Shown: positions 1-64,000, counted from the stretch's first letter. The stretch: DNA of 64,000 bases from Vicinamibacterales bacterium (GCA_036489235.1 DASXGC010000038.1:5704-69703); one strand, 5' to 3'. The notes: generated from the sequence alone by a model not told the origin. Program-made: numbers and translations.

Positions 1-878
1 ATGACGCTCCAGCCGGGCGCCTCGAGGTGAACCAGATACCGCCGCGATGGGTGGTCGGCTGTCCGTCCGGGACCGCCGTCAACTGCTGACGTAGACCCGG
101 ATTCTTGGCCGACGTCTGGCGGCATCTGAGCGAGCGGCGGCGGGACTGGCGCGGCCAGTCCGACGAGAAAGGGCGGTGCACCCGCGCGGCGGATCACATC
201 GCCGACCATCGGGCTGATGAACGCGAGGTCCAGGCCAGGCGCCTCGATCAACGCGGGCTCGCCCGGCAAGAGCGCATCGACACGGGTGGCGCCGATCGCC
301 GCGACCAAACGTGCGCGAAACACTTCATCAATCGCGTCGCTGCTCGCAGCAAAGGCGTCGGTCCGATTGAGAAGATCAGCTGGCGACCAGATTTCAGGAA
401 GCCACCCGGCGAGGACGAACGCCTCGGGCGGCCGCTCGCGGGCCAGTGTCACCCAGGCGTTGATGCCGGCAACGAACGCAGTCGCAATCGCTCTCGCATC
501 CGGACCGTAGCTCGCCCACTCGGCGTCGAGATTGCCGCGATACTGCACGCGGCGGCTCATCACATCCCGGGCAACGAAATTGGGGCCGAGGATCTGGGCG
601 AGGCGGCCCTGGCCGGCGCGACGCCACAGGTCCATCTGAAACAGGCGGTCCTGTGCCTGGACAAAGCCCTGCGCGAAGAATAGATCGTCACGATTATCGG
701 CGTAAATGTGCGGTACACCCGAGCGATCGCGGACGATGCGAACGGGGGACGAAAGACCGGACACCGCGAGCGTGCCGGACACCTGCGCGACTAAGGGTGG
801 TTGCGGAGGGGATGTGCGGCGGCAGGCCGCGGCCGAGAGTCCCACCAAACAGGAGATACCGAGAGTGAAAAACCACCG

Positions 879-884
<6 letters not shown>
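1..884 (-). CDS. penicillin acylase / acyl-homoserine-lactone acylase family (peptidase S45), N-terminal part; 3' end lies beyond window start
   Basis: Absent from the ORF track because it runs off the edge. My reverse-strand translation reads ...SPVRIVRDRSGVPHIYADNRDDLFFAQGFVQAQDRLFQMDLWRRAGQGRLAQILGP...ADHPSRRYLVHLEAPGWSV. DLFFAQGF..QDRLFQMDLWRR is the hallmark N-terminal motif of S45 acylases. An in-frame GTG at 884 gives a lipoprotein-like leader MPRWFFTLGISCLVGLSAAAC; this start is tentative. Confidence 0.8.
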
Positions 885-2401
<1,517 letters not shown>

Positions 2402-2478
2402 GGGGTCTATTTTACGGGCGCCAGCCCCTCCGTCCAACATCTTTGCGACGAAGGGGCCGTTTGGCGCGATGAAGGGGA

Positions 2479-4158
2479 CTACCTGACCGTCGGATATGAA
2501 ATTCCGAGCTGTTCCAGGTAGTTCTTGTACTTAGTCGGGTCGTAGTAGTACTTTTTCATCTCCGGCCGGTATTTCGCCATCGTCTCGGTATTCAGCCAAA
2601 TCGCCGGCTTGTCGTCCGGACGGATCAGCGGGACGTACTTCGTCGTCTTGGTCTGGACGTTCTTGAAGTAATCCCACGCCTGCGTCGTCAGTTCCGGCCG
2701 CATCAGGAAATCGATCACCGTCAGCGCCACGACTTTCGCGCCGACCTGAATGCCTTTGTGCGCGATCGGCGTCGCCATCGAAATCGCGTTGGCCCAGTTG
2801 TGACCCGGACCGGCGGCCATGTTCGACGGATAGCGCAGTGTCACCGTCGGCACGTTCCACGAGATGTCGCCGATATCGTCCGAACCGCCGCCGCGCTTTT
2901 CGTCGTCTGGAATCAGTTCGCGGCCGCGCAGCGCCGGCAGCTTCGTCGGCAGGCCGATCTCCGGCACCTTCAGCTCGTGCTGCAGCGAGTGCGCCAGCTT
3001 CTGATCCGCATCGGACCACGTCGGCAAGCCGACCTTCTCGATGTTGGCCTGCATCGTCTCGGCGATGGTCTTGTTGAAATGACCGGGCCATGCCGAGCCG
3101 AGCACGGTCGAGGTAACTTCGGTATCAGTCATCATCGTCGCCGCCTTGGCCATGCGGTCGCCGATTTCCCACAACTTCTTGATTTCCTCGTAGCTGGTTT
3201 CGCGAAAGTAGTACCAGACCGACGCGTTCGGCGGCACCACGTTCGGCTGATCGCCGCCGTTGGTGATGACATAGTGCGAGCGCTGCTGAATCCGCAAATG
3301 TTCTCGGCGGAAGTTCCAGCCGACGTCCATCAGTTCCACCGCGTCGAGCGCCGAGCGTCCGCGCCACGGTGCGGCAGCGGCGTGGGCGCTCTCGCCCTTG
3401 AATGCGTACTGAACAGAGATGAGGCCATTCTGATTGCCATCACCCCAGCTGACCGCCAGGTTGTCGCCGACGTGCGTGAAGATTGAGATGTCCACGTCTT
3501 TGAAGACGCCGGCGCGCACGTAGTAGGCCTTGGTGCCGACCAGTTCCTCGGCGACGCCAGGCCAGAGCATCAGCGTGCCCTGCAGGTGCTGCTGCTCCAT
3601 CACTTTCTTGACCGCCAACGCTGCGGCAATCTGCAGCGGCATGCCGGAGTTGTGACCTTCGCCGTGTCCCGGAGCCCCCTCGATCATCGGATCGTGGTAC
3701 GCGACGCCGGGCTTCTGCGATGCCTGGGGAATGTCATCGATGTCGGAACCGAGCGCGATCACCGGCTTGCCCGAACCCCACTTCGCCGTCCACGCCGTCG
3801 GAATCCCGGCGATGCCGTGGACGATCGTGAAACCGTTCTGGGCGAGGATGTCGGTCAGATACTTCGACGTCTCGAATTCCTGGAATCCGAGTTCACCGAA
3901 GCTGAACACCTGATCGTTCATCTTCTGGATGTTCTCGCCCATCGCGTCGACTTCCAGGCCGACGTTCTGCTTGTACTGATCCAGACGCGGATTCGACTGC
4001 GCCGGGGCCGACACCACGTTTCCTCTGGCAGAGACGGTTCCGACGCTCAGCGGAGTGCCCGGACTCGGCGCCTGCGACACGGGGCTGGCGGCAAGGGACA
4101 CGGCGACGAGCGCCACACCGCCGACGACCGACCACTTCACGAGGGATTTCACGCTCAT
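2479..4158 (-). CDS. secreted M20-family amidohydrolase (AbgB / aminobenzoyl-glutamate utilisation protein B-like), paralog 1
   Basis: ORF track 2479..4563 is over-extended by 135 junk codons. ATG at 4158, preceded by AGGAGCC, gives leader MSVKSLVKWSVVGGVALVAVSLAA. Motifs: GSDIDDIPQASQKPG, EGAPGHGEGHNSG, FKGESAHAAAAPWRGRSALDA. Confidence 0.85.
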   Translation of the reverse strand: MSVKSLVKWSVVGGVALVAVSLAASPVSQAPSPGTPLSVGTVSARGNVVSAPAQSNPRLDQYKQNVGLEVDAMGENIQKMNDQVFSFGELGFQEFETSKYLTDILAQNGFTIVHGIAGIPTAWTAKWGSGKPVIALGSDIDDIPQASQKPGVAYHDPMIEGAPGHGEGHNSGMPLQIAAALAVKKVMEQQHLQGTLMLWPGVAEELVGTKAYYVRAGVFKDVDISIFTHVGDNLAVSWGDGNQNGLISVQYAFKGESAHAAAAPWRGRSALDAVELMDVGWNFRREHLRIQQRSHYVITNGGDQPNVVPPNASVWYYFRETSYEEIKKLWEIGDRMAKAATMMTDTEVTSTVLGSAWPGHFNKTIAETMQANIEKVGLPTWSDADQKLAHSLQHELKVPEIGLPTKLPALRGRELIPDDEKRGGGSDDIGDISWNVPTVTLRYPSNMAAGPGHNWANAISMATPIAHKGIQVGAKVVALTVIDFLMRPELTTQAWDYFKNVQTKTTKYVPLIRPDDKPAIWLNTETMAKYRPEMKKYYYDPTKYKNYLEQLGISYPTVR

Positions 4159-4166
4159 CGAGGCTC

Positions 4167-5795
4167 CTATTTTGTCGCCGGCTTCACCGTCGTCGGATAC
4201 GTGATGCCGAGCTGTTCGAGATACGTCTTGTACTTCGTCGGGTCGTAGTAGTACTTCTTCATTTCGGGGCGGTACTTCTCCATCCGCTCCTTGTTCAGCC
4301 AGATCGCCGGCTGATCTTCGGGCCGGATGAGCGGGATGTACTTGGTCTCCTTGGTCTGGACGTTCTTGAAGTAGTCCCACGACTGCTGCACCAGCGCCGG
4401 CTGCGTCAGCAGGTCGATGACCGTCAGCGCCACGACTTTCGCGCCGTATTGAATGCCCTTGTGCGCGATCGGCGTCGCCATCGAAATCGCGTTGGCCCAG
4501 TTGTGACCCGGACCGGCCTGGATGTTCGACGGATAGTTCAGCGTCACCGTCGGCACGTTCCACGAGATGTCGCCGATGTCATCCGAGCCGCCGCCGCGCT
4601 TCTCATCGTCTGGAATCTTCTCGCGTCCGCGCAGCGGCCGAATCGTCGTCGGCAATCCGATTTCCGGCACCTTCATCTCGCGTTGGACGGCCTTCGCCAG
4701 CGACAGATCGGCTTCGCTCCACTGCGGCAGGCCGACCTTCTCGATGTTGGCGTGCATCGTCTCGGCGAGCGTCTTGTTGAAGTGACCGGGCCATGCCGAG
4801 CCGAGCACCTTCATCGTGTACTCGGTGTCGGTCATCATCGTGGCGGCCTTCGCCATGTTGTTGCCGATGTCCCAGAGGTGCTTGATCTCTTCGTAGCTGG
4901 TTTCGCGGAAGTAGTACCAGACCGACGCGTTCGGCGGCACCACGTTCGGCTGATCGCCGCCATTGGGAATGACGTAATGCGAACGCTGCTGAATGCGCAG
5001 ATGTTCGCGACGGAAGTTCCAGCCGACGTCCATCAGTTCGACCGCATCGAGCGCCGAGCGTCCGCGCCACGGTGCGCCGGCGGCGTGCGCGCTCTCACCC
5101 TTGAAGTCGTACTCGACCGAGATGAGTCCGTTGCCGCCGCTGTCGCCCCAACTGGTCTGCATGCCGGCGCCGACGTGGACGAAGATGCAGGCGTCCACGT
5201 CCTTGAACGCACCGGCGCGCACGTAGTACGCCTTGGTGCCGAGCAGTTCCTCGGCGACGCCCGGCCACAGTTTCAGCGTGCCCTGAAGGTGCTGCTGCTC
5301 CATCACCTTCTTGACGGCGAGCGCGGCCGCGATCTGAAGCGGCATGCCGGAGTTGTGGCCTTCGCCGTGGCCGGGCGCGCCTTCGATAATCGGCTCGTGC
5401 CACGCGACACCGGGCTTCTGCGACGCCTGCGGAATGTCGTCGATGTCGGAGCCGAGCGCGATGACCGGCTTGCCCGATCCCCACGTCGCCATCCACGCCG
5501 TCGGAATGCCGGCGAGATTCTCCTGAATCGTGAAGCCGTTCTGCTTCAGGATGCTCGTCAGGTACTTCGACGTCTCGAATTCCTGGAACCCGGGTTCAGC
5601 AAAGCTGAACACCATGTCGTTCCACTGCTGGATGTTCTCTTTCATGGCGTCGACTTCGAGCCCAACGTCGCGCCTGTACTGATCGGATTTCGGATTCTGC
5701 GCCGCGGCCGGCGCCGGTGTCGGCGATTGCGCGGCGGTCAGCGAGACGGTGGACGCAAGCGCGACACCGATCAACAGCAGTCGAGACGTACGCAT
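4167..5795 (-). CDS. secreted M20-family amidohydrolase (AbgB-like), paralog 2
   Basis: ORF track 4167..6029 is over-extended by 78 codons. ATG at 5795, preceded by GGAGGG, gives leader MRTSRLLLIGVALASTVSLTAAQ. It carries the same motif set as paralog 1, and its stop lies 8 nt before the paralog 1 start. Confidence 0.85.
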   Translation of the reverse strand: MRTSRLLLIGVALASTVSLTAAQSPTPAPAAAQNPKSDQYRRDVGLEVDAMKENIQQWNDMVFSFAEPGFQEFETSKYLTSILKQNGFTIQENLAGIPTAWMATWGSGKPVIALGSDIDDIPQASQKPGVAWHEPIIEGAPGHGEGHNSGMPLQIAAALAVKKVMEQQHLQGTLKLWPGVAEELLGTKAYYVRAGAFKDVDACIFVHVGAGMQTSWGDSGGNGLISVEYDFKGESAHAAGAPWRGRSALDAVELMDVGWNFRREHLRIQQRSHYVIPNGGDQPNVVPPNASVWYYFRETSYEEIKHLWDIGNNMAKAATMMTDTEYTMKVLGSAWPGHFNKTLAETMHANIEKVGLPQWSEADLSLAKAVQREMKVPEIGLPTTIRPLRGREKIPDDEKRGGGSDDIGDISWNVPTVTLNYPSNIQAGPGHNWANAISMATPIAHKGIQYGAKVVALTVIDLLTQPALVQQSWDYFKNVQTKETKYIPLIRPEDQPAIWLNKERMEKYRPEMKKYYYDPTKYKTYLEQLGITYPTTVKPATK

Positions 5796-5833
5796 CAGGA
5801 AGCCCTCCGGGAATGCGCGATTGTAGCGCATGT

Positions 5834-6883
5834 ATGATCGACGACATGACCGGTTTCGTGCCGCGCGCGTCCTTACAGAATGGTCACGCCATGACGTTGT
5901 ACGGGTGGGGCAACCCGCGATACTTCCCACAGCTGCCGGCACCGGTCCGCCGCTACTTCGACGTCGCGCGCGCGACGCGTGTTGTCGCTGATTGTCACTG
6001 GCAGGCGAAACCATGGACGTGTCCGACAATCGTGTTGCTTCACGGACTGAACGGATCGAGTCACGCGCACTACATGCGGGGCATTGCCGCGAAGGCGTTC
6101 GCGCGCGGCCTCAACGCCGTGCGCCTGAATCAGCGGAACTGCGGCGACACCGAGCACCTCGCCGACGGCCTCTTCCATTCGGGGCTGACCGGCGATGTCG
6201 CCCAGGTGGTCCACCAGCTGATCAACGTGGACGGACTGACGATGATCACCGTGGCAGGCTATTCCCTGGGTGGAAACCTGGCGCTGAAGCTGGCCGGCGA
6301 GTACGGTGACTACGCGCCGGCCGCGCTGCTCAGCATCGCGGCGGTGTCCCCGATCATCGAAATCGAGGAATGCACGCGGTCACTCGAGCGAAAAGAGAAC
6401 GTCGTGTACGAGTGGAACTTCATGCGCGATCTAAAACGGCGCATTCGGCGCAAGAACCAGCTGCAGCCCGGTCAGTACGATCTGAAGCGCCTCGATTCCG
6501 TGAAAACCGTTCGCCAGTTCGACGCCACCTATACCGCGCCCTATTTCGGGTTCCGCAGCGCTGAGGACTACTACCATCGCGCGAGCGCGCTTCGGGTGAT
6601 CGATCGCATCAGGGTCCCGACGCTCATCATCACCGCGGCAGACGACCCGTTCGTCCCGCCGTCGCCATTTCGCGATGCCAGACTGACCGGCAATCCGCAC
6701 ATCGACCTCCGGCTCTGCGCCCACGGCGGGCACTGTGGCTTCATCGGCGATCGATCGGGGATGGACGACGGTTACTGGGCGGAGGGACAGATACTCGACT
6801 TCGTCGACCGGAACGCAAAATACAGATTGCAAATTGCCGATTCCGGCCGCCGCGAGGAGCGCTCGTTACCGGCTACGGCTTGA
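5834..6883 (+). CDS. alpha/beta hydrolase, YheT/ABHD1-3 type
   Basis: [16 protein letters not shown], nucleophile elbow GYSLGGN, and late ADDPFVP ... HGGHCGF (Asp/His). Start taken at ATG 5834 (MIDDMTGF); 5846 is also possible. The upstream part of ORF 5717.. overlaps the divergent M20 gene. Confidence 0.8.
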
Positions 6884-8443
6884 TCCGCCGAGAATCGATC
6901 CCAGCGCGCCTCGGAGGATCGCGCGACCGACGCCGGAACCGACTGAGCGCGCGGCGCTTCTCGCCGCCGAGGTCAACAACCCATCGTGATGCCCGCCGCG
7001 CGGCCCGGTGGTACCGAGCAGGATGCCAGCCAGCGCGCCCGTGATCGCCGCGCCAGCGGCAGAGGCCTCGGCGCCGAATCCGCCGGTGGTCGCCGGCTGA
7101 GCTGTCCCACCGGCGCCAGTACCAGCCGGCGCAGACGGTGCGCTGACGGCCCCGGCCGCCGCCCCACGCGCCTTCAGCTTCTCGTACGCCGATTCCCGAT
7201 CGATCGCCGTCGCGTAATGGCCGTAAAGCGCCGCGTTTTGATCCTGGATCGCCTTACGCTCAGCAGGTGTAATCGGACCGATACGCGAGCCCGGCGCGGC
7301 AATCCAGGCGCGTTCGGTGACGGTGGGGCTGCCCTTCGCATCGAGCATCGACACCAGCGCCTCGCCAACGGCCAGCTCGCTGATCACGCGTCCCAGGTCG
7401 AGCGACGGATTCGGACGCAGGGTATCGGCAGCCGTCTTGACCGCTTTCTGATCGCGCGGCGTGAACGCCCGCAACGCGTGCTGCACCCGGTTGCCGAGCT
7501 GACCGAGCACGGTATCGGGCACGTCGGCCGGACTCTGCGTGACGAAATAGACGCCCACGCCCTTCGACCGGATCAGTCGGACGACCTGCTCAATCTTTTC
7601 GATCAGCGGTTGCGGTGCATCATTGAACAGCAGGTGCGCTTCGTCGAAGAAGAACACCATCACTGGCTTGTCCTGATCGCCGACCTCCGGCAACCGTTCG
7701 TACAGTTCTGACAGCATCCAGAGGAGGAACGTCGCGTACAGCTTCGGCGATCGGATCAACTCGTCTGCCGCCAGCACGTTGACCATGCCCCGGCCATGAC
7801 TGTCGGTCTGGATCAGGTCGTCGATGTCGAGCATCGGCTCGCCGAAAAACGCCGCACCGCCCTGCTGCTCAATCTCGAGCAGCGAACGTTGAATCGCGCC
7901 GATCGACGCGGTTGAAATGTTGCCGTAGGCGGTTGTGAACTGCGCCGCGTTGTCGCCCGCGTACTGCAGCACGGCGCGGAGATCCTTGATATCGAGGATC
8001 AACAACCCCTGATCGTCGGCGACCTTGAAGATGAGTGCGAGCACGCCCTGCTGAATGGGATTGAGGCCGAACAATCGGCCCAACATCAGCGGACCGAAGT
8101 GAGAAACCGTGGCACGAATCGGCGTGCCCTGCTTGCCGAACACGTCCCAGAACGCCACTGGATTCGCCGCGAACGCCGGCTCGGGCACGCCGGTGGACTT
8201 GAGCCGCTCCGCCATCTTCGGCGACATCGCGCCGACCTCGGCCACGCCCGATAGGTCCCCTTTCACGTCGGCGAGAAAGACCGGAACGCCGATCTGCGAG
8301 AAATGATCGGCGAGGACCTGCAGCGTCACGGTCTTGCCGGTGCCGGTCGCGCCGGTGACGAGTCCGTGACGGTTCGCCAGCGCCGGCAGAAACAGTACGT
8401 CCTCGCCAGCCTGAGTGCGCGCTACGACAAAGGGTTCAGCCAT
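6866..8443 (-). CDS. HerA/FtsK-like P-loop ATPase, DUF853 (YjgR) family
   Basis: Walker [11 protein letters not shown], Walker B-like [13 protein letters not shown], and a Gly/Ala-rich C-terminal tail. Its 3' end overlaps the convergent hydrolase gene by 18 nt. Confidence 0.85.
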
Positions 8444-8465
8444 CAGCGCAATGATAAACCGAAGG

Positions 8466-9185
8466 TCATGCTGGTGCTGCTGACGGCAGTCCGAGATGCT
8501 GCATCAGAATGCGGGCGAACTCCGGTCCCTTGCCTTCGTCCTCGTGCTTGAAATAGACGAAGACGTCGCGGCAGGTCGAGGTCTCGCGCGCGATGGTGTC
8601 AGCCCAGCGCTTGATATCGTCGGGCGTGTAACCTTCGTCGCGCAGCCTGAAATAGGCGTAGTCAGCGGTAATCCTCACCGGCGCGGATAACTTCTCGCTG
8701 TCTGCGACGCACAACGCGAGGTTGCGTTTCGCGAGGCGCTCGAAGATATCCTCCTCCAGCCATGACACGTTCCGGAACTCGAACGCCGCGCAGACTCTCG
8801 GCGGCAGCTCTTCGAGAAATGCGTCGAACAGCGCAACGTCCTTCTTGAGATTCGGTGGCAGCTGAAACAACAGCGCGCCCAACTTGTCGCCGAGCGTTCC
8901 CGCTACCTGGCAGAAGCCGCTGACCAGCGACCCGCAGTTCTTGAGGCGGCTGTCATGCGTGATCCGCCGGGGCGCTTTCAGTGTCAGCTTATACGGCACC
9001 GGTGTCTGTGCCGCCCAGCCAGCCACCAGCTTTTCGGTCGGCATGCGGTAGAACGTGTAGTTGATCTCGACTGTGGGAAATCGGGCCGCGTAGTAGGGCA
9101 GCATCTTGGCCGCCGCCAGATCGGCCGGATAGAAATGGCCCTTCCACTCCGGGTAGTTGTAGCCAGATGTACCGGTCCAGATCAT
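8466..9185 (-). CDS. DUF72 (YecE-like) protein
   Basis: [20 protein letters not shown]...INYTFYRMP...[10 protein letters not shown] is the typical DUF72 pattern. Confidence 0.8.
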
Positions 9186-9227
9186 CGCTGCTCGTCCCCC
9201 AGGTCGGCCGACTGTAGACTAGATGAT

Positions 9228-10097
9228 ATGCGCGCTCCCATTCTTTTATTTCTCTGCCTGGCGGTCGCCGTGTCCGGGTGCAGCAAGGCGCCAGACCAGC
9301 GATCGTTCACCATGCAGGGCCAGGTGCAGTCAATTGATGCCGCTCGAAAACTCGCAGTCGTCAAGCACGAGGAGATCAAGGGCTTCATGCCGGCCATGAC
9401 GATGCCCTACGAGGTGCGCGAGCCGAAGGTCCTCGACGGCATCGCCGCAGGCGATCTCATCAACGCGACACTGGTCGTGGAGTCGAACGGCGCGTTTCTA
9501 ACCAACATCAAGAAAGTCGGATCGGCGCCGCTCGAGAAGCCGGTTGCCGACGCCAGCAATCCGCCGACCGCCTCGTCGGGTTTCGAGCTGCTCAAACCGG
9601 GCGATCAGGTCCCGAACGGAACGTTCAGGGACCAGGATGACAAAGTGCGGCACTTCAGCGACTTCAAAGGCACGCCGGTGGCGATGACGTTCATCTACAC
9701 CGAATGTCCGCTGCCGACTTTCTGCCCGCTGATCGATCGCCACTTCGCCGCGATTCAGACCAAATTGAAAGAAGACCCGGCACTGAAGGCGGTTCATCTC
9801 GTGACCGTGAGCTTCGACCCGGTCACCGATACGCCGGCGGTCCTCCTGAACCACGCGCGCCGGCTCGAGGCCGACCTGAATCGCTGGACGTTTCTGACCG
9901 GCGATCGCGACGATGTCGACAAGTTCGCGTCACGATTCGGCGTGCAGGTCTCACGCGCGCTCGACAACCCCAAAGACATCACCCACAACCTGCGCACCGT
10001 AATCATCGGCGCCGACGGCACGCTGCTCAAGACCTACACCGGCAACGACTGGACCGTGGATCAGGTGGTCGCCGACCTCAAGAGCATTGGCTCGTAA
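9228..10097 (+). CDS. lipoprotein: CusF-like copper-binding domain fused to SCO1/SenC thioredoxin-fold copper chaperone
   Basis: ORF track 8955.. is over-extended by 91 codons. ATG at 9228 gives lipobox LCLAVAVSGC. HEEIKGFMPAMTMPYEV is CusF-like. FIYTECPLPTFCP (CxxxC) plus a downstream ITHNLR His is the SCO motif. Confidence 0.85.
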   Translation: MRAPILLFLCLAVAVSGCSKAPDQRSFTMQGQVQSIDAARKLAVVKHEEIKGFMPAMTMPYEVREPKVLDGIAAGDLINATLVVESNGAFLTNIKKVGSAPLEKPVADASNPPTASSGFELLKPGDQVPNGTFRDQDDKVRHFSDFKGTPVAMTFIYTECPLPTFCPLIDRHFAAIQTKLKEDPALKAVHLVTVSFDPVTDTPAVLLNHARRLEADLNRWTFLTGDRDDVDKFASRFGVQVSRALDNPKDITHNLRTVIIGADGTLLKTYTGNDWTVDQVVADLKSIGS

Positions 10098-10758
10098 ACA
10101 GGATTCGACCGCCGCGTTCTCGCCGCGAGAGCGACGGCTGATCGCGCGACTGAAGACACCGGCAGCGGTCCAGCGCTACCTGAATGCGTTGCCCTACAAC
10201 CAGGAGCCGCACGGACGCGCGACCCTGCGCTCGTTCCGCGGGGTGGTCCGTGAAGGATGCGCGCATTGTCTCGAAGCCGCGCTCTTCGCTGCGGTCGTCC
10301 TCGAACAGCACGGCTACCCGCCGCTGGTCCTGAGCTTCGAGTCCATCGATCAGCTCGATCACGTGATCTTCGTGTATCAACGGCGCGGCCGCTGGGGATC
10401 GATCGCACGGTCGCGTGATCCCGGTCTGCACGGTCGCAAGCCGGTGTTCGCTACACCGCGGGCACTGGCGTTGAGCTACGCGGATCCGTACATCGACTTC
10501 ACCGGGCGGATCACTGGGTACGCGGTCGTGAACCTGGCCGACTCGATGGACGGCTACGATTGGCGGACGGCCGCCACCAACGTGTGGAAGGTGGAAAGAG
10601 TGCTGCTCGACTATCCGCACCGGCCGATTGCCTCGTCCGACCGGCGCGTCGACGCCTTGCGCGCCCGCTACCGCGCCTTCAGGGCCCGTTACGGCCGCAA
10701 GCCGTTGTACTACTCAAGACGGGACCGCTGGACGCCACTGCCGTCGGAATTTCGTTAG
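10087..10758 (+). CDS. hypothetical protein, possible transglutaminase-like / papain-fold Cys-His-Asp core
   Basis: TTG start overlaps the SCO stop by 11 nt. GC3 is high. REGCAHCLEAALFAAVVLEQHGYP ... LDHVIFVYQRRGRWGSIARSRD resembles the C...H...D layout of transglutaminase-like peptidases. The fold assignment is inference. Confidence 0.55.
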   Translation: MARKQDSTAAFSPRERRLIARLKTPAAVQRYLNALPYNQEPHGRATLRSFRGVVREGCAHCLEAALFAAVVLEQHGYPPLVLSFESIDQLDHVIFVYQRRGRWGSIARSRDPGLHGRKPVFATPRALALSYADPYIDFTGRITGYAVVNLADSMDGYDWRTAATNVWKVERVLLDYPHRPIASSDRRVDALRARYRAFRARYGRKPLYYSRRDRWTPLPSEFR

Positions 10759-10775
10759 CCGTTCAGCGGGTTGCA

Positions 10776-10968
10776 GCGGCCGGCTTCAGTCGGCAGGTCG
10801 TAGTGGCCCGGCTTCAGCCGGCCTTGAGGTCCGCCTGAAGGCGGACACTACGCACAGGTGGATGGTTGTAGTGGCCGGCTTCAGCCGGCCTTCGAGGTCC
10901 GCCTGAAGGCGGACACTACTCGTAGGTGGGCGGACACTTCCGCGTAGGTCGATCGCGTCGACGCGATC
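10776..10968. repeat. REP-like palindromic elements: about 2.5 tandem units (period 68 bp) plus an 18-nt perfect palindrome
   Basis: Unit 1 (10800-10851) and unit 2 (10868-10919) read gtagtggcc(c)ggcttcagccggcctt(c)gaggtccgcctgaaggcggacactac. Each holds two GC hairpins: ggccggc-ttca-gccggcc at 10873-10890 and gtccgcc-tgaa-ggcggac at 10897-10914. A degenerate half unit lies at 10776-10799. gatcgcgtcgacgcgatc at 10951-10968 abuts the stop of the minus-strand gene. The elements sit between convergent genes. Confidence 0.8.
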
Positions 10969-11269
10969 AGTCGAGATCGAAGTCGCGCATCGGCTTGGTG
11001 ACGGGTTCGGTACGCGCCTGCTGCAGCGCTTCGTCAAACCGCTTGGAAAGCACGTCGCCGCGGTTCTTCTCCGCCGTCACCGAACTCTGAAAGATCGCTT
11101 CCCGTCGCGCGGCTTCGTCGGCCAGAATGCGCTGCGCGTCGGACAACTCCGGCTTGTTGCCGCGGTCGGGCGCCTCGTGCGACACGACGCGGCCGAGGTT
11201 GGTGTCGATGACCAGGGTGGAATTGCAGCACGGGCAGTTCACTTCGATTTCCGACTTCAGGCGCGCCAT
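10967..11269 (-). CDS. small hypothetical protein with N-terminal CPCC motif
   Basis: MARLKSEIEVNCPCCNSTLVID... GC3 is high. Its start shares one nucleotide with the upstream stop (TGATG). Confidence 0.6.
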   Translation of the reverse strand: MARLKSEIEVNCPCCNSTLVIDTNLGRVVSHEAPDRGNKPELSDAQRILADEAARREAIFQSSVTAEKNRGDVLSKRFDEALQQARTEPVTKPMRDFDLD

Positions 11270-11670
11270 CAGCGTTTTCCTCCCACGTCCCCGAGAGCGC
11301 CCTTCAGGCCGCTCACCTCGAAGGCTTTCTTGATCTCGAGCGGCTTGCCGTCGGGCAGTGTCGCCGTCAGCCTCAGATCTTTGATCTGAGCGCGGCGAAA
11401 GTCGAATCGGTAGCCAAATCCGTTGATGAATGTGTTGAGCGGCGCCGTCAGCCGGCCACCGGCGGCGATCGACGGAATGGTGGCGCGGTAATAGGTGTTG
11501 AGCCAGATCTCGACGCCGGTCCAGTCCTGCGCCGAGCGGTTGTTGACGATCAGAGTGGCGCCGTCGAGAACCAGTGGATCAGGCGGGATACTGCGGCAGG
11601 AGGCGACTGCCAGGACACAGGCAATAGCGGCGAGGAACCCGCGGAGGCCGAGCCGGTCGGTGACGGTCAC
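11269..11670 (-). CDS. hypothetical lipoprotein
   Basis: Lipobox LAVASC. GTG at 11670 lies 1 nt after the desaturase stop; the ATG at 11715 in the ORF track would overlap the desaturase by 44 nt. Confidence 0.6.
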   Translation of the reverse strand: MTVTDRLGLRGFLAAIACVLAVASCRSIPPDPLVLDGATLIVNNRSAQDWTGVEIWLNTYYRATIPSIAAGGRLTAPLNTFINGFGYRFDFRRAQIKDLRLTATLPDGKPLEIKKAFEVSGLKGALGDVGGKR

Positions 11671-11671
11671 G

Positions 11672-12571
11672 CTATTCCGGCTCTTCGGCCAGTCCCATCG
11701 CCATCGGTCCGGCATCGAGGACGCTGGTCACCGGCTGAGCGGCCCGCTGCGCTTTCAGCTGGCGCGCTTCCTCGTAAATCCGCGCCGGCACCGGCTGCAT
11801 GTCCCAGACCAGCCCGAGCGCGGCCATCGCCTTCATCGTGTACCAGGTGAGATCGAACTCCCACCAGTAGAACCCGTTGCGCGCGGCGCGCTGATACCGA
11901 TGATGGTTGTTATGCCAGCCTTCGCCGACCGCGAAGAACGCGGTAATCGGGTTATTACGCGAATCGTCCATCGTCTCGAAGCGGCGCGATCCGAACAGGT
12001 GGTTGACCGTGTTGATGCAGAACGTCGCGTGCGCCAGCGTCATGGTCGGCAGACAGAAGCCGTAGACCAGCCACGGCCAGCCGCCATAGAGATACATAGC
12101 CACCGCCATCACCGTCGGCGGGATGATGAAATATTTCTCGAGCCACGCAATTTCGGGGAACTTGCCGAAGTCGCGCACCACGGGATTGCTGGCGTCGAGC
12201 TGATCGAACTTGGTGTCGTGGAGGAACCAGCCGACATGCGCGTAGTAGAAGCCGCTGATCATCGGACTGTGCGGATCGCCCTCACGGTCGGCGAATTTGT
12301 GATGCATCACATGATGGCCGGCCCACCAGATCGGTCCCTTCTGCATCGCTGCGGTGCCGATCAGCGTCCACACGAAGCGGGCGCCGCGGTTCATCTTGAA
12401 CGCGCGATGCGCATAATAGCGGTGGTACATCAGGGTCAGGCCGAGCGCGCGGACGAAATGCGACGCCGCCCACAGGCCGATGTAGGCCCAGCGGAACGGC
12501 ACGGTGAGCACCAGCAGGGCCGATGCCTGGACGATCCAGAAGAACGTCATCTGGACGATGTTGGGCAGCAC
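11672..12571 (-). CDS. acyl-CoA/acyl-lipid Delta9 fatty-acid desaturase (membrane di-iron)
   Basis: Three His boxes: HRYYAH, HHVMHHKFAD, and GEGWHNNHHRY. Confidence 0.9.
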   Translation of the reverse strand: MLPNIVQMTFFWIVQASALLVLTVPFRWAYIGLWAASHFVRALGLTLMYHRYYAHRAFKMNRGARFVWTLIGTAAMQKGPIWWAGHHVMHHKFADREGDPHSPMISGFYYAHVGWFLHDTKFDQLDASNPVVRDFGKFPEIAWLEKYFIIPPTVMAVAMYLYGGWPWLVYGFCLPTMTLAHATFCINTVNHLFGSRRFETMDDSRNNPITAFFAVGEGWHNNHHRYQRAARNGFYWWEFDLTWYTMKAMAALGLVWDMQPVPARIYEEARQLKAQRAAQPVTSVLDAGPMAMGLAEEPE

Positions 12572-12573
12572 GA

Positions 12574-13740
12574 TCAGATCTCTCGCAAGGCTCGGGCGAC
12601 GGGAATTCGGGCCGCGCGAATTGCCGGGAGCAGGCCGCCAACCGCCCCCATCAGCGCAGAAAACACCAGCCCGCCCGCGAGCAGGGCCGGAGTTATCTTA
12701 AACTTGAACGCCACTTCGCTGAAGCTGCTGAAGTTGGTGGTGCCGGTTGACAGGCCATGAATCGGCAGCGCCAGCAGACAGCCGATCACGCCGCCAATCA
12801 CGGCCAGCGCGATCGACTCGACCATGAACGCCGCGACGATTTTGGATCCGGAAAAGCCGAGCGCCCGCAGGGTGCCGATTTCGCGCGTCCGGTAGGCCAC
12901 CGCCGCATACATCGTGTTCATCGCGCCGAACACCGCGCCGATCGCCAGAATCAACGTGACGAACGTCCCGAATACGCGAAGCACGGTGGTTAGCGCTCGG
13001 GACTGTTCGTCGTAGTAGTGCTGTTCGGTCTGGGCATCGAGGTAGAGTCGAGGGTCGCCTGACACCGCCGCCTCGAACGAATCGATCATCGACGGATCGG
13101 CGAGCTTGACGGTCATGGACTGGTAGCCGTTGCGCTGAAACGCCGGCTGCATCAGCTCCGCGTCGCCCCACACTTCCGACTCGAACGAGGCATCGTCGGC
13201 GGTGAAGACACCCACCACTTTCCAGACCGCCGCGCCGAACTTCACGTCGCTGCCGAGGGTGAGTCCCTTGAAGCGGTTCACCGCGGCCTTGCCGACGTTG
13301 ATCTCGCGAGTGCCGGGAGCGAAGCGGCGGCCTTCGACAAATTTCAGATTGTCGCGAACCTCGAAGGCCTTCGGTCCGACGCCGCGCGCCGGAACATTGG
13401 CGGGCTGGTTGTCGGATTGGCGCGGCAGCGCGATGATCACCAGAAGTTCAGGCGACGCCAGCGGACGGCCGTCGCTGCCGCGTGCAACCTGTGGAAGCGC
13501 CTCGACGATCGGCACGTCAGAGCGCAGCAGGGCGCTGGTCGTCTCGGCGGTCGATCCTTTCCGCAGCACGATGGCGTTCTGCGGCGAGCCGCTTGCTACC
13601 AGCGTCTGCCTGAATCCCTGTGCGAGGGACAGCGTCATCACGAACACCGCCACGACCATGGCGATGCCGCCGGCGGTCATCGCCGCGGTCCCTTTGCGGA
13701 CGATCATCGAACGCAGGTTGTAGCTGGCGATCAGTCCCAC
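12574..13740 (-). CDS. ABC transporter permease, FtsX/MacB-type
   Basis: N-terminal TM, a large periplasmic loop, and a C-terminal FtsX bundle (REIGTLRALGFSGSKIVAAFMVES). Confidence 0.85.
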   Translation of the reverse strand: MGLIASYNLRSMIVRKGTAAMTAGGIAMVVAVFVMTLSLAQGFRQTLVASGSPQNAIVLRKGSTAETTSALLRSDVPIVEALPQVARGSDGRPLASPELLVIIALPRQSDNQPANVPARGVGPKAFEVRDNLKFVEGRRFAPGTREINVGKAAVNRFKGLTLGSDVKFGAAVWKVVGVFTADDASFESEVWGDAELMQPAFQRNGYQSMTVKLADPSMIDSFEAAVSGDPRLYLDAQTEQHYYDEQSRALTTVLRVFGTFVTLILAIGAVFGAMNTMYAAVAYRTREIGTLRALGFSGSKIVAAFMVESIALAVIGGVIGCLLALPIHGLSTGTTNFSSFSEVAFKFKITPALLAGGLVFSALMGAVGGLLPAIRAARIPVARALREI

Positions 13741-13750
13741 TGGCGCATCC

Positions 13751-14902
13751 TCACGCGACGCGACGCAGCGCGTCGACGATTTTGAGCCGTGACGCCATCG
13801 TCGCTGGAATCAGGCCGGCGAGGACGCCGATGAGGACGCTGAGGCCGAGCGCGGCGACGATGTTGGCGGTGTTGACGCTGAGCGCCGGAATCATGGCACC
13901 GGCCTGGAGGACATCCGGGTTGACGATCAGTCTGGCCACGCCGACACCGACCAGACCGCCGACGATCGACATCAACAGTCCTTCACCGGCGATCAGCACG
14001 AAGATGGTGCCGGCCTGGAAGCCGAGCGTGCGCATCACCGCGATTTCCGTGGTCCGTTCGCGGACTGACATCGCCATGGTGTTGCCGGCCACGAACAGCG
14101 TCGTGATCACGACCGCCAGCGCGATGCTGCTGAGCAGCAGGTTGATGTTGCCGAACATCGAGACGAACGAGCTCTGGAACGCGCGTTCGGTCTCAGTCTT
14201 GGTTTCGTCGGTCGAGTTCGCGAATTTCGCGTCGATCGCGCCGGCGATCTGCGCCGCCTGGTCCGGGTTGCCGATCTGGGTGATGAACCAGCCCGCCTGG
14301 CCTTTGTTCAGCGAGCGCTCGTCGGCGTATTTCCAGTGGAAGAACATCGACTGGTTATCAACCGCAGAACCGCTGGTGTGATAAATGGCGACGACGTTGA
14401 AGTCGAAGTCCTGCTGGCCGTAGGTCGGAATGCCCACCTTCAGGGTGATTTTGTCGCCGACCTTGAAGCCATAGGTCTTGGCCAGGCCCTCGCCAACGAT
14501 GCAGGCGGTGCGATCGGTCAGGAACGCCTTCTTGTCCTCCGGAGACAGCACCACTTCGGGGTACATCCGCAGGTAGCTTTCAGGTTCGATCGCGAATTGG
14601 GCAAAGAAGTTGCGCGGATCCTTGTAGATGCCGCCGAACCAGTTCGCCCAGGTGACGTCCTGAACGCCCGGAGTCGCCCGGATCTGCTCGGCGTGACTGG
14701 TGGGCATCGAAAAAATCAGCGAGGTCGATCGCTGTGTGACGATCCGTGTCGACGAACTCCCCTCGGTACCGGCGTTGAAGCCGTCGAGCACGGCCCGAAG
14801 CGCCGAGAACAGGAACACCGCGATCGCCACGCTGACCACGGTCAGCAGCGTGCGGCGCTTGCTCCGACGCGCGCTCTTCAGCACCAGGCCGACGAACTTC
14901 AT
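13751..14902 (-). CDS. ABC transporter permease, FtsX/MacB-type (second, divergent copy)
   Basis: Same architecture as the neighbouring permease ([26 protein letters not shown]). Its ATG overlaps the ATPase stop (ATGA). Confidence 0.85.
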
Positions 14903-15588
14903 GCGCCGACCTCGACCGTGCCGACCAGGCTGCCCTTTTCGAGATGCAGCAGGTGCGAGGCACGCTCGGCAGCGTGCGGATCGTGCGTCACCATCACGAT
15001 GGTCTTCTTGAATTCCTGATTCAGGCGCTGCAGCAACAGCAGCACTTCGCCCGCGGACTTGGCGTCCAGGTCGCCGGTCGGCTCGTCTGCGAGCAGCAGG
15101 GTCGGATCGGTGACAATCGCGCGCGCGATCGCGACGCGCTGCTCCTGGCCGCCGGACAACTGCCGCGGGTAGTGCTTATCCCGGTCGGCCAGACCGACGA
15201 TGCCGAGCGCGGTCATGACGTGATCGCGGCGCTGCGTCTTCGACAGGTTGGTCAGCAGCAGCGGCAGTTCGACGTTCTCGAACGCGGTCAGCACGGGAAT
15301 GAGGTTATAGAGCTGGAAGATGAAGCCGACGTGGCGTGCGCGCCACGACGCCAGCGCGCGTTCGGACAGCCCGCTGATCTCGGTGTCGCCGATTCTGATC
15401 GAGCCGCGCGTCGGCCGATCGATGCCGGCCAGCAGATTGAGCAACGTGGACTTGCCCGAGCCCGACGGACCCATCAGCCCGAGAAAATCGCCGGCGGCGA
15501 CGGAAATCGTGACGCGCTCGAGCACTGGAATCTCGATGGCGTCGCGCTTGTAAGTCTTGGTGACGTCCTTGAGTTCGATGAGCGCCAT
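14899..15588 (-). CDS. ABC transporter ATP-binding protein (MacB/LolD-like)
   Basis: Walker [10 protein letters not shown], signature LSGGQEQR, Walker B LLLADEPT. Confidence 0.92.
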
Positions 15589-15596
15589 GATTCGCC

Positions 15597-16853
15597 TTAC
15601 GTTCCTTTCACGCGGACGCGGGCATGGTCAGCGAGACCGGGGGGCGGATTCAGAATCAGCGCCTCCCCGGGCACGACGCCGCTTTTCACTTCGACCTGAT
15701 CGATGCGTTCGGCGCCGAGCACCAGCGTGCGGCGGAGCGCGCGACCGCCGGCGACGACCCAGGCGGCGGGCTGGCCGGCTTGCTCCGTCACCGCGCGTTT
15801 CGGCATCAGAATCACCGGCGCGGTATTCGCCGCGGATGTCGCGCCGGCGGCGTGCGGCTCCTGGAACGTGACGCTCGCGGTCATTTCCGGCTTCACGTGT
15901 TCGTCCGCATTGAGAATGGTGACGCGGACTTCGACGATTGCCTTGGCGCGATCGGCGGACGGGAAGATCTGCCGGAGGCGGCCCTTGTAGATCTGATCCT
16001 GGTAGGCCTGGAGCTTCACCTCGGCCGGCATCGCCTGCATCAGCTTAGCCACGCTGTTTTCGCTGACCTCGGTCTGCACCTCGAGTTCGTGGAGGTCGGC
16101 GATGGTCGCGATGGCGCCGCCCTCGCGCGTCGACTGGCCGGTGACGCCGTAGGGCGAGACCGTTTCGCCCATCTCCGCCCGCTTCTTGATGACGACGCCG
16201 TCGAATGGCGCGCGGACGTTGGCGTTCTCTAGGGCTTCTTCGGTGACGCGGACGCGAGCGTGGGACGATGCGATTGCGGCCTCGGCCGCCTTCACGCGCG
16301 CCGCTGACACGCCGGCCGCCGATTCGGCGCCGGTCAGCGCCGCGGTGGTAGTGATGCCGTCCTTGATCAGCAGACGCTGGCGATCGAGATTGCGGACATC
16401 TTCGTCGCGCGCGGCGATCGCCTGACCGAGCGCGGCCTCCGCCTCGGCCACCGCGCGCCGTGAGGCCTCGAGTTGCGCATCGATGTCGGCGTGCTCGATC
16501 TCGGCGATGATTTCGCCCTTGCGGACGCGGGTGCCTTCCTCGAACCCAACCCGCGCCAGCCGGCCGCCCATCTTCACGCCGACGTCACTGCTGTGCCGGG
16601 CCACGACGTAGCCGGTCGCAACCAGCACAGGGAGTTCGGTCGAGCCACCGGCGGAGGCGACCACCTGGTTGACGCGGCCGACCTCGACTTCCGGTGCCCG
16701 CCGGTCTTCGACCGAGGAACGGATCGTCGGATACGCGGCCGCGGCGCCGGCCGCGAGGATGAAGACCACGAGCCACGGCAGCCAGCGCCGACGCGGCGGC
16801 GCATCGCGATCGATGCGAAGGCGCTCGAGGTCGTGAACGGGCGCAAGACTCAT
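15597..16853 (-). CDS. periplasmic adaptor / membrane-fusion protein (HlyD/MacA family)
   Basis: N-terminal TM anchor, a coiled-coil hairpin region ([17 protein letters not shown]...), and barrel-sandwich and beta-barrel segments. Confidence 0.85.
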
Positions 16854-16895
16854 AAGGAACCGATGGGCCGAACTATTCTAGCGGAGCCAGATAAC

Positions 16896-16928
16896 TTAGT
16901 GACTAAGATTATTAGCGTGTGAGATAAT
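16896..16928 (+). promoter_or_regulatory. candidate marR promoter/operator: palindrome TTAGT-G-ACTAA (16896-16906) and -10-like GATAAT (16923-16928)
   Basis: AT-rich divergent spacer between the exporter operon and marR. The palindrome overlaps a -35-like GTGACT. GATAAT lies 13 nt before the marR ATG. No experimental support. Confidence 0.3.
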
Positions 16929-16941
16929 TTGTCAACCGCCC

Positions 16942-17490
16942 ATGAACCGCAGCCGCCGTCACCAGCGCATCGACCGGCTCGGGGCCCAACTGGGCCGCGA
17001 GCTCAGTACTCACACCATCATGTTTCACCAGACCGTCGCCGACTGCCTCGGGGTGGCGCCGACCGATCACAAGTGCCTCGGCTTCATCGCCGATTCCGAT
17101 CACCCGGTCACCGCCGGCGAGCTCGCCACCCTCACCGGATTGACGACTGGCGCGATCACGGGTGTGCTGGATCGGCTGGAATCCGCCGGACTCGCCAGAC
17201 GCGAACGCGACCCGGGCGATCGGCGGCGCGTGGTCGTCACCGCCGCGGCGACGGCGCGCGATCGGGTCTGGCCGTTGTTCGAAGGGGTGGCACGGGCGTC
17301 GGCCAAGCTGGCCACACGCTATTCTGATCACGAACTCGAAGTGATCGAGCGCTACGTGATCGACAGTATCGAGATGATGAAAGAGGAGACCAAGCGGCTG
17401 CGCGAGGCGCAGACGGCTCAGCTCTCCTCTTCGAACTCTTCTTCTTCGGGCGGACCGAGCCGGGTGGACGGACGCAAGGCCTCGCGGTAG
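16942..17490 (+). CDS. MarR-family transcriptional regulator
   Basis: wHTH segment AGELATLTGLTTGAITGVLDRLESAGLARRERDPGDRRRVVV. Divergent from the exporter operon. Confidence 0.85.
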   Translation: MNRSRRHQRIDRLGAQLGRELSTHTIMFHQTVADCLGVAPTDHKCLGFIADSDHPVTAGELATLTGLTTGAITGVLDRLESAGLARRERDPGDRRRVVVTAAATARDRVWPLFEGVARASAKLATRYSDHELEVIERYVIDSIEMMKEETKRLREAQTAQLSSSNSSSSGGPSRVDGRKASR

Positions 17491-17642
17491 TCGAACAGCG
17501 GCAGATCGCGCACGTGCAGCGGCAGCGTGCACGCCGGCGACTTCAAATCGACCACGACGGTGACGGGACTTCCCTCGACGCCCTCGCGAAACGCGATGCG
17601 GCAGCCACAGGCGAGCCGCGCGTGCGTGAATCCCTTCAGCAT
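17418..17642 (-). CDS. small hypothetical protein (CxC ... C-x4-H, acidic tail)
   Basis: 74 codons. Counting codons by eye, GC3 is very high. It starts 13 nt after the TlpA stop. Sequence: MLKGFTHARLACGCRIAF...SPACTLPLH...PPEEEEFEEES. It overlaps the marR 3' end by 73 nt. Confidence 0.5.
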   Translation of the reverse strand: MLKGFTHARLACGCRIAFREGVEGSPVTVVVDLKSPACTLPLHVRDLPLFDYREALRPSTRLGPPEEEEFEEES

Positions 17643-17654
17643 GCGGCGATCATA

Positions 17655-18233
17655 CTACAGGAGCGACTTGATCTCGTTCTCGAACGCGTCCTTCGAGTTC
17701 AGGCCGGTGTGCTTCGCGCACACCTTGCCGTCGCGCGAGATCACCACCGTCACCGGGATACCGAAGAGCGGACCGTACGCGTCCTGCATGTCGTCGTGAT
17801 CGAGCCCCTGCAGCACCAGGTAATTCATCTTCATCTGCGCGACGTACGGCTTCAGCTTCGCAACGGTATCGTCCACCGACACCCCCACCACCGTCAGCCC
17901 CTTGTCGCCGTACTTCTGCTGGAACTCGATGAACCACGGAATCTCGACCTTGCACGGGCCGCACCAGGTCGCCCAGAAATCGAGCAACACGACCTTGCCC
18001 TTGAGCGTAGCTAGGTTGACCGGCTTGTTGTCGATGTCCTTCAGCGTGAAGTCGAGCTTGGCCGGCTTGGCGTTCGCGGGACACGACGTGGTGCCCGGCG
18101 CGTTGGCCGCGCCAGCCTCGGAGAAATGGAACGGCCACCCGGGATCGGCGTTCAGCGTCAGCAACGCGAGCGCCAGAGCACCGACCGTGGCAATCACCCA
18201 TCGAATATTCATGCGCGTCATCCCCTGCCGCAA
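17655..18233 (-). CDS. TlpA-like periplasmic thiol:disulfide oxidoreductase (redoxin)
   Basis: WATWCGPC active site within a thioredoxin fold, with an N-terminal anchor. Confidence 0.88.
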   Translation of the reverse strand: MRQGMTRMNIRWVIATVGALALALLTLNADPGWPFHFSEAGAANAPGTTSCPANAKPAKLDFTLKDIDNKPVNLATLKGKVVLLDFWATWCGPCKVEIPWFIEFQQKYGDKGLTVVGVSVDDTVAKLKPYVAQMKMNYLVLQGLDHDDMQDAYGPLFGIPVTVVISRDGKVCAKHTGLNSKDAFENEIKSLL

Positions 18234-18257
18234 TATCGAACCTGAAAACGTCTTGGG

Positions 18258-19076
18258 CTAGTGCATCGACGCGCGGACATACTCCGCGAGCCGTTCGACA
18301 TCCTGGCGCGGTTCGCGCGCAATCAGGACGAACGTGCGGTCGCCGGCACACCACACCGCGGCTTCGTGTCCGAACACCTCGAGCAGTTGCTGGGTACGCG
18401 GGGTCTTGGGCAACATGAAGAGCGACACCGGGTGTCCCTGGTGGCGATACATGATGTGGGCGATCTTGCCTTCGGCGTAAACGCAGGGCCGCGAGCCGAC
18501 CAGCTCGAGTCCCGCGCGCGCCGGCTCCGAGGGCAGGTGCATGCGCCAGTCGAACGACGCCAGCATCGAACTCTCGACCGCCTCGGTTTCGTCGTGGGTG
18601 CCGAGTACGCCATTCATCGCGAAGCACTTCATGTGATCCGCCGTCAGTTCGGCGGCCATCACCCGCGCCGACTTGTCGGTCGCCTGATACAGGAACGCGC
18701 CGCCGACGCCAACCACGAGCGACGCGGCGAGCGCGTACGGGGTGAACCGCGCGCGCCACGAGGGCGACGGCATGGACGCCGCCGCGCCGGCGACACCGCC
18801 CCGCGGCGCCGCAGCCGAACGAATCTCCCCCGGTTGCGCTGCCGTTGCCCGCGCCATGCCCGCGCACGTCGCGTGCAGTGAATCGGGCGCCGACTCGCGG
18901 CACAACCCGGTGCGCTGACGATGCATCAGCTGATGCACGGCGCGCTCGGCCGACACGCGCGAATGACACGGCGGGCACTGCAGCAGGTGGATTTCCACCA
19001 GGCGGCGATCGGCGTCCGACAACGCCTCGTCGACAAACGGCGTCACGAGCGGATCGATGAGGTCACAGTTAGGCAT
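18258..19076 (-). CDS. anti-sigma factor (zf-HC2), single-pass membrane
   Basis: [15 protein letters not shown] matches H-x3-C-x2-C. There is a central TM ([20 protein letters not shown]). It overlaps the sigma-factor stop by 8 nt. Confidence 0.8.
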
Positions 19077-19638
19077 TGACTGGTCGCAAATGATTCAGCT
19101 GATCGAACAGTAGTCGGCGGCCCCGCGAGATCCGTGACATCACCGTGCCGATGGGCACAGACAGCATCTCGGCGATTTCGGCGTAGGAAAATTCTTCCAC
19201 GTCTCGTAACCAGACCGCCTGCCGGAACGCCTCCGGCAAGTCGTCTATGGCCGCCTGCAGCTCCGGCCCGAGCGTTTCGCGCAGCAGCAGGGACTCCGGG
19301 GTCTCGCCCCGTCCCGACACGCTTCCGATCGGCGTCGGCGCATCGGCGGCGCGATCGACCAGCTCGCTGTCGATCGCGACCGTATCGCGGGCCCGGTCCC
19401 TGGCGCGGTTCCGCGCCGTGTTGTGGAGGATCGTGAACAGCCACGCCCTCAGGTTCGTCCCCGGCTCGAAGCGGTCGGCCGCGCGGAACGCCTTCAGATA
19501 TGTTTCCTGCACCAGGTCCTCAGCGTCTGCCGGCACGCGCGTCAACCGCCGGGCCGCTCGATACAGGCTATCGAGCGACGCCAGCGCCTCGCTTTCAAAA
19601 GCGGGCGACACCACTCGTAAACCCTGGCGGGGCGTCAT
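19069..19638 (-). CDS. ECF-type RNA polymerase sigma-70 factor
   Basis: Region 2: [11 protein letters not shown]...WLFTILHN. Region 4: [25 protein letters not shown]. Confidence 0.9.
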
Positions 19639-19897
19639 TTATTCCAGCCTTCGCGCGTCCGACCTCAGCGTGCGCCGGGCCCAGAGCTGAGAGACGTCCG
19701 CCGTTACAAACGACACCGGGGCGGAGGCGAACAGTATAGCCCTGTCGCCCAAAATGGTCGGGTTCCGGCGTCACCAGAGGACAGCCGCCTGGATCCGCAC
19801 CGGTATCAATCGAGCACAACGTTTGCAGGCACCTCGGCGTCACAGTAAGATCGCTGACAGTCCCGTCTGAAGTCCTGGTCTTTCCGAGGTACCGCAT

Positions 19898-22800
19898 ATG
19901 CGCCGCCGCGTGCCGCTGACGTCCGTATTTGTGGTCTTGATCGTGGCACTCGCAACCGCTCATGCGAGCGTCGCATCCGCCCAGACCTCGATGGTGCCGT
20001 ACTACGGCAAGAACAACATCCATTACGACACGTTCAAGTGGCAGGTCTACACCACGGACCATTGCGAAATCTATTACTACCCCGCAATGCAGCAACATCT
20101 CGAGCGCGTCGCCGGCTATCTCGAGAGCGCCTACCAGCAAATCAGCGCCGACCTGAAACACGACCTGTCGTTCAAGATTCCGGTCATCCTGTTCAAGACG
20201 CACAGCGAATTCGAGCAGGAGAACGTCGCGCCGGGCGCGGCAGACGAAGGCGTCGGCGCGTTCGCCGAGCCGGAGATGCATCGCATGGTGCTGCCGATCG
20301 ACGACCCGCCCGACCAGCTCTACGGCCTGATCGTCCACGAGATGACCCACCAGTTCGAGTTCGACATCATCCCGACCGGACTGATTCGCCGCAGCACGCC
20401 GCTCTGGGTCAACGAGGGCTTGTCGGACTACGAACGCGGACAGTGGAGCCCGATCGACCTGATGTCGGTGCGCGACGCCGCGGTCGCCGACATCGTGCCG
20501 AAGATGAGCGAGCTCGAGGGCTACGCCGGCAACAACCCGCGACTGATTTACAACCTCGGCCACGCGGTGTTCGAGTTCATCGAAGCGAAGTTCGGCAAGG
20601 AAGGCATCCGCCAGTTCATGTTCGCGCTGCGCAAGAGCGTCATCGGCGGCGGTGAAGACGCCTACGAAGAAGCGCTGAAGATGAAGAAGGACGAGTTCGA
20701 CCAGAACTTCGAACGCTACCTCAAGGAACGCTTCAAGCCGTTCCGCGACAAGGAGCGTCCGGCCGATTACGGCCGCGACCTCGCTCCCAATCCCGAAAAG
20801 ACCGCGTTTATCGAGGCGCTGTCGATTGCCCCGTCTCCATCCGGCGATTTGATCGCCGCGGTCACCGTCAATCGCAGCGACCGCGAATACGACATCATCC
20901 TGCTGTCCTCGAAGGATGGCTCGGTGGTGCGCAATCTGACCCGCGGCTTCGACAAGGACATGGGCTTCGATCACATCGTGCAGCTCGGCGAACGCTTCGA
21001 GATGCCGTGGATGTCGTGGTCACCGAAAGGCGACCGGCTCGCGTACTTCGTCCGCACCGAGAAAGAGCGGACGCTGATCATCCAGAACGTGCTGACGGCG
21101 AAGATCGAAGTCCGGGTGCCGATGAAGACGGTCGACGAACCGGAGTCGCCGGCCTTTTCGCCGGACGGCAAAACCGTGGTGTTCGCGGGGTTGCGCGGCG
21201 CCGTCGGCGACATCTTCACCGTCGACCTGGCGAACAGCAACATCACCAACCTGACCAGCGACGCGTTCGCGGACTCGGGGCCGACCTACTCGCTCGACGG
21301 CACGTTCATCATCTACAACGCGCGGATCAGCGGCAACCAGAAGCTATTCCGGCTGGATCTCGACACCAAGAAGAAAACCCAGATCACCTTCGGCACGCAG
21401 GACGAAACCGCCGCCCAGTTCATCAGCAACGACCTGATCGTGTTCTCGTCCACCGCTACTGATCCGGCGGTGCCGCTCGAGCCGGAAGTCGCGAAGAACG
21501 GCAACATCTACAACATCTGGACGCTCGATCTGAAGACCAACGAGCTGCGCCAGTACACCGATGCGCTCGGCGGCAACTGGTCGGCGGTGGTGCTCAACGA
21601 AGGCAGCACCAACCGCATCGCCTTCATCTCGTATTACAAGGGCGATTTCGGCATCCACACGCTCGAGCGCAAGGAGCCGCTGCACACGGCGGTTTCCTCG
21701 GACTTCGGCGCGCCAGGACCGGTGATCGACTTCCAGGCGCCGCTGCAGCACACGCTGGTGCAGGACAACATGCACCCGAAAGGCGCCTTCGAGAAGATGT
21801 TCCTCCAGGGCCGGCCGCCGGTGAACGTCGGCGTGACCAGCAACGGCGACATCTTCGGCGCGACCCAGATCAGCTTCGGCGACGTGCTCGGCGACAAACA
21901 GGTCAACTTCTTCGCCTCCTCGATCTCGCAGTACCGCACGCTGGCGCTGTCCTATCTCAACATCGGACAGCGGTTCCAGTATGTGTTGCAGGGATTCTCG
22001 CAGACGCAGTTCTACTACGGCACCGGCACCCAGTTCTACGCGTCGGTCTACAGCGACCTGGTGCCGCGCGATCAGGCCGTCGCCACCCGCAGCATCGTCG
22101 GCGGTTCGGCGACCGGCATCTATCCGTTGAGCCGCTATCGCCGGCTGGAAGTGTCGGCGAGCCTCTATCACATCAGCGAGTCGTACTCGGATCCGACGCT
22201 CCAGGCGGCCTCCGAGCAATATCAGCAACAGCTGTACGGGACGCAGGTCTTCCAGAACGGCACGCTGCTGCCGCTCAGCGCCGCGTTCGTATCGGAGACG
22301 ACGGTATTCAGGGAGTTCGGGCCGCTCGCCGGCAACACGATGCGCGGGGCCTACGAGATCGCGCCGCCGTTTGGCGGACTGCTCTCCCGCCAGACGGTCG
22401 ACCTCGACGCGCGTCACTACACGCGCATCGGCGGCACCGGCCTGCTGGCGCTGCGTCTGCGCGGGTTCAAGAGCTGGGGCGACGAGCCGAACTACATCTA
22501 TTTCGGCGGTAACTCCGAAATGCGCGGCTACGATTACCTGCAGTTCACCGGCCAGAACGTCGTCTTCGCGAATGCGGAATTACGGTTCCCGATTATCGAA
22601 GCCGCGCTCACTCCGATCGGCGTGGTCGGCGGCGTGCGCGGCGTCTTCTTCGCCGACATCGGCGGCGGCTGGTTCAACAATCAGGTCTCGCCCGATTCCT
22701 GCTCGAACGGCGGCGGCTACAAGTTCTTCACCAACGCGACCCTGACGTGCCGATCGCAGGGTGCGGCCGCCGATGGAACGCCCATCTTCGGCACGCCCCA

Positions 22801-23032
22801 GGTCGTCAACGGCTTCCGCCTGATGGACGGCCGCGCGTCATACGGGCTCGGCCTCGAGACCTTCGCGCTCGGCTTCCCGATTCATTTCGACTGGGCGTGG
22901 CGGACGACCTTCAACAAGACCTGGGAAGACCTCACCTTTGCCGGACAGAACGGCTGCAGCATCACTGGCGCCGGCTGCAGCGACGCGTATCGCAAGGCCC
23001 GCTTCGCAGTGTGGATCGGCTACGACTTCTAG
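19898..23032 (+). CDS. outer-membrane protein: peptidase-MA (gluzincin) domain + PD40/TolB-like beta-propeller + Omp85/Bac_surface_Ag beta-barrel
   Basis: Signal peptide ...ATAHASVASAQ. HEMTH at nt 20336-20350, followed by WVNEGLSDY (the third-ligand Glu). PD40-like repeats: SPSGDLIAAV, WSPKGDRLAYF, FSPDGKTVVFAG, PTYSLDGTFIIYNA. Omp85-type C-terminal region GGNSEMRGYDY...NAELRFPI...FFADIGGGW, ending in WIGYDF. Confidence 0.85.
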   Translation: MRRRVPLTSVFVVLIVALATAHASVASAQTSMVPYYGKNNIHYDTFKWQVYTTDHCEIYYYPAMQQHLERVAGYLESAYQQISADLKHDLSFKIPVILFKTHSEFEQENVAPGAADEGVGAFAEPEMHRMVLPIDDPPDQLYGLIVHEMTHQFEFDIIPTGLIRRSTPLWVNEGLSDYERGQWSPIDLMSVRDAAVADIVPKMSELEGYAGNNPRLIYNLGHAVFEFIEAKFGKEGIRQFMFALRKSVIGGGEDAYEEALKMKKDEFDQNFERYLKERFKPFRDKERPADYGRDLAPNPEKTAFIEALSIAPSPSGDLIAAVTVNRSDREYDIILLSSKDGSVVRNLTRGFDKDMGFDHIVQLGERFEMPWMSWSPKGDRLAYFVRTEKERTLIIQNVLTAKIEVRVPMKTVDEPESPAFSPDGKTVVFAGLRGAVGDIFTVDLANSNITNLTSDAFADSGPTYSLDGTFIIYNARISGNQKLFRLDLDTKKKTQITFGTQDETAAQFISNDLIVFSSTATDPAVPLEPEVAKNGNIYNIWTLDLKTNELRQYTDALGGNWSAVVLNEGSTNRIAFISYYKGDFGIHTLERKEPLHTAVSSDFGAPGPVIDFQAPLQHTLVQDNMHPKGAFEKMFLQGRPPVNVGVTSNGDIFGATQISFGDVLGDKQVNFFASSISQYRTLALSYLNIGQRFQYVLQGFSQTQFYYGTGTQFYASVYSDLVPRDQAVATRSIVGGSATGIYPLSRYRRLEVSASLYHISESYSDPTLQAASEQYQQQLYGTQVFQNGTLLPLSAAFVSETTVFREFGPLAGNTMRGAYEIAPPFGGLLSRQTVDLDARHYTRIGGTGLLALRLRGFKSWGDEPNYIYFGGNSEMRGYDYLQFTGQNVVFANAELRFPIIEAALTPIGVVGGVRGVFFADIGGGWFNNQVSPDSCSNGGGYKFFTNATLTCRSQGAAADGTPIFGTPQVVNGFRLMDGRASYGLGLETFALGFPIHFDWAWRTTFNKTWEDLTFAGQNGCSITGAGCSDAYRKARFAVWIGYDF

Positions 23033-23036
23033 AACG

Positions 23037-23519
23037 CTGATCCCCAAGCGGGCGGACGAATCGGCGACCGAAACGGTTCACGTCGTCCTGCCGAACGACG
23101 CGAACCCGCTGGGGTTCATCCTCGGCGGGACGGTCATGCACCTCATCGACATGGCCGGGGCGATCGCCTGTCATCGTCACACCCGCAGCCTGCTGGTCAC
23201 GGCGGCGGTGGACGACCTCCAGTTCCTCAACTCGATCAAAATCGGCGATCTGATCATCCTGCGCGCGCGGGTCACGTGCGTGTTCACGACCTCGCTCGAA
23301 GTGCAGGTGGACGTGTTCTCGGAGGAGATCCTGACGGGAGTACGGCAGCAAACCAGCCGCGCCTTCCTGACCTTCGTGTCAGTGAATGGTGAAGGCGGCC
23401 GGCTGCCGGTTCCGCCGCTCATCGTCGAAACCGACCAAGAGCGGCGCGTGTGCGAGCAGGCCCACGCACGGCGGGCCGAACGGCTGAAGCGGAAGGCCGG
23501 CGCTACGAACTCGCTTTGA
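23037..23519 (+). CDS. acyl-CoA thioesterase (hotdog fold, YciA/BFIT-like); start codon uncertain
   Basis: VHVVLPNDANPLGFILGGTVMHLIDMAG... aligns with the YciA N-terminus. Upstream of it, the only in-frame candidate starts are CTG at 23037 and TTG at 22938; the TTG would overlap the previous gene by 95 nt. Confidence 0.7.
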   Translation: MIPKRADESATETVHVVLPNDANPLGFILGGTVMHLIDMAGAIACHRHTRSLLVTAAVDDLQFLNSIKIGDLIILRARVTCVFTTSLEVQVDVFSEEILTGVRQQTSRAFLTFVSVNGEGGRLPVPPLIVETDQERRVCEQAHARRAERLKRKAGATNSL

Positions 23520-25014
23520 GCCGCAGGACGCTGCGGTCCATGTCGATCGCGACGCGGTATTTGCTCAGGAACTTGTGTCCGACGATGCCACCGAGCTGAA
23601 ACCCGAGCAGCGCGCTCGGCGCGTTCAGATTGAGCACGACCACCGGGAAATTGCGATACGGAATGGCGTCGAACATCAGGTCGACGCCCGGCATCAGGAA
23701 CGCGTCGGGATCCCAGCCTGACGTGCCGTACACTTTCAGGGCAATCCGGCGCCCGTTGTCGTGCTTGGTCAGCGTGCTGGCGGTCGCCGAGCTGATCGAG
23801 ATCACCTCGCCTCCCGTATCCACGACAAAATTCGCGTGACGGCCGTCGACGGTGCCAAGCACCGTCGCGAGGCGGTTGACGCGCATCGGCAGCTCGAAGT
23901 CGCGAGGCTCGTCGGGCAGGTGCTTGCCGAAGATCAGCTTGTGCGTCTTGTAGTCGATGATCATCGAGTAGCCGAGCGCCAGCGGCGACAGCCCCTCGGT
24001 CTCCTTGACCGGAATATCCTGCAGCGGCGGATTCTTGATCAGGCACGGCACGTTGCGAAGCTTCAGCGGTCCCAGCTCCAGGGAATCGATCCGCGCCAGC
24101 TGCAGGCCGCGCAGACCGACACGTCCGACGCCGGCACTGAGGGTGTAGGTGACCGGCGTGATACCGAGCTTCTGAGCGGTGGTGCGGGTGATGACGGTGT
24201 TCTCCGACCCGGTGTCCACGACGAAATCCTGCGCTGAGGCGTCGTTGACCTTGGCGCGAACGACGACTTTGTCGTTCACCAGACGGAAATCGACCGTGTA
24301 GAGTCCTTCGTCTGCTCCCGGATCCGTTTCGAAGGGGATCCGCTGCCCGAATGACCGCAGAAAGCGGATTTCCGCGCGAGACCAGTCGGCTTTTTCGCTG
24401 TGATCCTTGTTGGGCAGCAGGTTCACGTAGTTCGAATAGGCGGCCGCGGCTTCCTCGTACTTGTGCATCCGCTCGTAAATGGTGCCGACGGTGTGATGAA
24501 TCTCGAGATCCCGAGGCGACAACTGGAGCGCCGCCTGCGCCTCGATCATCGCCCGATCGAGTTGACCACTCGCGGCCAGCGATTTGGCGTGACCGTGACG
24601 GCCGCGCGCCGAATCTGGCTGCGCTGCCAGCACGTCGCGGTAGACCGCGTCAGCCTCGTCGAACAGCCCGGACGACCACAGCGCGTCGCCGTACAGCGTC
24701 ATCGACAGGGTCTGCTTGGGATCCGCCTTGTACAATTTCTCCGCTTCGATCCTCGCCAGATCGAACTCCGCCACGCGCAGCGCCGAGGCGATGACCCCAA
24801 TCCGTGGGCGCCGGACCGAGCCGGAGTCCGCCGTTTTCAGCGCCAACTGATAGGCGTCGAGGGAATCGCCGAATTTGCCCTCGGAGAAGAGCAGGTCGCC
24901 GAGCTGCAGCTCGATCTCGGACGTCTGGGACGGCGGGGTGGCGTCCGCACGAATAACGAGCGAAGCCGCCGCGACGATGGCCGAAACGGCGGCGACACGA
25001 ATGGCGCTGTGCAT
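23503..25014 (-). CDS. secreted TPR-repeat protein with two retropepsin-like aspartyl-protease domains
   Basis: Signal peptide, then TPR-like helices. Two DTG motifs: FVVDTGSENTVI and FVVDTGGEVISI. Confidence 0.8.
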   Translation of the reverse strand: MHSAIRVAAVSAIVAAASLVIRADATPPSQTSEIELQLGDLLFSEGKFGDSLDAYQLALKTADSGSVRRPRIGVIASALRVAEFDLARIEAEKLYKADPKQTLSMTLYGDALWSSGLFDEADAVYRDVLAAQPDSARGRHGHAKSLAASGQLDRAMIEAQAALQLSPRDLEIHHTVGTIYERMHKYEEAAAAYSNYVNLLPNKDHSEKADWSRAEIRFLRSFGQRIPFETDPGADEGLYTVDFRLVNDKVVVRAKVNDASAQDFVVDTGSENTVITRTTAQKLGITPVTYTLSAGVGRVGLRGLQLARIDSLELGPLKLRNVPCLIKNPPLQDIPVKETEGLSPLALGYSMIIDYKTHKLIFGKHLPDEPRDFELPMRVNRLATVLGTVDGRHANFVVDTGGEVISISSATASTLTKHDNGRRIALKVYGTSGWDPDAFLMPGVDLMFDAIPYRNFPVVVLNLNAPSALLGFQLGGIVGHKFLSKYRVAIDMDRSVLRLKASS

Positions 25015-25144
25015 TGACCCTCCACGAACCGATCTGGGGTAACTCGGGACCGGGCGACCCTTATTACAAGAATCGATCCGGGGAGTTTCCTTATACCGGA
25101 GGACTATGCGCCTATTGGGTGGCTTTCGAGAAGCGAAAAATCTT

Positions 25145-25615
25145 TCAGTGGGTGTACTGCTCGATCGGCACGCCGTCGTACATCTGGTCCACCCGGAGGA
25201 TCTGGGTGTCGCGGCTATAGGTGCCCAGCTCGTAGTCCTCGCTCATGATGAGGGCCTTGATCGGCTTGGTCGGGCAGACCTCGGCGCACAGTCCGCAGAA
25301 GCTGCAGCGCGAGAGGTTGAAGTCAAAGTAATCGAGGACCTTAATCTTCTGGCCCGGCTCCCGATGACCGCCGAGGGCGATCAGGTCGTCAGGGCACGCC
25401 TTGGCGCACTGGTCGCAGACGATGCAGGTCTGGGCTCCGGTGCCGGGCTCGGTCTGGAGGCGGAGCACGCCCCGGAAACGCGGCGCGGTCGGGCGCCGTT
25501 CGGCCGGGTACTGGAACGTGAACGCCGGCTGCGGCGTGTATTTCAGGGTCAACCACATACCTTTGGCGAGGTCGACCAGGAAGATCATCCGGAGGAATTT
25601 GATGATGGTTTTCAT
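25145..25615 (-). CDS. nuoI: NADH-quinone oxidoreductase subunit I (2x[4Fe-4S])
   Basis: TFQYPAERRPTAPRFRG, CIVCDQCAKACP, CSFCGLCAEVCP. Confidence 0.9.
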   Translation of the reverse strand: MKTIIKFLRMIFLVDLAKGMWLTLKYTPQPAFTFQYPAERRPTAPRFRGVLRLQTEPGTGAQTCIVCDQCAKACPDDLIALGGHREPGQKIKVLDYFDFNLSRCSFCGLCAEVCPTKPIKALIMSEDYELGTYSRDTQILRVDQMYDGVPIEQYTH

Positions 25616-25616
25616 G

Positions 25617-26174
25617 CTATGCGCGCTCGCCGTGGACGTCGTACCGTTCGCTGTTCAGCGTCGGTTCGCTGTCGCCGGCCATGATCGTGCGCTCCTTCCG
25701 GAGCACGGTGCCTTCCTTGCGGATCTTGTCCTGCAGGCGCATCAGGCCGTAAAGCAGCGCCTCGGGACGCGGCGGGCAGCCCGACACGTAGACGTCCACC
25801 GGCACGACTTTATCGACGCCCTGCAGCACGCTGTAGGTTGGAAACGGTCCGCCGGCGTTCGAGCAACTGCCCATCGAAATGACCCACTTGGGTTCGGGCA
25901 TCTGATCGTAGAGCCGGCGCAGCACGGGGGCCATCTTCTTGGTCACGGTGCCGGCCACGATCATCAGGTCGGATTGCCGCGGGGACGCCCGGAACACCTC
26001 GGCGCCGAACCGCGCGATATCGAAGCGCGACGCCGACGCGGCCATCATTTCGATCGCGCAGCACGCCAGGCCGAAACCCATCGGCCAGATCGACGATTCT
26101 CGGGCCCAGTTCAGGACGCGATCGATGCTGGTGGTGATGAAATTGTCTTCGAAGGTGTGATCAATGAGGCCCAT
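25617..26174 (-). CDS. nuoB: NADH-quinone oxidoreductase subunit B (N2 cluster subunit)
   Basis: [41 protein letters not shown]. Carries a ~35-aa C-terminal extension. Confidence 0.9.
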
Positions 26175-26177
26175 CGG

Positions 26178-26438
26178 CTACCTCGGATAGTATTGCGCGT
26201 TTTTCGAGATGAAGTCGGACCATTTCCGCGGAGTCTCGTCGAGCGAAAAAATCGCCTCGACCGGACACGCCGGCACGCACGCTCCGCAGTCGATGCACTC
26301 GTCTGGATGAATATAGAGCATTTCGGCCGTGGCGAAGCTGGCTTCGTCCTTCCGCGGGTGGATACAGTCCACGGGACAGACGTCCACGCAGGCAGTATCC
26401 TTAACGCCGACACACGGCTCGCAGATGATATACGCCAT
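26178..26438 (-). CDS. 7Fe-type ferredoxin (FdxA-like)
   Basis: ORF track 26178..26642 is over-extended by 68 codons. From ATG 26438: MAYIICEPCVGVKDTACVDVCPVDCIH...HPDECIDCGACVPACPVEAIF. Confidence 0.85.
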   Translation of the reverse strand: MAYIICEPCVGVKDTACVDVCPVDCIHPRKDEASFATAEMLYIHPDECIDCGACVPACPVEAIFSLDETPRKWSDFISKNAQYYPR

Positions 26439-26454
26439 CGCACTGATCATACTA

Positions 26455-26835
26455 GTGTCCTGCAATCCCGCGCTCACGGCGCTCTTTACGCCGGCGCAGC
26501 GCGGGCCAGGACGGTACGAGGTCTGCACCACGACCGAGACGCTCGAGCATGTGGTCGCGTCCGGACCTGCCGACGACATCCATTTCGGGGACATCGAGGC
26601 GCTCGAGTCGCTGGACGCGTTCGGCAAGGCCGGGCCATACAATCGCTCGCGCCTGGCGCGGCTCTACGGCGGCACCCGCGTGATGGTCGTTCATGGCTGG
26701 GGTGCCAGCGCGGCGGGATTTAGGTCGGTGACGCTGCTGTCCCCGTACCCCGATCCCTCCCTGACGAGGCTACTCCCCGGCACGATGTCCATCCGCTGGC
26801 TGACCAGTCCGACCGAGGACACCGGCGGACTATGA
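26455..26835 (+). CDS. hypothetical protein
   Basis: Codon-by-codon inspection shows strong GC3 bias in this frame. GTG at 26455 is the first start that does not overlap the divergent ferredoxin gene. I recognised no family. Confidence 0.55.
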   Translation: MSCNPALTALFTPAQRGPGRYEVCTTTETLEHVVASGPADDIHFGDIEALESLDAFGKAGPYNRSRLARLYGGTRVMVVHGWGASAAGFRSVTLLSPYPDPSLTRLLPGTMSIRWLTSPTEDTGGL

Positions 26836-26848
26836 TGCGACGAAAGGC

Positions 26849-28069
26849 ATGACCGTCCGCAGAACGACCGCGCGGCTGGCGTGGATATTCGTCCTCTGCG
26901 CCGCGGCTGGTGCGGGGGCCCAGAGCCTTCCATCCGAGCCGATTGCATTGGCCGATGGCCGCGTGACAATCGGCGGCGACGTCTCGGTGTCGATTCCCTC
27001 GTCGGATCCAGGGTTCTTCAACTACACCGACTACGAACACTCGGCGCTGAAACTGTTCCGTCTCGATCTGTCTGCCGCGGCCAAGGCAGGACCGCACTTC
27101 ACCTTCCTCGGCGAGCTGCGGACGGAAAATCTGGATAGCGTCCTACCGTACGCGTTGTACGTGCGAATCAAACCGTGGACGAAGAGGGACGTGGACATCG
27201 AAGTCGGGCGCATTCCGCCGACCTTCGGCGCTTTTGCCAGGCGGACCTACGCGAACGACAACCCGCTCATCGGCTACCCGCTCGGCTATCAGTACCTGAC
27301 GACCATCCGGCCGGACTCGCTGCCGGCCAGTGTCGACGAGCTGCTCGCCAAGCGCGGGCGCGGCTGGCAGGTCAGATACACCGTCGGCGATACCTCCCCG
27401 GACCACGGCGTGCCTCTGGTCACCGCGTTCAAGTGGGACACGGGCGTGCAAGTGCACGGCACGATCGGGATCCTGAGCGCCTCGGTTGCGGTCACGGCCG
27501 GTACGCTGTCGAATCCGCTGTTCATCGACGACAACTCCGGCCGTCAATTCGCGGGGCGCATCGAACTGCGTCCTGTCGCGGGGCTGATCATCGGAACGTC
27601 GGCCGCGCGCGGTCCATTCGTGAGCGACGCCGCCGCTCGGATCGCCGTCGGCACCGACAACGACGGCCAGTTCACCCAGACGGCCTGGGGAGCCGATGCC
27701 GAGTTCTCGCGCGGCTACTATCTGCTGCGTTTCGAGACGATCGTCAACGAGTGGCGCTTACCGGTCGTCGGCAGCCCGGCACTCGATCTTCCACTCGGCA
27801 GCGCGTCGACATCGATCGAGGGCCGCTACAAAATCATGCCCGGATTTTACGTCGCAGGGCGCATCGACCATCTCGGGTTCAGCGAGGTCACCGGGACGCT
27901 CGAGACCGAGCCGTGGGACGCTCCGGTCAGCCGGTTGGAGGCCGGCATCGGCTATTCACTGCAGCGAAATCTGCTGGTGAAGGTCGACTATCAGCATGAC
28001 CACCGCGACGGTGGTCCGCTGGCGACGACCGCCAATCTGGTGGCCGCGCAGCTCTCGTTCTGGTTCTAG
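26849..28069 (+). CDS. outer-membrane beta-barrel protein (porin-like), family not recognised
   Basis: Signal peptide ...AAAGAGAQS, alternating beta-strand pattern, and the C-terminal aromatic signature QLSFWF. Confidence 0.7.
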   Translation: MTVRRTTARLAWIFVLCAAAGAGAQSLPSEPIALADGRVTIGGDVSVSIPSSDPGFFNYTDYEHSALKLFRLDLSAAAKAGPHFTFLGELRTENLDSVLPYALYVRIKPWTKRDVDIEVGRIPPTFGAFARRTYANDNPLIGYPLGYQYLTTIRPDSLPASVDELLAKRGRGWQVRYTVGDTSPDHGVPLVTAFKWDTGVQVHGTIGILSASVAVTAGTLSNPLFIDDNSGRQFAGRIELRPVAGLIIGTSAARGPFVSDAAARIAVGTDNDGQFTQTAWGADAEFSRGYYLLRFETIVNEWRLPVVGSPALDLPLGSASTSIEGRYKIMPGFYVAGRIDHLGFSEVTGTLETEPWDAPVSRLEAGIGYSLQRNLLVKVDYQHDHRDGGPLATTANLVAAQLSFWF

Positions 28070-28071
28070 TC

Positions 28072-28758
28072 ATGACCGCAAACCGGACCCGACACACCGC
28101 ACTGACCTGCTCGGTTCTGCTGTCGCTGGTCGCGATTGCGATGCGCAGCGACACCGCCGCGGCGCGCGGCGGCACGATTCGCGGCCGGGTCGAGGTGCGC
28201 CGGCCGGCGACGCCGACCGAGCGCCGCCCTTCGGTATCCGACCTGGGCACACCCATCGACCGCGACGTGCCGGATCTGTTCCGCTCGGTGGTGTATCTCG
28301 AATCCGCTCCTCGCGGCGCCTTCGAAACCGACGAGGCCCGGCATGTGGTGATGGACCAGCGCAACGAGACGTTCGTGCCGCACGTCCTCGCGATCACCAC
28401 CGGAACGGTCGTGGACTTCCCCAACTCTGACGCCTTCTACCACAACGTCTTCTCGCTCTCGAAGACGATGCGCTTCGATCTCGGCCGCTACGCCGCGGGC
28501 CACTCGAAGTCGATCCAGTTCGATCGGCCCGGCATCGTGCGGGTCTTCTGTGACATCCACTCGCACATGAATGCCTTCATCCTGGTCTTCGGGCATCCGT
28601 TCTTCGCGCTCACCGACACCGAAGGCCGTTATCACATCGACAACGTGCCGCCCGGCAATTACGGGGTGATTGCCTGGAACGAGGGCGTCTCGTCGGACGC
28701 GCGGCCGACCGCGGTGCCCGACGGCGGCGTCGCGGAACTGGACTTTGCAGTGCGATGA
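28072..28758 (+). CDS. secreted cupredoxin-like protein (type-1 Cu ligand pattern) with C-terminal CarboxypepD_reg-like domain
   Basis: FPNSDAFYHNVFS ... VFCDIHSHM (H ... C-x2-H-x2-M, spaced as in amicyanin), then TDTEGRYHIDNVPPGNYGVIAW. Starts 3 nt after the OMP stop. Confidence 0.75.
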   Translation: MTANRTRHTALTCSVLLSLVAIAMRSDTAAARGGTIRGRVEVRRPATPTERRPSVSDLGTPIDRDVPDLFRSVVYLESAPRGAFETDEARHVVMDQRNETFVPHVLAITTGTVVDFPNSDAFYHNVFSLSKTMRFDLGRYAAGHSKSIQFDRPGIVRVFCDIHSHMNAFILVFGHPFFALTDTEGRYHIDNVPPGNYGVIAWNEGVSSDARPTAVPDGGVAELDFAVR

Positions 28759-30533
28759 AACTGCTGTCATCGCTGCGGAGCCGGATTTTTCTCGCCAGCG
28801 CGCTGCTCGCGGTGCTGTGCATCAGCGTCGCGATTTACCTCGTCAACCGGACGGTCACGGCGGAAGCCGAGCGCACCCTGGAGCGCGAGATCGTCGCCAC
28901 CGGCGCGCAGATCGACCAACTGCGCGCCGAACGCACCCAGACCTTCACGCTGATGGCGCGGCTCATCGCGGATCTGCCGAAACTGAAGGCGGCGGTCGAA
29001 ACCAACGACCCGCCGACGGTGCAGGACATCGCCGGCGGCTACCGGTCTCAGCTGAACGCGAGCCTGGTGCTGGTGACCAATCGCGCCGGTACGCTGCTCT
29101 ACAGCGCCGGCGGCTCGCCCCGCGCGGCAGTCATCGCCGCCAACCAGCCGTCGGTGCGCGCCGCTCTCGGTGGTCAGGACAGCATCAGCCTGCTGCCGCA
29201 ACCGAACGGCATCCTGCAGGTCGTCACTGTCCCGATCGCGATCGGCCTGGCGCAGCCGGAGATGCTCGGCACGCTCAGCGTCGGGTTCCTGCTCGATAAC
29301 GCACTGGCCGATCAGCTCAAGAACATTACCGGCAGCGATCTCGCCTTCGGCGTCGATGGGCAGATTCTGGCATCAACCTTACCGCGCGCCATGAACGGCG
29401 CGCTCGCCGAACGGCTGCGCGGCTCGGGTATCTCGCGCATCTACTACGGAGCCGAGGAGTACGAAGCGTTGTCGCGGCCGCTGTCGGCTCCCGGCGATCG
29501 GGTGCCGCTGGCTGAGCACCCGGTGGTGCTCATCCTGCGCTCGCGCACCGGTCAACTGCAATCCCTCTCGGCGATTCACGCCGGGCTGGCACTGACGGCG
29601 GTGCTGGCCGTCGCGCTCGCCACCCTGCTCAGCCTCGCCGTCGCACGCACCATCGCGCGTCCACTGGCGGCGATCACCGACGTGATGCGCGAGGTCGCGG
29701 ACACCGGCGATCTGACACGCAAGATCGCCTTGCGCCACGGCAACCGCTGGGACGACGACGATGCGCGCCTGCTGGCGACCACCTTCAACACCTTGACGGA
29801 TTCGATCGTACGCTTCCAGCGTGAGTTCTCACAGAAAGAGCGGCTGACGTCGCTGGGACGGCTGTCCACCGTCATCGCGCACGAGATTCGCAACCCGCTG
29901 ATGATCATCAAGGCGTCGCTGCACACACTCCGGCATGCTGAGGCGGGCGGCCAGGCGGTGCGCGAAGCCGCGGCAGACATCGACGGAGAAGTGACCCGGC
30001 TGAACCGGATCGTCAACGAGGTCCTGGATTTCGCGCGGCCGATTCAGTACGAGCTCGGCGAAACCGACGTCAACGCCCTCTGCCGCGAGTCGGCGGCGGC
30101 GGCGCTTGCCTCGGGGCCGGGCGCGTCGATTGGCCTCGAGCTCGACACCACACTGCCACCGATCCGCACTGACGGCGAGCGCATACGCATCGTGCTGGTC
30201 AACATCCTCGTCAACGCACGCCACGCCGTGAACGGCCACGACGAAGCGGTCACGCTCTCGAGCCGCTCGCAGGGCGATCGTCTGCTGCTGGTGGTGGCCG
30301 ACCGGGGAGTCGGGATCACCGCCAAGGATCTGGCTCACATCTTCGACCCCTACTTCACTACCAAACGCGGCGGCACCGGGCTCGGCCTCCCGATCGCGAA
30401 GAACATCATCGAGGGCCTGGGCGGCACCATGACGGTATCGAGCGTGCTGGGCCACGGCACCGAAATCCACATCGATCTGCCGCTCGACTCCGCTCTCGCC
30501 GGCGCCGCCGCGCCGATCAGACAAGGACCCTGA
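28755..30533 (+). CDS. sensor histidine kinase (periplasmic sensor domain, HAMP, HisKA, HATPase_c)
   Basis: Two TM segments flank a ~250-aa periplasmic domain. H-box STVIAHEIRNPL, N-box LVNILVNARHA, G-boxes DRGVGI and GGTGLGLPI. ATGA overlap with the cupredoxin gene. Confidence 0.88.
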   Translation: MKLLSSLRSRIFLASALLAVLCISVAIYLVNRTVTAEAERTLEREIVATGAQIDQLRAERTQTFTLMARLIADLPKLKAAVETNDPPTVQDIAGGYRSQLNASLVLVTNRAGTLLYSAGGSPRAAVIAANQPSVRAALGGQDSISLLPQPNGILQVVTVPIAIGLAQPEMLGTLSVGFLLDNALADQLKNITGSDLAFGVDGQILASTLPRAMNGALAERLRGSGISRIYYGAEEYEALSRPLSAPGDRVPLAEHPVVLILRSRTGQLQSLSAIHAGLALTAVLAVALATLLSLAVARTIARPLAAITDVMREVADTGDLTRKIALRHGNRWDDDDARLLATTFNTLTDSIVRFQREFSQKERLTSLGRLSTVIAHEIRNPLMIIKASLHTLRHAEAGGQAVREAAADIDGEVTRLNRIVNEVLDFARPIQYELGETDVNALCRESAAAALASGPGASIGLELDTTLPPIRTDGERIRIVLVNILVNARHAVNGHDEAVTLSSRSQGDRLLLVVADRGVGITAKDLAHIFDPYFTTKRGGTGLGLPIAKNIIEGLGGTMTVSSVLGHGTEIHIDLPLDSALAGAAAPIRQGP

Positions 30534-30537
30534 CTCC

Positions 30538-31905
<1,368 letters not shown>

Positions 31906-31977
31906 CCAGGGCCGGATGTTACCGATCGTGGCCGCCGCGGTCTAACCTCGGGGACTACTCTTCCAGGAGAATCACGC

Positions 31978-32394
31978 ATGCGTCAGTTGAGGATGTGGGC
32001 CGGCGGGGCAGTCATCGCAAGTGCCATTGCACTGTTGACATCGTGCGGCGGCGACTCGACGTCCACTGGGAACGGCACCGCGCCGTCAACCGGATGCACC
32101 CCGAGCAGCAGCGCCGCGACGTTCGTGATCATGAACAACACGATCTGCCCCACGACGCTGACGGTTACGCGCGGGACCCAGATCACGATTTCGAATCAGG
32201 ACTCCGTCGTTCACGAGATGGACTCCGATCCGCACCCGGAACACACTGATTGCCCGGAGATCAACGCCATCGACTTCCTCAACCCCGGCCAGAGCCGTCA
32301 GTCCAGCAACCTCAACATCGCCAGAACCTGCGGGTTCCACGACCACCAGAATCCGGACAACGCCGCACTCAAAGGCAAGGTCGTTATCCAATAG
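31978..32394 (+). CDS. small lipoprotein, cupredoxin-like
   Basis: Lipobox ALLTSCGG and SD GGAGAA. LTVTRGTQITISNQDSVVHEMDSD ... TCGFHDHQNPDNAALKGKVVIQ resembles a plastocyanin-type beta-sandwich with an H ... C-x2-H pattern. Confidence 0.65.
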   Translation: MRQLRMWAGGAVIASAIALLTSCGGDSTSTGNGTAPSTGCTPSSSAATFVIMNNTICPTTLTVTRGTQITISNQDSVVHEMDSDPHPEHTDCPEINAIDFLNPGQSRQSSNLNIARTCGFHDHQNPDNAALKGKVVIQ

Positions 32395-32412
32395 GCGTCA
32401 GAAACTGACGCC
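32394..32412. terminator. 8-bp perfect hairpin (ggcgtcag-aaa-ctgacgcc) spanning both convergent stop codons
   Basis: Read directly from the sequence. No clear U-tract on either strand, so terminator function is uncertain. Confidence 0.3.
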
Positions 32413-34424
32413 GAGCTGGAGCTGGAACGCGCGTGGCGTCACGAAATGCGTGCCGCTGAAGGTGGACAGGAAGTTGTACAGCGCCTCTTTGTTGGTCAGG
32501 TTGATGACGCTGGCGTGCAGACGCAGCTTCGCCCGGTTCGTTCGCAGCAGGTTGTCCACGCCCGCGCCCAGGTCGAACAGATTCCGCGGTGCAATCCGCG
32601 CCGGATTCGTCACATCGTCTTCGGTCCCGTCGGCGGGGATGACGATGCGTGTCGCGCCGCGATTCGCCGAGCTGCAGCTCGTGATCGGCGCACCGAGCGA
32701 CGCGAACGTATTTCCGCAATAGAGTCCGATCGCCGACTGTTGATCGGCGATCAGCGCCAGCGCATCGGCATAGCTCGGCACCGATCCGACGACCAGCCCT
32801 GAATCGTAGCGCCAGCTGAGGGCGACCCAGGCGCCCAGCGCCTTGTCGATGGTGTACTGCAGGTTGGTGGTGGCGTTGAATTTCTGATCGTGGTCGATTC
32901 GGAAGTCGCCTTCCGGCGCCTCCAACAAAATCCCGCCGTTGCCGGGCGGCGAGAAAATCGCGCTGGTGTGAGCCATCACCACGAACGCGCTGAAGCCGCG
33001 ATGCTCGACCAGGTTGATCCGTCCGGTGAAGCCGTTGATGCGCGAATGATCCCAGGACACGGGAAACACGATCGGCGTGTCGAAGAGCACGCTGAAGTCG
33101 TAGGCGTTGTCCGTGTGCTTGTTGAAGTAACCGAAGTCGACGAGGACCCATTTGCCCAGGCTCTGCTGCGCGCCAATCTCGATCTGGTTGCGCCGGCCCG
33201 GCTGCAGAATCTGTCCATCGCCGAACAAGCCGTTGAGACCGACGCCGCTCGGGGATTGGCACTCGGCGAGTAGACGAGATGATCCTGGCGTACGAATGCG
33301 TTCGCGGTCAGCAGCGTGCTGGCGCCAATCACCTGCGAATAGCCGGGCGCCACGTTGAAGGTGTCGATCGACTGATGCTGCGCCTGTCCGGCGTCGTTCT
33401 GGTCGTAGGTATTGGGGACATCGAAGTCCGACTTTGCCGCCTGCAGATTCAGGTGAAAGGTCGACGTCGATCCTGCGTGCGCGTCGAAACGGTTGAACAG
33501 CGACGCACTGTGACCATGATCGTGCATCGCCTCGAACTCTGGCGGATCCAGAAAGCGATCCGTCTGCATGCCGTTGATCGATACGAAGTCGCCGAAGTTG
33601 TGCGAGCCGCCACCGAGGTTGAGGTCGGCGGTCGGACTGCTGAATGATCCGTAGCCGATCGACGCACTGCCGGTCGGCCTGGGCTGATCGAGCCCGGACC
33701 TGGTCACGATGTGTACGACCAGGCTGCTCTTGTCGCCGTATTCCGCCGGCGCGACGCCGGTGATGATTTCCATCGATTGCACGGCGTCCGGCGAAATCTG
33801 GTTCGAGTAGACGCGGCTCTGCTGATCGGTGACCGGCTGATTGTCGATGGAAAACTGGGTCTGCGCGTGGTCGCCGATCGGATGGAAGAACCCGTTCGAG
33901 TCCGACACGACACCGGGTGACGCCATCGTAATCACCTGATTCAGCCCGGACGAGGATTCGAGCGGCAGCTTCTCAATCAGACTCTGATCGATGTCGGTGT
34001 GCGCGGTCGGATCGCGCTCGAGCAGGTCGGCGTGCCCGACGACGTCGACGCTCGTGGTGGCGCCTTCCAGCGCAAGTGCCAGGTCGAGGGTGATCGGGAC
34101 GGCGCTCCGGACTTCAACGTCACGTGCCAGCGGCTGAAAGCCCTGCGCCTCGACCGCCACGTGGTACCAGCCGGGCGGCAGGTTGCCGAACTGATATTTG
34201 CCCGACGCGTCGGTCGTCGTCGATCGCGTGAAGCCCGAGACCGGATTGCCGATCTGAACCGTGACCGCCTGCATCACGCCGCCGGTGGGATCCTTCACCG
34301 TGCCCTGTACGGTCCCGGCTCCGCCGAGCCCTTGTGCGTCGGCCGCAACCACACCGAACCCGCACACCGCACACAACACCAGCAGAGCGGCCGAGCACGT
34401 TTTGGGAAAGCTTCGGGTCAACAT
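32398..34424 (-). pseudogene. TonB-dependent receptor (CarboxypepD_reg N-domain + plug + barrel) interrupted by a single frameshift
   Basis: ORF 32976..34655 carries the N-part (from ATG 34424: MLTRSFPKTCSAALLVLCAV...) and turns to junk after ...VYSPSANP. ORF 32398..33228 carries the C-part in the -1 frame and ends LQLGVSF. The total span is 2027 nt; one extra base would give 2028, or 676 codons. Confidence 0.8.
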
Positions 34425-34660
34425 GAGGCGACGGTAACAACCACCGCCATTGGGCGCGACCGAAACCACACGAATGGTCCCTGACGGTCGGCAACCGTCA
34501 CGTTCAGGCCGACGAATGGCACGCCGCGTTTGCCCCACTGGGCGACCTACAATGAAATCCATCGGACGCGGTCCGGCGACCATCCACCGGCCGAAATCGA
34601 CCGCCGAACGGGTTTGAGTTCGGTTCCGGCGTCCCCGGACGTAGGGTTGCGTCAACGAGC

Positions 34661-36556
34661 GTGCATGTGAGCGAACTGCTGAACCTGGTCGGCCTTGGCA
34701 CCGGCATCGTGCTCTACGCGATGCTCCTGGCGATGGTGCTGCGCGCGGAGCGCGGGCCGGGCGAATCGATCCGCTTCGATCCGTTGTTGCTCGCGACCGC
34801 CGTGCTCGGCTTGATCTGGAATCTGTGCGCGCTTCCTGCTTACGAGCTGCCGAAGATCGGCATCGCCGGCCCGTTCACGTTTCTGGTCGCTCTCGGTTTC
34901 GCCGCGCTCGGTTTTCTCCCCGCCGTGGTGGTGCAATCGGTGCTGCGGGGCGACCAAGAGCGGGTGCGTGGCGGCCCGCGACGCCTGGTGGCATTCATCG
35001 CGTATGCCGTCAGCGTGACCGCTGCCCTGCTGCACGCGAGAGCGGCGTGGGTTGGCGACCCGTTGCCATCACCGGTCGGCATGCGGCTGCTGACGTACAC
35101 GTTCATCGCTCTGGTGCTGCCGCTGGCGGTTGTGACGCGTGGACAGCCGGGCGCGCGACGGGCGCTATGGGCGGCGGCGCTGTCAATCTTCGCCGTGTCG
35201 GCGCTGCACCTGAGTCAACTGCACCGGGGAGACGATTCGTGGCCGGTTGAGTTGCTCGGCCATCACGCGTCCGTGCCGCTGGCCTTCGCCATCCTGTATC
35301 AGGATTTTCCATTCGCGCTCGCCGATTTGTTCCTGAAGCGGGCGTTGACGCTGGTGACGCTGGTTGGCGGAGCGATTCTCGGCGTGGGCGTAGTCGGCGC
35401 CATCCACTCACCGGACGTGCCGTTGCGCGACCCTCGAGACGTCGGTTTGCTGGTGACGTTGTGGGTAGCGACGGCGCTGCTCTATCCGCGTATTCGCAGC
35501 GGCATCGCCTGGTTCGTCGATACGGTGGTGCTGCACCGGCCTGACTACGGGACGCTGCGGACCCGGATCGGCGAGCGCGCGCAGCGGGTGCAGGAGATTG
35601 GCCCGATGCTCGACGAAGCCTGCCGTCAGCTGGCCCCGGCCCTGAGTGCGCGACACGTCGGATGGCGCGAGGCGAATCCGTCGGCCGCTAGTTCAGCCGT
35701 CACGGCCGGCACCAGCGTCGTCATTCCGGTCACCGAAGCACCGCACTTCCAGCTGGACATCGGTGTCCTGGCCGGCGGGCGCCGTCTGCTCTCTGACGAC
35801 CACGCCGCGCTCGAGTCGATTGCAGCACTGCTCGGCCGCCGCATCGATGCCATCCGCCTCGCCGACGAACGCTACGAACGTGAACGGCGCGAGCAGAACA
35901 TCGGCAAGCTCGCCACGGAAGCCGAACTGCGTGCGCTTCGCGCCCAGATCAATCCTCATTTCCTGTTCAACGCCCTGACCACGATCGGCTACCTGATTCA
36001 GACCGCGCCGCCGCGGGCGCTCGATACCCTGATGCGGCTGACGGCGTTGTTGCGCAGCGTGCTGCGTTCCGAGGGCGAGTTCACGACGCTCGGCCGGGAG
36101 GTCTCGCTGATCGAGTCGTACCTGGACATCGAGCACGCACGGTTCGAACAGCGCCTGCGTGTCCGTATCGAGGTGCCCCAGGCGCTCCGCGGGCTGCGCG
36201 TGCCACCGCTCGTACTGCAGCCGGTCGTTGAAAACGCGGTCAAGCACGGCATCTCGCCGCTTCGGCACGGCGGCGCGGTCGTGGTTTCGGCGCGCCTCGA
36301 GTCCGCACACCCAACCTCGTCGCTGGTGTTGACTGTTCACGACACCGGCAGCGGCGTCACCACCGCCCAGCTGGAGCAGGGACGACGCGTCGGCGTTGGC
36401 CTCACCAACATCGAGCGTCGATTGGCCCACCAGTACGGCGATCGCGCCGGACTCACCATTCGCAGCGAACCGGGATCGGGCACGACGGTCGAAATTCGCC
36501 TGCCGGTCGAGTCGAACGTACGGAGCGAGCCGACGTCGGCACGGACGGCGTCATGA
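34661..36556 (+). CDS. membrane sensor histidine kinase, LytS/YehU type
   Basis: A multi-TM N-terminal half followed by the His_kinase motif LRAQINPHFLFNALTTIGYL and an HATPase_c region (DTGSGV, GVGLTNI). Confidence 0.88.
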   Translation: MHVSELLNLVGLGTGIVLYAMLLAMVLRAERGPGESIRFDPLLLATAVLGLIWNLCALPAYELPKIGIAGPFTFLVALGFAALGFLPAVVVQSVLRGDQERVRGGPRRLVAFIAYAVSVTAALLHARAAWVGDPLPSPVGMRLLTYTFIALVLPLAVVTRGQPGARRALWAAALSIFAVSALHLSQLHRGDDSWPVELLGHHASVPLAFAILYQDFPFALADLFLKRALTLVTLVGGAILGVGVVGAIHSPDVPLRDPRDVGLLVTLWVATALLYPRIRSGIAWFVDTVVLHRPDYGTLRTRIGERAQRVQEIGPMLDEACRQLAPALSARHVGWREANPSAASSAVTAGTSVVIPVTEAPHFQLDIGVLAGGRRLLSDDHAALESIAALLGRRIDAIRLADERYERERREQNIGKLATEAELRALRAQINPHFLFNALTTIGYLIQTAPPRALDTLMRLTALLRSVLRSEGEFTTLGREVSLIESYLDIEHARFEQRLRVRIEVPQALRGLRVPPLVLQPVVENAVKHGISPLRHGGAVVVSARLESAHPTSSLVLTVHDTGSGVTTAQLEQGRRVGVGLTNIERRLAHQYGDRAGLTIRSEPGSGTTVEIRLPVESNVRSEPTSARTAS

Positions 36557-37335
36557 ACGGCCGTCTTCGCGTCGTGATCGCCGACGACGAACGTCCCGCT
36601 CGCTCGTTCCTCGCGGCACTGCTTCGCACCTTCGACGACGTGGTGATTGTTGGCGAGGTGGAATCGGGGCGTGAGGCGGTGGCGGCCATCGAACGCGAGC
36701 GGCCCGATCTGGCGCTGCTCGATCTGCAGATGCCGGAACTCGACGGCATTGCTGTCGTCCGGATGTTGAAGAAGGCCGATACACCGCTGGTCGCGTTCGT
36801 GACCGCGTACGACGAATATGCAGTCCGCGCGTTCGAGATGAACGCGGTTGACTATCTGCTGAAGCCGGTGGAACGGGCACGGCTGCGGGAAACCATCAAT
36901 CGCGCGCAGGAGCGCAGCGAGCACGCTGAAATCGTCGAGGATCAGACGGCCCATCTCGGACAGGCCATCGCCGCCTACGAATCAGCCGCGAAGGCGCCGT
37001 TTCTCGAGCGCATTCCGATCCGCCGCCGTGACGAGATCCTGATCGTGCCGACGACGCAAATCGCCTCGATCGTGGCCGAGGGTGAGCTGCTCTACCTGAC
37101 GACGACGAAGAACGAACGCTACACGCTGACCTACCGCCTGAAGGATCTGGAGGCGCGCCTCGACTCGGCGCGCTTTATCAGGCTTGGGCGTGGCACGCTC
37201 GCCAACATCGACACCATCGTAAAAGTGCACGTGATGCCCGGCGGCACGCACGTCGCGCAGCTGTCGAATGGCCAGAAGCTGCAGATCAGCCGCCTGCAGT
37301 CCCGGCTCGTCCGGGATCGCTTCCTGAAGCTATAG
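36553..37335 (+). CDS. LytR/AlgR-family response regulator (REC + LytTR)
   Basis: Receiver LALLDLQMPELDG. The C-terminal LytTR region reads IPIRRRDEILIVPTTQIASIVAEGELLYLTT. ATGA overlap with the kinase gene. Confidence 0.9.
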   Translation: MNGRLRVVIADDERPARSFLAALLRTFDDVVIVGEVESGREAVAAIERERPDLALLDLQMPELDGIAVVRMLKKADTPLVAFVTAYDEYAVRAFEMNAVDYLLKPVERARLRETINRAQERSEHAEIVEDQTAHLGQAIAAYESAAKAPFLERIPIRRRDEILIVPTTQIASIVAEGELLYLTTTKNERYTLTYRLKDLEARLDSARFIRLGRGTLANIDTIVKVHVMPGGTHVAQLSNGQKLQISRLQSRLVRDRFLKL

Positions 37336-37380
37336 CCAAGTCACAGAGTTCCGATCAGCTTAACTCGGTGGTCGATCCGG

Positions 37381-39276
37381 CTACGCAGCCCGAAGCTTGG
37401 CGGTCCGCGCCTTCAGCGTTTCGGCCAGCAAATGCAGCCGCATCGCGTCGCGACCCTTCGCGGACGAGGCATCTGCCTCGAGCTGTTTGGCGAGCGCGTC
37501 GAGTTGGTCGAGCACCGTGGGCGCGTTCTTTTCCTTGCCGGTGTGAAGGTCGTCGGCCTTTTCGAGCACCGCTCTGATCGCCTTGGCCCGTTCGGGCAGA
37601 ATCGCATTGGTGCGCGCCAGCTGGTCGATATACGCGCGTGACACGGCCGAGGCCGCCGGCCATACGATCTTGCCCTGTTCCTGTGGATTGAGCTCGTCGT
37701 TGCGGATCAGAACGGCGGCGTCGATTTCGTTCTGCGACAGGAACTCGGTCGGCTTCAGCTTGAAGATGTCGATCCCACGGGCGATCTCCGAGCCGTAGAT
37801 GCTGCCGTTGTACCAGTACGCCGACCAGAATCCGCCAGTGATGAGTTGCTTCGCATCGATCGGTCCGCGGTCGAAGTAGGCAATCTCGATCGGGTGGGCG
37901 GCGTCGGTGAAGTCGAACACCGAAATCCCGCCTTGGTACCAGGCCTGCGCCATGATGTCGCGTCCGGGGACCGGAATCAGCGCGCCGTTGTGGGCAACGC
38001 AGTTTTCCTGCTCGCTCTGTGGCGCGGGCATCTTGTAGTAGCCGCCGAAGTGCAGCTTGTGATCAGGTCCGATGTCGAAAATGGCATCCGCGCCCCAGTT
38101 GAGCAGATCGCTCGCACGGCAGCGTGGACGGGTGCCGCCGCCCCACTCGTCCGTGAAAATCACTTTGGTGCCGTCGTTGTTGAACGTCGCCGAATGCCAG
38201 TAGGCGAAGTTCTTGTCTGCCACCGCGTCAACCCGCCTGGGATGAACCGGGTCCGAGATGTCGAGCAAAATGCCGTTACCCGAACAGGCGCCGGCCGCGA
38301 GCCCGACCGCCGAGAACACCGTGATGTCGTGGCACTGATTGGTCTGACGCGACGGCTGCGCGCCGGGGCCGCGATCGCCGCCCGGCTCGAGTCCGGCGAT
38401 GTTGCCGGTCGCCGGATCGGCAAAAATACGCGGACGGTTGATCACCGCTGCCTGTTCCGGGTGCGCCAGCGGCACCTTGATCACGTCGATGCTGAAGAGC
38501 GCGGTGTCGGGATTGTCCTTCGGGTCGCCTTCCGAACAACCGGGCATTTCTTCGCCGGGCCGCGAGCCGCTGGTGCCCGAACCGTAGACGTAGAGATTCG
38601 CCGGATCCTTCGGGTCCTCGACCAGTGTGTGCGTGTGCGATCCGCGGCAGGTCTGAACGGCGGCCACCTGACGCGGCTTCTGCAAGTCGCTGATGTCGAA
38701 GATGCGCACGCCACGGAAACGCTCGGAGCTGACGGCGGTCTGAATTCCCTGCGTGCCGCAATCGATACGGCCGCGCGTCTGTTCGACGGACATGAACAGC
38801 AGATGCCCGTGCACCGAGACGTCGCCCTGGCCGCCGGGGCAGACCACCGATGCGCTCAGCTTCGGCTTGGTCGGACGCTCGATGTCGTAGGTGTTGAACC
38901 CATGAAAATTACCCATGAACACATGGGTGCCGCTGAAGGCCAGATCGGAATTGGCGAAGCCCAGCATGTTGGCGAATCGGGGATCCGGCGGCGCCTTGGG
39001 GTCGGGCGGCGGCAGCGGCGGCAGGTTCGGATCGCGCTCGGGCGGTGTGGGCGCGCCCGCGGGATCCTTCGGGTCGAAGAAGCCTTCCGGCTTCGGCATG
39101 CTCGAGATCTTTTCCATTCCTCGAGCGGCTTCGCCCGCGTCGTGAAGTCCGGCCTTGAGCCCGACCCGCGGATCGTTCGAATTCGCCGCCGCCGTTTTCT
39201 CCTGGGCGTGCCCCTGCGCCAGGAATGCGAGAACAACGGCGGACGCACACAACGTTCTGAGGGCGACGGTCTTCAT
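37381..39276 (-). CDS. secreted LVIVD-repeat beta-propeller protein with helical C-terminal tail
   Basis: ORF track 37381..39588 is over-extended by 104 codons. ATG at 39276, preceded by AAGGAG, gives leader MKTVALRTLCASAVVLAFLAQGHA. LVIVD-like strands: GVRIFDISD, GILLDISDP, GISVFDFTD, GIDIFKLK. Confidence 0.8.
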   Translation of the reverse strand: MKTVALRTLCASAVVLAFLAQGHAQEKTAAANSNDPRVGLKAGLHDAGEAARGMEKISSMPKPEGFFDPKDPAGAPTPPERDPNLPPLPPPDPKAPPDPRFANMLGFANSDLAFSGTHVFMGNFHGFNTYDIERPTKPKLSASVVCPGGQGDVSVHGHLLFMSVEQTRGRIDCGTQGIQTAVSSERFRGVRIFDISDLQKPRQVAAVQTCRGSHTHTLVEDPKDPANLYVYGSGTSGSRPGEEMPGCSEGDPKDNPDTALFSIDVIKVPLAHPEQAAVINRPRIFADPATGNIAGLEPGGDRGPGAQPSRQTNQCHDITVFSAVGLAAGACSGNGILLDISDPVHPRRVDAVADKNFAYWHSATFNNDGTKVIFTDEWGGGTRPRCRASDLLNWGADAIFDIGPDHKLHFGGYYKMPAPQSEQENCVAHNGALIPVPGRDIMAQAWYQGGISVFDFTDAAHPIEIAYFDRGPIDAKQLITGGFWSAYWYNGSIYGSEIARGIDIFKLKPTEFLSQNEIDAAVLIRNDELNPQEQGKIVWPAASAVSRAYIDQLARTNAILPERAKAIRAVLEKADDLHTGKEKNAPTVLDQLDALAKQLEADASSAKGRDAMRLHLLAETLKARTAKLRAA

Positions 39277-39923
39277 CTTCCCAGCTCCTTGAGCATCGTG
39301 CTCATGCGGTTGATCTCCATGCGCTGATCGGCATCCACGTCCGAGGCGAACGCGAACACTTCGGATTCCTGCGCCGCTCCAGGTGACGCGAACAGCTCGC
39401 TGACCATCGTCAGCGCACCGTTGTGATGTTTGATCATGCCGGACAGGAACAGCCGATCGAACTCGGCGCCTTTGGCAGCGGCGAGTGCGGCCATCTCGTC
39501 GTCGGTCAGCATGCCGGGCATCAGCGTGGCGCCGTGCATGTGCATCGCGCCCGGCGCCGGGATCGGCTGTCCTCTCGACTGCAACCATCCCTGCATCATC
39601 TTGATTTCGTCGATCTGCGAAACCTGGATCCGCTGCGCCAGCTTCTTCATGTCGGCGCTGGCGGTCCGCGACGGCAACAGCTCGGTCATCTCAATCGCCT
39701 GCGTGTGATGACCGATCATTCCCTGCATGAACTTGATGTCCGCGCCGATGAACTGCACCTGCGACAAATCCGTCGCGGTCGCGGCTGATACGGCGTGGCT
39801 CGCCTGACCCGGAGCGCCCGGCTGAATGATCGGTGCCTTGGCGTCCACACCGCCGGTGGAACGGCACGCACCGGTGAGGGCGATGGCGAGAAAAACGGCG
39901 GTCTGGCGGAACAAGAGCCTCAC
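39273..39923 (-). CDS. DUF305-family lipoprotein (four-helix bundle, HH motifs)
   Basis: Lipobox ALTGAC. Duplicated motif: FMQGMIGHHTQAIEM and FLSGMIKHHNGALTM. Confidence 0.85.
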   Translation of the reverse strand: MRLLFRQTAVFLAIALTGACRSTGGVDAKAPIIQPGAPGQASHAVSAATATDLSQVQFIGADIKFMQGMIGHHTQAIEMTELLPSRTASADMKKLAQRIQVSQIDEIKMMQGWLQSRGQPIPAPGAMHMHGATLMPGMLTDDEMAALAAAKGAEFDRLFLSGMIKHHNGALTMVSELFASPGAAQESEVFAFASDVDADQRMEINRMSTMLKELGR

Positions 39924-41305
39924 TATAGCAGCGTGCCGCTCAAGACGACATAGCCGACGGAGAAGTAAATGATCAGCCCGGTGACATCAACCAGCGTCGC
40001 GACAAACGGCGCCGAGGAGGTGGCGGGATCGAACCCCAGCCGGCGCAGGATGAACGGCAGGATCGACCCGACGAGCGTGCCCCACAGGACGATGCCGACC
40101 AGCGAAATCGAAACCGTCAGCGCCACCAGCATCCAGTGGGGGCCGTAAAGGGTCGAAAACATCGACCAGATCGCGATGCGCAGGAATCCAATACTGCCAA
40201 GGATGCAGCCCAGCGCGAAGCCGGCGAACACCTCGCGTCGAATCACCCGCCACACGTCCCTGAGTTTCAGTTCGCCGAGCGCCAGCGCGCGAATCACCAG
40301 CGTCGAGGCCTGCGAGCCGGAATTGCCGCCGCTCGAAATGATCAGTGGCACGAACAGCGCCAGCACAACGGCCTTGGCGATCTCCTTCTCGAAGAACCCC
40401 ATCGCGGTCGCCGTCAGCATCTCGCCGAGAAACAGCACCACCAGCCAGCCGGCGCGCTTCTTCACCATGCGCAGCGGCGCAATCAACAGGTAGGGCTCGT
40501 CGAGAGCTTCCGATCCGCCGAACAACTGGAACTCGCGCGTCGCCACTTCTTCCGCGACGTCCAGCGCATCGTCGACCGTGACAATGCCGATGAGGACGCC
40601 GCCGGTATCGGTCACCGGCAGGGCGGACCGGTCTTCGCGGCGAAACACTTCGACCGCGGATGCCTGCGTATCGGTCGCCTTCAGCACGACGTAACGGCGG
40701 TCCATGAGCTCGGACACGCGCTTGTCGAGCGGGACGACCAGGAATTCGCGGATGCGAATGTCGTCGATCAGCACACCGGCGTCGTCCACGACGTAGATCA
40801 CGTTGAGCGTTTCGCTGTCCTGCCCGTGCTCGCGCACGTAGTCGAGCACCTGACGGACGCTCCAGTCCTCTTTCACCGCGATGTAATGCGGTGTCATGAG
40901 GCGGCCGACCGTGCCGGGCTCGTAGCCGAGCAGCGTGATTGCCTCGTGCCGCTCCTCGTCGGTCAGCAGGGTGATCAGTTGCCGCGTCGCGTTGGCCGGC
41001 AGCTCACTGAAAAACAGGGTGCGATCGTCAGGCGACATGTGGTTCAGGAGCGCCGCGACGTCCGATTGCCCCATCGCCTTGACCAGGGTTTTCTGGGATT
41101 CGGGCTCCATGTACTCGAACACCGAGGCGGCGATGCGCCGCGGCAGAATCCGGAACGCCAGTACCTGATCGTCCTGGCGCCACTCGGCGAGCGCAGCAGC
41201 GATCTCCTGAGGCCGGAGCAATTGAAGCTCCGTGTGCAGCCGGTTGAAGTCCCCGGTCCGAATCAGTGACACCAGATCGGTGGTGGTTTCCGTCATGGAT
41301 GCCAT
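39923..41305 (-). CDS. mgtE: magnesium transporter MgtE (N-domain + CBS pair + 5-TM pore)
   Basis: LRPQEIAAALAEW..., a CBS region, and the TM-domain motif PLIISSGGNSGSQAST. Confidence 0.92.
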   Translation of the reverse strand: MASMTETTTDLVSLIRTGDFNRLHTELQLLRPQEIAAALAEWRQDDQVLAFRILPRRIAASVFEYMEPESQKTLVKAMGQSDVAALLNHMSPDDRTLFFSELPANATRQLITLLTDEERHEAITLLGYEPGTVGRLMTPHYIAVKEDWSVRQVLDYVREHGQDSETLNVIYVVDDAGVLIDDIRIREFLVVPLDKRVSELMDRRYVVLKATDTQASAVEVFRREDRSALPVTDTGGVLIGIVTVDDALDVAEEVATREFQLFGGSEALDEPYLLIAPLRMVKKRAGWLVVLFLGEMLTATAMGFFEKEIAKAVVLALFVPLIISSGGNSGSQASTLVIRALALGELKLRDVWRVIRREVFAGFALGCILGSIGFLRIAIWSMFSTLYGPHWMLVALTVSISLVGIVLWGTLVGSILPFILRRLGFDPATSSAPFVATLVDVTGLIIYFSVGYVVLSGTLL

Positions 41306-41322
41306 TCTACGGGCTTCGGTCT

Positions 41323-41353
41323 AAAGAAAAAGGGACGGCTCGAAAGCCGTCCC
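41323..41353 (-). terminator. rho-independent terminator after the peroxiredoxin gene
   Basis: The minus strand reads GGGACGGCT-TTCG-AGCCGTCCC followed by TTTTTCTTT. It lies 28 nt downstream of the stop at 41381. Confidence 0.8.
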
Positions 41354-41380
41354 TTGGGAGAAATGAACGAGAGTCGGTTC

Positions 41381-42010
41381 CTAAACCGGCTGCTTGGTGA
41401 CGCGCAGGTACGGCTTCTTCGCCACGAAATCGGGAAACCTCTTGCGCGCGTCCTCGTCCGACACCGCCGGCACGATGATTACGTCTTCGCCATTCTTCCA
41501 GTCGGCGGGCGTCGCCACCGAATGCTTCGCGGTCAGCTGTAGCGAATCAATGACGCGCAGGATCTCGAAGAAGTTCCGGCCGGTGCTCGCCGGGTACGTG
41601 AGCGTCAGCTTCAGCTTGTTGTCCGGGCTGATGATGAACACCGAGCGCACGGTCGCGGTATCGCTGGCGTTGGGATGAATCATGTCGTAGGCGTTGGCAA
41701 TACTCTTGTCAGGATCGCCAATCAGCGGGAAGTTCAAGGTCTGCCCGGTGACGTCCTTGATGTCCTGCGACCAGCGCGCGTGCGAGTCGAGCGGATCGAC
41801 GCTCAACCCAATCACCTTGGTGTTGCGCTTATCGAACTCCGGCTTCAGCTTCGCGACGGCGCCAAGTTCAGTGGTGCATACCGGCGTGAAATCGCGGGGA
41901 TGCGAAAAGAGCACGGCCCACTGTCCGGCCTTCCACGCGTGGAAGTCGATTTTGCCTTCGGTGGTGTCCGCGGAGAAATTCGGCACTTCGTCGCCTAGTC
42001 GAATCGCCAT
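41381..42010 (-). CDS. 1-Cys peroxiredoxin (Prx6-type)
   Basis: LFSHPRDFTPVCTTELG with no resolving Cys; ~209 aa, the typical 1-Cys Prx length. Confidence 0.9.
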   Translation of the reverse strand: MAIRLGDEVPNFSADTTEGKIDFHAWKAGQWAVLFSHPRDFTPVCTTELGAVAKLKPEFDKRNTKVIGLSVDPLDSHARWSQDIKDVTGQTLNFPLIGDPDKSIANAYDMIHPNASDTATVRSVFIISPDNKLKLTLTYPASTGRNFFEILRVIDSLQLTAKHSVATPADWKNGEDVIIVPAVSDEDARKRFPDFVAKKPYLRVTKQPV

Positions 42011-42057
42011 TCCTGCCTCCTGCCAATTGATTTCGTCAGCCCTTGAGCATACTGCGA

Positions 42058-43335
42058 CTATGGGACGTGCGCTACCCGGATCATCGACGCCGACGTGCGG
42101 CCGCTGGTCCAGACCACCACGACGCCGTCAGCCACCGGCGCCACCGCCGGATACACACCAGGCGTGCCGTTGCTGATGACCTGCGATTTGAAGGAGTGAG
42201 CGGTGCGCTCCGCCATCACGATCCGCCGCGCGCCGTCCTTCGTTTCGTCCCAGACCAATATGACGCGTTTGCCATCGACTGCGACCCGCGGATGGTGCGG
42301 CACGCCCTCGGTCGGCACTCGCACTCGCGCCGAAAACCGGAGAGCGTCGGCGGACGTTGCGTAGAAGATGCCGATGCCGGGCTCGCCGTCCGAGCCTGTG
42401 ACGAGCGTCGGCCACGCCAGGTGCACCCGATTCTGCCCGTCCACCGCCATCGCCGGTCCATCGTCTGGGCACCCCTCGAGCATCCACTGGTCCTCGCTGA
42501 CGCGAAGCGGAGGCGCGAACGTCCTGCCGCCGTCGCGCGAGACGGTGAACGCCATGTCACGGAGGTTGCCGGGATAAACATGACGCCAGGCTGCATACAA
42601 TGCACCGTCGGCGCCGGCGACCAGGGCCGTCTTGCAGCAATAGCAGACGCCGCCGGTGATCGCATGCGGCTGAAGTGAGCCGTCGACAGACGCCACGTAC
42701 AGCTTCGACTTCTGCGCCATCGCGACACCGTCGGGCTTCGCGTCAGCCGCGGCGCCATGTTCGTGATGACTCATGGCCACGGTCGAGTCCGCGGCGAGCT
42801 CGCGATGGTCGAGCCACAACGCGTCCACTCGCCCGCCGGCCTCGACGGCGGTCGCCTGCCAGCCACGATTTCCAGCCGCATCGCTGCCCGGAACGACCGC
42901 GGAGTGCGCGAAGGACTTGCCGCCATCGTCCGACCGCGACTGCAGGAGCGTCGTACCTTTGGATCCCTTCGACGTCCATACGACCGTGATCGCCGGTGGC
43001 TGACCGGCACGGGCAGTAATCGTGACCTGCGGCGCCTGTTCGGCGGTGACACGAGCGTCGCCAGCAACCGTGTTCACGCGCACCGGCGCGGCGAACACGC
43101 GTCCCGAGTCTCGACTGGTCGCTGCGTAAATGTCGGTTGCGCCATCCGGCGTTGAGGCGCTCCACACGACCGCGACGAAGGTGCCGGCGGCGGCTGTCGT
43201 CGGTGTCTGGTTGGCCCGTCCAGGCACACCGAGATCCACGAACGTCGTCGTGCCGGAGGCTGTGCCCGAGGCCGTGCCGCCAAGCGCGAGTCCGAGCACG
43301 ACAAGCGATGCATTCACCGTTCTTAGAAACTCCAT
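42058..43335 (-). CDS. secreted BNR/Asp-box (sialidase-fold) beta-propeller protein
   Basis: ORF track is over-extended by 79 codons; the start is ATG 43335 (MEFLRTVNASLVVLGLALGG). Asp-box motifs: SRDSGRVF, SDDGGKSF, SRDGGRTF. The start overlaps the TBDR stop by 13 nt. Confidence 0.8.
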   Translation of the reverse strand: MEFLRTVNASLVVLGLALGGTASGTASGTTTFVDLGVPGRANQTPTTAAAGTFVAVVWSASTPDGATDIYAATSRDSGRVFAAPVRVNTVAGDARVTAEQAPQVTITARAGQPPAITVVWTSKGSKGTTLLQSRSDDGGKSFAHSAVVPGSDAAGNRGWQATAVEAGGRVDALWLDHRELAADSTVAMSHHEHGAAADAKPDGVAMAQKSKLYVASVDGSLQPHAITGGVCYCCKTALVAGADGALYAAWRHVYPGNLRDMAFTVSRDGGRTFAPPLRVSEDQWMLEGCPDDGPAMAVDGQNRVHLAWPTLVTGSDGEPGIGIFYATSADALRFSARVRVPTEGVPHHPRVAVDGKRVILVWDETKDGARRIVMAERTAHSFKSQVISNGTPGVYPAVAPVADGVVVVWTSGRTSASMIRVAHVP

Positions 43336-46142
43336 CGGGCACCCAGTTGAAATTGGCGCATGTCGCCGACGGCAGTCACCTGCTCGAAGGTCGGTGACGG
43401 TGTCGGCGTGTTGCCAATCGTGTTGTTCACGTTGACGACGTTGACGTGGTTGAAGAGGTTGAACCCCTCGAGCATCAACTCGAGCCGGTGCGCGCCGCCG
43501 AGTGCGAGCACCCGCGAGAGGCGAACATCGAACGACGTCGTGCCGCAGACCTGGTTCAGATCGGAATAGCACGGGAACCGTCCACTGTTGCGACCTACAC
43601 CGGCTGGACGATCGTTCACGGTCGTATCGTTGTTGTTGTCGGCGCCAGTGACGATGGTGAAGGGTGCGGCGGTGGCATAGGAGTACACCCAGCCGATCTG
43701 GAACCCGGCGAGCGCTCGCCGCACCGCTGCACTGGTGCCGTCGCCAACCGTTCCGGCGATGACCAGACGCTGCCGCTGATCGTTGTCGGACGGCCCCTTG
43801 TCAGCCAGGATGTCGTTCTGGGTCTGCGGCGTCTGGAAAAACGCATTGCCCGAGTCGTCCTGCGCATTCGACAGCGTGTAAGACACGCGGGCGCGACCCC
43901 ACGGCGCGTGACGGGTGTCGAGCGACGCGGTGAAGCCATGGAACCAGGCGTCACCGAGTGCGTCGTACTGGTTGATGTTGCCATAGCGCGGATCCGGACG
44001 CCCGAGATTCGCGACGCCTAAGACCGCTGCCTGCGCCGCCGTCAAAGTGGGGACGTTTACGTTACGCGACATCAGGATGTCGTGGCCGCGCATGTAGGTG
44101 TAGCCAAACTGCGCCGACAGCGACGAGCCGATCGCGCGTTCGACCTGTAAGCCGGCCTGTTGGTTGTACTGGTTCTGCACGTTCGGGTTGATGTTGCTGA
44201 TAGAAACGAGAACGCCGGCCGGAAATACCGGGAGGACGTTCGGCCATGCAGGCGCGCCAGCCTGTCCAAACGACAACACGGCGGTTTGATAGATCGTGCC
44301 GTCGCGTTGAATGGCGTTCGAGGTCGCGCGGAGTGGGATCCGGTCGAAGTAGAGTCCGGCGCTGCCGCGAATGACGGTCTTACCATCTCCTGGCGAATAC
44401 GCCGCCCCGATTCGCGGCGAGACGTTGTTGGCGTCGAGCTGAATCGGCGCTGGCAGCCACTGCAGGTCGTAGCGAAGACCGGCGTCAATCGTGAAGTTCG
44501 ATCGCACTCGCCATTCGTCCTGAACGAACAGACCCAGATTGGGATTCGACTGCAGCAGCGAAGTGACGCCGAACGCCTGCTGGTACTGCGAATAGATTCC
44601 ACGCTGAAACGTCGCGAGCGAGGAAAACGTGTACGAGCCCTGCAGCGCGCCGGGAAAGACGATGTTGACGCGGTTGTAGAGCAGCTCGGCGCCGGTCTTG
44701 ATCAGATGTGAGCCGCGCTGCAGCGTCAGGGTATCGACGGCCTGGAATACATCGGCGTCCCTTTCCGTCGGTGACGAGGTGGCGACGCCGAAGTTGGCGA
44801 CGCCGGAGATGCTGACGGCTGGCCCGATGGTGTCGTTGACCGGCGCACCAAGCCGGCTATGCGTATACTGAGCACGCGCCTCGTTGATCGCTCCTGACGA
44901 CAGCGTTGACAGGTAGTTCACGGCACCGGTCTGATCCGTGTCATCGAGCGCGGCGCCGCGGCTGACGTCGCTCAGCCCGCCGACGTTACGCGCGTTGTCG
45001 CTGGTGACGTGGTAGAAGAGGTACCGCAGTTGGAGGTTCGCGGCCGGTGTCGCCTGATGATCGACGCGACCGAACAGGTTCGTGCTGTCGTAGCCGGTCG
45101 GAAAATTTCCAGTGGCGATGCGCGGGCCGTGGTAGCCGGCGGCGTCGAGGGCCGCGTTGACCGCTGTCACCGCGTCGGGCGCTATGGTCACCACGCCGGT
45201 GCGGTCCTGTAGCGTCTGTTCGACGTTGCCGAACCAGAAAGTTCGATTCTTCACGATCGGTCCACCCAGCGTGAAGCCGAATTGATTCTGGCTGAGCGGA
45301 TCCTTGCGCGTCGCCAGCGGATTCTGGGTATCGAACACGTCGTCGCGAAAGAACTCGTAGGCGCGTCCCTGGTAGCGATTGGTGCCCGACTGGGTGATCA
45401 CGCTGATCGTCCCGCTCGAGGCGCGGCCGAATTCGGCGCCGCCGCCGGCCGTCACCACTTCGAACTCGCGGACGACTTCCTGACTCAGCGAGACCCCGGC
45501 AAGATCGGCGGCATCGTCGTTCGCGGACAGGCCGTCGAGCACGAAGTTGTTGTTCAAGTTGCGCTGACCGGCCACCGAGACGCCGGTGCCGGCCACCGCC
45601 GATGTTTCGGCGAACCGGTCGGTGGTTTTCAGGTTCGTCCGCGACACGTTCGGCGCCAGCAGCGCGAGGTCCAGATAGTTACGCCCGTTGAGTGGAAGAC
45701 TGTTGACCTCTCCCGGCGTGATCGTCGATGCCATTTCCGTGCGACGTGCCTCCACCAGCGGCGCGGGCGCCGCCACCTGAACGGACTCGGCCACCGCCGC
45801 GGGCTTGAGCACGATCGGCACGTCCACCTGATCCCGAACGGCCAGCGTCAGGCCGGCATTGGTGGTGCCAAATCCACTCAACTGAACCGACAGGTGGTAA
45901 TCGCCTGGCGGGAGGTACGAGAGGCGAAACTGGCCCTTTGCATCGGTCACCGTCTGCCAGGTCTGGTTGGTCGCGTGATTCCTGATTTCGACGGTCGCTC
46001 CCGGCACCACCGCGTCGCTCGAATCGCGAACAGTTCCCGTGACGCTCGCTGACGCCACGGTCTGCGTCATCGCCGGCGGTGGCGCCGCCCATATACATGC
46101 AAACGCCAGCCAGACGGCCCGCCTGCGAAGTCCTGACCACAT
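43323..46142 (-). CDS. TonB-dependent receptor with N-terminal CarboxypepD_reg domain
   Basis: Start taken at ATG 46142 (MWSGLRRRAVWLAFACIWAAPPPA). VTGTVRDSSDAVVPGATVEIRN..., a plug region (NGRNYLDLALLAPNV), and a barrel ending LGARWSF. Confidence 0.88.
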   Translation of the reverse strand: MWSGLRRRAVWLAFACIWAAPPPAMTQTVASASVTGTVRDSSDAVVPGATVEIRNHATNQTWQTVTDAKGQFRLSYLPPGDYHLSVQLSGFGTTNAGLTLAVRDQVDVPIVLKPAAVAESVQVAAPAPLVEARRTEMASTITPGEVNSLPLNGRNYLDLALLAPNVSRTNLKTTDRFAETSAVAGTGVSVAGQRNLNNNFVLDGLSANDDAADLAGVSLSQEVVREFEVVTAGGGAEFGRASSGTISVITQSGTNRYQGRAYEFFRDDVFDTQNPLATRKDPLSQNQFGFTLGGPIVKNRTFWFGNVEQTLQDRTGVVTIAPDAVTAVNAALDAAGYHGPRIATGNFPTGYDSTNLFGRVDHQATPAANLQLRYLFYHVTSDNARNVGGLSDVSRGAALDDTDQTGAVNYLSTLSSGAINEARAQYTHSRLGAPVNDTIGPAVSISGVANFGVATSSPTERDADVFQAVDTLTLQRGSHLIKTGAELLYNRVNIVFPGALQGSYTFSSLATFQRGIYSQYQQAFGVTSLLQSNPNLGLFVQDEWRVRSNFTIDAGLRYDLQWLPAPIQLDANNVSPRIGAAYSPGDGKTVIRGSAGLYFDRIPLRATSNAIQRDGTIYQTAVLSFGQAGAPAWPNVLPVFPAGVLVSISNINPNVQNQYNQQAGLQVERAIGSSLSAQFGYTYMRGHDILMSRNVNVPTLTAAQAAVLGVANLGRPDPRYGNINQYDALGDAWFHGFTASLDTRHAPWGRARVSYTLSNAQDDSGNAFFQTPQTQNDILADKGPSDNDQRQRLVIAGTVGDGTSAAVRRALAGFQIGWVYSYATAAPFTIVTGADNNNDTTVNDRPAGVGRNSGRFPCYSDLNQVCGTTSFDVRLSRVLALGGAHRLELMLEGFNLFNHVNVVNVNNTIGNTPTPSPTFEQVTAVGDMRQFQLGARWSF

Positions 46143-46240
46143 AAAAACACCTCTGGAATGCAAAACCACTGGGACCACCGGAATCCGGGCGGATCACTCC
46201 ACCCGCGACGGTCCTCGAGTCGCGTTCGTCGAACGAGGTG

Positions 46241-46636
46241 TCAGGCCTTAGGAGGGGGCGATTCGGGACGAAGGGCGCGGGCGATTGCGGACGGCGCCAT
46301 CACGGAGGTGACGCCGCGAAGTTCGAAAGCGCTTACGGTCGCCGTTGGCTCCGGCAGGACGCCGAGGCCACCGGACAGCAGCACGAGCGCTGAGTCAGAG
46401 TTGCCGCAGGCGCTCCGCATCTTGCATGTACGGACGCCTTCTTTGGTGTGATGCATCGGACACACCTGACCCGGAAGCAGACCCGGGCAGCATTTCTCTT
46501 CGTCGTCGTGCACGGAGGTTCCCGGCGCCGTCTTGCAGCAGAGCGCGAAAGGCGCGGCAGCCAGCCCCGCGGTCTGGCCGACCAGCCAGACGCAGACGAT
46601 GAAGGTGAGGCGGCGCCTCAGGAAAGCCATCGACAT
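46241..46636 (-). CDS. small Cys-rich exported/membrane protein (CC...CC...CPMHH)
   Basis: N-terminal hydrophobic segment LTFIVCVWLVGQTAGLAAA, then FALCCKTAPG...EEKCCPGLLPGQVCPMHHTKEGVRTCKMRSACG. It is the first gene of the TBDR operon. Confidence 0.6.
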   Translation of the reverse strand: MSMAFLRRRLTFIVCVWLVGQTAGLAAAPFALCCKTAPGTSVHDDEEKCCPGLLPGQVCPMHHTKEGVRTCKMRSACGNSDSALVLLSGGLGVLPEPTATVSAFELRGVTSVMAPSAIARALRPESPPPKA

Positions 46637-46662
46637 GTCCAGATTAGCACTGCTTCGCTATC

Positions 46663-47892
46663 ATGGGAGATTCCTTGCGAATTGCTTCGCGCTTGCTCGT
46701 CTGCCCTGCTCTGCTGTGCGTGATGTCCGTGGTGACGCGAGCGCAGGAGCCCGATCAGCCCCACCAGCACCATCAGATGGCGGCCGATCCGGCCGACGCC
46801 GGCGGCTGGATGGTGATGGCGGACGCCAACGTCTTTTACGGTTTCAACTACCAGGAAAGGAAGTTTGCCGACTTCTGGGCGTGGGAATCACAGAACTGGG
46901 GAATGCTTGCGGCAAGCCACTCCGCCGGCCGAGGACAGCTCACGCTCCACGGGATGTTGTCGCTCGAACCGTTCACCATCGCAAAACTCGGATCGCCGCA
47001 GGCGTTTCAGACCGGCGAGAGCTACCAGCGCGCGCCACTCGTCAACTATCAGCACCCGCACGACCTCTTCATGGACCTGGGCGGCACCTACCGGCTCCCG
47101 AGCGGCCGTGTCACTTACATCTTCGAAGCTGACCTGGTCGGCGCGCCCGCGCTCGGGCCCACCGGATTCATGCACCGCGAGTCGGCCCGTGACAACCCGG
47201 AAGCGCCACTCACTCACCACTACCTCGATTCGACACACATCTCGGCTGGAGTCGTCACCGGAGGCATCGAAATCGCGCCGTTCACGTTCGAAGTGTCGGC
47301 ATTCAAAGGCGAAGAAAACGACGATGACAACCGGCTGAATATCCAACAGCCGGCACTCGATTCGTGGTCGACCCGGGTCAGTTGGCATCGCGGACCGTGG
47401 CAGGCGCAGATGTCCGGTGGACACCTGAAGATGCCTGAGTGGTGGGAGCAGACGGACGTCGTTCGCCTGACGGCCTCGTTCGGATATGACGGCCTTGTAA
47501 AATCGCGGCCGCTCACCGTCACCGCCGCGTGGGGACAGAACCGCGAGTACACCTACGCGCCGAACGGGTATCTCCTCGAATGGGATCTGCGTGCAACCGT
47601 GACATCGACGCTCTATGGGCGGGCCGAAGCCGTGCGTAAGGAGATCTTCGGCCTGGGTCCGCACCCGCCCGGCGTGCCGATCGAACCCATCGTCTTCTCA
47701 CGCATCGCCGCGCTGACGGTCGGCTACCTCTACGACCTGCCAAAGATCTACGGTACGCGCCTCGGTATCGGCGCCGACATCACCGTCTACAACATCGACC
47801 AGCTTCTGGTGGAGTACTACGGCTCGCCGCAGTCGTACCACGTCTTCCTGCGATGGCGTCCGTCGCGCTCTTCGATGGCTCACATGCACTAG
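46663..47892 (+). CDS. hypothetical secreted beta-rich protein with His-rich termini (probable outer-membrane barrel)
   Basis: Signal peptide, then QEPDQPHQHHQM. Internal YQHPHDLFMDLGG and THHYLDSTH. The C-terminus reads SSMAHMH. Amphipathic strands alternate throughout. Confidence 0.65.
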   Translation: MGDSLRIASRLLVCPALLCVMSVVTRAQEPDQPHQHHQMAADPADAGGWMVMADANVFYGFNYQERKFADFWAWESQNWGMLAASHSAGRGQLTLHGMLSLEPFTIAKLGSPQAFQTGESYQRAPLVNYQHPHDLFMDLGGTYRLPSGRVTYIFEADLVGAPALGPTGFMHRESARDNPEAPLTHHYLDSTHISAGVVTGGIEIAPFTFEVSAFKGEENDDDNRLNIQQPALDSWSTRVSWHRGPWQAQMSGGHLKMPEWWEQTDVVRLTASFGYDGLVKSRPLTVTAAWGQNREYTYAPNGYLLEWDLRATVTSTLYGRAEAVRKEIFGLGPHPPGVPIEPIVFSRIAALTVGYLYDLPKIYGTRLGIGADITVYNIDQLLVEYYGSPQSYHVFLRWRPSRSSMAHMH

Positions 47893-47945
47893 AAAGCTGT
47901 TATGCTTGAGCACATAGAGATGGCCCTGCCAGGGGACACACGTCC

Positions 47946-49184
47946 ATGTCCATCGTCGCTTTGTCCGAACTGCTCGGCGCTTCCGTGCGCGACGCCTCAG
48001 GCGCCGTTCGCGGACGGGTGCGCGAAATCGCGATCGCCCCGCAGGACCATCCCACCCGCGTCGCGTATCTAATCGTCAAAGTCGCGGACGGCGAGCGCAC
48101 GCTCACGCCCGACGACATCACGACAGCCGGCGCGGCCGTCCGGGCCAAGACCGAGCTCAGTCACTGGGCGCAGGTACCGGCACTCGACGGCGTTCTGCTG
48201 CTCAAGCGCGACCTTCTCGATCAACAGATCATCGACATTCATGGCCGCAAAGTGGTGCGCGTCAACGACGTCGAACTGGAATCGACGCCGGTCAACAGCC
48301 ACCTGCTGCTGAACGTCGTCGCCGTCGACGTCGGCGCCCGCGGCGCGGTCCGCCGTCTCTCGAAGGGCCTCGTCCCTTCGTTCACGCTCCGAGCGTTGCT
48401 GCAGCGGATTCCACCACGGGTGATTCCGTGGGACTTCGTCGATCTGCTCGAGACCGATCCGGCGCGACGCGTCAAGCTGAAGATCGCCTATCGCGGTCTC
48501 TCGCAGATGCATCCCGCCGACATCGCCGACATCGTCGAAGATTTGGCCCCGGCGGATCGCGAAGCGGTGTTCGAGACCATCGACGAGGACGTGGCGGCGG
48601 AGACGCTCGAAGAGCTCGACTCGGACGTCCAGATCTCGGTGGTCGAATCGCTCGACAAACAACGCGCCGCCGACATCGTCGGCGAGATGGACCCCGACGC
48701 CGCCGCCGACCTGCTCGGCGAGCTGGCCGAAGAACGATCGGACGAGATTCTCGAAGAGATGGCGCCCGAGGATCGCCGCGAGGTCACCCAGCTGCTCGAA
48801 TTCGGGGAGCACACCGCCGCCGGGCGCATGACGACCGAATTCATCGTGGTCCCGGAAACGTCGGTCGTAGACGATGCGATTGAGGCGCTGAAGGCGTTCG
48901 AGGGCAGCGCCGAAGCCGTTGCGACGATCTACCTGACCGGGGCCGGTCAGAAGCTCGTAGGCGCTGTGCCGCTGGTCAAGATCGCGGTGTCGTCGCCGGC
49001 GATTCAGCTCTCCTCGCTCAGCGATCCGTACATCGCCTGCGCCCCGGACACCCCGCAGGACGAAGTCGCAGCGCTGTTCGACAAATACAACCTGATCACC
49101 CTGGCGGTTGTCGACGAGCACGGCCGCATCTCCGGCATCATCACGGCAGACGATGTGATCAGCATGTTGCGGACCGGCGATTGA
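47946..49184 (+). CDS. soluble PRC-barrel + MgtE N-domain + CBS-pair protein (MgtE cytosolic sensor module without pore)
   Basis: MHPADIADIVEDLAPADREAVFETI...EMDPDAAADLLGELAEERSDEILEEM...AAGRMTTEFIVVP... matches the MgtE N and CBS regions. There is no hydrophobic C-terminal domain. The N-terminal ~150 aa have PRC-like motifs (GRVREIAI, GRKVVRVNDVELE). Confidence 0.8.
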   Translation: MSIVALSELLGASVRDASGAVRGRVREIAIAPQDHPTRVAYLIVKVADGERTLTPDDITTAGAAVRAKTELSHWAQVPALDGVLLLKRDLLDQQIIDIHGRKVVRVNDVELESTPVNSHLLLNVVAVDVGARGAVRRLSKGLVPSFTLRALLQRIPPRVIPWDFVDLLETDPARRVKLKIAYRGLSQMHPADIADIVEDLAPADREAVFETIDEDVAAETLEELDSDVQISVVESLDKQRAADIVGEMDPDAAADLLGELAEERSDEILEEMAPEDRREVTQLLEFGEHTAAGRMTTEFIVVPETSVVDDAIEALKAFEGSAEAVATIYLTGAGQKLVGAVPLVKIAVSSPAIQLSSLSDPYIACAPDTPQDEVAALFDKYNLITLAVVDEHGRISGIITADDVISMLRTGD

Positions 49185-50434
49185 GGCCGATGAAGTTTCT
49201 CAAGAGCTGGCGGGTGCGTCTCGCCATGATTCTCGCCGTGGTCGGCCCTGGTTTCATCACCGCCAACGTCGACAACGACGCCGGCGGCATCTTCACCTAT
49301 TCCCAGGCAGGCGCGCAGTTCGGCTATTCGCTGCTGTGGACGATGATCCCAATCACCATCGCGCTGGTGGTGATCCAGGAGATGTGCGCGCGGATGGGCG
49401 CAGTCACCGGCAAGGGATTGAGCGATCTGATTCGCGAGGAGTTCGGCTTCCGGGTCACCTTCTGGCTGATGCTGGCGCTGATCGTCACGAACTTCGGCAA
49501 CGTTGTCGCCGAGTTCGCCGGCGTGGCGAGCAGCCTCGAGCTGTTCGGCATCTCGCGCTTCATCGTCGTGCCCGCGGCAGCCGTGCTGGTGTGGGTGCTG
49601 GTGGTGCGCGGCACCTACGAAAGCGTCGAGAAGATCTTTCTGGCGGCGTCGGCGTTTTACGTCTGTTACATCGTCGCCGGTCTGCTTGCACACCCCGATT
49701 GGAAAGCGGCCGCGGTTGCGACGGTCAGTCGTCCGGCCACGATCGGCATCCGCAATTACGGTTACCTGTTCATGGTGATCGGGTTAGTCGGAACCACCAT
49801 CGCGCCGTGGATGCAATTCTACCTGCAGGCGTCGATCGTCGAGAAGGGCGTGACGGCGCGACAGTACCGAACCTCGCGCTGGGACGTGATTCTCGGTTGC
49901 CTGTTCACGGACATCGTGGCGTGGTTCATCATCGTGTCGTGCGCTGCGACGCTCTATGCGGTCGGCCACAACGACATCAAGGACGCCGCCGACGCGGCGC
50001 AGGCGCTGCGGCCGCTGGCCGGCGAGTACGCGTACCTGCTGTTCGCGGCCGGGCTGTTCAACGCGTCGATTTTCGCGGCAACGATTCTGCCGATTTCCAC
50101 GTCCTACGTCGTGTGCGAGGGTCTGGGATTCGAATCAGGACTCGACAAGAAGTTTCACGAGGCGCCAGTGTTCTACTGGCTGTACACCCTGTTGATCGTC
50201 ACCGGCGCGGGGGTGCTGCTGATTCCGCGGTTTCCGCTGGTGCACGTGATGGTGTTGTCGCAAGTGGTGAACGGCGCGGTCCTGCCGTTCGTCCTGATCT
50301 TCATGCTGCTCCTCACCAATGACAAGGAGCTGATGGGCGAGCATATCAACTCACGCGCCTACAACATCGTCGCCTGGGCGACGGTGGTGCTGATGATCGT
50401 GCTGACGCTGGCGATGGTGATTACGCAGAAGTGA
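49181..50434 (+). CDS. NRAMP/SLC11-family transporter with non-canonical metal-site residues (NRMT-like, possible Mg2+ transporter)
   Basis: GPGFITANVDNDAGGIFTYSQAGAQFGYSLLW aligns with the canonical GPGF....DPGN....AG.QFGY. TM6 reads VGTTIAPWMQFYLQ where the canonical sequence is GA..MPHN.YLHS. TTG at 49181 overlaps the upstream stop; ATG at 49190 is an alternative start. Confidence 0.85.
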   Translation: MRPMKFLKSWRVRLAMILAVVGPGFITANVDNDAGGIFTYSQAGAQFGYSLLWTMIPITIALVVIQEMCARMGAVTGKGLSDLIREEFGFRVTFWLMLALIVTNFGNVVAEFAGVASSLELFGISRFIVVPAAAVLVWVLVVRGTYESVEKIFLAASAFYVCYIVAGLLAHPDWKAAAVATVSRPATIGIRNYGYLFMVIGLVGTTIAPWMQFYLQASIVEKGVTARQYRTSRWDVILGCLFTDIVAWFIIVSCAATLYAVGHNDIKDAADAAQALRPLAGEYAYLLFAAGLFNASIFAATILPISTSYVVCEGLGFESGLDKKFHEAPVFYWLYTLLIVTGAGVLLIPRFPLVHVMVLSQVVNGAVLPFVLIFMLLLTNDKELMGEHINSRAYNIVAWATVVLMIVLTLAMVITQK

Positions 50435-50493
50435 TCCTGGACGGCGACCCTAAAAAGGGTGCGCCACGGCGAGTAGGCCACTCCACTCGGCTG

Positions 50494-51966
50494 CTATCTG
50501 TTCAGATCCACCCACACGCTCTTCACCTGCGTGTAGTGCTCGAGCGCATGCACGCTCATCTCCCGCCCGAAGCCGCTCTGCTTGTAGCCGCCGAACGAGG
50601 CTGCGGTGTCGTACACGTTGTAGGTGTTGATCCAGACCGTTCCTGCCTGGAGCTTGCGCGCGACGTGATGCGCCTTCTTGATGTCTCTGGTCCAGACCGC
50701 CGCCGCCAGGCCATAAACCGAGTCGTTGGCGCGGGCGATCGCTTCGTCAACGTCAGCAAACTCGATGGTCGCAAGAACCGGGCCGAAGATTTCTTCGCGC
50801 GCGATGGTCATGTCCGGCGTGACGCCGTCGAAGACAGTCGGCTGCAGGAAATAGCCTTTGCCGGTGCCGATGTCTGCACGCTCGCCGCCGGCGATCAGGG
50901 TCGCTCCCTCTTTCTTGGCAGTCTCGATGTAGCGCAGGTCGGTTTCGAGCTGACGCCTGGACGAGATCGCCCCGAGACGGGTGCGAGGGTCGAGAGGGTC
51001 GCCCGGCTTGATCTGCCGTGCTCGAGCGGCAACCTTGTCCATGAACTCGTTCTTGATCGACTTCTCGACCAGGAGGCGAGAGCCGGCCGCGCAGACTTCA
51101 CCCTTCCCGTAGAAGATGCCGGTGGTCGCGCCGCGGACCGCAGCGTCGAGATCGGCGTCGGCGAAGACGATGTTCGGCGACTTGCCACCCAGTTCGAGCG
51201 TGATGCGCTTCAGCGACTCGGCCGAGCCGCGCATGATCTGCTTGCCGGTGGAGGTGTCTCCGGTGAACGCGATTTTGTCGATACCGGAATGATCCACGAT
51301 CATCTGGCCGACTGACGCGCCCGGGCCGGTGATCACATTGAGCACTCCGGCGGGGAGTCCTGCCTCGAGTGCGACCTCGGCGAGAGCGAGCGCTGTCAGT
51401 GGCGTCTGGCTCGCGGGTTTGATAATCACGGTATTGCCACAGGCCAGCGCCGGCGCGACCTTCCACGCCGTCAACAGCAGCGGAAAGTTCCACGGCACGA
51501 TCGCCGCGACCACGCCGACCGGTTCGCGAAGTGTGTAGGTGAGGAAGTTCCCGCGGACCGGAACCGTTTCACCGTGAATCTTGTCGGCCCAGCCGGCGTA
51601 GTACTGGAAACACTCGGCCGCGGCGGGGATCTCGATCTGCCGTGACTCGAAGATCGGCTTGCCGTTGTGCAGGGTCTCGAGACGCGCAATCTCGTCGGCC
51701 CTGGCCATCAGCCGCTCGCCGATTTTCCAGACAATCCTGCCGCGGTCGCGCGCCGACATCTTGCCCCAGGGGCCGTCGAGCGCTGCCCGCGCCGCCGCCA
51801 CTGCTGCGTCCACATCGCTCTGCTCGGCGGAGGCGACCTCGGCAATCACCTCCTCGGTCGCGGGGTTGACCACCTCGAGCGTCCGGCTGCCGGCCGCATC
51901 GCGCCACTCGCCGTTGATGAAGAGCTGTTTGCGCATCACCGAAGTTGTCGTCATGGAATTTTCCAA
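50494..51966 (-). CDS. NAD(P)+-dependent aldehyde dehydrogenase
   Basis: VPWNFPLL, ELGGKSPNIVF, catalytic GEVCAAGSR, and EEIFGPV. Confidence 0.9.
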   Translation of the reverse strand: MENSMTTTSVMRKQLFINGEWRDAAGSRTLEVVNPATEEVIAEVASAEQSDVDAAVAAARAALDGPWGKMSARDRGRIVWKIGERLMARADEIARLETLHNGKPIFESRQIEIPAAAECFQYYAGWADKIHGETVPVRGNFLTYTLREPVGVVAAIVPWNFPLLLTAWKVAPALACGNTVIIKPASQTPLTALALAEVALEAGLPAGVLNVITGPGASVGQMIVDHSGIDKIAFTGDTSTGKQIMRGSAESLKRITLELGGKSPNIVFADADLDAAVRGATTGIFYGKGEVCAAGSRLLVEKSIKNEFMDKVAARARQIKPGDPLDPRTRLGAISSRRQLETDLRYIETAKKEGATLIAGGERADIGTGKGYFLQPTVFDGVTPDMTIAREEIFGPVLATIEFADVDEAIARANDSVYGLAAAVWTRDIKKAHHVARKLQAGTVWINTYNVYDTAASFGGYKQSGFGREMSVHALEHYTQVKSVWVDLNR

Positions 51967-51973
51967 CGGGACC

Positions 51974-52672
51974 CTACGAGGCGGTTTCGCCCGGTTTCAA
52001 CTCGAGCACCTGGATGCCGCGCGGCTCGACCAACTCCCGCAGCTTCGCCGGTGTGCCGGTCAGCGCCGGAAATGTGCCGTAATGCATCGGCACGACCTGT
52101 TTGACGCCGAGCAGCTCGCACGCCTTCGCGGCCTGCAGCGGTCCCATCGTGTACAAGTCGCCGATCGGAAGAAAAGCGATGCTCGGCTGATACAGTTCGC
52201 CGATGAGACGCATGTCACCGAACACGTCAGTGTCGCCGGCAAAGTAAATCGTGAGGCCATCCTCGAATTTAACGATGTACCCGGTGGCGACGCCGAGGTA
52301 CACGACCTTACCGTCCTCGACCACGGAGCTGCTGTGGACCGCGTTCACCATCGTGATCGAGAGCCCTAGCGCGTGAAGCGTCCCGCCGGGATTCATCCCG
52401 GTCACGTTCTGCAATCCTTTGCCCTGCAGCCAGACCGACACCTCGAACGGTGCGAGCACTTGCGCTCCGCTCGATCGCGCGACCGCTACCGCATCGCCGG
52501 TGTGATCGCTGTGTCCGTGAGTGACGAGGATCAGGTCGAGCTTGCCGAGATTCTTTGCCGCATCCGGCGACGCCGGATTGCCGGTGATCCAGGGATCGAA
52601 CAGTAGGCGCTTACCGCCCGGTGATTGTAGAAGGAACGTGGAGTGGCCCAGCCACGAGATGGATAAAGACAT
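51974..52672 (-). CDS. metallo-beta-lactamase-fold hydrolase (UPF0173-like)
   Basis: LILVTHGHSDHTGD, together with a later His in VPMHYGTFP. Confidence 0.85.
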   Translation of the reverse strand: MSLSISWLGHSTFLLQSPGGKRLLFDPWITGNPASPDAAKNLGKLDLILVTHGHSDHTGDAVAVARSSGAQVLAPFEVSVWLQGKGLQNVTGMNPGGTLHALGLSITMVNAVHSSSVVEDGKVVYLGVATGYIVKFEDGLTIYFAGDTDVFGDMRLIGELYQPSIAFLPIGDLYTMGPLQAAKACELLGVKQVVPMHYGTFPALTGTPAKLRELVEPRGIQVLELKPGETAS

Positions 52673-52676
52673 GGTG

Positions 52677-52823
52677 ATTTGAGGATATCAGGACTTGAGG
52701 ATTTGAGGATTTGTCTGTGGATCTGATTTGAGAATCTGCGGAACCTGCGACACCGCTCGCCAATCGTGCAATAGATCCACAAATGAATTCCTCAGATCCT
52801 CAGATCCTTAGATCCTCAGATCT
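52677..52823. repeat. imperfect inverted repeat built from 8-nt tandem units (TTGAGGAT left arm / GATCCTCA right arm)
   Basis: Left arm: atttgaggat (52677), acttgaggatttgaggat (52693-52710), tgtggatct (52716-52724). Right arm: agatccaca (52773-52781) and cctcagat-cctcagat-ccttagat-cctcagat (about 52790-52821). The reverse complement of the right arm aligns with the left arm with a few mismatches and one indel. Confidence 0.8.
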
Positions 52824-52840
52824 CGTCTTCTGCACGTCCA

Positions 52841-54259
52841 CTATCTTTCTGTGCGCACGTATTCAAAATCGATCGGCTGCTGATTGATGCCGCGCCGCGG
52901 CGGCGCAATGTAATTGGCAAACTTCCCTGCCTCGTAGACCGGCTTGTCCATGATGCTGAGGAGGTACTCGGTATCTCCAGCCGACGGCAGCCAGTCGTAC
53001 CTGCGCTTCTCCCACTGCTCGGTGGACAGCGGCATGCCGTTGGGATCGAAGCGGAAGCCTGAATACATGCCGATGCCGCGGTTGAACTTGCGGTCCGGCA
53101 GCCGCAGCCGATCCGAGAATCCGTGCTGTTCGAGCACGCGGTTCCAGCGCGTGACGCCGGCGGCGCAGTCACCGACGTACCAGTCGCGCAACACTTCGTT
53201 CATCGCATTGCGCATCAGGACTTCCTTCGTCACCGGCTTCCCGGACTCGAAGAACTCCATGTTGTAGTACGCATTCTTCACGACGTGTTCGTCGAAGGTG
53301 TCCTCTTTCGCTCTACCCTTCAGGCCGTTGGCGAAGTACGAGGCGGCGTTGCTCGACACCTCGCTGCCGTGCAGGTCGAGGCTGAGACTGAACCACTGAT
53401 TGAGGTGCTTCTGGATGGTCGGGATGTCGATGCCGCCCACTTTACGAACGTCTTCGGAGTAGCCCGCGATCTTCATCAGCTGGCAGGTGCGTTCGAGGAT
53501 GCGCGCGATGCCGGTTTCGCCGACGAACATGTGGTGCGCTTCCTCGGTCAACATGAACCTGGTCGTCCGTGCCAGCGGATCAAGCGAACTTTCGGATAGC
53601 GACATCAGCTGTGATTTGCCATCGCGGTCGGTGAACATCGTGAACATGAAGAAGTCGAGCCAGTTGTCGATCGGCTCGTTGAACGCTTCGAGAATACGCG
53701 GCTTGTCGCGGTTTCCGCTCTGGCGCTCGAGCAGCTCTTCGGCTTCGTCGCGCCCGTCGCGGCCGAAGTAGGAGTGCAGCAGGTAGACCATCGCCCAGAG
53801 ATGGCGGCCTTCCTCGACATTGACCTGGAACAGGTTGCGCAGGTCGTACATGCTCGGACAACGCTGACCGAGCAGCCGCTGCTGCTCGACGCTGGCCGGC
53901 TCGGTATCGCCTTGCGTGACGATCAGGCGGCGCAGCTGATTCCGGAACTCACCCGGCACTTCCTGCCACACCGGCTGGCCAAAGAAATCGCCGAACCCGA
54001 TCCGGCGGTCGTGCACCGGATCTGCCAGGAAAATGCCCCAGCGATATTCCGGCAGCTTGACGTATTCGAAATGCGCCCAGCCCTCGGGATCGACGCTGGT
54101 CGCGGTGCGCACGTAAACCTGGTGGTAGTCCTGGAATCCCTGCGGCCCCATGTCGCGCCACCACTGGATGTACTTCGGCTGCCAGTGCTCGAGCGCGCGC
54201 TGCAGACGCTTGTTGTCCGACAGGTTGACGTTGTTAGGAATTTTTTCAGCGGAAATCAT
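52841..54259 (-). CDS. boxB: benzoyl-CoA 2,3-epoxidase (oxygenase) subunit B
   Basis: The N-terminus EKIPNNVNLSDNKRLQRALEHWQPKYIQWW and the di-iron motifs (NVEEGRHLW, MLTEEAHHMF) match BoxB, as does the length (~472 aa). Confidence 0.9.
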   Translation of the reverse strand: MISAEKIPNNVNLSDNKRLQRALEHWQPKYIQWWRDMGPQGFQDYHQVYVRTATSVDPEGWAHFEYVKLPEYRWGIFLADPVHDRRIGFGDFFGQPVWQEVPGEFRNQLRRLIVTQGDTEPASVEQQRLLGQRCPSMYDLRNLFQVNVEEGRHLWAMVYLLHSYFGRDGRDEAEELLERQSGNRDKPRILEAFNEPIDNWLDFFMFTMFTDRDGKSQLMSLSESSLDPLARTTRFMLTEEAHHMFVGETGIARILERTCQLMKIAGYSEDVRKVGGIDIPTIQKHLNQWFSLSLDLHGSEVSSNAASYFANGLKGRAKEDTFDEHVVKNAYYNMEFFESGKPVTKEVLMRNAMNEVLRDWYVGDCAAGVTRWNRVLEQHGFSDRLRLPDRKFNRGIGMYSGFRFDPNGMPLSTEQWEKRRYDWLPSAGDTEYLLSIMDKPVYEAGKFANYIAPPRRGINQQPIDFEYVRTER

Positions 54260-54292
54260 GTCCGTTCTCCACGCTGATTCGGCGCCAACGTG

Positions 54293-55924
54293 CTAGGTCC
54301 GCTGCCAATCGAATTCCGGGCGCCCCTGTTGTCCGTACACCTTCAGCGCGCCTTTTTCGCCCACGGCGTTCGGCCGCTGAAAGATCCAGTTCTGCCAGGC
54401 GGTCAGGCGCCCGAAGATCTTCGTCTCCAGCGTTTCCGGACCCGCGAAGCGGAGGTTGGCCTCGAGCCCGGTCATGGCATCGGGCGAAAATGCGGCGCGC
54501 GCTTCCACCGCCTGGCGCACCTCGTCGTCCCAGTCGATCTCGTCGGGCGCGAACGTGACCAGGCCGGCTTCTTCTGCCTCACCTGCGTTGAACGCCGCGT
54601 CGTGCGTCCGCAGCGCATCCACTCGCTCCCGATCGTCGAGAAAGCGCGTCTGCAGCCTGGTCAGGCCGTTGCTCATCAACAGCGGCCCGAAGTTCATCGG
54701 CGACAGTGAGACGAGGTTCGCCTCGTCATCGTCGTGCAGCATGTAGGAGCGGTCGGCCGCCAATGCCAATTCGAACAGCGAGCCGGCGAACGCAGAACCC
54801 GGCTCGATGAACGCGAAAAAGCTGCGTGACGTCAGATCCAGACGCTTCAGGGTGCGCTTCATGAAGTGCATGATCTCGCGGATCAACCAGTGCGACTGGT
54901 GCGCGATCAGCGTCTGGTCGATCGCCACGACCGCATCGCCGTCGCCCTCGGTTCGGATGATTACGGTGCCGATCTCCAACTCGTTGACCCGCAGTCTCAG
55001 CAAGGCATCGTCGAGCTCTCGAAACGCTCGCAAGGGCCAGAACTCGTCGCCGGCCGCGAGGACTTCGTCCGGGGTCGTCGGCTGCAGACCACTCGGCGCC
55101 CGGACTGTGAGCTGCGCCGTTCGGGTGGCGCGGTCGATTGCAAGCGACACTGCGGAATACGTCAGCGAGCCATCGATGACGGTCGGCTGGAGCGGTTTCA
55201 ACACGATTCCGGGTCCGCTCGAAGGCCGGTCAGAGGCCGCCGCCAGTTCGGCCGCGCGAGCGGCAACCGCGTCCTTGAACTTACTGGTCGGATGCACCGC
55301 ATCGACCAGGTGCCATTGCACCGCCCGTTTGCCCTTGATACCTTCCACCAGCGTGCTGAAAAAATCGGCGCGATCGCGGCGGACGTGACGCTTGTCGACC
55401 AGCCGGGTCAGTCCGCCAGTGCCGGGCAACACAGCCAGCAACGGCGCTTCCGGCAGGCTCACCGCCGAGTTGCCATCGTCAACCAACACGATTTCGTCGC
55501 ATGCGAGCGCGAGTTCGTAGCCGCCGCCGGCGCAGATGCCGTTGAGCGCGGCAAGAAACTTCAGCCCGGAATTGGCGCTCGCATCCTCCATCGCCAGGCG
55601 CGTCTCGTTGGTGAACTTGCAGAAGTTCACTTTGGCGGCGTGGGTCGAGCCGCGTAGCATCATGATATTCGCGCCGGCGCAGAAGATGCGCTCCTTCAGC
55701 GACGACAGAATCACCACGCGCACGGCCGGATGCTCGAACCGCAGGCGCTGAATCGCGTCCGCCAGCTCGATATCCACGGCCAGATCGTACGAGTTCAGCT
55801 TGAGCGCATAGTCCGGCGAGAGGCCGGCGTCCTCGCGGACGTTCATGCCGAGCGTCGCGATCGCGCCGTCGATGGTGAGAGACCAGTGTTTGTAGGCGTC
55901 CGGGCGGGTATCAAAGGTGATCAT
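54293..55924 (-). CDS. boxC: 2,3-epoxybenzoyl-CoA dihydrolase (benzoyl-CoA dihydrodiol lyase)
   Basis: Crotonase-fold motifs (FCAGANI, ICAGGGYELALACD), ~545 aa, immediately upstream of boxB. The ORF track starts at TTG 55945; I prefer ATG 55924 (MITFDTRPD). Confidence 0.88.
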   Translation of the reverse strand: MITFDTRPDAYKHWSLTIDGAIATLGMNVREDAGLSPDYALKLNSYDLAVDIELADAIQRLRFEHPAVRVVILSSLKERIFCAGANIMMLRGSTHAAKVNFCKFTNETRLAMEDASANSGLKFLAALNGICAGGGYELALACDEIVLVDDGNSAVSLPEAPLLAVLPGTGGLTRLVDKRHVRRDRADFFSTLVEGIKGKRAVQWHLVDAVHPTSKFKDAVAARAAELAAASDRPSSGPGIVLKPLQPTVIDGSLTYSAVSLAIDRATRTAQLTVRAPSGLQPTTPDEVLAAGDEFWPLRAFRELDDALLRLRVNELEIGTVIIRTEGDGDAVVAIDQTLIAHQSHWLIREIMHFMKRTLKRLDLTSRSFFAFIEPGSAFAGSLFELALAADRSYMLHDDDEANLVSLSPMNFGPLLMSNGLTRLQTRFLDDRERVDALRTHDAAFNAGEAEEAGLVTFAPDEIDWDDEVRQAVEARAAFSPDAMTGLEANLRFAGPETLETKIFGRLTAWQNWIFQRPNAVGEKGALKVYGQQGRPEFDWQRT

Positions 55925-55929
55925 TGATA

Positions 55930-55945
55930 TTGAACGCGCGTTCAA
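55930..55945. promoter_or_regulatory. perfect 16-bp palindrome TTGAACGCGCGTTCAA, candidate TetR operator
   Basis: Read directly from the sequence. It lies 6 nt upstream of the boxC ATG and 14 nt upstream of the tetR GTG, in the divergent spacer. Confidence 0.45.
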
Positions 55946-55958
55946 ACTACTTTAGAGC

Positions 55959-56627
55959 GTGGCCAGCAGCGAGTCAACATCAGCCGTGCGCGTCGCCGCC
56001 AGGAAGCGGCCCCGTCGCCGGGGGAAACGGCCGCGAAACGGGAACGCACAGGCCGCCACCCGGGTAGAGATTCTGACCAGCGCGGCGAAGGCGTTCCGCC
56101 GCCTCGGATATCACGGCGCGACGGTGCAGCAGATTGCCGCAGCGCTGCACATGAAGAAGGGCAACCTCTACTACTACTTCAAGAATAAGGAAGAGATCCT
56201 CTTCGCGTGCCATCAATATTCGCTCGATCGCCTGACGCAGCTGCTCGAGGACGTCGAGCGTAGTCCGGCGTCACCAGACCAGAAGCTTCGGCGTCTGATC
56301 GGTGCATTCGTCCACACCATTCTCGACGAGCTTCACGGGACGGCGTTGTTCCTCGACCTCGAAGCGTTGTCCCCTGCACACCTCAGAGCGGTGATCGCCA
56401 GGCGCGACGCCTTCGACCGCGGTGTCCGGCGGGTCCTCGAGCAGGGCATGGCGGACGGCGTCTTCGCGCCCGGCAATCAGAAACTGCAGGCGTTTGCGCT
56501 GTTGGGAGCGGTGAACTGGATTCCCCGGTGGTACAGTCCGGGCGGACCGGCAAGCTCGGAGCAGATCGCCGAGCTGTTCGCCGACATCTTCATCGCCGGG
56601 TTCCGAAATCGAGGAGCATCCCAATAA
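55959..56627 (+). CDS. TetR/AcrR-family transcriptional regulator
   Basis: HTH segment ILTSAAKAFRRLGYHGATVQQIAAALHMKKGNLYYYFKNKEEIL. GTG start. Confidence 0.88.
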   Translation: MASSESTSAVRVAARKRPRRRGKRPRNGNAQAATRVEILTSAAKAFRRLGYHGATVQQIAAALHMKKGNLYYYFKNKEEILFACHQYSLDRLTQLLEDVERSPASPDQKLRRLIGAFVHTILDELHGTALFLDLEALSPAHLRAVIARRDAFDRGVRRVLEQGMADGVFAPGNQKLQAFALLGAVNWIPRWYSPGGPASSEQIAELFADIFIAGFRNRGASQ

Positions 56628-56938
56628 CTGTCCTGAGAGTCTGCTATCAGAAGGGCGTGCGGTTCGACGAGAAGTATTACTTTGAGAAGCACGCGCCACT
56701 GGCCGCGCCGATCATGGCCGCGCTCGGCGTACGCAAGAGCGAGATCGTGAAGGTGTCGGGAAGCGTGCCTGGCTTCGACGCGCCTTATCAGTACGTCTTC
56801 AGCGCATACTTCGACTCGCCCGCCGACGTCGAGCGCTGCATGATGGACCCGCGAATGAACACGGTGCTGGACGATGTGAAGAACTACTTCGAGGGCGCCA
56901 GCGACGTCATGGTCGGCGAAGTCATCGCAACGCCTTGA
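56624..56938 (+). CDS. EthD-domain protein; start codon uncertain
   Basis: [27 protein letters not shown]... is typical of an EthD N-terminus. SD GAGGAG at 56611-56616. The nearest in-frame codons are ATC 56618, ATA 56624 and CTG 56633. The only canonical starts are GTG 56528 (100 nt inside tetR) and GTG 56657 (removes strand 1). Confidence 0.6.
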
Positions 56939-59348
56939 TCGGATTCAGCCGCGCGATGCGCAGCGCCGGAACCAACGCCGCCACCACCGCAACGGCGAGT
57001 ACCGCACCAGTCGCCAGCACGAACGTCAGCGGATCGACGACAGAAATCCCCCAGACCAGATGCCGGAGCGTCGACGCCGCAAGCCGCGCGCACAAGGCGC
57101 CGGCAGCCACGCCGACGACAGCCAGCGTCAACCCCGGAACAACCGCCGCGAGCATCGCCTGCCGCACGGTCGCACCGAGCGCCAGACGAATGCCGAGCTC
57201 GCGGGTTCGCTCGGCCACGCCGTTTGCGACCAGGCCGTAAAGGCCGACGGCTGCCAGGGCGAGCGCCAGAGCGGCGAGCGCTGCCAGCAGCAGCGTCTGC
57301 GCGCGCTGTGTGGCGACGGCTTCACGACGCAGGTCGGCGATCGTCCGGAACTTCGCAAACGGTAACAGCGGATCGACATCCGCCACTGCGCGCTGCATCT
57401 GACCAGCGATGGCCGCATCTTCTCCACGCAAGCGGACGAACCAGCTCGGCGAGAACCAGGTATGGACCATCTGGAGAAAACGATCGCTGGTTTGCGCCAC
57501 CGGAATATAGCTGGCCGGCATGGCCGCAACCGGCCCGAAGTTGCCCCAGCCGGCCTTCTGCTGAATATCGCCGACGATGCCGATGACCGTGCGGGCGCCG
57601 CCCTGGTCGATTTGGCGCCCGATCGGATCCTGCCCCGGCGAGTAGCGGGCCACGAATGCCTGGTTGACGACAATCACCGGAGCGGTGTCGACGTTGTCGG
57701 CGTCGTTGAACACGCGGCCGCGCAGCACCGGCACCCGCAGCGTGTCGAAATAGCCCGGCGTCACGTAGGTCTCGTTCATGATCCCGATTTGTTCGGCACC
57801 CGGTTGCGCCCCGATCCAGCGTCCACCGACGTTGAGCGCGCGCTCGTACGGCAGCGTCAGCGCCGCCGCCCCGTTGTCCACGCCCGCAATCCGCCGCATT
57901 CGATCGAGACTGTCATCGAAGAAACGATTGACCTGCCTCGCCGACCGGTAGCGTGCGTCCTGAAGCGACAGCGTCGCGGTCATGACGTGGCTCGCGTCGA
58001 AACCGGCGCGCAGTGTCACCAGATGATCGAACGAACGGATCAGCAGCCCGGCACCGACGAGAAGGACGACACCGAGCGCGACCTCCGTGACGACCAGCGC
58101 CCGTCGCGCCCAGCCGCGGGCGGCGCCAGCGATCGATGGGCTTCCTGACTCCACCAGCGTGGCGCGCAGGTTGACCCGGCTGGCTTGCAAGGCCGGGACA
58201 AGGCCAAACAGCACGCTGGTGCCGAGCGCAATCGTTGCGGTCGCGCCCAGCACACGAACGTCGAGGCCGACCTCGCGAGCGGCCACGCCAAAGGCGTCCT
58301 GCAGCAGCGACGCGAACACGCGTGAACCGGCGTAGCCCAGCAACGCGCCAAGCGCGCCGCCCGCCGCGGCAAGGACGAGACTCTCGGCCATCAATTGGCG
58401 CAGAATCGCACTGCGCCCGCCGCCGAGCGCCGCGCGGATGGCGATTTCCGGCGCGCGCCCGACGCTCCGCGCCATCAGCAGACCGGCGACGTTCACGCAA
58501 CCGATGAGCAGCACCATCGCGACCGCGCCCCAGAGAATCAGAATCGGCTGGCGGACCGACTCGGTTTCACCGCGTTGCAGCGAAACGATGTGGAGGCGGG
58601 CGGTTCGAGGAGCGCCGCGATAGAGATCGGACAGCACCGGCTCACCGATTCCGCCGACATCGGCGTCCGCCTGCGCCCATTCGACGAGCGGCCGCAGACG
58701 AGCGAGGATCGCGTAGTTCTGTCCACCGCCTTCGCAGCTGCGGCAGGCGCGGACCGGCGTCCACGCGTCAACCGGTTCGCCAGTCGTGAAGCCGCTCGGC
58801 ATCACGCCGACGATCGCATACGGCTCGCCGCGCAGCGTCAGCGTGCGGCCGATTGCGGCGGGGTCGCCATCGAAGAGGCGGGTCCACAGCGTGTGGCTCA
58901 AAATCACGGCGGCAGGTCCATTGGGACGATCTTCGTCAGCGGTGAACTCGCGTCCACGTGCCGGCGCAACGCCGAGGACGCGGAAAAAGCCGGCCGAGAC
59001 TCGCTGCTGCGTGATGTATTCGGCGTGTTGTCCGACCACCATGTTGACGCCGATCGACCCGAAGCCGCCGCTGGTCGTCGCCAGATCGAGCGACGTGACG
59101 CCGTCACGAAGGGCCTCCCAGGTCGCACCGGTCTGGCCAATCTCGCCGATCCCACCGCCATCGAACCGCGTGACTATTTGTGCGAGGCGCTCCGGCTGTG
59201 GGTACGGCAACGGCCGCAACAGCACGCGGTCGACGACGGTGTAGATGGCGGTATTGGCGCCGATGCACAACGCCAGGGTGAGGACCGCGGTGATCGTAAA
59301 GGCCGGGGCCTTGAGCAGGACCCGAACGCCATAGCGGAGGTCGCGCAT
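56922..59348 (-). CDS. ADOP-family duplicated FtsX/MacB-like permease
   Basis: ORF track is over-extended by 202 codons. ATG at 59348, preceded by AAGGAG, gives [36 protein letters not shown]. Two FtsX modules are each preceded by a large periplasmic loop. Confidence 0.85.
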
Positions 59349-59355
59349 GCTCTCC

Positions 59356-59377
59356 TTAGACGGGCCGGTCCGTCTAA
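59356..59377. promoter_or_regulatory. 22-nt near-perfect palindrome TTAGACGGGCCGGTCCGTCTAA in the ADOP/lipA divergent spacer
   Basis: 20 of 22 positions are self-complementary; the single mismatched pair is G/T. It overlaps the ADOP Shine-Dalgarno region. Confidence 0.35.
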
Positions 59378-59421
59378 ACGTTGGCGGCCGCGTGGTCTGA
59401 CCGGCTGCGCCCGCGGGCCGA

Positions 59422-59427
59422 TATAAT
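59422..59427 (+). promoter_or_regulatory. perfect TATAAT -10 hexamer 8 nt upstream of the lipA GTG (possible leaderless lipA mRNA)
   Basis: The hexamer is read directly. The -35 is weak (cTGACc, about 19 nt upstream). There is no SD between the hexamer and the GTG. Confidence 0.35.
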
Positions 59428-59435
59428 ACTGGGAA

Positions 59436-60342
59436 GTGCCCCGCGTCATATCGCTCACGCCGACTGCTCCTGCCTTGCCACGGCTGCCCAAACCGGACTG
59501 GCTGAAAGTCCGTGCGCCAGGCTCGCCGAACTACCAGCGCCTGCGGGGCCTCATGCGCGAGCTGAACCTGCACACGGTGTGCGAGGAAGCGCAGTGCCCG
59601 AACATCGGCGAATGCTGGAATCACGGGACGGCGACATTCATGATTCTCGGCGACGTCTGCACGCGCGCCTGCGCCTACTGTGCCGTGGCGCACGGCCGGC
59701 CGGCGGCGGTTGACACCGCCGAACCGGTCAGGGTCGCCGAAGCGATCCGCACCCTCGATCTCAACTATGTGGTGATCACCTCGGTCGATCGCGACGACCT
59801 CGCGGACGGTGGCGCGTCGATCTTCGCGGAAACGATTCGCGAAACGCGGGCCCGGCTGGCGACCTGCCGCATCGAAGTGTTGATTCCCGACTTTCAGGGC
59901 AACGAGCCTGCGCTTCAGTCCGTGCTCGACGCGCGGCCGGACATCCTCAACCACAACACCGAGACCGTGCCTCGCCTGTACCGGATGGCGCGCTCGGGCG
60001 GGCGCTATGCGCGCACGCTCGAACTGCTGGATCGGTCGCGCCGCTACGCGCCGGACATTCCGACCAAAACCGGCGTCATGGTCGGGCTCGGCGAAGAGCG
60101 GGACGAGCTGCTGTCGACGTTCCGGGATTTACGAGAGGCGGGCTGCGGCATCCTGACGATCGGACAGTATCTCCGTCCGACCGCGCAGCATGCGCCTATG
60201 GTGCGTTACTACGATCCTGAGGAATTCGCCGATCTCAAGCGTGAGGCCCTCGCGATGGGCTTCGTCCATGTCGAATCTGGCCCGCTCGTGCGCAGCTCGT
60301 ACCACGCCCATGAGACCGCCGACGCCTACGCGGCGGCGGCGC

Positions 60343-60353
<11 letters not shown>
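59436..60353 (+). CDS. lipA: lipoyl synthase
   Basis: N-terminal cluster motif [13 protein letters not shown], radical-SAM CTRACAYC, and C-terminal VRSSYHA. Confidence 0.93.
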
Positions 60354-61941
<1,588 letters not shown>

Positions 61942-62125
61942 CTGTTTAAGTACATGACATTAATGTTGCTTCTGACAATTTATGTTCTCTGGGCGTAGGT
62001 CTTATCAAACTACGTTTTTGTCTGAAGATAGCTGCTGCCAGACTTAAACGTCTGATCTGTCGATAACCGCCGGCTCAAATCCTCAAAAACAAGCCTGTTT
62101 TCGAGTCCTGTCTCGTGACGTCTCC

Positions 62126-62713
62126 ATGGTCTGCATCTTGCTCGCCATCGAGTTAATGCCGTCGTCGTCGATTAGCCGCGCCCTCCTGCTGTTCACGTTT
62201 GCTGGAGGGCTCGCGTCGTCAACGCCGGCAGTCGCCCAGGATGACTGGCTGCCGCCGCCACATGTGCGGCCGGCGCCGGAAATGCGGGCGTTGTTTGACG
62301 AAGCGACGGGCCGATCGCCGACGGTCCGAGGGCTCGTGAACTGGCTGGAAATACTCGATGTGACGGTTTATGTGAGAACGCAGGACGTCATGCCGCCTGG
62401 ACTCATCGGCCGCGCCGCGCTCCTGTCAGTGAACGGCTCGCACCGCTACATCGTGATCGACGTCGCCTCGCAGCGCACGGCGATCGAAACGATCAGCACG
62501 CTCGGCCATGAACTGTTTCATGCGATCGAGATCGCAAGGGAACCGTCGATTGTCGACCCTCGAACTTTGGGGGAGTTTTTCCAACGGGCCGGCCGGGAGA
62601 CTGGGGACGCCGACGGCAGGCGGACATTTGAAACGCAGGAAGCGGCAGCAACAGGAACACGGGTAAGGCGGGAATTGCTCGCCTGGAACACGAGGCACAG
62701 CAATGGAACTTGA
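62126..62713 (+). CDS. hypothetical secreted protein with HExxH motif (LGHELFHAIE)
   Basis: Signal-like N-terminus (alternative start ATG 62156: MPSSSISRALLLFTFAGGLASSTPAVAQ). A single HELFH motif is followed by AIEIA. Codon usage is less GC3-biased than in neighbouring genes. Confidence 0.6.
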   Translation: MVCILLAIELMPSSSISRALLLFTFAGGLASSTPAVAQDDWLPPPHVRPAPEMRALFDEATGRSPTVRGLVNWLEILDVTVYVRTQDVMPPGLIGRAALLSVNGSHRYIVIDVASQRTAIETISTLGHELFHAIEIAREPSIVDPRTLGEFFQRAGRETGDADGRRTFETQEAAATGTRVRRELLAWNTRHSNGT

Positions 62714-62897
62714 ACACGTCGTCCGGCGCGTGAGGGAAGAATTCAGGGAGATGCCAGGCCTGCGACTGACGCCGGCGCAGGCGATGAAACTGTGGGGCCT
62801 CGAGACGGACACCTGCCGCAACGTGATCGATGCGCTCGTCGCGGCGGCCTTCCTTCGCTGGACGCCTGCGGGTGCCGTGACGCGAGCCGAGACGTAG
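62703..62897 (+). CDS. small hypothetical protein, helix-rich (possible winged-helix)
   Basis: 64 codons, overlapping the previous gene by 11 nt. Sequence: EFREMPGLRLTPAQAMKLWGLETDTCRNVIDALVAAAFLRWTPAGAV. The fold assignment is inference. Confidence 0.5.
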   Translation: MELEHVVRRVREEFREMPGLRLTPAQAMKLWGLETDTCRNVIDALVAAAFLRWTPAGAVTRAET

Positions 62898-62904
62898 CGT
62901 CGCG

Positions 62905-64000
62905 TCAGATGTGCGCGGTCAGCGGATCCTGAACCGCGTGTCCGGCATCGAGCGCCGCCAGCAGCGGCCCGACCATGACCGGCGCGCGAGTGAAAATGCC
63001 GTCGCCGACGGCGTCGGCAATCGCATTGAGAACCGCACAGCAGCCCGCCGCCACCGGCGGCTCGCCGATCCCGCGTGCGCCGACCGGCGTTTCCGGGTCT
63101 GGCAGGTTCAACGCGGCCCACGACATTTTCTGCGGCGCATCCAGAATCGTCGGCGGCTTGTTCTGATAGAACCGTTTCGCCAGCGGCAGTCCGTATTGCT
63201 GGTCGTAAATCCAGTGCTGACCGATGGCGTGGCCGATGCCGAGCATCGAACGCCCGAGCACCTGCCCGCCCAACGCGTGCGGATGAATCACCGTGCCGAC
63301 GTCGGCTACCGCCAGATAATCGAGGATGTGGTACTTGCCGGTCTCGACGTCGACTTCGACTTCCGCGAAGCCGGCCACGAATGAAAGGGTGACGCCGTCG
63401 CGCGGATAGGCATCGCGCGCGACTCCCATCAAACCCTGCCCCGCGAGCGCGGTGGCTGACGTCTTCGTGAAGCCGTTGATGCTGTCCGGCAGCTGATGAC
63501 CGTCGTACACGCCGCCGAGGTCGATAGCCTTTTGCGCGGCCTGGGCGAGCGTCAGGCTGCCGCCGGGACCGGACACACGTTCGTTGGCCACGGTGTAGTG
63601 CTCGGGTTTGCCGCCATGCACCTTGGCGGCGATCTCCTGCAGCTTTTTGACCGCGTCAGCACCGGCTGCGTGCGCCGCCCGCGTGTGTGCGTGCGTGGTC
63701 TGACTGCCGCCGGAGACGCAACTCCACGGAAGATTTTGCGATGTGTTACCCCAGGTCACATCCACTTTCTCCCACGGGATGCCGACCAGTTCAGCGGATA
63801 CTCGATGGCAATCGCTCATCGACTCGGTGCCGAGGTTGCCGATGCCTGACTGCACGTACATGCGGCCGTCCGGCTTGATCACGAACAGCCCGTCGTAGCC
63901 GGTCGAGCCCGAGACGAACACGCTGGTGGACACGCCGTACCCGCGCACCTTGGAACCCTGCCGCTTGCCGCCCTGGACCTTGCGTTCGTGCCAGCGGAAC
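62905..64000 (-). CDS. molybdopterin-binding large subunit of xanthine dehydrogenase / aldehyde oxidase family, C-terminal part; 5' end beyond window
   Basis: GIGNLGTES..., VADVGTVIHPHALGGQVLG, and PVGARGIGEPPV. The frame stays open upstream of the track's GTG (...FRWHERKVQGGKRQGSKVRGYG) to nt 64000. Confidence 0.88.
   Translation of the reverse strand, partial: FRWHERKVQGGKRQGSKVRGYGVSTSVFVSGSTGYDGLFVIKPDGRMYVQSGIGNLGTESMSDCHRVSAELVGIPWEKVDVTWGNTSQNLPWSCVSGGSQTTHAHTRAAHAAGADAVKKLQEIAAKVHGGKPEHYTVANERVSGPGGSLTLAQAAQKAIDLGGVYDGHQLPDSINGFTKTSATALAGQGLMGVARDAYPRDGVTLSFVAGFAEVEVDVETGKYHILDYLAVADVGTVIHPHALGGQVLGRSMLGIGHAIGQHWIYDQQYGLPLAKRFYQNKPPTILDAPQKMSWAALNLPDPETPVGARGIGEPPVAAGCCAVLNAIADAVGDGIFTRAPVMVGPLLAALDAGHAVQDPLTAHI

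Follow-up and report, generated by a model that had tools for sequence, protein, structure and literature searches.

What kind of protein is encoded between positions 19,898 and 23,032 of the analysed DNA stretch from a Vicinamibacterales bacterium (64,000 nucleotides, in the following called the window), and what could be the use of a chain that joins a peptidase and a propeller to an outer membrane barrel? The original prediction had proposed a single chain of 1044 amino acids with a signal peptide, a gluzincin protease domain, at least four PD40-like repeats and a C-terminal Bac_surface_Ag-like barrel ending in WIGYDF, but without obvious POTRA domains. This description was borne out in all its parts, and the features are the following (residue numbers refer to the protein).

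19898..23032, plus strand: complete coding sequence, 1044 amino acids plus stop codon; peptidase, PD40 propeller and Omp85 barrel
19898..19981, plus strand: signal peptide, residues 1-28, read from the translation
19982..20767, plus strand: gluzincin (MA clan) zinc metallopeptidase domain, residues 29-290, from model, Foldseek and profile
20255..20272, plus strand: GAFAEP, residues 120-125
20336..20350, plus strand: HEMTH, residues 147-151, predicted zinc ligands H147 and H151 and predicted catalytic base E148
20405..20431, plus strand: WVNEGLSDY, residues 170-178, with E173 as predicted third zinc ligand (HExxH-x21-E)
20549..20551, plus strand: Y218, candidate transition-state-stabilising tyrosine
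20768..21673, plus strand: six-bladed PD40/TolB-like beta-propeller, residues 291-592, from Pfam, NCBIfam, PDB and model
21674..21796, plus strand: linker, residues ~593-633, poorly conserved and without POTRA fold
21797..23029, plus strand: Omp85-type beta-barrel, residues ~634-1044, ~16 strands, start approximate, from Pfam, NCBIfam and Foldseek
22523..22531, plus strand: RGY, residues 876-878, within GGNSEMRGYDY, loop-6 (V/I)RG(F/Y) motif of Omp85 proteins between the strands numbered 11 and 12 in the model
22649..22663, plus strand: FADIG, residues 918-922, Omp85 FxDxG motif on predicted strand 13
22676..22831, plus strand: long predicted extracellular loop 7, residues 927-978, with the cysteine pair C935/C951, a low-confidence model segment

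The gene and its family

The reading frame starts with ATG and is uninterrupted on the plus strand. Its product is 100% identical to a protein (P0001) of a Vicinamibacterales MAG, and a sequence search with it returned 3672 homologues at E ≤ 1e-5. Because of these homologues and the identical MAG protein, we regard it as a real gene and not as a chance reading frame of a high-GC genome. The family is large, since 1221 clusters at 50% identity in the representative library match at E ≤ 1e-30. Conservation was assessed in 58 close sequences and in 33 diverse family members sharing 26-55% identity.

The protein consists of five parts, namely signal peptide, gluzincin domain, six-bladed propeller, a linker of ~40 residues and a barrel of ~16 strands. 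The quality of the full-length model is mediocre (pLDDT 66.5, pTM 0.56) and therefore the packing of the domains, the exact number of strands and the start of the barrel are uncertain. Judged by eye on the translation, the N-terminus (MRRRVPLTSVFVVLIVALATAHASVASA followed by QT) resembles a Sec/SPase I signal with a probable cleavage site after VASA. No lipobox cysteine was found in the translation of this region, which is poorly conserved (mean identity of 24% among the 33 diverse members).

Peptidase, propeller and barrel

The model of the N-domain (m3fd0b455e2ea; pLDDT 82.5, pTM 0.81) matches exclusively gluzincins in a Foldseek search against the PDB, with query-normalised TM-scores of only 0.4-0.6 and identities of 10-16%. 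Peptidase domains of M9 collagenases (4ar9, 7zbv, 4ar1) were found at E-values of 9e-6 to 6e-5, next to M1 (PepN, LTA4H, ColAP, tricorn F3), M30 and M61 enzymes; tricorn F3 appears as 1z1w and 3q7j, and ERAP1 as 3mdj. When the domain profile was compared to the PDB, the M1 enzyme ColAP (3cia) was the best match (E=0.0039).

In the full-length model the HEMTH motif forms part of helix 138-157; it is invariant in the 58 close as well as in the 33 distant sequences. As originally predicted, WVNEGLSDY follows at the expected distance, with E173 located 21 residues past H151. Within the diverse set neither E173 nor G174 varies, W170 is almost invariant, and the segment aligns with lWlnEGft of ColAP. 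Y218 is likewise invariant in these 33 sequences and aligns with the tyrosine in PYvKG of ColAP, the catalytic tyrosine of M1 enzymes (Tyr383 in LTA4H). The family pattern G-[AG]-F-[AST]-E-x around GAFAEP (A121 and F122 conserved, E124 nearly invariant) lies mostly on the strand preceding the active-site helix in the N-domain model and is a possible counterpart of the substrate-binding strand GxMEN of M1 enzymes. The combination of HExxH and a downstream glutamate on a thermolysin-like fold characterizes the domain as an MA-clan gluzincin, as had been proposed. H147, E148, H151, E173 and Y218 are all invariant in the diverse members and the domain looks catalytically intact, zinc binding and activity being predicted from motifs and model.

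It is harder to assign the domain to a particular family. Peptidase_MA_2 (PF13485) is matched by 12 of 16 family N-domains (E<0.01; best 8.2e-9), and precomputed matches to it are present in many homologues. The window protein itself scores 13.7-16.8 bits (E=0.057 for the whole protein) and does not reach the threshold of 32.4 bits; we regard its N-domain as a divergent relative of Peptidase_MA_2. Despite the best structural matches being to M9 enzymes, the protein has neither a Peptidase_M9 sequence match nor the activator domain, and only one of the 16 N-domains touches the Peptidase_M9 profile (E=7e-4). Among the hallmarks of M1 enzymes (GxMEN, HExxH-x18-E, catalytic tyrosine, flanking domains) only the tyrosine is aligned, in the form of Y218. 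The N-domain thus falls into none of the curated MEROPS families tested. The cues for exo- or endopeptidase activity diverge, since the fold points to M9 endopeptidases and the motif pattern to M1 aminopeptidases.

PD40 (E=4e-7) is the only Pfam family past its curated threshold in the scan of the whole protein, the TolB propeller of NCBIfam matches at E=3.9e-21 with a score far below the cut-off of that model, and TolB chains in the PDB are found at E=6e-14 by sequence and ~1e-10 by fold. In the full-length model, the strands of the propeller fall into six groups with four or five in each (pLDDT mostly 75-90), so that the number of blades exceeds the four repeats that had been recognised. Precomputed Pfam matches to Tricorn_N and Tricorn_2nd cover the propeller region of homologues. 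The protein does not qualify as a TolB: it scores 75.5 bits with the TolB equivalog TIGR02800 (cut-off 343), the match covers the propeller blades only, and the N-terminal domain of TolB is absent. A homologue of the peptidase-propeller module without any barrel exists in Salinibacter ruber (E=3e-48); therefore the module is a unit of its own, to which the barrel is an add-on.

The linker of ~40 residues is too short for a POTRA domain, which would be roughly twice as long. No Pfam family, including POTRA, matches residues 589-751 at E ≤ 10, no beta-alpha-alpha-beta-beta unit is present in the linker of the full-length model, and no column is at least 90% conserved in residues 593-655 of the 33 diverse members. 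POTRA repeats consequently do not take the place of the protease fold, and the HExxH motif is found on a gluzincin fold. The protein corresponds neither to the classical Omp85 definition (BamA, TamA, TpsB), as its linker has no POTRA, nor to the Type Vd or PlpD-like architecture, as neither patatin nor the single POTRA was matched.

The barrel is supported by sequence and fold. Omp85 (PF01103) is not listed in the scan of the whole protein; when the C-terminal 344 residues (701-1044) are searched alone, it is matched at E=2.4e-10 with 40.9 bits against a cut-off of 24. The NCBIfam Omp85_fam model gives E=1.8e-5, and Foldseek identifies the barrels of BamA and TamA (E 1e-9 to 2e-8). The full-length model shows about 16 strands, in a region where its pLDDT is only 50-85. 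The chain ends in the beta-signal FAVWIGYDF with a nearly invariant terminal phenylalanine among the diverse members. In the same set, R876 is invariant and G877 conserved in most sequences of the Omp85 loop-6 motif (known from BamA, TamA and FhaC), and F918, D920 and G922 are at least 90% conserved in FADIG, the FxDxG motif, which in BamA touches loop 6. Both motifs of the Omp85 superfamily, MRGY (875-878) and FADIG (918-922), are accordingly present. C935 and C951 in loop 7 are at least 90% conserved within the close clade and may form a disulfide.

Subfamily membership and genomic context

The original prediction had started from the premise that Omp85 barrels normally carry POTRA domains or, in PlpD, a patatin domain. 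A restriction to these two kinds is not supported, since the WD40-like, "Metallo" and noNterm subfamilies of Omp85 proteins had already been set out by Heinz and Lithgow (2014, Front Microbiol 5:370; PMC4104836). Their WD40-like subfamily, defined by sequence analysis, shares with the window protein the barrel, the PD40 repeats (PF07676) and the absence of POTRA domains, which was reported in the same paper. Table S3 of that study lists aminopeptidase and collagenase templates for this group (1z5h, 4kxd, 4ar1, 4ar9, 3qnf). In the main text, the Acidobacteria go unmentioned and the discussion is confined to the propeller, in terms of a "BamA-BamB fusion"; the peptidase figures only as a column of a supplementary table. 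The UniProt members listed include C1A6X2, Q2IIM8 and D0MEQ5.

The window protein has the same profile, namely PF01103 together with PF07676 repeats and TolB as the best propeller template (cf. Tables S2 and S3), preceded by an aminopeptidase- or collagenase-like region (Foldseek matches 4ar9, 4ar1, tricorn F3, ERAP1). Moreover, our structural matches overlap the templates of Table S3 (TolB 2w8b and 2ivz; BamA 4k3b; 4ar1 and 4ar9; tricorn F3). By domain profile and shared templates, it is assigned to the WD40-like Omp85 proteins. The architecture is therefore not new, as the design was catalogued in 2014. This cataloguing was bioinformatic, however, and we found no functional study of the subfamily in the searchable literature, so that the architecture counts as already characterised only in a weak sense; a paper from 2024 sums the group up as "divergent WD40 and peptidase domains", and later papers label it uncharacterised.

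The surroundings of the gene comprise the following features.

19823..19851, plus strand: putative housekeeping-type promoter, TTGCAG (19823-19828), 17-nt spacer, TAAGAT (19846-19851)
19886..19890, plus strand: GAGGT resembling a Shine-Dalgarno sequence, 7 nt upstream of the start codon and conserved among the aligned intergenic regions
17655..19638, minus strand: divergent operon (Pfam) of ECF sigma factor (19069-19638), zf-HC2 anti-sigma factor (18258-19076) and TlpA/AhpC-type redoxin (17655-18233)
23503..25014, minus strand: convergent exported TPR and retropepsin-like aspartyl protease, 503 amino acids (Pfam)

The divergent genes are those that had been described before, but the envelope-stress link attached to them is not supported. 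Among close-clade loci with enough flank, the ECF sigma gene adjoins the gene in 37 of 67 and the anti-sigma gene in 38 of 67, whereas the operon is absent at all five distant loci examined. A motif search detected no ECF-type promoter facing the gene. Instead, the two blocks of the putative promoter are the only conserved ones in eight aligned orthologous intergenic regions between the ECF gene and its neighbour; a generic sigma-70 scan skipped the site, which matches at 8 of 12 positions where 9 were required. Judged from this alignment, the gene appears to be driven by its own housekeeping-type promoter in the Vicinamibacterales clade. Its connection with the ECF sigma operon is one of position only.

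Downstream, the aspartyl protease gene (Asp_protease_2, E=1.3e-19, plus TPR families; signal-like N-terminus) is conserved in 48 of 66 clade loci. In sister clades, two small lipoprotein genes, one of which encodes a TPR protein, lie just upstream on the same strand with gaps of 4-18 nt; neither the window nor its clade has them. The genomic context thus differs between clades and gives no consistent functional hint.

Function and relation to known systems

We consider it probable, at roughly 60%, that the protein is a single-chain WD40-like Omp85 protein acting as a periplasm-facing, outer membrane-anchored metallopeptidase on unfolded envelope proteins or peptides, with the topology derived from that of Omp85 proteins and of PlpD. 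The N-terminus of an Omp85 barrel faces the periplasm. The enzyme domain of PlpD, the only tested fusion of an enzyme to an Omp85 barrel, resides "exclusively in the periplasm" (Hanson et al. 2024, PMC11116518). Because of both points, a periplasmic location of the enzyme module is plausible by analogy, and the barrel-less homologue of Salinibacter ruber agrees with it. The barrel would sit in the outer membrane and the peptidase-propeller module of ~600 residues would hang into the periplasm; there, along the inner face of the outer membrane, it may cleave peptides or unfolded polypeptides. Substrates might be delivered or processed at the lateral gate of the barrel, as had been suggested originally. 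In tricorn, DPP-IV-type peptidases and TolB, the propeller filters substrates or offers a docking platform, and it would probably do the same here. The peptidase is the most conserved domain (39.7% mean identity versus ~31% for propeller and barrel) and every catalytic residue is kept, an indication that catalysis is what has been selected for.

Next to its role as membrane anchor, the barrel may also recognise beta-signals of outer membrane proteins, in which case a single chain would be functionally analogous to BAM together with the BepA protease. In its furthest extension, which we consider rather unlikely, this would be a self-contained quality-control machine, in which misassembled or stalled outer membrane proteins, or unfolded envelope proteins of other kinds, are captured at their beta-signals by the barrel, threaded by the propeller and degraded by the gluzincin, while the sister clades with their two lipoproteins would possess a small BAM-like complex. 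If true, this would be the first Omp85 protein with proteolysis instead of insertion or translocation as its primary output.

The explicit hypothesis of PMC4104836, a "BamA-BamB fusion", would make the protein chiefly an insertase or translocase of outer membrane proteins with the propeller in the role of BamB and the peptidase as an accessory or regulatory element. The hallmark Omp85 motifs retained in the barrel fit this idea, and the lipoprotein gene pair of the sister clades, with its TPR member, recalls BamA with BamD-type partners, but these two genes do not occur in the window or its clade. To our knowledge, POTRA domains handle the substrates in every characterised insertase of the Omp85 family, and the window protein has none. 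Since, in addition, the propeller resembles the six-bladed TolB and not the eight-bladed BamB of E. coli, and an accessory peptidase would hardly be the most conserved domain with all its catalytic residues kept, we consider such an assembly factor improbable.

It is even less probable that the barrel carries peptidase and propeller across to the cell surface in the manner of a type V passenger, for the digestion of environmental proteins or peptides as nutrition in soil. Vicinamibacteria are indeed soil heterotrophs, and the clade of the window protein has long, cysteine-bearing predicted extracellular loops. Outward translocation was raised for enzyme-bearing Omp85 proteins in PMC4104836 on the model of PlpD as it was understood at that time, but this precedent has been overturned by the periplasmic location of the PlpD enzyme domain (PMC11116518). 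Moreover, there is neither a POTRA domain nor a two-partner-secretion (TPS) signal, a folded six-bladed propeller plus a peptidase of 260 residues would be poor cargo, and the lock motifs of loop 6 and strand 13 are conserved. A pseudo-enzyme that binds partners such as peptidoglycan-associated lipoproteins or peptides and joins the outer membrane to the cell wall like Tol-Pal, without proteolysis, would agree with TolB as closest relative of the propeller and with the weak Peptidase_MA_2 score, but is very improbable, as an invariant HExxH...E...Y set across deep divergence is unexpected for a dead enzyme and both the TolB N-terminal domain and a TolB-family score near the cut-off are missing.

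The preferred reading, a membrane-anchored periplasmic metallopeptidase, can be compared with several known systems. With the gluzincins of the M1, M9 and Peptidase_MA_2 (BSP) type, the N-domain shares the thermolysin-like fold, the HExxH motif on one helix, the glutamate on the next and the conserved tyrosine. It differs from M1 enzymes by a spacing of x21 instead of x18, by GAFAEP instead of GxMEN and by the lack of the N-terminal beta and C-terminal helical flanking domains, and from M9 enzymes by the missing activator domain. TolB is the best match of the six-bladed PD40 propeller by sequence and fold, but is a soluble protein with an N-terminal alpha/beta domain that the window protein lacks. 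Propeller domains are also joined to a peptidase in tricorn, but there the peptidase is a serine protease of family S41, and the enzyme is found in the cytosol and carries a PDZ domain next to propellers of six and seven blades; the likeness is limited to the propeller region.

At BAM, stalled outer membrane proteins are removed by the zinc proteases BepA, YcaL and LoiP (PMC13067283; PMC13478230). The combination of BAM with these M48 proteases likewise brings a zinc metalloprotease together with an Omp85 barrel at the periplasmic side of the outer membrane, a functional analogy only and not a claim of homology. There, barrel and protease are separate proteins, and BepA is an M48 enzyme with a TPR domain, not a gluzincin of the M1, M9 or MA_2 type, and has no propeller. 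PlpD, finally, resembles the window protein in carrying its enzyme domain N-terminal to the Omp85 barrel, but combines a patatin lipase with one POTRA domain and forms homodimers, whereas the window protein combines a zinc peptidase with a propeller and has no POTRA domain.

Gene and domain architecture

The gene under study is one unbroken open reading frame that starts with ATG and comprises 1044 codons (19898-23032, forward strand), as stated in the original prediction. It is not a chance open reading frame, since its product is 100% identical to a Vicinamibacterales MAG protein annotated as hypothetical and has 3672 database matches at E ≤ 1e-5. In an exhaustive search against 50%-identity representatives, 1221 clusters reached E ≤ 1e-30; full-length proteins (930-1050 aa, 26-46% identity to the window protein) are numerous among them, and no second copy of the gene was found within the window. 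Read from the translation, the N-terminus (MRRR..., a hydrophobic stretch, then VASA|QT, no lipobox) looks like a Sec signal, in agreement with the signal peptide proposed before. The expected motifs HEMTH (residues 147-151, nt 20336-20350) and WVNEGLSDY (residues 170-178) are in place, E173 lies 21 residues past H151, and the protein ends in WIGYDF.

When the whole protein was compared to Pfam, only PD40 passed its curated threshold (Peptidase_MA_2: E = 0.057), and the partial NCBIfam matches to TolB-propeller, flagellinolysin-HExxH and Omp85_fam models were all far under the cut-offs. In the full-length structural model, residues ~291-592 form a six-bladed propeller, so that the propeller is retained from the original prediction and its repeat number, put there at four or more, becomes six. 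TolB is the closest propeller relative by sequence (E = 6e-14) and by fold (E ≈ 1e-10), but the window protein lacks the N-terminal domain of TolB and its TolB family score is only one fifth of the cut-off. Precomputed Pfam matches on homologues include the propeller families Tricorn_N and Tricorn_2nd.

The assignment of the C-terminal part to the Omp85 type is well founded. The last 344 residues alone match Omp85 (PF01103) over the cut-off (E = 2.4e-10), and the full model matches the barrels of BamA and TamA (E = 1e-9 to 2e-8). Among 33 full-length members (26-55% identity), the barrel keeps the RGY of loop 6 with an invariant R876, the FxDxG motif on the strand counted as 13 and the terminal Phe. 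If the first strand is located at about residues 634-647, the model fits the order of a 16-stranded barrel with loop 6 between strands 11 and 12. The whole model has a pLDDT of 66.5 and a pTM of 0.56; its barrel part is moderately confident and the packing of the domains is not readable from it. The claimed lack of POTRA domains also holds, because the gap between propeller and barrel comprises only ~40 poorly conserved residues and a search of residues 589-751 for POTRA or any other Pfam family gave no match even at E ≤ 10.

The close clade of the window protein (L001-L077 of the homologous loci compared) is ~60-80 residues longer than the sister clades, and part of this excess falls into the predicted extracellular loops 7 and 8. 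It is possible that the cysteines found there form disulfide-stapled surface loops:

22676-22831: loop 7 segment, residues 927-978, with the cysteine pair C935/C951 that is at least 90% conserved in the clade
about 22955-22978: cysteines C1020 and C1027 in the predicted extracellular loop 7/8 region of the window clade

The peptidase domain

The N-terminal domain was modeled (residues 29-300) from an alignment of 43 sequences with 36-90% identity, which resulted in a pLDDT of 82.5 and a pTM of 0.81. Its top PDB matches are peptidase domains of clostridial M9 collagenases (4ar9, 7zbv and 4ar1, E = 9e-6 to 6e-5), followed by the M1 aminopeptidases PepN, LTA4H, ColAP, IRAP, ERAP1 and tricorn factor F3, and then by M30 and M61 enzymes, which means that the fold matches are gluzincins throughout. 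A profile built from 16 N-domains of the family matches the M1 enzyme ColAP (3cia, E = 0.0039) over the HExxH motif, the W-x-x-E-G helix and a tyrosine at the 'PYvKG' position, which we take to be the transition-state-stabilising tyrosine of M1 enzymes. Peptidase_MA_2 is matched by 12 of these 16 N-domains (best E = 8e-9). Since H147, E148, H151, E173 and Y218 are, moreover, invariant in the 33 full-length members, the gluzincin domain of the original prediction is borne out, and judged from sequence and model it appears to be catalytically intact.

The M9 endopeptidases are nearest to this domain by fold and the M1 aminopeptidases by motifs, and the enzyme may act as either an endo- or an exopeptidase. 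Nevertheless, the domain belongs to neither of the two families. An assignment to M1 was rejected because of the zinc-ligand spacing (x21 instead of x18), the strand motif (GAFAEP instead of GxMEN) and the missing M1 flanking domains, and an assignment to M9 because the flanking domains of this family are missing as well.

Conservation among the 33 members is highest in the peptidase domain, with a mean identity of 39.7% in comparison to about 31% for propeller and barrel. This observation, together with the missing POTRA domains, weakens the proposal of the 2014 survey of the superfamily by Heinz and Lithgow that such proteins are insertases with a BamB-like propeller (PMC4104836). The idea that the N-terminal domain serves as a non-catalytic tether is weakened by the invariance of the catalytic residues.

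Genomic context and transcription

The immediate neighbors of the gene and the elements preceding it are the following:

upstream, divergent: operon of an ECF sigma factor, a zf-HC2 anti-sigma factor and a TlpA-type redoxin
19823-19851: TTGCAG-N17-TAAGAT, putative housekeeping promoter
19886-19890: GAGGT, ribosome-binding site
23503-25014, reverse strand, downstream, convergent: exported TPR and retropepsin-like Asp_protease_2 protein, 503 aa

Pfam confirmed the divergent operon, but the link to envelope stress that the original prediction derived from it could not be substantiated. Among the best 80 related loci, which all belong to the Acidobacteriota, an ECF sigma gene adjoins in 37 of the 67 loci with enough flanking sequence, and the TPR-aspartyl protease gene adjoins in 48 of 66. 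Neither neighbor was found at five more distant relatives with 31-45% identity. A scan of 45 intergenic regions between ECF and target genes for [TG]GAAC-N15-18-[CG]GT gave matches in only three, that of the window not being among them. We therefore dropped direct ECF control of the gene as a supported claim, and since no ECF-type motif faces it and the neighbor is absent in the five distant relatives, the association is positional and limited to the clade. Across eight orthologous intergenic regions, conservation is confined to the putative promoter and the ribosome-binding site, which suggests a constitutive transcription of the housekeeping type. A generic sigma-70 scan did not pick up the promoter site, which may serve to illustrate how housekeeping promoters look in Vicinamibacterales. 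The combination of TPR and protease in the downstream protein is reminiscent of BepA.

A different arrangement occurs in relatives with 31-47% identity and is present in four of the five distant loci, which comprise sister Vicinamibacteria and relatives with Holophagae or Thermoanaerobaculales as their own neighbors. There, a gene for a TPR lipoprotein (109-140 aa), a gene for a lipoprotein of ~225-254 aa without Pfam family and the Omp85-peptidase gene follow each other on one strand, separated by 4-18 nt. In the fifth locus (L085) the first two proteins are fused to one of 402 aa, and the lipoprotein pair is also located upstream of the match in L078-L080 (44-45% identity). Most of the TPR and ~230-aa proteins have lipobox-like N-termini. 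The upstream genes are located as follows:

L081:4894-5986, L082:70-1135, L083:4936-5992, L087:4890-5982: lipoprotein gene pair
L085:4782-5990: fused pair

It looks like the pair forms a conserved three-gene operon with the Omp85-peptidase gene, possibly encoding a small BAM-like complex. In the window and the 77 clade loci (L001-L077), no homolog of the ~230-aa lipoprotein and at most weak TPR-type similarity were found, and the pair is absent from both the window and L001-L077.

Further genes of the window encode MacB/FtsX-type permeases, HlyD and ABC components, and also a HerA-like ATPase and two sigma-54 activators; together with the two CarboxypepD_reg proteins listed below, they are ordinary content of soil acidobacteria. 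Some further reading frames deserve a comment:

16942-17490, forward strand: MarR-family regulator (E = 1.4e-14)
16912-17532, reverse strand: overlaps the former, no family, probably spurious
17650-18978, reverse strand: by appearance a high-GC shadow reading frame
25401-26723, forward strand: likewise; conserved-looking by tblastn, set aside as an antisense-type artefact with Arg-rich translation
32976-34655, reverse strand: second CarboxypepD_reg protein
43323-46178, reverse strand: CarboxypepD_reg and TonB-dependent-receptor-like outer-membrane barrel, 951 aa

Affiliation and proposed function

The architecture is not new. Heinz and Lithgow distinguished ten bacterial subfamilies within the Omp85/TpsB superfamily; the 'WD40-like' subfamily among them is defined by the combination of PF01103 with PF07676 repeats in the absence of POTRA (PMC4104836). 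Their Table S3 contains a 'best aminopeptidase hit' column for this group, with Phyre2 confidences of ~99% to 1z5h (tricorn F3), 4kxd, 3qnf, 4ar1 and 4ar9, and lists the TolB templates 2w8b and 2ivz and the BamA/TamA templates 4k3b and 4c00 (PMC4104836). Our independently obtained structural matches include 2w8b, 2ivz, 4k3b, 4ar1, 4ar9 and tricorn F3. By domain profile and template overlap, the window protein joins this subfamily, which has been catalogued since 2014, as a new member from the Acidobacteriota. A summary from 2024 ascribes 'divergent WD40 and peptidase domains' to the subfamily (PMC11358297), and in the same year the metalloprotease, WD40-like and patatin-like subfamilies were called 'not well characterized' and 'intriguing targets' (PMC11116518). 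Because of these reports, the original statement that Omp85 barrels normally carry either POTRA or patatin domains is incomplete, and an Omp85 specialist would find nothing surprising at this locus. In the searchable literature we found no experimental or functional study of any member.

Judged by the 1221 matching clusters, the subfamily is large, and it is spread over many phyla according to the 2014 survey (PMC4104836). Since our best 80 loci, from a genome scan with an alignment of eight sequences, are all from Acidobacteriota, the distribution across phyla rests on that survey and one match from Salinibacter:

L088:3908-5809: Salinibacter ruber plasmid pSR116, WP_118831798.1, 633 aa, annotated as 'basic secretory protein-like protein'

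This protein shares the peptidase-propeller module (27% identity, E = 3e-48) and has no barrel; therefore, the module crosses phyla and exists on its own. The plasmid reading frame 3' of it was considered as a detached barrel and rejected, as it is not a barrel. A gene for a TlpA-family disulfide reductase is located ~3 kb downstream, as near the window gene, which may be a coincidence.

The main worth of the locus lies in annotation. The present labels, "hypothetical protein" or "PD40 domain-containing protein", are better replaced by Omp85-anchored gluzincin peptidase with TolB-like propeller. The conserved tyrosine, the constraint pattern over the domains and the two-lipoprotein operon of the sister clades may be useful additions.

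With respect to function, the N-terminus of an Omp85 barrel faces the periplasm. In PlpD, the one enzyme-Omp85 fusion tested, the patatin-type enzyme is located 'exclusively in the periplasm' (PMC11116518). By analogy, the peptidase-propeller module most likely faces the periplasm too and would be anchored under the outer membrane; display of the module on the cell surface is weakened by the PlpD result and the conserved loop-6 lock. Where a propeller is coupled to a peptidase, which is the case in tricorn and in enzymes of the DPP-IV type, it admits only unfolded chains, and the TolB propeller binds disordered peptides and Pal. [quoted passage not shown] The barrel might be a mere anchor or might also recognize beta-signals at its seam.

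To our knowledge, the Omp85 proteins investigated prior to PlpD all turned out to act in protein insertion or translocation. With PlpD it became clear that the Omp85 scaffold can carry a periplasmic enzyme (PMC11116518). Should the conserved active site work, the known functions of the family would extend to a regulated proteolysis at the outer membrane, and this could explain the clearance of defective outer-membrane proteins in bacteria without an obvious BepA-type system. The proposed role has its analogue in the zinc proteases BepA, YcaL and LoiP, which, according to two reports, police the substrates of BAM (PMC13067283; PMC13478230).
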